NCBI GenBank assembly: GCA_002269645.1
Contig: NIVC01004496.1
Location: forward strand, 1 to 44,137
DNA: 44,137 nucleotides
Direction: 5' to 3'
Source: Macrostomum lignano
Lineage: Eukaryota
Position 1 is the stretch's first letter. Each line of letters opens with the position of its first letter. A program made the translations under genes and the position numbers. Shown here piece after piece: positions 1-44,137 of this stretch. The notes below the pieces were generated by a model that saw nothing but the letters and a program-made list of their open reading frames with translations, was not told where the DNA came from and ran no database searches.

Positions 1-1234
1 ATCTTCATCCATAAACAGGATTGTTGGTTTACTTAGTGGGAATTGTTAGCCTATCAAGTAGGTTGTTGAATGAATTGTCAGTCAATCAGAAGTTTACAAA
101 GTGATTTGTTGGCGTATAACCGGATTGTTGGTCCTGAAGAGTTTAAAAGTGTTGATCAGTCACTCGAAAACTCCCACTCTAGACACTGGGGAACAAGTGC
201 CTAGGTATATGCTAAATCAAATAAATCTTACTGAAGCGGCTCCTCTGGTAACTTGCAAGCGTCTTTGTCTTGAAGGGTGTAGCTGACCTTGCTTGCTGTA
301 GTGACGGCTGGCTTCGCGTGGATCCTTGACTTTAACTGTGGGTCGACCAAAAACGAGAGCGAATCAGAGATCTTGACGGTCCTCGAGCTCGGAATTAACA
401 ATAGAACGTGCGCTAATGAACAATTGAATTCTCTGAGTTCTGTAATAGATCCTCCCAAAGGGCGTCTTCGTCACGTCCGAAGCGTAACAGATAACTCAAA
501 TCAATAAATAAATCCTCTAAGAATATATCCTAGGAAATAAGGAGGCCTTTCTCAAAGATTTCGACAATAAATGGCTCTCGTAAACTCAATTAATCGACTT
601 ATTAATGCTAGCAACAAATAACTAAAGCTGTTAAACGCTTACCAATTGGACAAGTGTAGTCCCTCGGAGATTGATCTCCTTTTCTTCTTCAAAGTCTTAT
701 TTGAGACCGCTCCAAGTCTGAATTTTATTACTCGGATATTTACTTCGGTCATTCATGTTTGATTAAGCGGTCATGCATGTTTAAGCATTACCTTATATGG
801 AGTTAAGTAAACACAGCTGTTGAAAACCGGTTCCTTGATCAAACAGACGTTGGTCCTACGTAGGGTTCTAAATCACTCTACTTGCGCATGACTCTAGTCT
901 CTAGGTTGCAGATTAAAAATAGACTTTTCTTAGAGTATTACTTTATGTAGCACATTACGGTATGGTTTTAATAACTCTCTACAGTCCATAAAGGGAAGAG
1001 GGTTGTTGGCTTATGGTGGTCTTTATTTTTGGGGCCGGGTTTTATCTGATGACGCGTTTTTGTGTTGGTTGCGTATGGAAAAAATTAGTTGTAAGTCTAC
1101 ATGTTAATTTATAAATAATGAATAATGAAACAGATAAGGCTACTGCATGTTGGAAGCTGTATCAATCCAAGAATTTTTATGTAATGCTACAAAGTCCAGA
1201 GTGGTAAGATTTTCACAACTGTTAAAATTGTCAG

Positions 1235-4200
1235 ACGCTGCTGCTGGTTGAGCGCAGTCTGGAGCGCAGTCTCTCCAGCCACAGCCTGCCGACTCGGGCG
1301 TGACGGAGCCGCTTGCGGTTCACTGCAGCCTGCTGAAGGCGGCCCGAGCTGTGATGAAGAAGCCAATAGCTGGCAGACAGGAACCGGTGCTGAGCAGCTT
1401 CACAATGCGAGTGAAAGTCAGCCTAGGCGAATCTCTGCCACCGCAGGCCCGGCAGAACTTTGTCAGCCAACTGTCAACAATTGGCCGCATACGCGAGCGT
1501 CGCTGGCTGGTGACTTCAGCGCTGGGAGGCTCCGAGGCGGTCAAAATGGCCACCGAGCACCCCAGCCTGGCACTGTCACCCGTCGGCTCGGTCGCCGTCC
1601 GTCTCGAGGGGGCATCCCGGATGACGCCAGCTCAGCTGCCACCTTCCGAGTCGGCCGCCTTCTGCTTCCTGCCGCTGCCATCTGGCGCTGAGGCTCCACC
1701 GTTCCCGGTGCTTTTGAACGGCGCGTTTGCGCTCGACTCGAGCCGGCGCCACCTGCTCGAGGCGACAGGCGACGACAGGCGGGGCGAATGGAGCCCCGGC
1801 CAGTGGAACGCCTGCCTGTTATCAGGCGTTGTGGCGCCCGCCTATTTGCGCTGCCTGGAACTGCTGGCAAAGGTGGAGCCCGGCCGAGAAGTTTCTCCGT
1901 CTCTGGCCGCAGGGAATGGTGAGTTGCTATTCGATTTTCTAGTATGGAAGAGTTTTTTCTAAACTTTCGAATAGCGAGTTTTGAGAACCGTTTGGAAATA
2001 TTTTCAAAAATATCCGAACGAGTAATTGCTATTCATGATGCTTGAGTCTATCTTGTGCTTAACCTATTTTGTGCTTAACAAATGCTTCATCAGCGACTTT
2101 TGTGTAGTTTAAGCTGTGGACGAGTCCTAAAATTTGTGTCAGCTCACCAACGCACCATTTCTCATGTACTTTAGATCGGCCGACTGTGGGAGCCGCTTGC
2201 CCGCCAGTTGTACAAGTCGGCATTTAAATTAGATGGTCCAGCCGTGTTCCCCTGTTCCGACAGCTGGCTTAGTTTTGCCAGGAGCGAATTCGCCGAACCA
2301 AGTCTGCGCAGCTTCACCAACGTTGCCAAACACTTGGAGAGTCTGATTGACCAAGTCTCTGATGGAATCGTCTGGTTAACCGCTGAAGTGCATGCAGCCG
2401 CGATCAAGTACGCCGGTCGAGAGTTTCAATGCCGCATTCTGTCTGTAGAAGACGCCGTCCTGCGTATACTGAATTCTACTGAAAAGCTGTGGCAGAGCGA
2501 TACGATATTTTCGCGCAGTAATCGATCGCACTTTGAAGAATTTATTTCGTTTCTTTTAAAACTGATTGGACGGCCCGGCTTTCAGTTTGACTCCTGCAGC
2601 GCACTGGTTACGCAGAAGGTGCGCGATAAAATGCGCACCACATCTGCATACCCGACGGTCGTGGAAGCCTAAAAAGGCCAGCAGACCTGCTTAGTCCCAA
2701 GTGCCGAGCTGCCAGCCTGTTCTGCCGCACACCAGACTCCGCAGATGCAGCGATGTTTCCTCGAAATGACCTGTGCTCCGATGATTGTGTACTGAAAGCT
2801 CTGAACAACCTTGGCTTGCGCACGGACATCACTGGACTGGAACTCGAGGAGCGAGCAAAAAGTGTTTCCAAGTTGCTGAACTCTCAGCTTCAGTACAATC
2901 GTATTCGCAGTCTGCTCTACTACCTTCGGGGAATGAAAAGTTCGGAAAAAAATTACGCTTTGTCTCAGTTGTCTAGGATTGCTTTCCTGCCTGTTAAGGG
3001 AGACAACTGTCTGAAATATCCACAGAATCTGTTCCGCGAGCACCTCGCAGATCTTGTCGGTCTAAACTACGATGTGCTTGACGAAACCGTTCTAAACATT
3101 ATGATGTGGATGATGTGCTAGTTGAACTGGGCGTGCGCGACTCTGTTAGCTGGGATCTGGCTTGGCAGCAGCTGCAGTCGCTGGCCAGTAGTCATTCATC
3201 AGATTCAGATCTTTGCTACACAGATATATGTGAAGCTGTTTACCGGCACCTCTCTGGCGATCAGTTTTCTGAAGAAATTAAACGCATGAAAAAGGCTCAA
3301 ACGTCGAACAGCCGGAAACGATTAGTATTCACGAAACCGGAGGCTTCTTGCTTCCACAGCAGGTCTCGTTTGAACCCACTGATACAGAGCTGCCGCCTCA
3401 TCTTTTCACGTTGCGATACCTTCGAAAACCTAAAAAGTGTGCACCATTTCTACATGCTCTCGGCGTTGCCACAAGGTTTGATGCCAGAAGTTATTGTCAA
3501 GCTCTTGCGCGCATCCATCAGCAAAGCAGCAGCGCTCCGGTATCACCGATAGTTCTACGAAGCTGCGTTGAACTACTTAACTGCTTAATCAGTCACCTGG
3601 ATACTGACGAAGATGTACCTTACTTAGAGGAGATTTTTGCACCTGACAGATCTGGAGCACTGAGACCCTGCTCAGAACTGTGCTACAACAATCTGCCATG
3701 GTTAAGCCAACTAGACCCTATGCCTGGTCTATATTTTACGCACAAGTGTCTGTCCTATGAGATCTGCGAGCGCCTTGGAGTGCCAACTCAACGAGAACAG
3801 ACCCTCCGACAGATTTGTGAGCCTTTTGGCCAAAGCGAGAATCTTACCACTCGTCTAGAAGGAATCCTAAGGGGTTACCCTCTTGGCATTGAGCTCTTCA
3901 AAGAACTTATTCAAAATGCTGACGATGCGGAAGCAACAGAAGTCGTGTTTGTAAATGACAAGCGCAAGCTACCTGGAAAGCAAGTGCTGAGTGATTCCTG
4001 GCATGAGTTGCAGGGGCCTGCACTTTTGGCGTTCAGCAACTCTGTCTTCACCGAGTCGGACTTGAAGGGCATTCAGAGCTTGGGCGTTGGATCAAAGCAG
4101 TCTGAAGCGTGGAAGACTGGCCGTTTTGGTGTTGGATTCAACTGTGTGTACAACGTTACAGACGTACCACAGTTCATTAGCAATGGCGATACTTTCTGTG

Positions 4201-7200
4201 TTCTGGATCCTCACTGCAGGTACACACATCTCGCCGGTACAACTACTCCAGGTGCTAAATATTCACTGACCCAGAGACACAAAAAAATGTTCAAGGACGC
4301 GTTGGAGGGCTTCCTACCAGGACGTCTGCAACAGGCTGGATGCACAATTTTTCGATTACCCTTGAGAACTCCTGATCAAGCGGAAAAGTCCAAGATCTGC
4401 AGCTCTTCAGTCAGTAGCGCTATGATCGAAGAACTCTTCGAAGAATTCCGAAGTGAAATTGCCAGCACAATGCTCTTTCTTACAAATGTCCGACATCACC
4501 TTGATGGAGGTGCACCTGGACGGAACGATCACAGAGATTTGTGTAGCGAATGCTCGAGCCTCGACATCAATAGGTGATTTTTCTGCATTCAATGCATCTT
4601 GTCGCAGCGTTGGCATGTCGCTGAACAGCAGCGGGTGCTGCACTGACCAGTTTGACATGCGACACAATTGCTTACACTCTGGAGATTAGCGAGAAAGCGG
4701 ACAAATTAGGCAGTAAAAAACAAGGCTCTGTCGCTACTGAAAAATGGATGATAGCTCAGTGTGTGAGCCTGCCTCAGAATGGGCTGCTGCTCAACTGAAG
4801 GAGCTTGAGAAGAAAGTTGCCGCTGGAGGCTGGCCAATCCTTCCAAAAGTAGGCGTCGCGGCCAGGCTGTCTAATCAGAGTACTCACAGAGATACGGAGA
4901 TTTATCGCGTGTTCTCGCTTTTGCCACTGCCAATAAGCACGGAACTACCGGTTCATATTAACGGTTGCTTTGTACTTGACCCGTCAAGGCGCGCTCTGTG
5001 GTGCGGTCATTCAGTGGACGCAGAGACGCAGTGGAACGATATGCTCACATGTGAACTTCTTCCCCACTGCTATGCAACGATGCTAAACGCAATCAAACAG
5101 CAGCCTGACCTTTCACTTGATTGCTACTGCTCTTTGCTACCAAAACTAGGAGAAAGTAGTTCATTGTGGACCAAAATGGCAAATAGGTTGTATGGAGAGC
5201 TTCTGACAGGCCGATGGGCTCTGCTGCCATGCCAGTCTGGAGCGAATAGAACCGTTTCTTGGCTTCCACTTGCCACATCGGAGGAATCAGTTGACGGCAA
5301 GACATGCTTTTTAGTGGGAAGCGCGAGCATACATGATCAGCGACCAGTGCTGATGCAGTTGGGTATTCCATTGATCGTTAAAAAGTTGGAACATTTAATA
5401 TCGCGCTTTTGCATGCTTAACTGCAGTCGAGAAACAAAGAGCTACATTCCCGTTTTGAGTCCAGCAGTTTTGTCAAACTATCTAAATGGGCCACTGTGTG
5501 CAAGACTTCGCAGGGCTCCCAATGTCAGTGGAGGAAACGCTTTTCCAGAATGCAGAAATGTCGCTTGTGTGATCGAATTCATTACGCGATCATACACGAC
5601 GGCCTCAGATGCGCATATGAAGTGCAACTGCTTACTGGAACTCCACTCAACTTGGCAGCTGACAATGTCCTTGAATTATTTTCAACAGAGAAAGCGGCAT
5701 TCCTGACCTCATGGTCAGAACGAATTTTCTCCGATCCAAATGCTCGAAAAATGTTTGTTCATAAACTCGTTCTAAAAATTTTCTCCGAAAATTTTGAGTC
5801 GTACAAAAAGGCAATCGAATCAAGACTTTTCAAAGAGTTTGGAATTGCTGATTTCAGTGAGCTCCTTGCCAAGTTTTTCCCTGATTTGATCTGCTCAAGT
5901 AGACGCTTGATTCCTAACATAAACTCGACTGGTGATGCTTTTGTTTCTGACGAATGGTTGACTAATGTTTGGGAATTCCTTTCATCGAAATTATACTCTG
6001 AATCGCATCAGTTAAATAAACTCTCTTGTTTATCAAATGCAGCTTTGCTTCCTATTGAGTCGGGCTCAAATGACTCTTCTCAATCGAAACTTGCAACAGT
6101 TTCTCTTTTGCCGTGTGTTCTATGCGTAGATGGATGTGCATCGCTCAGCAATCTAAACATCGATCTTCTCGCTGCTCTTGATGAGCTGCATTGTCCGAAA
6201 ATCAACTCGGACAATTCTTTCTTGCGGAGCCACTGCGGCTCGGTAGATCGACCGGCTAAAATGCTCCGTGTTTTTAATTGTATTCTAATGAGCAAGTCAC
6301 CTAGCAGCAGGCAAGCTTTCGTTGTTTTACAATACATCCAAGAAAACTGGCAGTCTTTGTTGTCGGCTTACAAAGTTGAGCAGCTGTGTACAATTGTAAA
6401 GAAGTTGCCGATATTCGTCACACTCGATGGTCAATGCGTCAGCGTAAGCGACAAAACTGTCTACGTCTTGTCAGCTAAGATAGCCACCTCTGACATGCAC
6501 TTATGGAAATTGGATCAATCTACGGTTTTACTTAAACAAGAAAACAGCTAAAGAACCTGTTTACTTGCCTGAGCTTTTCCAATTTGGACCAATGGGGTGC
6601 GTATGCTGCTTTCATTTTGCCAGTTTTTCTGAATTTTCTAACAGTACGAAGTTTCAACATATCGATATGCTTCAGAAGAAAGTTTCCCAGTTGTTGCCGG
6701 AACAAAAGCTGAGAGCTGAACAGAAGAATGTTTTGGCTCTTCTAAAATCCACAGAGATTGTGTTCGCTCATGCAGATGGCGTTTAGCCAGTGCGTTCTAT
6801 GATGACAGCGTTGAACTCTTCAAGCATATTGTTCCGGAGGATGAGCTTTTGCCTTCACACTATCGACAGCAAAGTATGCGAAAGCTATTAAATCATGCTG
6901 GACTGATTTCCGAATGCTCAGAAGACCTACTCCTTTCGTTTGCTAAAAATCTCGAAGAAGAGGGGCAGAGAAAATTTACGGCCGACGTAACAAAAAAATC
7001 TGAAGCCATAATATCGTACTTAAAACAACCAGGTTCCGCTCTAAGTGATAGTTGCTTGGGCCGCCTGGCAAACATTTCATTCGTTGTCTCTGATGAGCTC
7101 AATGAGCTACAGTCTCTTTTTGAAGTCAAGCAATCAAAAATGCTTAAGCTTAGAGACTCAGTTCGGTTCTCTAATAGATTTCTGTGCTGGACGGCAAGCA

Positions 7201-9727
7201 CAATCTGTCCAGAGTACGTGAAGCAGATCAGTCAGCATTTTGGCAAGCTTGCAGTACGCCAGGTTCCCACTGCCGATGACTTCAAGAAGCACTTGAATAA
7301 TTTGCTTTCGAGCAGTTCTTTTCTGTCTGTGCGTCTATCAGAAGAAAATGTGGAACTTAGGAAAAAGATTATGAATAAAATTTACCAGCATATCAAAAAA
7401 AATTTACAATTAAGTGAATTTGCAAGTCTTGAAATATTAAGGCGCGGTCCGTTCGTCATCGTTGATAATGGAAAGTATCTTCTACCCGCCAAGTGCATTT
7501 GCCTTGTTAGTTCAAAAGAAATACCGCCTTATATTATTTCTTGTCCGCGAGAACTGATGCAGTTTTCAGAAGTATTCGAAACTTTTGGCGCGACCAGAGA
7601 AATTACGATGAGTCAAGTATACTATGCGCTGCAGTGCTTGAAGGAAAAATCAGACGCAAGTTATGCTCTTGGAGAAGAAGAAATGAATGTAGTTTCCGAA
7701 TGCTTATCTGTTATGACTAATCTGCTAGATCGCGATGAGCAAAATTTCAGTCAGAAAACAACACCGCTGTATCTCACAACTAGCTCTAAACATAAGGACA
7801 AGCAGGTTCTCTGTATGGAGAATGTGCTGAACCTGGCTATCAACGATGCACCGGACTATTACAAGCGAATTGGAGGTCACTGCGAGTTACATGTACAGCT
7901 TATAGATATCGAATTTGCAAATCTTAACTCGGACAAACAGAATATGTTAAACAAATATCTGCGCGACAATCTGGGTGTCCGGACACTGAGTCAACTTGTC
8001 AACGAGCGCCTGGCAGACAACAGTCAGCACTGTAAAATAGATGGCTGCTCAGTTGCTCAGACTGTGAAGAAGAAGCTGATTCATCCTGATATGTTGAACG
8101 GACTGGTCCGAATTATTCAACATGCGGATGGTCGTGTCGGTTAACCCTTGAGACTTGTCATGACAAGCTGAAAGCTGCTCTGGTCGAGCTGAAAGTACAG
8201 TGCATGAAGGACTTAATGTCCGTATTATCAGTAGATGACAAAGTATTCGTTGACTCGCAGCAGGAAAAGAAAAGTTTTTTAGTTGAGAAAACTATCTACG
8301 TGAGGCACACAGACAGTGACTGTGGCAATGACTATATTACGTTATGGTACAAGGAGCTCACAGTTGTTGTTAATTCCTTTGTTTCTAGTGTGCTTGGATT
8401 TAAGACGGATATTTGCGGCAATATGCAAACGTGGCTGCGTTTTGAAGACTTAACCTTGATAGCAACGGAGCTTGACAAAGACAATGTAGCCACTTGTTCT
8501 TTTGGCCATGAAGGTGCAGAGCAAGAGCGCTGTGACGTTGCACTTGGCAGTTTGGTTCCGGCCATGCTTCGCAGTCAACTCCAAGAACTTACCAGCTTCC
8601 AGCATGACCGTCTACTGCAGTTTGAGCCCGGTGAGTTAGTAGCTCTGCACCAACGGACTGAGAATGATGACACTGATACTTTCGTGCTTGCTAGAGTAGT
8701 TGCTAGGAGTGACAGGAGTAGTAGTAACTCGTGGCTGCAGGAGTACACGGTTGAGGTGGGAGCCAATGGTACTGTGCGCAGTACAGCACTAGAACTTTTT
8801 AACATCAGACAGCAGAGAGAAAGCTTGGCGGACATAGGCGACTCCAGTGAAGAAGATGCTGCGCTTCAGGAGGAACTTTCGCGTCTGCTGCAGCAAGGTC
8901 AGTCGCTGCCAGCCTCAAGCGATTGCAGACTCGCTGTTAGAAGAGTGGTTCAGCACTGCAGTCCTGGCCGACATTCAGCAACCTTTGATCACAGAACAGA
9001 AAGCACCAGCAGTCTATCGTTTGTGCAAGCCTTGCACAATTATGTAAATACACAAGTTGCGCGCATTGGATCCAATTTTGTGCGCGAGATGCTCTCAAAA
9101 TGGCAGAGTGATGCTGATGACGTAGGAACTGCCGGTCATTTGCTATTAGAGTTGGACTCACCTGATTCTACTACGACGTTGTCAACTAGGAAACGACGCG
9201 CTCCAACAGCCGCTACATCAGGTGGAGAGTTCAGTTTTCCGGCCAAAATTTTCCGCTCTTCTTGCAGTACATCCTGCATCAGCTCTGCCACTGTCTCGCC
9301 AGGTCGCGATATCGCCCTGCACTATTGGCGCGTTGCTCGCGACGACCACCGCGCCGGCGGTAATGACATACACAGAGATCAGCGCCTAGCAGCGAACTGG
9401 GCTGTCTACAAAGCGCATCAGGCGGCTGAAAAAGCGCTCAAGGCGGCGGTTTTGGCGTCCGGCAAGCCGGCAGTAAAGAGCCACAGGCTGCAAGACAATC
9501 TTGGCTTGATTGTCCAACAGGACATGCAGCGTCGTCTTTTGACTTTTGCTGGCGCTTTGACCCGATCGCAGGGCTCCGTTGACTGTCGCTACCCGGGCGG
9601 ATCCAGCGACCCGTCGGCGCTGAGTCGCAAGGATGCGAAGTCTGCGCTTGAGGCGTCCGAAAATATTTTAGAAGAAGTTCGCACTTTTCTTCTCGAGTTG
9701 GGCTTCAGTGATGCTGAGCTGAACTAA
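1235..9727 (+). CDS. SACS: Sacsin-like gene, 3' portion (5' exons outside the window). Two exons (~1235-1918, 2175-9727); the reading frame is interrupted by ~12 single-base shifts.
   Basis: ORF fragments join into sacsin motifs: AFCFLPLP..PVLLNGAFALDSSRRHL, FGQSENLTTRLEGILRGYP, ELIQNADDA, KTGRFGVGFNCVYNVTDVP, PVHINGCFVLDPSRRALW, FEPGELV, and HEPN-type HQAAEKALKA..RYP. Intron 1919-2174 (GTGAGT..TTTAG) joins FLRLWPQGM to IGRLWEPLARQLY in phase 0 after one frame correction near 1880. The 5' boundary (AG at 1233-1234) is tentative. Confidence 0.9.
3820..4400 (+). other. SACS: GHKL/HSP90-like ATPase subdomain at the start of the last sacsin repeat region
   Basis: ELIQNADDA (Bergerat box I) and GRFGVGF (box III) are intact in ORF 3348-4577. 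Confidence 0.9.
9300..9710 (+). other. SACS: C-terminal HEPN domain of sacsin
   Basis: YWRVARDD..NWAVYKAHQAAEKALKAAV..SHRL..CRYP..A..ILEEV at the end of ORF 8204-9727. Confidence 0.85.
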
Positions 9728-9957
9728 CTGTGGTTTAACTGATGCGGGTTTTAATTTTTAAACATTTTTATTACCATCGTACATTGCATACCAGCGTAGA
9801 ATGGGTGTAAAATACTTTTTGAAACTTGTAAGACTTTTCATTCATAAACTTTTCCTAAATTTTATCTTTAATTTTTTTTAATCAAAATTTTTTTCTCAGC
9901 CTCAGCTTTTCGAAAGGATATTCTTTACAATAATCATATTGATATTTTTTCTTCATC

Positions 9958-9963
9958 AATAAA
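9958..9963 (+). promoter_or_regulatory. Candidate polyadenylation signal of the SACS-like gene
   Basis: AATAAA about 230 nt after the stop codon. Confidence 0.4.
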
Positions 9964-12900
9964 GGCAAGTTTTATCTCTAAGACGAAGCTAAATTGCTGA
10001 CCATTTTCACATCGATTGCTATTTTACTTTCATTTACATGCTCCGTCACATCTGGTACCGAATGGATTGTCAATTCGACTTTGCATAACATAACTTTCAA
10101 TTGTTCGTCACGCTACTGCCTATCAGTAATATCATTCGCTATATCACTATTTGTTATTTCCGTTTAATTTAAATTTAAATTTTAGCTCGTGTGAGTGAAT
10201 TTTTATCAAAGTTTCAATTGTAGTCTTGCATGGGATTCAGCGGTAAAAGCTGTGCTAAAGAGTCGAGGCTAATGCTTTCTATTTTAAAAGCTACTTTTAA
10301 AAGCTCTCATTATCCAATGTCAGATGTGAGTTTGTTTTCGAAATTCTATCGATTTCGACCAAGTCTCTCAGGTTATGATTGTAATTCTTAAAGTTAGTGA
10401 GATTTCTCGAGAATAGATGGATTTTAGGAATAAAAACAATTGCTGAAAGGTGTGCCAATCGACTGTCACACATTCTCAAAAAGACCTCATCTCCAAAACT
10501 AGTGTTGCTGATATTAGACGCCTGTACATGTATAGAATGGTTATGCTTTGAAATTCGGTTTATTATATTTTTTCATCGCACGGTACATTTATGCGCAGGT
10601 GTCTGAAGTTTTATCGACCTATTGTCAATCCAGTTTGGGTTACATATTTTCGCGATGCTCAGTGGCTTTTCCGCGGTTTCTAAATATTTCTAAACAAAAA
10701 CGATTTTGATTCGAACAATGGCCGCTGAATCTGGATAATAACAATTAAATCACCAATAAGAGTGGCTTAAATCACTCCACGGCGTACCTGCAGTTTTGTA
10801 GGTTCTTTCCCCAGTCAAGTAGCAACATAGCCAACTAAAGTGCAAATAACTGAGTTCCAGTGCGACAAAATCAAATCAAGTTGCAATTTTTCAATCCAGA
10901 GTTACCATACAAACGACCAAGTCAAGTGCATCTTAGTCATTTCAAGCAGCAGACTCATTCGTTTTCTGCTGTATAATTTCTCTTATGCCAAGTGCAAGCA
11001 AGTCTCCTCACTCAAATGCGCCTGCTTGTCATAATGTCCCCAGCGGATATTATGGCTCTTGCGGCAGCCATTTTTCTATTCTGTTGGCTATTCGCAACAG
11101 TGGGGTAATATCGCGAAGAGCTCTGATTGGCTAATTTAGCAGATAAACTCAATTTTATGCACTTTTGATGGCTATATATATTGCTGGCTATATATTGATC
11201 GGTTGATTTTCCGTGAACTGCAATACCACTATAGCAGCGTGTGTCTATTGAATCTGTTTCAACTCATTTTAAAATATCTTTTTTTTGACTAAAACTATTA
11301 ATACATATTCAAATATTTTCAACTAATTTCTACCTAAAGTTGCGTTAACACTGTAACGGTCCTTTTTTATATCACAAGGTTCACTTTATTTGTGTGCTAT
11401 TTTTTATTTAATTAACGTCTTTAAGGTAGAAAATCTATCAAAAAAGCCACCAAAAATATATTGACTGACAATGGCAACCACAATATTGCCACGCGTCTAA
11501 TTATTCGTTCAATTAGCCCACAATTATCATCACTGTTAGATTTTTAATTTCCGTGTTTCGGTTTGGCCATTCCAAAGAATGCCGAGCAAAGTATATATAA
11601 GACAATACAAATTTCGCAGCTGCAGTAAAAAGCCAAGAATGCAGCTTCCCAGGCATTTACTTTTTGACCATGAAAAGCAATCTGCTTGTTGATATTTACC
11701 TTGTATATTATTTATGCATAGTAATAATAATAATAACAATAAATTGATTACACCAGCCTATGGGCAGACGTGCAACCGACAGCTCAGCCTCACCTAATTC
11801 CGCGCTGCATCTGAAGGCTGCGTACGGCTGTTCGCTCCGCCAAAGGACTGGTGGATCGTCACACACATCCTCAATCTTAGATTATACAATCTCTAGATGG
11901 GCGTGCTTCAGGGTTAACACGCTGGCGCCTCTTCTATTTCTGCTGTTACTGGACTACATGTAGGTGCTGAGGATCGGCCTGTCTGAATAGGTACCGTCCT
12001 TCTACTTAAGTCGTCCTTGATAAGCTCATAAAAGTTTTTTTTCTGCGTGAGGCACTAGTGAAATAAGATTGAATTTTATCCATGCATGCGTTAGTCAGTC
12101 CCTCACTTTTCTCTTTCAAGAAGACCGATATTTCATGTATAGTTTATGTGCGTATAAACTATAAAGAGCTTAAGAACCGAATGAACGTTTATCCACTTTT
12201 AATGGATAATATGCCTTTAGTTAAGCCCACTTGATAAGTTTTTTTGGATCTTAGCTTCTTAGCTCTTTGATTTAGCGAATTTGTTATATAGAAATCAACT
12301 TTACCTGGCATTTGAACTGGGTAAATTCGTCGAAGCGAATTTTTAAGTTGCCTTAGTTGACTGTTTTAACCGGAGGGCTCCAGACAACAGTTGGACGTTT
12401 ACTCGAAATTGTTCTAATGTAACCATAATCATTATAGTAAGCCCATTGATCGTCGATTACAATTTAAAATAATGGTCCTATTTTTCTCAGATGAACTCTT
12501 GAATTCAATTCTAAGCTAGCTAATCCTGCTAATGTTTGAATCTAATCTAATCGAATACAAAATAACTATGAATTGTTCCACAGGCCCTGGTTTCAAATAG
12601 GCCTAGGTATTATAGGCCAGATTCTTAGCATTTACAATATGGCAAGAGCAGGTCAAGAGTTGTGTTTTTAATTGGTTAGTTGGTTGATTTAGTTGGTTAA
12701 ATACCAATATACTCTAACTCTATCTCTATAAGTTGCATAGCTAGCCAAAGCTAGTAGACCTATCTTATTCTTAGCAGGTATGAGATTTTTTTATAAAGAT
12801 AATTAGGATATAATTAATAAAGATATATTAAAAGGTTTAAATATGATTTTTAGTCTAATTTTATTGGATCTTAATTTTCATAGGCCCTAATTAAAATAAT

Positions 12901-13020
12901 GTCCCAGGGCTCTTCTTTATTCTTTTGTTTAGCCTTACTTGCTGCCACCAAAGTTATAACAGGGGTAATAGTTCTCTATAATCACTGCTCTTACGGATTA
13001 TATTATCTGTCTAATTACTA

Positions 13021-13083
13021 GTAGCACATGTACTTTTATTGGTAGCTTATGTACTTTTATTGGTAGCATCTATACTTTTATTG
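13021..13083. repeat. Three copies of a 21-bp tandem repeat
   Basis: gtagcacatgtacttttattg / gtagcttatgtacttttattg / gtagcatctatacttttattg. Confidence 0.7.
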
Positions 13084-13974
13084 TACTTTCTGGCCTGAGC
13101 GGTCTTTTAGGCACTGTCTATCCTATCCCTATATTCCTCTAAAGATATTATTCTCTCAGTCCTGGGCGTTCCCGGGATTAGAGGGTCACAGTGCACTTTG
13201 CTGGGTATTCTGCCCTGAGGCGGGTTTCTTAGACTCTAAGCCTAGATTTCTCTACCCTGTGGTAGGAATTCTGCCTTCCAAAGGTGGGTTACTAGACCCC
13301 TGAGTCTAGGATCTCTCATTCTCTAAGAACAGATTGAACTCCCAATCTTGGGGCAACTCCTAAACTACTATCTACTACTTGAAATAAGTAACACGAGCAA
13401 ATATAAGCCCATGGCTGATAAAATTTCTTCTCAAGTGAGAGTATTAAAGTTGTTCAACAAGGAACAGGAATACTTTGCCAGGCTCCCAAGTGGCCTCTAT
13501 TTATAGTAAAAATTTCTTATTGTTTCAAACAAAATATTATACAAAAAATATAGAAAATAAAGAAAATATTTAAAATATTCGCATAGTATAACAATAGCAG
13601 TTTTTTAATTTATACATTTCTAAGAAATGTAAAACTACTTACTAAAATTGAGGCCTATTGCAATAATTTATAAAGTCTAAAAACTTAAAATAGGGATAAT
13701 TATAATATCATTAAAAATAATAATATTAGCAAATTCTAACCTAAGAAAAAGGCTCAGCAAAAAATCTTGTTATAAAGTATTTTATATTTATATAGGCCTA
13801 ATAATTTATTACATTAGTTATTAGGAATATAGGCCTAACACATTTGTTTCTTTGTATAATAGAAAAATAATAATAACTTTTAGTCAAAGTGGTTGCACAA
13901 AGTTTGCACAAATCTAATGCTATCTTCTCAGTGGTAGAGAGGGAGGGTAAAAGGAGCTATTGCATTTAGGTAAC

Positions 13975-14455
13975 CCAGCATTGAATTCTTGCATCTGGCA
14001 TATAAAATGGAAAATTGCAACTTTTTTTTGGTGTGCAATTCCATACTGTAAGCAAATGCAATTTTTACAATCTTAAACAAAATTTAGTGGCACAATTTTT
14101 AGCATTACCAATTGTCAAAATAATGTTTTGCAATAGCCTCATACTTTCATTTTTTGACAACTCGTTACGATAAATATTAGACTGATTATCTTTGTTTTTT
14201 TAAGTAGAAAATTTTAAATTTGAACAGTTTGTAAATAATGAGCTATTAAATGATACGTTTTTTGTAGTAATTCTACATTTAATACAGTAAAGCCAGTAAT
14301 TTAAACTGTGCAAACAGTCGCAAAATAATTCACAATTTTTGTCACATTTTTTGCAGCCTGTACAGGTGTGCAATTTTTTTTGTGTTGCGCAATTTTTTGC
14401 ATTTTTTCCCAAATGCAAAAATGTGTTGCAATTTTCATGCAAGAATCCATCCTGG
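13975..14455. mobile_element. 481-bp MITE, CCAGGATGGA-type TIR, 8-bp TSD
   Basis: Ends CCAGCATTGAATTCTTGCAT and ATGCAAGAATCCATCCTGG; flanking direct repeat TAGGTAAC at 13967-13974 and 14456-14463. Confidence 0.85.
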
Positions 14456-14573
14456 TAGGTAACTGCTTCCAATCAATCTAGCAACAAGATGATCTAGTGA
14501 CAGACAATCTAGATTCTAGACAATTATATTTAATAGGCCTATTAATTCCAATATACTAAAAATGGTCTGTCGG

Positions 14574-14603
14574 TATGTGTGTGTGTGTATGTGTGTGTGT
14601 GTG
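14574..14603. repeat. (TG)n microsatellite in the Helitron-like head
   Basis: tatgtgtgtgtgtgtatgtgtgtgtgtgtg. Confidence 0.9.
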
Positions 14604-15100
14604 ATCGATTTTAGCAAAAACGGCTCAACCGATTTTCTTCGAACTTGCACTGTTCGATCAGAAATTTTCCCGTGACAGTACATGCATCGTGGCTAAGAAA
14701 TTGCTTGATGCTAAAGGGATTAAATATTCGAAAAACATGCTTTTTTGCAAAGGTCAAGCAGCTCTTTCGACTTGAAATGCATCAAAAGAATGCTAGCAGA
14801 AAAACTGACTGGTTGAATTCTGATTCTGAAATAGATTGCATCACAATACACTTTATTTATCGTCTGTGTACTGGCTGAATTTGACACTCAATTGAATTGC
14901 GTCACAGCTTTGAGTGTGAAAGCATAGCGCAGTACTGAATTTATATTACGTAACCATATTGTAAACTTTCATAGACACTGGTACTGACTTGCCTAAGAAA
15001 TTGATTATGTCATAACTGCTTCGTGAGACTTTTTACTCTACCTGACTTGGTGTGAGTGTTGAATTATATAAGTGGTACAACATCACTGATAACTTCGATG

Positions 15101-15165
15101 AGAGCTAGCCTAGAGCTGAACAGACCAGACTGCTAATGCAGCGACCTAGGTTCGAATCTAAGTAG
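15101..15165 (+). other. tRNA-like (SINE-head-like) fragment
   Basis: TAGCCTAG (A-box-like), GACTGCTAAT (anticodon-loop-like) and GGTTCGAATC (B box); the acceptor stem does not form. Confidence 0.3.
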
Positions 15166-15232
15166 TTTAAAAGTAGTAGTGTAAATTTTTTTATTAAAAG
15201 GTTTTATTAAAGGACTAAATAAAAACACTTAG

Positions 15233-16842
15233 ATTACTGCACTCGATAAGCCAAGGATTATTGCTATTAATAAACCAAGGACTACTGCACTCGATAAACC
15301 AAGGACTATTGCTCTTGGCAAACCAAAGATTACTGCACTTGATTAATCAAGGATTATTGCTATTAATAAACCAAGGATTACGGCACTTGGAAAACCAAGG
15401 ATTACTGCACTCGATAAACCAAGGACTATTGCTCTTGGCAAACCAAAGATTACTGCACTTGATTAATCAAGGATTATTGCTATTAATAAACCAAGGATTA
15501 CGGCACTTGGAAAACCAAGGATTACTGCACTCGATAAACCAAGGATTATTGCTCTTGGCAAACCAAGGATTATTGCATTTGATAGGCCAAGGATTACTGC
15601 ACATGATAAACCAAGGATTATTGCACTTGATAGGCCAAAGATTACTGCGCTAGATAAACCAAGAATTATTGCACTTGATAAACCAAGGATTATTGCACTT
15701 GATAAGCCAAGGATTATTGCACTTGATAGGCCAAGGATTACTGCGCTTGATAAACCAAGGATTATTGCACTTGATAAACCAAGGATTATTGCAGTTGATA
15801 AGCCAAGGATTATTGCACTTGATAAACCAAGGATTATTGCACTTGATAAACCAAGGATTATTGCACTTGATAAACCAAGGATTATTTCACTTGATAAACC
15901 AAGGATTATTGCACTTGATAAACAAATATTGCACTTGATAAACCAAGGATTATTGCACCTGATAAGCCAAGGATTACTGCGCTAGATAAACCAAGGATTA
16001 TTGCACTTGATAAGCCAAGGATTATTGCACTTGATAAGCCAAGGATTACTGCACTTGGAAAACTAAGGATTACTGCACTCGATAAACCAAGGATTATTGC
16101 TCTTGGCAAACCAAGGATTACTGCACTCGATAAGCCAAGGATTATTGCTCTTAATAAACCAAGGATTACTGCACTTGGAAAACTAAGGATTACTGCACTC
16201 GATAAACCAAGGATTATTGCTCTTGGCAAACCAAGGATTATTGCACTTGATAGGCCAAGGATTACTGCACTTGATAAACCAAGGATTATTGCACTTGATA
16301 GGCCAAAGATTACTGCGCTAGATAAACCAAGGATTATTGCACTTGATAAACCAAGAATTATTGCACTTGATAAGCCAAGGATTATTGCACTTGATAGGCC
16401 AAGGATTACTGCGCTTGATAAACCAAGGATTATTGCAGTTGATAAGCCAAGGATTATTTCACTTGATAAACCAAGGATTATTTCACTTGATAAACCAAGG
16501 ATTATTGCACTTGATAAACAAATATTGCACTTGATAAACCAAGGATTATTGCACCTGATAAGCCAAGGATTACTGCGCTAGATAAACCAAGGATTATTGC
16601 ACTTGATAAACCAAGGATTATTGCACTTAATAAACCAAGGATTATTGCACTTGATAAACCAAGGATTATTGCACTTGATAAACAAAGGATTATTGCACTT
16701 GATAAACCAAGGATTATTGCACTTGATAAGCCAAAGATTACTGCACTTGATAAACCAAGGATTATTGCACTTGATAAACCAAGGATTATTGCACTTGATT
16801 AATCAAGGATTATTGCTATTAATAAACCAAGGATTATTGCAC
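15233..16842. repeat. 24-bp minisatellite, ~67 units (ATTATTGCACTTGATAAACCAAGG), with ~5 diverged units continuing to ~16965
   Basis: Directly visible. It produces the LLHLINQG and LGLSSAII ORFs in the track. Confidence 0.97.
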
Positions 16843-16974
16843 TAGCTGAGAAGCTGATTACTGCGCTGTCTAAAAAAGAGATTATTACGCTCGCTGAGAC
16901 GTGGATTGTTGCACAACCTGAGAAAGCGATTATTGCATTAGCGGAAGTAACATTTGCACTAGCTACTTGCTGTC

Positions 16975-17700
16975 TCGTGGATGCTTGCTCTCGAGGGGGA
17001 TACTTGCTATTTGGGATAGGGGGTACTGGCTACATGCATGGGATTCTTTCTATCCAGGGATGCTTGCTATTTAGGGATTCTTGCTATCTGCAGGATGCTT
17101 GCTATTTAGGGATTCTTGCTATCTGCAGGATGCTTGCTATTTAGGGATTCTTGCTATCTGCAGGATGCTTGCTATCTGGGTGGATGCTTCTATAATATCT
17201 GGGGGGTCATACATGCGCAACAGTCGGCCGAGTCGGCCGATCCGGCCGACCGATTTGGCGGCCAACCAAGGAAGTCGCAAAAATGCCCACCCGAAAAAAT
17301 ACCCAAGTAGTAGTACTAAGTAGCTGACGAGTCATTTTGGCTTAATAATACAGTCATAGTTACTCCTGCCGTTTACCCAAAGCTGCGTTAATTTTGCTTT
17401 AGGGTTTTTTTACATGTAAGTCGCATTTTTGGCCAAAAACTACGTCGCATTTTTGTTAAAACTAAGTCGCACGGCTGACCGAATTTTGGAGGTTGCACAT
17501 GTATGTGGGGGGTGCTTGCTATCTGCAGGATGCTTCTATAATATCTGGGGGGTGCTTGCTATCTGCAGAATGCTTGCTATCTGGGTGGATGCTTCTATAA
17601 TATCTGGGGGTGCTTGCTAATCTGCAGATGCTTGCTATCTGTGGTGATTCTTGCTATGAGCATTAGAGGATGCTTGCTATCTGCGATTGTTCACTTTTGG
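16975..17700. repeat. ~35-bp tandem repeat built from 17/18-bp GAT(G/T)CTTGCTAT subunits, interrupted by a MITE
   Basis: ggatgcttgctatttagggattcttgctatctgca repeated at 17059-17165; variants at 17514-17700. Confidence 0.85.
17208..17505. mobile_element. 298-bp MITE with 14-bp TIR and 8-bp TSD (hAT/P-like class)
   Basis: CATACATGCGCAAC ... GTTGCACATGTATG (13/14 match); TSD TGGGGGGT at 17200-17207 and 17506-17513; an uninterrupted sister unit TATAATATCTGGGGGGTGCTTG lies at ~17537. Confidence 0.9.
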
Positions 17701-18444
17701 AGGGGGTTGCTTGCTGTCTTGGGAATATTTTCTATTTAGGGAAACAATATTTTGTTGACTGTTTGTTAATTTTAGAGAAAAAGTGATTTTTTAATTTTGC
17801 AAACATCTTAGTCCGTGACAATTTTACACAAATAAGGTGATTTTTAAAATGTGAAGAAGGAATTAGTGTTTAAGAAAATGTGTTTTTTATTGTTTTCCAT
17901 GAACTATTTTTGCTCCTTTCTTATTGGGCGCCCCGAAGGGGGGCCGCACTAGATTGCTAGTAATGTATCTAATTGTACAAATAGAGTGTGGCCCTCAGTC
18001 AAAATAAAGAACATATCAATTTAATATAGTTTCCATTTTTATCAATATAATTATTATAATAAAACAAGCTATTAAAACCCAAACATTTTAAACCTACTAA
18101 ATTCCTATCCTTGACCTTGAAACTACTTTTGCATATTTTTCTCTAAAAATAAATTATTATTATTATCAATAACAATTAATAGTAATTTTCAATGTAAGGT
18201 ATATTGTTTGAGAAAAGCCAAGAAATGAAAGCAAAAACAAATATTCACATTTTTTCTTTAATAATACCAAATTACAATTTATTAGGCCTAATCTTCGCAT
18301 GACATGTTTTGCCAAACAATTGGCATCTTTAGGCAATAATATAGATGCAGAGACATAGTAAATTTTTAAAGTCTAGTAAGCCAAAATGATGCAAGTATGG
18401 ATAGCAAAGTTAGATGGCTCTAAATAAAAGACAAGCACATGGGG

Positions 18445-20044
18445 TCAGAACACCCTATAGACACTCACCCCTCTACCACCAAGTTGGATATTTATGGTAG
18501 GCTTTAGCTGTTTAATGTACAATGCCTCAAGAGTAGGCAACTTTATACTCTGGCAGTTACAATCAATAATTTCAAATTTTGTAGCATATCTAACTTTAGT
18601 GCATTGGTTGCACATTAGAAGGTAGTCAGTCATATACAGTGCTAAACATTTTCCTTGGTGTCTATTTTCTTGTTCATTTTCCTGTTCAAGAATTCCTTAA
18701 TTTCAGTCTCAACCAGCTAGTTGGGATAGTTGTTCAATCTAAAGATCTGTTTCATCTGAGTCAGCTCCTTATGTAGCACAAGCTACACACACAGTAAGCC
18801 CGGTGCAGCAAACCACAAATCAAACCAACCTTCCAAGAGTTAGGGCAAATGGCATGGTAGTTGAGCAATAGGCTCAGTAAACATTTTCTTGTGGTTCTTG
18901 ACAGACGTTTCAAGGTTGCTGCCATTGTGGTAAGAAGTGACATCAAGAAAGTTTAAAATTTTTTCACCAATCTTAGCCAAGATGGAATTTTTGTACAAAA
19001 TCCTAGACGCATTTCGTGCGCGCTAACAAAAACTTGCGCACTTGTGCCCACATTTCTAGCAAAATTGCGCAACTTTAAAAAGCTTACCTGCGTGCAGCTT
19101 AATATTCTAAGAAATCTTGCATAGTTTCATTTAAATTTTGAATATTGCACTTGTTACAGTAAAACAAAGTTATTGCAAATTTAAAAACAAAGCTACTGGG
19201 AACTACATTAAACAAAAAAGAATAATATTGTTTATTATTAAAGATTTATTTAAGCTTTAATAAAACATTGTAAAAAAGTTGCTGAGAAATTCAAGTGGCA
19301 AAAAAATTGTGCATGTATAGGTAAAAAACTTATGCAAAAAATTGCACGCAACTTTTTGTTCCAAACTTGTCATGCAAAGATTCCATCCTGGAATCTTAGC
19401 AGTGAATTTTGTTAGGATAGGTATTGTTAATGATATTCAGGAATTCAGTATATGGGCTTGCTTTGGTGTTGAAGATAGCAAATGTGTCATCTATTTAGCA
19501 GTGGTACACCAGGGGGGCACAGGGGCACTTCAGCCATTTAGCTTCTTAATGGGCAATGCAGAGGTTCGCAAGCATTGGTGCAAGGGACTACCCATAGCTC
19601 AGCCATCCATCTGCCTGTAGAGGTGCTCACAATATATGAACAGGCCATTAGTACTAAACCTAAGCAACTTACGGAAAATATCCTCACTAAAAGGAATATG
19701 TATAGGAGAGTCTTCATAGTAAACATATCTATAGGCTAGGTTGATTGCAAAATCAATGGGAACATTTGTAAATAGCAATTTGATGTCAAAGCTAATCATA
19801 GTCTAGTCATTAGTCAATTTAAAGTTCTTAGTTATCCAATGAATGGGCAATGGCAGGCAAACAAGTTTCTCTGCTTGTCAATAACTTTGCTGACTATATA
19901 CTTTTTGTTTGTGTACGCACTCAACTCAAAGAAGAGTGGAACCCAGTGTGCTGGGATTCCATGGGCCTGATCTTCAGCATGGTAGATGCATGCTGTTTTT
20001 TGGAGAAAATGCTCACAGGCTTTGCTACCCATAGGAAGCAGCAT
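18445..20044 (-). pseudogene. Decayed Penelope-like retroelement (RT + C-terminal part of GIY-YIG endonuclease)
   Basis: Minus-strand motifs in PLE order: SFDIKLLFTNVP, YRQMDG*AMGSPL, YHC*IDDTFAIF, KFTAKIGEKILNFLDV, KVGLICGLLHRAYCVCS, NNYP, LEALYIKQLKPTINIQ. Stops and frameshifts are present. Confidence 0.88.
18977..19391. mobile_element. 415-bp MITE with the same TIR type as 13975-14455, inserted in the Penelope RT
   Basis: CCAAGATGGAATTTTT ... AAAGATTCCATCCTGG; TSD AATCTTAG at 18969-18976 and 19392-19399. Confidence 0.88.
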
Positions 20045-20430
20045 CTATACTAGCTTGGCTCACAAAACTGCCCTCCCTGCTGTTGCTACAAGTGCATGGT
20101 GGCATAAAATGACTCCACAATAGCTTATTTTATTGCTACATATATTTTCCCAATCTGGGTGTTAATAGCATCAGATTGTCACACTGCAATGCTTTGTATC
20201 TCTTTGAATAGATCCTAACTTTCTTTCTTTGTAGACTTCTCTGAACTGCCTTTAAAAAGATTCTTGAAAATGTATAACTTTATTTTCAACATTCAATTCT
20301 AAGAAGGATTGTAGTTTAAACTGCTTAGGACTTAACTTAATTAGCAATTTAGTCAATAGCAAGTTGGTTTTATTTGCAGCAAAATTGTTCCTATATATAG
20401 TCATTTCCCCCAATACATTGGGAGCACGCG

Positions 20431-20922
20431 AATTACCTGCAGACAAATTGCCCGCTGAGATTTGCCCACAGGAGATTTGCTCATCAAGATTTGTTTGCCA
20501 AGCTTTTTCCACCAAGATTTACCCATAGTGCAATTTGCCCACGAGTGAATTGTCTGTTGAGTTTTTTTCCCACCAAGGTTTGCCCACAATGCTTTTTCCT
20601 GCAACATATTTGGCAGCTGGATTCTGTCTATAATGCTCCCCCCCCCCAAAAAAAAATATGTAGTTACTATCAAAACATTTTGATTGGATAAATCTTTTTA
20701 TTAAAACTTATTACATTGGGGAGGCAATGCATACAGACAAAATCTGCTGCAAGGCCAAATGCACTAGAAGAAAAAAACATTGCGGGCAAACCTCAGCAGG
20801 CAAATTCACTTATGGGCAAATCTCAATGGGCAATTTACTCAAGGGAAAATTCATTGCAGGCAAATCTTGGCAGGAAAAGCTTTGTGGGCAAATATTGGCA
20901 GGCAATTCATCTACAGGCAATT
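20431..20922. repeat. Degenerate inverted repeat (~210-bp arms of GGGCAAAT-like motifs, ~65-bp spacer), foldback-like
   Basis: GTTTGCCCACAATGCTTTTTCC (20578) pairs with GAAAAAAACATTGCGGGCAAAC (20770); GATTCTGTCTATA pairs with ATACAGACAAAATC. Confidence 0.65.
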
Positions 20923-21187
20923 CTCATGGACTGCTATACATTTAAAACAAAAAAGTGCAAAGAATGCATAAAAATGATAAGGCAAATTTTTAAGCAATAG
21001 AAAAGCATTGATATTGCATAATTGTCACACCAAAGCTGTCTGCTTGTAAGAATCAAGCAGATACCATTAAAGGGCCACCAAATTTTGGGGTTTAAATTTA
21101 CAATATAATTTTTACTCTCAGTAGTATTGAAATCAATAAGTATTCCAGAAGTTGTTTAGAGATAACAGTGTTTAAAAATGTGTTTGC

Positions 21188-22909
21188 TTAAGCCGATTTT
21201 GCTGCACCAGTTTCCATAGCAACTACATTAGGATGGACAACCTTGGTACTCTTTTTGCCACAGCACAATTGGCCACTATTGCTCAGAATAAATTTCTCGC
21301 CATCGGCGATTGTCTCGGGCAGATCCTGACCCACAGTCTCTGGCAGGAAGTAGATCACTAGGCAGGCAAGCAGCGGTCCAATGCCAAATATCACAAATGG
21401 CAATGGCCCCCATACTGAGCGCAGCGGCAGCATCTGGGTGCTCAGGATGGCGCCAACCCTGGCCATAGTTGAGCCTGAGCCAACACCGACGCTGCGAATC
21501 ACAGTTGGATACATTTCGCTGTAGTAGAGCCACACGCAGTCAAAGGCGACTGTGATGCTTAACTTGCTTAGAACTGCCAGTGCCACGTTTGCTGCCGCAC
21601 TGCCAGACACTGACTGATCGAACACCGCCACCATGACTGCCAAGAATACGGCCGATAAGGCGAATGAAACATAGAGTACAGGCTTGCGTCCAATGCGGCA
21701 GATTGACAGTAGCATGCCGAGGAATCTGGCTGGCAATTCAACTGCCGATACGAGAACCACATTTAGAAATACGTCTCCGCCGATTGAGTCCCCAGCCAAG
21801 CTGATGCCAAAGTAGGTCATGGAGGCCGCGAACCAGTGCAGCCAACTTAGCAGAGTCGCTCTGCGCAGTCCCGGCGTTCGAAACAGATTTAAGAGGTTGC
21901 CGCCCGTGCGAATTTCGGATCCGGTATTCATTGACGCGACTGCCCGCTGCTCGTGCAGGTAGATCTCCTCGGCGCTGAAGTCTGCTGGCAATTTGTCGGC
22001 TGTTCTATTTAGACGGGCAACCCGCGCAATGACAGAATCGGCTCGTTCTACTCTGCCAGCTGAGATCAACCAGCGGGCCGATTCGCCAGATATCAGCAGG
22101 AGCAAATAGAGCGGCAAACTTGTTGCGCACAGCCACAGCAGCTGGGCCTGATAGTTTCGCTCCAAATAGGCAACCAGAGTTACCGTGAATACGCCAAGTG
22201 ACCAGCCCTGGTTGACGGTAAAGCCCCACACCAGTCTGTGCGCAGAGTCCGTACACTCGATGGTAGCCGAGTAAAGCACACTAAGCATGCCGCCTGTACC
22301 AAAGCCAGCTAGCACCATCGCTACAGCGTATAGCCAGTACACTGGAGACAGTGCCGCCAGAGCAGTTGCAAGTGTCAGATTGGCCATGCTTACCAGAGAG
22401 GCTGGTAGCCGGCCGAACCTGTCGCCAAATAGACCGTATAGGCTTGCTCCTAGAAGGAATCCGGCAAAATAGCCGGTAGCAGCCAGGTCGGCAAGGTAAC
22501 TGTTGTCGCAAACTAAGCGAAACCTACTTGCTATTGTTTCCGTAAAGACTGACCTGTCGAATGTCCAGTCGATGCATTGCAATGTAGCTACATTGCCGCC
22601 AGGCACATTAGTGCAGTTAACCAGCACGCGGCACTCATCCTCCGTAGCTTCTGCCGACCAACAGCTGCTTATAAGTTCGTTGCCAACCGTTGAGTTGATG
22701 TCGCACTGGTGCTTCATCAGCGAGGACTTGGCGAATGCGTTTGACAGCGTAACCATACCAGGGAAGGCTTGGACAAAGCAGAGACATGCCAGCAGCAGTA
22801 TCTGGTAGGGACCTCTGGGCCCCAGTAGGCCCACCAGGTCTTCAAAAGTTCTGGGTCGGCATTCCGAATCTTCGGATTTCTTCTCTACGTTTGAATCGTT
22901 TTCCGTCAT
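21188..22909 (-). CDS. SLC22: SLC22-family organic cation/anion transporter (MFS), single exon, 573 aa
   Basis: FEDLVGLLGPRGPYQ, Cys-containing loop 1 with W..LVC, GDRFGRLP, ESARWL, YFGISL, ELPA, EMYPTVIRSVGVG..ARVG, LPETVGQDLPETI; multiple hydrophobic segments. Confidence 0.95.
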   Translation of the reverse strand: MTENDSNVEKKSEDSECRPRTFEDLVGLLGPRGPYQILLLACLCFVQAFPGMVTLSNAFAKSSLMKHQCDINSTVGNELISSCWSAEATEDECRVLVNCTNVPGGNVATLQCIDWTFDRSVFTETIASRFRLVCDNSYLADLAATGYFAGFLLGASLYGLFGDRFGRLPASLVSMANLTLATALAALSPVYWLYAVAMVLAGFGTGGMLSVLYSATIECTDSAHRLVWGFTVNQGWSLGVFTVTLVAYLERNYQAQLLWLCATSLPLYLLLLISGESARWLISAGRVERADSVIARVARLNRTADKLPADFSAEEIYLHEQRAVASMNTGSEIRTGGNLLNLFRTPGLRRATLLSWLHWFAASMTYFGISLAGDSIGGDVFLNVVLVSAVELPARFLGMLLSICRIGRKPVLYVSFALSAVFLAVMVAVFDQSVSGSAAANVALAVLSKLSITVAFDCVWLYYSEMYPTVIRSVGVGSGSTMARVGAILSTQMLPLRSVWGPLPFVIFGIGPLLACLVIYFLPETVGQDLPETIADGEKFILSNSGQLCCGKKSTKVVHPNVVAMETGAAKSA

Positions 22910-23759
22910 GGCTCTTTTTGGGCTTGCAATGCTTTCGATTTGGACAATCGAGTCGACAGTTTTATACTTTAATTACTTGTGGCCAATGTTTAACACACCC
23001 CTCGCTTGTCTGTTGTCTTATCTGGACTTATCTGGCCGAGAAAGTTTGTTTTATTCGTCTTTAGCTTTTTTCGGATCGGTGGCAATAAAGTCTTGCTAGT
23101 GCAAGATCTAGTTATCGCTGATACGATTAGGCAGCATATTTTGCATGAATTCAACTTAAAAGTAGTACATCTGTGAGAAGAATTTGAGGTTGTGCTCTAG
23201 ACAGCTAAATAAAGTATTATTTGACGCAAATCTGTTTAAGTGCTTCATTCATTACTCTCTATGCTGGCAGTCATCATATACTCAGCAACATTAAAAAGTC
23301 GCCACCCTTTACCCCAGTGGGCAGTGTCTTTCGACCAGCGTCTATCTCCTTGCCAACCATTTTGATATTAAAAAATGCTTGAAAAAACAATGAAAACCGG
23401 GCGGAAGCTTCAATCTATCCAATCTTCGCCCTCCGCTCTTCCCAATCCCTCCTCACCCAGCTCAACTCTGCGTCGCGTGGCGCAAGTTGCTTCACTCAAA
23501 AGTCAATAATAAACTATAATTTACTGCGCACTCTCAAAGGTGGTGACTTTCTAATGTTGTTGAGTACAGCTGTACGGCTCGTAGTTTGATTTTTATCTCT
23601 GTTGGAGATTAACCGATATTTTTGGTTCTAACGGTATGGCTAGCAATAATATCACATTTTGAATTAGTTCAAGCTTCATTGCTAATAAGTAGGTTTGCGT
23701 GTTCTAGGCATGTGCTCATAGACTGCAGACAATGAAATAGCATCTGTAATATTTCTGCA
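22910..23759. promoter_or_regulatory. Candidate bidirectional promoter / 5' UTR interval between divergent genes
   Basis: Only 850 bp separate the SLC22 ATG (-) from the orphan-gene ATG (+). Confidence 0.4.
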
Positions 23760-24212
23760 ATGTCTTCCTCGCTGCCAACTGCGCTGCAGCCGGGAGCAGG
23801 AGTTCAACGATCACAGACGCCTGCGGCGGCTTCTTCGTGCGCGTCAACAAGCGGTGACAGTTCGCTGGCATCGAGCTCGGCTCAGGATGAACTGGATACG
23901 CTGGATTCTGAGGCGTGCTTATCGGAATTCTACAATTGCGTCAACACCTCGCTAATGCAGTACTGCTTAGGCTGTTGCAACAGCCATGGCTTCGTTATCA
24001 AATCTGGCAAGAGCCTCAGGTGGCGCAGGCAGATTCGAAATCGAATTGAGCGTCGGATTTATCGCCTAATCGGACAGCGACCGGACTTGAGCGCCGAGGC
24101 TGTTGCTCGGGCGTTCGGCATGGCCTGCGCCAGGTCCACCGCCGAAATCGCCGACCGGCTAGGCGGCCGAGGCTGGACCTCCGAGAGGGTGTCACAGGCG
24201 CTTAACCAGATG
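23760..24212 (+). CDS. Orphan gene exon 1 (151 aa)
   Basis: GC-rich ORF from ATG; donor ATG|GTAAGG at 24213, phase 0. Confidence 0.75.
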
Positions 24213-24324
24213 GTAAGGTTTGGGCCATGATTTATGACTTGTAGCCAGTGTATTAGATTTTGGCGTTTTCGGGGAAGTTTTTCTCAGGTCTTTGGTCAAA
24301 AAATAAGTTGGAGAATTTGGATTT

Positions 24325-26010
24325 TCAGCTACGGGATCGGGACTCTTATCTACGGGATTGGGACCCTTAGCTACGGAATTGGGACTCTTGGCTACGAAAT
24401 CGGGACTCTTATCTACGGGATTGGGACCCTTAGCTACGGAATTGGGACTCTTAGCTACGAGATCCGGACTCTTAGCTATGGAATCGGGACTCTTAGCTTC
24501 GTTTTCGGGACACTTAGCTTCGTTTTCGGGACTCTTAGCTTCGTTTTCGGGACTCTTAGCTTCGTTTTCGGGACACTTAGCTTCGAGATCGGGACAATTA
24601 GCTTCGGGATCAGGACTTTTAGCTATGGGATCGGGACTCATATCTAGCGGGATCGGGACTCTTAGCTACGGGATCGGGACTCTTATCTACGGGATTGGGA
24701 CCCTTAGCTACGGAATTAGGACCCTTAGCTACGGAATTGGGACTCTTGGCTACAATATCCGGACTCTTAGCTATGGAATCGGGACTTTTAGCTTCGTTTT
24801 CGGGACACTTAGTTTCGGGATCGGGACAATTAGCTTCGGGATCAGAACTCTTAGCTATGGGATCGGGACTCGTATCTAACTGGATCGGGACTCGTATCTA
24901 ACTGGATCGGGACTCTTAGCTACCTGATCGGGACACTTAGATAGCTCGTACACCATACATCATAGGAGTCATCTATCGGGATCGGGACTCATATCTAACG
25001 GGATCGGGACTCATATCTAACAGGATCGGGCCTCATATCTAACGGGATCGGGACTCATATCTAACAGGATCGGGCCTCATATCTAACGGGATCGGGCCTC
25101 ATATCTAACGGGATCGGGACTCATATCTAACAGGATCGGGCCTCATATCTAACGGGATCGGGACTCTTAGCTACAGGATTGGGCCTCATATCTAACGGGA
25201 TCGGGACTCATATCTAACGGGATCGGGACTCATAGCTACGGGATCGGGACTCATATCTAACGGGATCGGGACTCATATCTAACGGGATCGGGACTCATAT
25301 CTAACGGGATCGGGACTCATATCTAACGGGATCAGGACTCTTAGCTACGGGATCGGGACTCATATCTAACGGGATCAGGACTCTTAGCTACGTGATCGGG
25401 ACACTTAGATAGCTCGTACACCATACATCATAGGAGTCATCTATCGGGATCGGGACTTATATCTAACGGGATCGGGACTCATATCTAACGGGATCGGGAC
25501 TCTTAGTTACAGGATCGGGCCTCATATCTAACGGAATCGGGCCTCATATCTAACGGGATCGGGACTCATATCTAACAGGATCGGGCCTCATATCTAACGG
25601 GATCGGGACTCTTAGCTACAGGATTGGGCCTCATATCTAACGGGATCGGGACTCTTAGCTACAGGATCGGGACTCATATCTAACGGGATCGGGACTCATA
25701 GCTACGGGATCGGGACTCATATCTAACGGGATCGGGACTCATATCTAACGGGATCGGGACTCTTAGCTACAGGATTGGGCCTCATATCTAACGGGATCGG
25801 GACTCATATCTAACGGGATCGGGACTCATAGCTACGGGATCGGGACTCATATCTAACGGGATCGGGACTCATATCTAACGGGATCGGGACTCATATCTAA
25901 CGGGATCGGGACTCTTAGCTACGGGATCGGGACTCATATCTAACGGGATCAGGACTCTTAGCTACATCATCGGGACTCATATCTAACTGGATCGGGATCT
26001 AAGGGATCGG
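24325..26010. repeat. Intronic minisatellite: 21-bp units (GGGATCGGGACTCTTAGCTAC) grading into 22-bp units (GGGATCGGGACTCATATCTAAC)
   Basis: Directly visible; a unique ~50-bp insert is duplicated at 24933 and 25401. Confidence 0.95.
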
Positions 26011-26025
26011 GACTATCAGTCGCAG

Positions 26026-26729
26026 GATCAGAACTTGTCTGCGGGATCATTATTCACAATCAGCCCGCTTATGAACCCGCAGATTTCGCCAATTTTGGCC
26101 GACCTTGGCTTGCCAGCCGGCAGCGCTCAGGTCAGCATGCAGCTGCCTTCGTTTACTGCCTATTCGAGCCAATTGTCTAAGAAACGGTGGGTTAGTTATG
26201 CGGTTCGAATGCCCGAACTATTTAATCTGCTTCGTCCGTTTAACGAGCTGGTAACTCTGCAGTGGACTCTCGATGCTCAGGCAATCCATCAGCTCAGCGT
26301 TATTGGCCAATTCGTCTCATTCGCTGCCAGTTCTGCTCGGCGCGCGGTAGCGCAGTTTCCCGTGCAGCTGGTGGACTGTCTGGCCAGCATGGCCGTGTCC
26401 GGCTTTGCTCTGCTCGCTGGGACGCCAGCCAGACCTGACCAGGTGCAGCTGTGCACCAATCGCTACCTGGCTAGCACTCTGTGGCCTCGGTACTGCCGCC
26501 TGCTGCTCAGGCTGGTTGCTGAGCACGTCGCCAACTGGGCCAGCGTCCAGCTGAACAAGCGTCTGGAAAGTGTCGACGTTGATTCCATGGTTGCGGAGGC
26601 CAAGACGCGGCTGGGCTGGTACAGCGGCGTCAAAAGTCGAACTATGAGTAATCGAGACGAAGTCCTCCGTGAGCAGACGCCTCGCTCGCCAACAAGAAGT
26701 GCACAGAATCAGCGATGGTTCAGTGAAAG
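26026..26729 (+). CDS. Orphan gene exon 2
   Basis: Acceptor CGCAG|GAT is phase 0 and in frame with ORF 26035; donor AAG|GTAGGA at 26730, phase 2. Confidence 0.75.
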
Positions 26730-26757
26730 GTAGGATCTCTACAGATTTATTGCGCTG

Positions 26758-28815
26758 CTGGTTGCCACCACCCGAAACTACTGGGGTTCTGTCCTGGTTG
26801 CCACCACACGAAACTACTGGGGTTCTGTCCTGGTTGCCACCACCCGAAACTACTGGGGTTCTGTCCTGGTTGCCACCACCCGAAACTACTGGGGTTCTGT
26901 CCTGGTTGCCACCACCCGAAACTACTGGGGTTCTGTCCTGGTTGCCACCACCCGAAACTACTGGGGTTCTGTCCTGGTTGCCACCACCCGAAACTACTGG
27001 GGTTCTGTCCTGGTTGCCACCACCCGAAACTACTGGGGTTCTGTCCTGGTTGCCACCACACGAAACTACTGGGGTTCTGTCCTGGTTGCCACCACCCGAA
27101 ACTACTGGGGTTCTATCCTGGTTGCCACCACCCGAAACTACTGGGGTTCTGTCCTGGTTGCCACCACCCGAAACTACTGGGGTTCTGTCCTGGTTGCCAC
27201 CACACGAAACTACTGGGGTTCTGTCCTGGTTGCCACCACCCGAAACTACTGGGGTTCTGTCCTGGTTGCCACCACCCGAAACTACTGGGGTTCTGTCCTG
27301 GTTGCCACCACACGAAACTACTGGGGTTCTGTCCTGGTTGCCACCACACGAAACTACTGGGGTTCTGTCCTGGTTGCCACCACCCGAAACTACTGGGGTT
27401 CTGTCCTGGTTGCCACCACCCGAAACTACTGGGGTTCTGTCCTGGTTGCCACCACCCGAAACTACTGGGGTTCTGTCCTGGTTGCCACCACCCGAAACTA
27501 CTGGGGTTCTATCCTGTTTGCCACCACCCGAAACTACTGGGGTTCTGTCCTGGTTGCCACCACCCGAAACTACTGGGGTTCTATCCTGGTTGCCACCACC
27601 CGAAACTACTGGGGTTCTGTCCTGGTTGCCACCACCCGAAACTACTGGGGTTCTGTCCTGGTTGCCACCACCCGAAACTACTGGGGTTCTGTCCTGGTTG
27701 CCACCACACGAAACTACTGGGGTTCTGTCCTGGTTGCCACCACCCGAAACTACTGGGGTTCTGTACTGGTTGCCACCACCCGAAACTACTGGGGTTCTGT
27801 CCTGGTTGCCACCACCCGAAACTACTGGGGTTCTGTCCTGGTTGCCACCACACGAAACTACTGGGGTTCTGTCCTGGTTGCCACCACCCGAAACTACTGG
27901 GGTTCTGTCCTGGTTGCCACCACACGAAACTACTGGGGTTCTGTCCTGGTTGCCACCACCCGAAACTACTGGGGTTCTATCCTGGTTGCCACCACCCGAA
28001 ACTACTGGGGTTCTATCCTGGTTGCCACCACCCGAAACTACTGGGGTTCTATCCTGGTTGCCACCACACGAAACTACTGGGGTTCTGTCCTGGTTGCCAC
28101 CACCCGAAACTACTGGGGTTCTGTCCTGGTTGCCACCACCCGAAACTACTGGGGTTCTGTCCTGGTTGCCACCACACGAAACTACTGGGGTTCTGTCCTG
28201 GTTGCCACCACTCGAAACTACTGGGGTTCTGTCCTGGTTGCCACCACCCGAAACTACTGGGGTTCTGTCCTGGTTGCCACCACCCGAAACTACTGGGGTT
28301 CTGTCCTGGTTGCCACCACCCGAAACTACTGGGGTTCTGTCCTGGTTGCCACCACCCGAAACTACTGGGGTTCTGTCCTGGTTGCCACCACCCGAAACTA
28401 CTGGGGTTCTATCCTGGTTGCCACCACCCGAAACTACTGGAGTTCTATCCTGGTTGCCACCACCCGAAACTACTGGGGTTCTGTCCTGGTTGCCACCACC
28501 CGAAACTACTGGGGTTCTGTCCTGGTTGCCACCACCCGAAACTACTGGGGTTCTGTCCTGGTTGCCACCACCCGAAACTACTGGGGTTCTGTCCTGGTTG
28601 CCACTACCCGAAACTACTGGGGTTCTGTCCTGGTTGCCACCACCCGAAACTACTGGGGTTCTGTCCTGGTTGCCACCACCCGAAACTACTGGGGTTCTGT
28701 CCTGGTTGCCACCACCCGAAACTACTGGGGTTCTGTCCTGGTTGCCACCACCCGAAACTACTGGGGTTCTATCCTGGTTGCCACCACCCGAAACTACTGG
28801 GGTTATATCCTGGTT
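26758..28815. repeat. Intronic 36-bp minisatellite, ~57 highly homogeneous units (CTGGTTGCCACCACCCGAAACTACTGGGGTTCTGTC)
   Basis: 36-bp period; few variants (CCC/CAC, GTC/ATC); source of the 728-aa ORF. Confidence 0.97.
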
Positions 28816-28937
28816 TCAGCTCTTTCATCCTAGCCTATACCCTGTCCTCTATTAGCATTATTTTAACAGTCTGTGCGCGCTTGACAATTTTAGTAGAAAA
28901 TCACCCGTAATCATCGTATTTCTGTTTATCTGCGTAG

Positions 28938-29127
28938 GCAACCACTGCAGCGACCAAACCAGCGACCATATATTCATCGACCTGATCGGAGGCCAAACCA
29001 GCGGCCACCCCGGCGATCGGGCCGTCAGTCAGACTCAGAAGATTCAATATCGCCGTTGGCCGCAGCCGCAGACAAGCCCTATCAATCACGCCATCACCTT
29101 GGAGCTAAGCTCGCCAGGCTCTCCTAA
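28938..29127 (+). CDS. Orphan gene exon 3 (terminal, Arg/Pro/Gln-rich)
   Basis: Acceptor TTTCTGTTTATCTGCGTAG|G; the phase-2 join gives RQPLQRPNQRPYIHRPDRR..KLARLS*, open to TAA at 29125-29127. Confidence 0.75.
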
Positions 29128-31092
29128 AGTTTTGAGTTTCCTAGTTTTAATTAGTTTGCGTTTATTAGGCCTTTTGAACCGTAGCCCTGAATGTTATTTT
29201 CTTAGAATATGTAATATGATTTTTTATTGAAATATTTGTTATAACTTATAATTTCAATTCTTGCTGCAAGATGTCATTCGATTCTCAGCGGCACGTTTTT
29301 TGTGTCACTCGCGTTCAATTTGAAACTCAAATTTAATTAACAAAATATTAATAACCCACTCATTCGATGTTTTTTGTTCGTCTTCATTGACACCATCTGA
29401 ACCTGCTCTGATGACAGCTGGTCTGCTTTTGTCGGCTAAGTAATTTACTATTTTTGTAATTCTTTTTAATCAATCGGTGATGGTTTAAACGCACACACTT
29501 TATTCACTTGGACTTGTGCTTTTTGTATTAAACTTGATGCAATTCCACAGCTAGCTAGTTCAGTACTGTTGAGTTTCTGTTAAAGTCAGCCATCTTTGTG
29601 TTAGTCATTTTATATTTCGTAGATTTTTTATTAGACTCTTCTGTCACTTTTTATTTCACTTTCCTGTCTGTCTGTCTACTCTCTGCTTAAGACTAATCCA
29701 TATAGTTTGGATTTGCTCTCATAAGCTTTCTCTCAAGTTATTCTCCCAATAACTTGATAAGCCACTTAGGCATAGAATTCTTAGTAAAGCAGCCTTTCTA
29801 CTGCAATGTCTACTGCAATACTGCTATTTTTAGAACTGACGTCACTTGAGGTCTCCGGCCAGAGTACACGCGGCTGTGACTCAGTTGCTATTTTTAGCAA
29901 CATGAGTCACTCCTCTCCTTAGAGAAGGGAGGGGTCCGAAAGCACGTGATTCTCCCGGTAAACAGGGCCAACGAGTGCAGTAAACATGTTTACGTTTACT
30001 GCACTTTAAGACTCCAAGAACACAAGATCTGTCATGTGACTTGCTCACAAGACAGAGGAAAACGGGACGGGAACGAAACAGAGACAGCCTACAGCAGAGA
30101 AGCTGAGGGCTGAGAACAGAGACGCAGAAGGGCAGAACAGGCCAAGGGCAGCAACAGACGGGCGGGAAGCTGACCAGCGGCATACAGCAACCCAGGGCGG
30201 GGGTGAGGGCGAAGGAAGCTGCTGACAATAGTGCGACGCCTAACACCAAACTAGCGGATCACTACACAACCTCAGACTAAAATATCGTACGAAGTGTCGA
30301 GGCTCAAGCATTCATCAAGGAATACACAGAATAGGTGGGCTCTAGTTCATATCTTTTCTTTCACCTGTTTCTATGCTACACCTTTTCTATGCTACAGACT
30401 ATGCTACAGACTCAGGATAATTTTGTCTATGGCTAAACCTTACTTCGGTTAGAATGTTTTGAGCTGGGGTTAGACTGGGTCCCAGTCTAAATTGTCTGAA
30501 TTGAATTTCCGCTAGTTTTTTTAGAACTGGACTTTGATCAAAATCGAACGTGAAAATGTGTATTGCATTGCATGCATAAGCCGGAATTCGGATGCTTCGG
30601 ATGTGTCACAGTGAGTCATTCCCCCAGCCAAAACCCCCAGCTCACATAACAGCAATATTGTGTCAAAAAACACTGTCCAGGGAATACTCTCTCTGTCCAG
30701 GGAGTATTCCCTGCACTGTCCATGGAAAAACACGCCATCTTTGTTCCAAGTTGATCTCCACGCGTGGCTGAAATTATAGATAGACTTAGACTGATTGAGA
30801 AATGCAATACTCAGGTATAAATAGACATGAATGGAAGTCTCTGGTGACTGGAGAGACGGTTGGATTCTAGAAGCGAGTTAACTCTGTATCCTGCTATCTC
30901 AATACTCTGAGTCAGAACATTGCTATTTCGTCTACGGGGAGGTAGAGAAGCAAAGCGCTACATTGCGCAAAATAACAGTCATACTTCAAATCCTCTTTAT
31001 TCCTTTACTCTATTGACTTAAAACATTTTTCGTCATTATATTCTGCTTTAAAAATATGCTCTATTATTATTAGCATGGTTTACATATTGCAG

Positions 31093-33753
31093 CGTGACTT
31101 GGACATGGCCTCGGCAGCCTATAACAAGAAATCCGCCTCATTTAGATCAGACACGCGTTTTCTACGCATGCTGCTGACTGTACGCTGGAGTCTGCGCAAC
31201 GTCGCCAGCAAGGAGGCCGCAGAACAGTTGAAACAGGCGGCTGCACTTGAGTTCCGCGAGTTACAGGTGAGCAGTTTTGGCATTTATTTGACGCATTACA
31301 ATAGTTGAAAGTCATTATCCGACATCACGGAAAGTAGCAAAGAAATCGGTAGCATGTCCACTCTCGCGCCAAAGCCACTGGCTTTGATTCCGCTCGACCG
31401 TGCATGGAAATCTGCTTCTCGTGAGCTGAAATGGGTCCGGGGAATGTACGATATGGGTCGGCTCCTAGGGCTTTGTGCACATGCACACTGCCTAACGTTG
31501 AAAAGTCCGGCCACTTTACGCTGTGTGCTTGCGTTTGCGTATTGTAAGGTGCGCATTTACGTATTCAGGGGTCAGTGGTATGAGCATTTAGCTACAGTGC
31601 TTTCCTACTCGCTGGCTGTGTATAGACTTTCGCCTTGATTTGCGACAGTGCCTGAAGCCCCACCTGCGTCTATGTAGCACTAGTTGCAGACCGTAAGGCT
31701 AAAATTGAATTAAGAATTTAAGAATTGCACGTTTACTTAATAATGATTCGCCCTCATCATGTTTGCTCCTCAGATCCGGCTGCCAGACTCTGAGCTGCGC
31801 CACCTACTGCGCGTCGAGTTGGTTCGCGCATTCTCCTCCATCGCTTTGGAGCCGGCGCTTCTACCGCTCTTGGCCGCCGGTGAGCATCGGCAGCCGGACG
31901 TTGTCAGCGTGCGGAAGTCTTGGCCAGTCTGGTGCAGCCTATGCGTTGAAGCGTTGCACGAGTTAACAGAGCTCAGTGGTTTCAGTTCGCCGCTTCCGAA
32001 TATATGCGATTTGCTTAACGTTATTCAAGGCATTGAGGATATTATTGTTACCCAGCTGAGAAGCCGCTGGTCTAAGCTGCAGGCGCTGGAGTTCATCGGA
32101 CGCCGATCGACCCCTGCTACATCAACCGCTGCTGTTACTGTCTCTGAATCTACTACAGCGTCCGTCCCACCTGCCGTAGCTCCAATCATGCAGTCTTCTG
32201 TAGAAGCTGCTAGCGATCGTCTGCAGGTGCCGCCGATGATGTCCTCATTAGTGCGCCCTTCATCGGAATCAGCAGCGTCGTCTTGCCAGGTAGGCTTCAG
32301 CAGCAGCGACTCCGGCCTGCTAAACTATTCGACAGTCTTGAACTCAACGCAACCATCGGGCGCTGCACCGTACGGTCACGTTCAGCAATCAAGTCCGATG
32401 GCGATACCGCCTCTCATGTCGATGCCATTTTCTGTCTCAACCTCCTCTAACTGCGGTTCTTCTGCTCAAGTTGTATTTCCCCAACCGCCGCCTCAGTCGT
32501 CACCACTTCCGGCTTGCCCAGTAATGGCGGCTTGCTTTTCAGGAAATGTAGGAGTAGCCCCATCATTGCCTGTGTCGCCTCATTTAAACATTTTCCCTCC
32601 TATGGACTTATTCGCACAGCCTTTGCCACCTCTTCCTGCTAAGGCTTCCTGTCCTATGCAAATCCGTCTGTCAGAAACAATTTCGGCTGAGTTAGCTTCT
32701 GGAACTTCTACATGTAAAGCTTCTGTAATAAATCCTGCGATACCCAGCTCACGTGTCACGACTTCGACTTCAGTAGTTGACTCTGGAACAGCTGCACCGT
32801 CTATTAATGAAGTAACAGTTGCGTCAGCTGTGACCACCACTTCCTCTGCAACCGGTTCGGATAATTTGCTACAGGCTGCACCAAACTTAAAATATTCCGT
32901 TAATGCCACAGCTTCTTCATTGCTTAGCTCTACCGGTACCTGCAGCTCCACCACTGTTGCTTCTTCTGTCACAGCTGCTGCTTCATCGTTGAGCTCTACC
33001 CGCTGCTCTACCCCTGTTGTAACAACAGCTTCCAAAGCTTCTACTTCGTTGCTAGACGCTTTCAGAAACTCTGCTTCCGGTACTGCTGCTTCTTTGTTTG
33101 GCTCTTTTAGAGTTTCAACTTCTAACAGCTCTGTTCCTGTCACATCCGCGTCGGTTAAAAAATCGATTGCAAGTACCTCTACCCTTGGTAGCGAATCGAC
33201 CACACTGACTTCTGTCAAAATTGACGCGACAAAAAACAAACCCGAGCTGATCGCTGCCTCGGATGCGTTAGCACGGAAAAAGTCATATAAACCCATGAAG
33301 TCTGCCTCTAAACAAAAGGAATCTATCGTTAATGCTCAAAGGTTAGCCAAAACCGCGTCGGTTAAAAGTAAGCAAAAATCATCTACGTCTGCTTCTACTG
33401 CCTCGCTGAAAAGAAAGTACAGCGCACGTACATCCGTCTCAGGTACTGCAGTGCACAGGAAGTCCAGCGCACGTACATTCGTCTCAGGTACTTCAGTGCA
33501 CAGAAAGTCCAGCGCACCTACTTCTGTATCAGACAAATCCAAGTCTAAACACTCGTCAACTTCAGATCTACATCAACATAGAAAGCGTCGAAATGAAGGC
33601 CCATCTAGCCAATCATCTTCATCAAAGATTAACAAGGCTGTTATAAATATGGCCACAGCAGATAGAAACTGTGCTTCCTCGCATTTAAACGGTGAACTTT
33701 TATACTTTAATGATGAAATCGAACTAGAAGAGGGCGAAATTGTATCTGATTGA
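31093..33753 (+). CDS. Spliced protein with an N-terminal helical region, long S/T/A/P low-complexity region, basic patch and C-terminal EEGEI motif. Exons 31093-31266, ~31312-31548, 31774-33753; 5' end unresolved.
   Basis: Sites TGCAG|, CAG|GTGAGC, AAG|GTGCGC and CTCCTCAG|ATC are all phase 0 (the 31311 acceptor is weak). The terminal exon is ~2 kb with no stop and ends DEIELEEGEIVSD*. Confidence 0.75.
33421..33535 (+). repeat. 45-bp coding repeat (SARTSVSGTAVHRKS, ~2.5 copies)
   Basis: Visible in both DNA and translation. Confidence 0.75.
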
Positions 33754-34247
33754 TTTCTGAGGAAGCCGTCTCAAGTTATTTTATTCTGGTTAATTTCAAT
33801 CTATCATTACCTCAATAATTATTGCTTGATTTATTTAGTGGCTTTATATACGCGTCAGATGTGAACCCAGACCCAGCAATTGCTTTTGATCAATGTACAT
33901 CCTGCTTGCCTGTTTTGCAAATCTTATAGTCATACATGTGATCCACCCTTAACTTGTGTTCAGAAACGCAGCTATTGCAATAAGTTACCACGCACTTTAG
34001 TGGCATGGTGCATGTGGAATAGTGTAATCGACAGTGGCATGACTGAGCCCGGTGGCTGGGCAAAGTGGTCTTGCTTATTTTGATGCATTATTTATGTTTT
34101 AAGTGCGAACTGTCCCAATATTTAAATCTCTGAGCACCGGCTTTGTACACCAATCTAGCCACAGCTTGTGCCATAGACGAAAAACGTGGTAACCGGAGGG
34201 TCAGCTATGTGGATAAAAAAATAGGTTTCAACTTTTCGTCTTTATTG

Positions 34248-34605
34248 GTATTGCTTTTGTCAGCCTAACTGAGAATAAAGCCATCCAAAGTGAGAATCCT
34301 GCCTACGCTGACTGCGAAGGGCCTGGCTGCGTGCAGCCTTAGTCTATGGGCCATAGACAATAAAGGACAAGCAAAGTGATAAAAAGCCATCCAATGTGAG
34401 AATCGATTGGTCTATGCGTCGTATTCTTTTATTTTTATACCTTCTGAGCTTCTGAGCCATTATATGACTAGCCAATCCTAGCTTATCCTTTATAGTCTAT
34501 GGCCCATAGACTAAGGCTGCACGCAGCCAGGCCCTTCGCAGTCAGCGTAGGCAGGATTCTCGCTTTGGATGGCTTTATTCTCAGTTGGGCTGACAAAACC
34601 AATAC
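34248..34605. repeat. Near-perfect inverted repeat (~125-bp arms, ~108-bp spacer) with CCATAGAC/GTCTATGG termini
   Basis: 34248-34372 is the reverse complement of 34481-34605 with only a few mismatches. Confidence 0.9.
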
Positions 34606-37600
34606 TGCAATGCTCTTTGGTTTATATATTGTTTGTTGGCACATTCATCCGACATAGTTTTAATATTGTTGTTGGTTTCGATAAACGTGGATCAACTAAT
34701 CAATCAAGTTTCTTGAGCCACGAGTCGGTCCTGCTCGGAGGTCTCACACAGTATGAGCACCCGCTCGGGCACTGATCTGCATTACGCACAATTTCTTTTT
34801 TTACCTTTCAGGGGCACAAAATTGTCTCAAAATCTATATTGTTTTGTTTGCATGTATCGACAAAATGTTTTTAGTAATTTTTTTAATTATGTCGGCTTCG
34901 TGCTTGTTTGCTTTTGTACTGTGTTATTGTATTATCATTATTATTTGTATTACTGTATTAGTTATGAACTTTCAGTTTTTCTCAAAAAAACTGCAAAATT
35001 CTGCAATAATTTTTTGTTTTTACTTGTAGCAGGTTCTACCTGAAGCTTTTTAAATTTATTTATTTAATATCGTTTGCAGGGCACTTTCATTTAATTAGAT
35101 AGTACAGCTAGTTTGTTTTGCATCTGCATGATGTGTTACCTCACTATTTCGGATAGATCGAATGAATTAAATTTGAGAAGACCCTAGGGGACCTTAGCTA
35201 TAGGAACTTTTTGCGTATCTAAGCGATGCACATTTATCGGGACGGCATATAATGTACAAGACATAAGCTTAACAGGCTCTTGCAAAAACTTGCAATAAAA
35301 TGAAGGGAGGCAGACAGTTCGTACGAAATAGCAGCAGTCATTTACGAGAGGGTATGAACCAATAGAAATCTGGATGGGAGAGAGAAACAGACCAGGCTAT
35401 TGAATTGAGTGTACGGAGGGTTAACCCACGTTTCTGAATGAAGCCGCCCTAAAGCTAAAAATGTATTATCTAAGAATGTACATTGACTAAGTACATCTAA
35501 GGGTTTGGTTGGCTGGGGGTAGGGCGTTTGTCCAATTTATCGATCCACTCAAGGCTTTTGCCTAACCCCTATTTTTTATCGCTCTCGTGCCACAAACAGT
35601 CAACGACCCAACCACCCCACCTCCCTTAGTTTTATTTATTTAAAGAAGGCATCGTCTCAATGACTGAGCATTTTTGCTTAGACTTTTAGAGAGAAAGTAT
35701 ATGGAAGCTTGTGAGTTGTGACAGTGTCAGATGAAACCATTCATATATTTGCCCAAATCCCTTACGGCGCGGCCGACACAACATGCAAATTGCATACAGA
35801 AATTGATATTAGTTATTAGTATTAACATTCAGGACTTGCTCCGGTACGTGTATTACTGTATTACCCATGTTTTTGAAAAACTTTTAAGCAAACTCGCTGC
35901 TGATCAAGATGCCACGACGGGTAACGGCACTTTGGCGTGCTCGTAGTTCCTACATACGTTACTGCAACTAGCATTAAAGACATTGCTTAACTTGAGTGCC
36001 GCGTGACAGCGCGAATAGGGGGAGAGCTGTTGCTGAGTGTATTACAATGTGTGCCAAGAGTCCTAATTAGTTTTAAGGCAAGTGTCTCATACATAGGTCA
36101 AGTTTGCCAAGATGGCATATTCTAATTCATGTTAATCGTTTTTTACCTATTTCAGCGTTTTGGAATACGATTCGTTAAACAATTCTACTCTAGTAGATCA
36201 TTAAAATATTATCTAAAGATATTATGTACGCAGCAAAATTGAAATAAAAGGTTCGATGCTGCTACTGCAATCGTTGTGATGTCCAACATCCCTACATAGT
36301 GTGTACTATATATGAAGCATTTACAAATCAGGATAAAGAGTAGAGTAATATTAGAGTAGACTCCGCTCCGGACAGTTAAGTAGAGCCCTCTCGCCTCAAA
36401 AAGGGATAACTTCTCAAGTTTCAATCACGAATGATGTAACCTGCGGATTGCGCAGAGTGTCTCTTTATATAGAATCATGGCTTCTATTTTATTTCTTCCT
36501 GCGAGAGATTGTTCTGATTCTCCCATTGACTATACATGTATCGTGTAACCTTCCCATAAAGCCTTCGTATTCAGCAGACGCCACGGCTTTAAATTAAATA
36601 AAAATATTGACTGTAATTTTGTCTAAGAATAAAAGCCAAGACCTCCAGCGTAAAAGAAAAATATATATATTTCTAGCTTCAAAACAGGTTCGACTGGCTA
36701 GCATTTGTTTTTAGTTTTTGGCCTAAACCGAAAAGTCCACCACTTACAAGAGTGTTTTCATCTCATTTCGATTTGACATCGGAAAGCATAAAACGAATGC
36801 TTCAAGCTAGCTCAACTAGAATAGAATAATAAAATTTTGCGAGGAATCTGCTTCAACTGAGGTAACTATAACAACTGAGCTAACGAGAAACGAGTGGACT
36901 CTTCGCTGAAAATTTCACGATGCAACTGCAATCGAGTGCTCCAACGTGGCAGGATTTCACAGCCGTGTCTGAACTCTTAGCCCGACTTCTGGTCTTGCCC
37001 TAATTTGTAATGCAACTAAACAAATTTAATGGTAAGTAAGACTAATATTTGCTGAAATTGACGCCACTAATGGTTAAAGCGGATACTTTTTCTTTTTTTA
37101 GGATGCATGCTTCCACAGGTCCAGCTGGATTGTACAGCACGTCTGGGCGGCTTCTCCTGCGCCGGTTTCGGAGGTTCTTATTAAAAGTATTTGATTACTG
37201 AACAAGCTTCAAACCGAAAATCTGGATCCGGATTTCGGAACTTAGCGCTTTTTTGTTTACTGCTGAGCTGATAAGATATTGCCATGTACGAATTCCAATT
37301 CTCCCTTTCCACTCCCCGACTCGCTCAGGTCAGAAAACCGCGCAGGACTTCAGACCAGGTATTAAACCACACAAAGAACCACTTGAACAAATATTGTTGA
37401 GATGAGATCGCCTTATTGAGCCAGAACGACAATAAGGCCAAAGCGTTGGCGCCGAGTTGTTACTTTGAAGTCCAAACCATCTGTCTGTGGCCCAGACTTG
37501 TCAGTTTCTGCACACAGTTCTGTCAGTAAGCTTATTGATAAGATACGCTCATCATGCGTGCACTTTCAAAGCCATAAAGTGCGCAGTATTCGGCTGCAGC

Positions 37601-39056
37601 GGTGCACTGCAAAATGCTTTTGTGTCTAATGTCAGGTTTGCTTGTTTCTCGGTCGAGTTTCAGTAATTTGAGCGTTGTCTATGGCCTAAGCCTATCTATG
37701 TTTTGTAGGATTTCCCCTTTGATGTCTGTTTTTAACTTGACGTGAATAGAAAAGGAAGCTAGGAATTTAAGAAGATAAAATTGGGGCAGGCCACAGGACC
37801 TTCTTTACCTCAATCCTCGAGGGTAGTCTATATCCTTGAACCGTGGGTTATCCACCCTTATCAGTGCCAAGGGACCGTAGGGTCTGCGTTCGGCTTATTT
37901 TATACCCTATACGCATCTGTCCAGAGAAAGATTGAGTCATCACTATTTCCGTTCTTTCCCCCACGGGCTTTTTTGTATATAAAATTCTGGTCTGGTAGAA
38001 GTTAAAAGAAGCGATTTTGGCATAGTCTGTCCTAACAATGGAGTCTAGACAGGACACTACATGCTTGTCGAATTATGGTTGGTTGAAGGATCATGACAAA
38101 TGTGCATTGCTTGCTCGTATACCACTCACCTCCATATAGTTGATTCGTGCTTTGGGGTCCTTCCCCCCCCCCCCCCCTGTACCGAAACCCCTCATTCTCC
38201 CCATAGTTAAACAACCCGCATTCTGATTCACCTAGAGACCCGAATCATTTGAACATTAGCGGCTGTTTTCCAATTTGGTGTCGGTAATAGCACGTAAGAG
38301 TTCACTATTTTCTGCGAGTTTGTTATTCGTTGTATTTGCTATACTTTATATTTAGCTTCATAACTTTGAACTGCAAAATCTAATTTGACTAAATCCGAAT
38401 TAAATTTTGCTTGTATCAATTCTGACTGCTTGCAATTTTGTCTATTCGAACGGGCCACTATTTCAATTGAAGCCGCAACTATACGACTGGAAAACGCGCT
38501 TTAAGTGCACATGGGACATCCTGAAGAAAGAACAAGTCAATTGTTGTTCGTCTTATCCGTACTACTGCTATTGTGAAAATATTTAATTCAACTCTGTTTT
38601 TGCCTTAAACCGCGCGCTACCTCACTTTCTATCGGTATCCGGATGCTCTTGAGTTTAAGAGCATTTGAATTTGATAATACGAGAGTGTGAGACTGACTGC
38701 AATGCAGCTTCTTGACATTCTTATTGATAAATCAACAAGTCTACTACTTTTTATGGATTGATTCTTACTGTGAATCATTCTTTACTCAGGTGGCTTACTC
38801 AATGCAATGTAAAAAGGAAAAGTTATCCCTAAGCTTGTGATTAGCTTAAAAATTTTTTTAGTTTAAGTCATCTTTGCTTAATCTTTGCTTGCTGTATTGT
38901 TCTATTCGGTGTAAGTGTTTTAGTGTTTGTCAGACAACATAAATTATTGATTTATTGATTATTTCGTTTTGTCTTGCTCGCGAATTTTTTTCTAATCTTT
39001 TTCTAGGTTATAATATATTTCAGGATGCAAGATAATCTGTGTAGGTTATTGGAGTA

Positions 39057-42000
39057 ATGAATTCACCCTTAATGCCGCCGTTTAAACCTCGCTGTTCAAA
39101 CTCGCAATTCCAGGCGTTGAGGCACTGTCAAACGCCTTCATTATCGCTGTCGGAGAGAAGCTCCGGGCCAAAAGACAATAATAACATTGCCAACTGCAGC
39201 AACAATAATAATATTGGCTCGGCTTCTCCAATTAAAAAGAAGAAGAAAAAGGTCACCACCGCCGCTGCGTCTGGAGGCCTCAATCAGACAGCCGATTCCA
39301 TGGCTTCGGGTTCGGCCGGCAGGTTTCATCCAAATGTTGTTAACGAGCGCTACGTTGGCACAGAGGCTTTGAAACAGATCCGGGTGCCCAAAGTGGCGCA
39401 TAGCTCCAAGGGTGACTAAGCTAATAACCAATTTAGCCTTAGTAAATAGCTTTTTCAGGCTGTAGACTACTTACCTTTCTTCTTTCTATTTGCAGAATTT
39501 CTGCGCAGCGTTGACCTAAATTCCAACGAGTACAAGCACGACATTAACTGCATCATATCGCGCGGCTTCTTAAATAAGGAATTAAGAAGCAAATTTTCCC
39601 CGTCAAAAGTATTTGCTATCGGCAACAAGAGCCTCGGTGATAAGGTAAAAATAAGCAGTTTATAGAAATGCGCTTAGCTGGTTGCTGCTACTAGTAGTAC
39701 TATATCGAATTCTAGTGCACAAAAATAACCAAATTGAGTAATTCTGTTGTCACAGTTCGCCACCAAGAAGGCGGAGATCCAGGCCGCCATTGCCGAAGAA
39801 AACGCCAGCAATCTGGCCGCCCTGGCTGGCTCCGTCAAGCTGGATGAGCGGTACGGTTTCGTCTACCTGGCGCCCGTGCCGGACGTAATGGATCGATTGC
39901 GCGGCATTGCTGAGAACGGCATCCGCCGCGGCAACCTGCCAGACTCTACTCTGGCCATCGCTCTACCGGCGTCTCCCTGGGCCGGTACGTCGATCGGATC
40001 TCACCGAAGTTCGGCCTGCCAAAGACTGGCTGGCTGGTCATCTGTCGCTACGTTCGCGGCCGCGTCTGCTACTGGACCGAGGGCGACAGCGTTGTGGAGC
40101 CACAGCCAATGTACGACTGTCACGAGAGCGTTCGTCAGACGCTTACAGACGATGAATTGATTAATAGAAAAGCTGCAAGCATAATTGAAGCCGGATTTCA
40201 TAGCAGCCAGGTGTTCCTATTTGAGTACGGACCCGACCTGGAATTGATGGACCATCCCAGGCACGTGCTGCCTGTGGCTGCTGTTCAATTCAAGTTCGAT
40301 GGCTTGGTAAGCATTTTGGCCTGGAATTTGAACCAGGCTCTGAAGCTGTCCACTAATAGAGTCTCCCTGTTGAGACCTTTCCAGTGTCGCGTTTATGGGA
40401 CATTTCCTGCTCCCTAATTTGCTCACCAGCAAACGCAGACTTGCCTCTTGAATCTAGGCCATTCGTCATCAACAGTGAAGCTGTGATGCTTGAGTTCGAG
40501 CTCAGCGCACGCCCTGTAGGAAACTTTTCTCTGCTTACGATATTTGTGTTTATTAATTTGCATCTTGAGCATCTGTCATTTATTGAGAACTAGGTATCTT
40601 TAATAAGTTAATTTTTTGCATCGCTTTTAATAGATTTACGGATAGATTACTAGTAGATTACTGATTAGAATAGGCAACCTTCGCATACAAAGCATATTCT
40701 GAGACATCGAATAGTTTATCCCAAATCCCGTGCACCAGATCAGGGACCAGTGCTTCAAGCGGAAGACCCAGCCGACACTCGACCGCAAGCAGCCAAAGCA
40801 ACAACAACAGGAGACGCAGGCGCAGCAGGTTCAACAACAAATGCAGCAGGATCAGAAGGATGAAGCTGAGACGCTGGAGCATGCGCCTAAACCTGAGCAG
40901 AAGCAGCAGGAAAATGCAAAGTGCTCTGCAGCATCAGCTGAAGCCGTGTCCTCCTCCGCCGAATCTTCCACTGAGTCGAGCCCGATTCGTAGCCGAAGTC
41001 AACGACGGCCGCGGCCCGTGTGCCCCGATCGGCAAGATTGGGTGAAGAAATTCAACGACGGCGCCTACCTTGTTGGCGAAGTCCTGCTGCCCCTGCTGCC
41101 AGCGGGACCCAGCCTGAAGCTCGGCCTGGTCTCGCTTGAGAAAACGCCCTCCGTGCTGCCATTTCTGCAGCTCGGCTCGCTGCCGTCGGCCACCCCCTGC
41201 CGCGTTGTCGACTCGGCCGATCTGGAGGCCCGCCTGGCCAACTGTGGCGTCTCCCTGACCGAGGAGAAGCCCGTCTGCCGCCTGGCCGACTCCAGCGCCG
41301 GCTACGTCAGCTACCTGGCCGGACTGTTCGACCCGTCTAACGCCGCCCGGGCCCGGACACTCTGCGAGATGCTGATCACCAAGGACTGCCTGCTGCTGGC
41401 GCCCATGACCGAATCGGCTGACGGCGCCGGCGCGCTCTGCTATTTGGTGCCGTCGCAGTCGGCGCTATCTAAGCGGCTTCAACTAGACAGCGCTACCCTG
41501 CTGGGCCGCACGAAGAATCTGATTCACGTGCTGATCTGGCTGCCCATTCCCCGGCGCCAGTTGCTCTGCCAAGGCTCGACCGACCCGGGCGCGCAGTGGG
41601 CGCCAGTCTGCCGTTCAACCGTTCGATGCTACAATCTGCAGGACTGTTTCAGCGGCCTGGCCGACCGGATGAAACAGGCGGCCGAGGCTATCGGCAAGCA
41701 GCGTATTGAGGCCGCCGCTAAGGCCGCCCAGGAGCAGGCCAAGCAGCTGGAGAGTCGGGATCCCAGGGTGCGCTTGGCGGCGGCCAGGTCGGGCGCTAAA
41801 CCCGTTTCTGCCGCACCTGTGTCTGCTCCACGGGGGTCTGCCGCACCTGTGTCTGCTCCACAGGGGTCTGCCGCACCTGTGTCTGCTCCACAGGGGTCTG
41901 CCGCACCTGTGTCTGCTCCACCTGTGTCTACTCCACTGGTGTCCGCCGCACCTGAGTCTGCTTCATCGGTGTTTGCCACGCCTGTGTCATTGCTACGGGA

Positions 42001-43126
42001 TTCTGCCACACCTGTGCCACCAGATCCACAGGTATCGGCTGTATCGGCTGTACCTGTGCTAGATCCACAGGAATCAGCTGTACCTGTTCTAGATCCACAG
42101 GTATCGGCTGTACCTGTTCTAGATCCACAGGTATCAGCTGCACCTGTTCCAGATCCACAGGTATCAGCTGGACCTGTGCCAGATCCACAGGTATCAGCTG
42201 CACCTGTTCCAGATCCACAGGTTTCAGACTCGCTGATCGCAGCATCTACAGAAACACCGGTGCCTGTCACATCGAAATCCGTTCACCAGTACCTGCCGCT
42301 CAGAATAAATCTGGGAAACCGGTGCCTGCAGTCATTCCTGGTATCAGCAGCCATAATAGCGGCAGTAGGGCTGCTGCTAGCGACAGGTAAGTCTGTAATC
42401 GCATTTTGTATTTCGCATTTGCATGCATCATAGAGGCAGTGAATTTTAGTACAATTCAACCTGTTTGAATCGCGCAGGCCGAGCCGCAGTCAGGACAGGT
42501 ATCGCAGCAGCGACCGAGGCAGCAACTATCGCAGAAACGACAGCCACTATAGAAGAAGCAGTCGTAGTCGTCGGATCAGTAGCAGCAGCAGCAATAGCAG
42601 TAGCAGCAGTAATCGTAAAATCAGCAGCGCCATAGAAAAAGCAGCGACAGCAGAAGCCGTCGCAAAAGCAGCACCAGTGATAGAAGACGCAGCAATAGTC
42701 GCAGCCGAAGCAGCAATCGCAAGGCGCAGCCGAAGCCGTGAGCGTCGCCATAGAGCGCGCAAAGAGCAGAAAAAACCTGACTGTCCTGCGGAGCCTATCG
42801 CCGATTACCAGCCCGACTTCGCCTATCCTGCCGCCGCGCCGCCCTCTCTAAAGCGACGTCTCACAATGGAGGAGTCGCTCCGCCTGTGGGACGCCGAGGA
42901 GACGGCTGTTGCGGCCGATGTTTTCAATAAATTCAACTTCTTTCTGGCCAAGCGGCGCCGGACAAGCCAACAAGCTGATCAACCGTCGGACTCTTCAGCC
43001 GCCGAGGCCAGCGCGAACGGCGAAGCCTCCGACGCCGCCCCCGCCGCTGCCCCAGAAACTCCCAAGGCTTATTGGACTCTGCTTACTAAGCCAGAGTTTC
43101 TATCTTTTGTAAAGAATTCCTTTTAA
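39057..43126 (+). CDS. TASOR: TASOR-like protein (DUF3715 pseudo-PARP + SPOC-like domain + Pro-rich repeats + RS-rich tail), ~1,100 aa. Exons 39057-39411, 39496-39644, 39756-40306, ~40715-42386, 42478-43126.
   Basis: STLGHRSTGVSLGRYVD, EPQPMYDCHES and SQVFLFEYGPDLELMDHPRHVLPVAAVQF match recalled human TASOR ILGSPSMGVYLSRYAD, DPTPKHECHVS and TQYYFYEYGFDELRRRPRHVCPYAVVSF. Splice phases 1, 0, 0, 2 are consistent after -1 corrections at ~39953 and ~42284. The exon 4 acceptor is uncertain. Confidence 0.85.
39496..40306 (+). other. TASOR: DUF3715 / PARP-like domain coding region
   Basis: Motifs as above; PARP catalytic H-Y-E positions appear to be replaced (YGFVY, GVSLG, QVFLF). Confidence 0.85.
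41030..41560 (+). other. TASOR: Putative SPOC domain coding region
   Basis: Follows the pseudo-PARP domain as in TASOR; pattern WV..GAYLVGEV..LPF..LP..YLAGLF..LCEMLITKDCLLL..LCYLVPS..HVLIW. Confidence 0.55.
41808..42228 (+). repeat. Two blocks of 30-bp coding repeats (AAPVSAPQGS x~4; VPVLDPQVSA x~6)
   Basis: Visible in ORF 40730-42433. Confidence 0.9.
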
Positions 43127-43130
43127 TAAA
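43125..43130 (+). promoter_or_regulatory. AATAAA overlapping the stop codon of the TASOR-like gene
   Basis: TTT TAA TAAAG. Confidence 0.4.
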
Positions 43131-43493
43131 GCGAGGAACTTCTGTGATATATTGCCAAATAGATGAAGGGGACATGAAACTGCTGTCTTAGAAAAACTAA
43201 ACCGACACAGCATACTTTGCATTCAGTTCAATAATTATTGCCGTTGAAAATAACGTTAAATAACGTCACTTACGAGCCAACAATACAGCGAAGATCAGAC
43301 AACAGGAGATGCTCAATCAAGCGGATAATTCCATTGAGAATCAAGAATGCTTGCTTGGAAATTTCCTACTTGATTGTCTTTTTCAACCAGAGAGCAGAGC
43401 CTTCACTTGTCGTCTGTGGTAGAAAGCAGCTTGGAATTGCGAGACTGGCTTTATTGTCTATGGCCCGAGTGGCTGTGGCTGCAGGGAAGCAAT

Positions 43494-43686
43494 GGGCCGT
43501 ATGCAGAAAGCTTAGTCCAGACTAGCTAGTCCGGACTTGGGTAGTTAAGTCTATAGTCTATGGTCCAGCTACCCTAGTTCTGCTATAGTAGACCGGTCTA
43601 ACTTTGTGTTTCTGCATACCAAATCCAAGTCCAGACTAGCTTTTCAAGACCGGACTACCCTAGACAGAGCTTTCTGCATACGGCCC
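43494..43686. mobile_element. 193-bp MITE-like element with perfect 19-bp TIRs
   Basis: GGGCCGTATGCAGAAAGCT ... AGCTTTCTGCATACGGCCC; no clean TSD. Confidence 0.7.
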
Positions 43687-44137
43687 TTTATCAGTTATTT
43701 GGTGCAAGTACTGGCACAAATGAGCCAGCTAAGGCCATAGACTGTCTTGTCCCTTCCATCTATTGGTGATATATCAGAGGGAATGCGCTCTAACAACGCA
43801 ACAATTTACTATGCCTTAACGTCTCGATTACCCCATCTGTCCTCGTCTGTCTATCGAACCTGAAGCTGATCCAAAGCGTGACTAAGACTATTCGTCACTC
43901 ACAGAGATATCGGCAGCTTTTAAATTGCTTCCATAACCAACAGAAAACAGTAAATTTTTTGCCAGGTTTTGCTTTTCGGCCAACTCGCAACTGTTCTCAA
44001 ATTGTTTTGTTTGTAACGAAGTTGTATTATTTTTTTAAATCCAGTTGATTAGTGTGTTTTATTTGCCTCAGTAAATTCAGGTAGGCACCGCAAATCAATG
44101 GACGGGACGGTTGGTTATTGCTTGGAGCTCATTGCGT

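Follow-up and report, generated by a model that had tools for sequence, protein, structure and literature searches.

In vertebrates, transposons are silenced by the HUSH complex, which has TASOR as its scaffold; to our knowledge there are so far no functional data on invertebrate TASOR-like proteins. TASOR-like proteins occur throughout metazoa and have been defined by the succession DUF3715-SPOC-DomI (Schöpp et al. 2023, PMC10578480), DomI being the MPP8-binding domain of human TASOR; the invertebrate TASOR-like DUF3715-SPOC class has been described in the same study and, for Branchiostoma, by Appel et al. 2023. Of the human proteins with a PARP fold, TASOR alone has an extended beta8-beta9 loop with a functionally essential tyrosine, Tyr305 (Douse et al. 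2020), and TEX15 is vertebrate-specific, with TEX15 domains instead of SPOC (Schöpp et al. 2023, PMC10578480). An earlier note on the locus considered here, made from the DNA letters, had left open whether such a gene was already described in its lineage; TASOR-like proteins are on record across metazoa, and UniProt and NCBI already label proteins of flatworms and others (M. lignano, Schistosoma, Calicophoron, Lottia, Brachionus and Argopecten) as DUF3715, 'TASOR pseudo-PARP domain-containing' or 'TASOR-like'.

The locus lies at 39057-43126 on the plus strand (as do all features below unless stated) of contig NIVC01004496.1 from the Mlig_3_7 assembly of Macrostomum lignano, the window being the whole 44,137-nucleotide stretch that was analyzed. 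It is likely a real gene for a very divergent, compact M. lignano TASOR-like protein; the gene is broken in the assembly by a one-base deletion, and its product would probably be a nuclear adaptor. The spliced model, Pfam and the match to the human TASOR structure 6TL1 bear out the invertebrate TASOR-like gene proposed in the earlier note and its DUF3715 pseudo-PARP domain; the SPOC-like domain that the note placed next is probable, and the source organism agrees with its guess of a probable flatworm. The gain is one further TASOR-like protein and a correction of annotation, with no new principle; the locus furnishes a concrete example of a one-base error or lesion in Mlig_3_7 hiding a conserved domain from public annotation.

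The region is not covered by any one frame in the ORF listing. A six-exon model with GT..AG introns joins it into one reading frame of 1,100-1,170 codons that closes with a TAA stop, the exon coordinates listed for the model being 39057-39411, 39496-39644, 39756-40306, 40739-42386 and 42478-43126; GC content is 42-61% in the exons versus 34-41% in the introns. Exon 1 (39057..39411), delimited from the ORF listing and three-frame translation, starts with the ATG at 39057, codes for a low-complexity N-terminus with a lysine run and ends in phase 1 at the donor AAGG/GTGACT, its residues 1-118 being the same as in the ML2-assembly proteins P0001 and P0002. Exon 2 (39496..39644; acceptor ...TTTGCAG/, donor AAG/GTAAAA) opens the extended DUF3715/pseudo-PARP domain (EFLRSVDLNS...) and matches its N-terminal part in 50 relatives, and exon 3 (39756..40306), the seat of the one-base deletion, codes for the core of the domain as delineated by the Pfam PF12509 and 6TL1 matches. 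Across intron 3 (40307..40738; 432 nt, 41% GC, donor TTG/GTAAGC, acceptor CACCAG/), the NCBI model (P0003) and the ML2 model (P0001) alike join FKFDGL straight to IRDQCF. An extra exon in this intron (40360-40515, SLPVETFPVSRLWD...) has a fitting phase and splice sites, yet it was dropped because neither the NCBI nor the ML2 model includes it, Pfam gives no match to it and the SPOC alignment can do without it.

The long exon 40739-42386 opens with a Gln/Ser-rich, presumably disordered linker (40739..41035), for which the Pfam scan and the exhaustive search for relatives returned no family and no relatives. Further along the same exon lie decapeptide repeats (41807..42267), recognized by Tandem Repeats Finder as two in-frame 30-bp tandem blocks and rich in Pro/Ser/Ala/Val; they are stop-free in frame +2, the frame preferred by the coding score, and it is here that the annotated protein is 20 residues shorter. 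A 213-aa minus-strand ORF at 41629-42270 lies entirely inside these GC-rich repeats and is regarded as a by-product. The last intron (42387..42477; 91 nt, 38% GC, donor CAG/GTAAGT, acceptor GCGCAG/), whose junction is spanned by the NCBI model P0003, leads to the last exon (42478..43126), with a coding score of +18.4 in the chosen frame versus about -10 in the other two. This exon codes for an Arg/Ser/Tyr-rich tract followed by a conserved C-terminal stretch of 90 residues (42854-43123), which is the same in the ML2 protein P0001, and then the TAA at 43124-43126; an AATAAA polyadenylation signal (43125..43130), read directly from the sequence, overlaps this stop codon.

As the earlier note held, the gene is concealed by introns together with a one-base shift. 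The public model starts downstream of that shift. Within exon 3 the frame switches between 39940 and 39965, and a single-base insertion anywhere there restores it. One added base in this exon is indeed needed, as had been claimed, with the site, placed at ~39953, off by about 7 bases: two UniProt entries derived from the ML2 assembly, A0A1I8H9D3 and A0A1I8H023, have the sequence ...DSTLAIGSTGVSL..., and since the ML2-derived proteins have LAIGSTGVSL, requiring ATC GGC TCT, the missing G falls at ~39960/61 (39959..39961, ATCG^CTCT, frame +0 to +2) and not at the GG of 39953/54. The earlier count of two frameshifts does not hold up equally well, in that the second, a putative one-base deletion at 42262..42300, would be needed if splicing follows the annotated intron 42387-42477 and translation of the last exon its coding frame, one insertion anywhere in this interval giving a single open frame up to 43126; an alternative in-phase splice (42365..42853) requires no second repair. 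In the public annotation, the locus carries a gene model of transcriptome-based origin, BOX15_Mlig000723g14. Its product is called a 'hypothetical protein', is 647 aa long and contains no Pfam domain, a truncation that is accounted for by the one-base deletion.

This deletion is most likely either an error of the consensus sequence or a lesion carried by one copy of the gene among several near-identical ones in the neopolyploid genome. Mlig_3_7 was polished by Pilon with Illumina and RNA-seq reads (genome paper), and the persistence of the shift through such polishing counts against simple residual PacBio errors, so that this copy may be a pseudogene, i.e., a recently disabled duplicate in which the deletion at ~39960 is a real mutation, as may be another near 42280, and whose function would be supplied by intact copies elsewhere in neopolyploid DV1. 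That possibility, which we hold to be somewhat doubtful, draws on the duplicated blocks of at least 95% identity, which make up 180 Mb of the assembly, and the extra chromosomes of DV1 (genome paper), as also on an indel of 3 nt (ATLLG vs ATRMLG) separating the window from P0001 and P0002, by which the window may represent a different copy. Against it, residues 1-352 of the repaired product are, the shift aside, 100% identical to the intact ML2-assembly proteins, and two one-base repairs leave zero in-frame stops across ~1,170 codons. Each shift amounts to the loss of a single base, as is usual for errors in long reads, and the same PacBio reads lie behind ML2 and Mlig_3_7, so that their difference may be one of consensus only; moreover, the Gln-rich linker of the ML2 model P0002 is plainly out of frame over a short stretch, which implies that these assemblies commonly contain indel errors. 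A broken sacsin-like gene on the contig is uninformative as a gauge of the contig's indel rate.

The real gene that we favor codes for a DUF3715 domain homologous to that of TASOR. The unrepaired downstream fragment scores 26.1 bits (E 9.5e-6) against Pfam PF12509 (DUF3715), just below the gathering cut-off of 28.5 bits; repair at 39953, as initially proposed, gives 38.7 bits (E 1.3e-9) and the ML2-guided repair at 39960 gives 33.0 bits (E 7e-8), by which the repaired product is a borderline member of the family, and the full-length ML2 protein P0001 has no Pfam DUF3715 match. A phmmer search against all PDB sequences recovers a sole match, 6TL1 (E 2.4e-8), which is the pseudo-PARP domain of human TASOR, and with the HMMER scores of 33-38.7 bits above the cut-off, this confirms the DUF3715 matches that the earlier note had reported after repair. 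In the alignment to 6TL1, the segment at 40220..40264, FEYGPDLELMDHPRH, is the counterpart of the human TASOR beta8-beta9 loop Tyr303-His316, YEYGFDELRRRPRH (residue numbering derived from the 110-332 delta261-269 construct); the TASOR-specific loop is conserved, aligning with YEYGFD-ELRRRPRH (human 303-316) and keeping the equivalent of Tyr305, and the near-invariant residues of the family are present as well. The Macrostomum sequence alone has no PARP match at E up to 10 in the phmmer search of PDB, nor does the product match any Pfam PARP family at E up to 1, and a family profile retrieves TASOR at 7.5e-80 as against 2.9e-5 for ZAP/PARP13 and about 0.006 for the active PARP14 and PARP15. 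TASOR is nearer than the PARPs in the PDB, Pfam and profile searches alike. By a transitive alignment through ZAP, the positions of the His-Tyr-Glu triad appear to be occupied by Val-Ser-Leu.

An exhaustive search of 1.84 billion representative proteins with the ML2 protein P0001 as query found 54 relatives with E-values down to 5.6e-22, nearly all of them aligned over the DUF3715 region; among those named 'protein TASOR-like' or 'TASOR pseudo-PARP domain-containing protein' are sequences of molluscs, trematodes, a rotifer and a hagfish. A domain scan of the relatives detected DUF3715 in 45 of 48, the TASOR PIN and alpha/beta domains in six and a canonical SPOC directly after DUF3715 in three. 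In a rough tree, a simple neighbor-joining bootstrap one from which the named TASOR, TASOR2 and TEX15 sequences of a proper phylogeny are absent, the Macrostomum protein falls outside the vertebrate clade (96% bootstrap for that clade), groups with P0004, P0005 and P0007 (77%), all three of them short and unnamed, and joins the trematode proteins weakly (47%).

The region after the linker (41036..41557; DWVKKF... to ...HVLIWLPIPRR) is probably a very divergent SPOC-like domain, to judge by where it lies, by its colinearity in an alignment and by an AlphaFold model guided by that kind of alignment. A contrary view would be that the product is a TASOR-type pseudo-PARP protein and not a HUSH-like scaffold: a lineage-specific DUF3715 protein with another role (e.g., RNA binding or turnover, cf. 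ZAP/PARP13), whose downstream region is Macrostomum-specific and not SPOC. This we consider unlikely. It finds some backing in the fact that, outside DUF3715, a single other protein among the 1.84 billion representatives matches, M. lignano's own P0006, which is 39% identical over the SPOC-like region, as also in the non-significance of the SPOC sequence tests: the Pfam scan of the product gave no SPOC match, as many as 33 of 500 shuffles score as high as the Macrostomum sequence with a plain HMM of 23 SPOC regions, and hhalign reports E 0.006-0.008 at a probability of only 5-6%. The trematode SPOC-like region provides no bridge to that of Macrostomum at the sequence level. Nevertheless, nearly all relatives have a SPOC or SPOC-like domain directly after DUF3715, the Macrostomum region is colinear with the SPOC regions of 20 TASOR-like proteins, the invariant Glu and starting Trp included, and the weak hhalign match sits in the homologous register. 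AlphaFold reached a pLDDT of 32 with the two Macrostomum sequences only and of 70 (core 80-95) with an alignment of SPOC regions from TASOR-like proteins. The guided model, whose fold match is partly circular because it was built on that alignment, finds the SPOC domains of RBM15 and PHF3 as its best PDB matches (probability 0.84-0.96, TM 0.51-0.61), its structural matches being specifically SPOC and Ku barrels, and the order of secondary-structure elements is alike in the unbiased low-confidence model. The SPOC-like region that the earlier note had placed after DUF3715 is probable on position, colinear alignment and guided model, with Pfam blank, the plain HMM non-significant and the profile support weak; the SPOC fold is supported, if more weakly than the DUF3715 homology. 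That the DUF3715 resemblance itself is due to chance, with frames and splice sites picked to fit, can be dismissed notwithstanding the sequence repair required and the blank Pfam result for full-length P0001, being refuted by the score of the unrepaired single-frame fragment, the phmmer match to TASOR, the dozens of relatives, the presence of near-invariant family residues and the intact, identical frame in the independent ML2 assembly.

By homology, the product would be a nuclear, non-enzymatic adaptor in co-transcriptional, RNA-linked transposon repression. Its order would be a catalytically dead PARP-like domain (DUF3715/'RDTS'), a Gln-rich linker and a divergent SPOC-like beta-barrel, and then a long disordered tail, with the decapeptide repeats and Arg/Ser/Tyr-rich tract, and a short conserved C-terminal segment; the pseudo-PARP domain may serve as effector, and the docking of proteins may fall to the SPOC-like domain. 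DomI, DomII and PIN were not detected in the Pfam scan of the product, the domain scan of relatives or the guided model, which lends the contrary view further backing, TASOR-like proteins being defined as DUF3715-SPOC-DomI (Schöpp et al. 2023, PMC10578480), and which makes a HUSH-like complex a conjecture and the 'HUSH-type' label of the earlier note too strong. A very divergent DomI might escape this search, there being no dedicated verifiable profile for it. The products of exons 5 and 6 match neither PIN_TASOR nor TASOR_alpha-beta at E up to 1, the Pfam TASOR alpha/beta family is absent from every part of the product, and the ~60 residues between the SPOC-like domain and the repeats (pLDDT <50) are common to P0006 only. 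No genes for HUSH partners, which are MPP8, Periphilin, SETDB1 and MORC2, occur within the 44-kb window, and the literature search found no paper tying Macrostomum or planarians to HUSH or TASOR. A quite improbable idea is that of a single-chain minimal HUSH core in Macrostomum, in which pseudo-PARP and SPOC would be fused to a Periphilin-like, self-associating Arg/Ser/Tyr-rich tail and a short helical C-terminus, with no DomI/MPP8 and no DomII/PIN; if true, the RNA-coupled transposon silencing of the family would predate the three-subunit vertebrate complex and would not need it. In M. lignano, a transgenic, RNAi-amenable and repeat-rich neopolyploid, an identified TASOR-like gene offers a handle on whether transposon silencing by the RDTS domain extends beyond vertebrates.

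Set beside the known systems, the Macrostomum pseudo-PARP domain is homologous (E 2.4e-8) to that of vertebrate TASOR (FAM208A) and TASOR2, the HUSH and HUSH2 scaffolds (Douse et al. 2020; PDB 6TL1), and the protein shares with TASOR the extended loop with its essential Tyr (FEYGPD vs YEYGFD), the PRHV motif and, probably, a SPOC-like domain in the same position. Unlike them, the Macrostomum protein has no detectable DomI, homology to the Periphilin-binding linker, DomII or PIN. With TEX15 of the vertebrate piRNA pathway it has the DUF3715 fold family in common, and differs in lacking a Pfam match to the TEX15 family and having a SPOC-like region; none of the relatives found was identified as TEX15, in a comparison holding no named TEX15 sequence. 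ZAP/PARP13 and the active mono-ADP-ribosyltransferases PARP14 and PARP15 belong to the same ADP-ribosyltransferase fold superfamily. The trematode proteins of Schistosoma mekongi (KAK4468083.1) and Calicophoron daubneyi (CAL8100443.1) have, as in Macrostomum, a flatworm DUF3715 with a SPOC-like region downstream; their DUF3715 is only about 30% identical to that of Macrostomum, and hhalign matches their downstream region to SPOC with a probability of 94.7%, whereas its similarity to the Macrostomum region is below detection. Outside the flatworms, the top scores (E 1e-17 to 1e-10, with DUF3715 about 30% identical) belong to the invertebrate TASOR-like proteins, such as Argopecten irradians XP_069100931.1, Saccoglossus LOC102806952 and Dimorphilus DgyrCDS3440. 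In contrast to these, the Macrostomum protein is short (about 1,100-1,170 aa vs 1,200-3,800), its linker is longer (about 140 residues, Gln-rich), its SPOC-like domain is far more divergent (no Pfam SPOC; hhalign ~5%) and no recognizable domain comes after it. Nevertheless, it is like them in having an N-terminal DUF3715 domain devoid of a catalytic PARP signature, followed by a linker and, probably, a SPOC-type domain.

The TASOR-like locus of the free-living flatworm Macrostomum lignano, at window positions 39057-43126 (+), is a mis-annotated member of a known family, because TASOR-like proteins (DUF3715-SPOC-DomI) have been published throughout metazoa (Schöpp et al. 2023, PMC10578480) and flatworm members already carry family labels in databases. 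The earlier note recognised the gene correctly as TASOR-like, and its guess of a flatworm also holds, the window being contig NIVC01004496.1 of the M. lignano assembly Mlig_3_7 (GCA_002269645.1). The public annotation at the locus (BOX15_Mlig000723g14, 40109-42635) offers a 'hypothetical protein' of 647 aa, for which no Pfam domain is recorded and which uses the junctions FKFDGL/IRDQCF and ...LLATG/..., and no single ORF in the ORF listing covers the whole of 39057-43126. A gene model was built from three-frame translation and inspected splice sites, with exons at 39057-39411, 39496-39644, 39756-40306 (exon 3, the site of the first frameshift), 40739-42386 and 42478-43126, separated by GT..AG introns at 39412-39495 (84 nt), 39645-39755 (111 nt), 40307-40738 (432 nt) and 42387-42477 (91 nt, the annotated intron). 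GC content is 42-61% in the exons versus 34-41% in the introns, and the last exon ends in a TAA stop (43124-43126) overlapped by an AATAAA signal. The Mlig_3_7 annotation rests on a genome-guided transcriptome in which StringTie/TACO models are combined with mapped de novo transcripts (PMC5730564); this points indirectly to transcription of the locus or of a near-identical copy. The annotated upstream neighbour (31111-33753 (+), 711 aa) is rich in Ser, Thr and Ala and matches no Pfam family.

The assignment to DUF3715 proposed from the sequence has held: the repaired product passes the curated Pfam cut-off, the unrepaired downstream fragment alone already matches (E 9.5e-6), and the human TASOR pseudo-PARP domain (6TL1) is the sole match of a phmmer search of every PDB sequence (E 2.4e-8). 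When 1.84 billion representative proteins were searched exhaustively by HMMER, with P0001 (A0A1I8H9D3, a M. lignano protein from the ML2 assembly) as the query, 54 relatives were recovered at E <= 1e-3, nearly all aligning over residues 100-352. DUF3715 is present in 45 of the 48 relatives scanned, with the TASOR PIN and alpha/beta domains in addition in six and a canonical SPOC domain immediately after DUF3715 in three. Named relatives come from Argopecten ('protein TASOR-like'), Saccoglossus, Branchiostoma, Dimorphilus, Tubulanus, Lottia, Brachionus, Plectus and hagfish, and trematode ones from Schistosoma mekongi and Calicophoron daubneyi ('TASOR pseudo-PARP domain-containing protein'). A family profile matches 6TL1 at 7.5e-80, ZAP/PARP13 at 2.9e-5 and PARP14/15 at ~0.006; with ZAP as the bridge of a transitive alignment, Val, Ser and Leu would stand at the His-Tyr-Glu positions in the Macrostomum protein. 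The protein has kept the beta8-beta9 loop of human TASOR (FEYGPDLELMDHPRH vs YEYGFD-ELRRRPRH), a 14-residue element that among human PARP-fold proteins occurs in TASOR only and in which Tyr305 is indispensable to silencing (Douse et al. 2020).

The frame switch in exon 3 lies in 39940-39965, and one base inserted anywhere there gives a single frame. P0001 and a second ML2 protein, P0002 (A0A1I8H023), both named 'DUF3715 domain-containing protein', read ...NLPDSTLAIGSTGVSLGRYV..., which needs ATC GGC TCT where the window shows ATC GC TCT, and this identifies the lost base as a G at 39960/61. Thus, the one-base repair proposed earlier stands, but its position at GG 39953/54 is displaced by about seven bases. 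The proposed site reads LGHRSTGV, slightly nearer to the family's near-invariant 'LG', and gives a DUF3715 score of 38.7 bits versus 33.0 bits for 39960/61; the ML2-based site was followed because the closest relatives likewise have LA or LS. After repair at 39960/61, residues 1-352 are 100% identical to P0001 and P0002. Of the two frameshifts claimed from the sequence, these intact ML2 proteins bear out the first, whereas the second remains unproven. If intron 42387-42477 is spliced as annotated, the frame entering it from upstream meets a stop at 42635, as in the deposited protein, and one further base within 42262-42300 is required for the last exon to be read in its coding frame; the ML2-based models use an in-phase GT..AG splice, 42365..42853, with no second insertion, and the second shift is unproven because these two solutions are not separable.

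The frame disruption at the locus is somewhat better explained by an assembly or consensus error than by a real lesion. Both flanks of the first shift are perfectly identical to the ML2 proteins, with zero stops in ~1,170 codons, and each of the two shifts amounts to a single-base deletion; moreover, ML2 and Mlig_3_7 were built on the same PacBio reads (PMC5730564), and the ML2 model P0002 has an evident frame error of its own. That the locus is instead a pseudogene copy is the somewhat less probable reading, for which speak the Pilon polishing of the assembly with Illumina and RNA-seq reads, the 180 Mb of near-identical duplicates in the genome (PMC5730564) and an additional 3-nt indel between the window and both P0001 and P0002.

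The segment encoded by ~41036-41557 (+) is probably a SPOC domain; the earlier SPOC-like reading is favoured by a colinear alignment and by the SPOC matches of an alignment-guided AlphaFold model, but not by Pfam, which gives no match in this segment, or by a plain HMM test, which was not significant. Outside near-identical copies, its sole match is P0006 (A0A1I8I998, M. lignano) at 39% identity, and therefore a diverged paralogue of the gene exists. P0006, located outside the window, spans the SPOC-like region only. Invertebrate and vertebrate TASOR-like proteins share clear homology in their SPOC regions (hhalign 99.4%), and the Macrostomum pair aligns to these regions in the expected register at E 0.006-0.008 with a probability of only 5-6%; a MAFFT alignment shows the segment colinear with 20 SPOC regions, and the leading Trp and the invariant Glu are among the aligned residues. 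AlphaFold gave a pLDDT of 32 from the two Macrostomum sequences only, and from a 22-sequence alignment a pLDDT of 70 (core 80-95) and a pTM of 0.69. Foldseek against the PDB placed the RBM15 SPOC domain first for the latter model (probability 0.96) and the PHF3 SPOC second (probability 0.84-0.91, TM 0.57-0.61), followed by Ku barrels, none of the matches reaching E 0.001; this fold test is partly circular because the model leaned on SPOC sequences.

The ~60 residues after the SPOC-like domain are common to P0006 only. Beyond them, tandem repeat detection finds two in-frame 30-bp repeat blocks (41807-41943 and 42041-42267 (+)), then comes an Arg/Ser/Tyr-rich tract, and the final 90-residue C-terminus is identical to that of P0001, the C-terminal segment being coding by coding score in its own frame. 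The deposited protein is without 20 residues of the repeat-encoded sequence, so that copy number differs between transcripts and genome or between gene copies. Neither DomI nor DomII nor the PIN domain is detectable in the product by Pfam families or the AlphaFold model. An antisense ORF of 213 aa (41629-42270 (-)), wholly inside the GC-rich coding repeats, is most likely not a gene.

Elsewhere in the window, a sacsin-like gene (1248-9727 (+)) extends over at least nine ORFs in differing and partly overlapping frames, with a SACS domain in ORF 3348-4577 (PF25794, E 2.6e-70) and a C-terminal HEPN domain in ORF 8204-9727; its splitting could be due to introns or further assembly indels. An intronless ORF of 573 aa (21188-22909 (-)) encodes an MFS/SLC22-type transporter (Sugar_tr, E 2.7e-26). 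At 26758-28815 (+), 57 copies of a 36-bp unit at 98% identity, encoding the 12-residue unit WLPPPETTGVLS, lie within a 728-aa ORF, which may encode a repeat protein or belong to a satellite that is open by chance. Long tandem arrays at 15232-16843 (24 bp x 67) and 24329-25997 (21/22/43 bp x ~77) agree with the description of the M. lignano genome as rich in simple repeats.

No paper was found on the DUF3715/TASOR-like family in Macrostomum or planarians. The domain itself has an early origin, TEX15 being vertebrate-specific (Schöpp et al. 2023, PMC10578480), and DUF3715-SPOC proteins have been described in Branchiostoma (Appel et al. 2023, PMC10111866). By homology, a HUSH-like role is plausible for the Macrostomum protein, to be taken with caution because a recognisable MPP8-binding domain is missing. 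In a rough NJ bootstrap tree, the Macrostomum domain groups with the short unnamed sequences P0004, P0005 and P0007 (77%) and weakly with trematodes (47%), and falls outside a vertebrate clade with 96% support to which human TASOR belongs.
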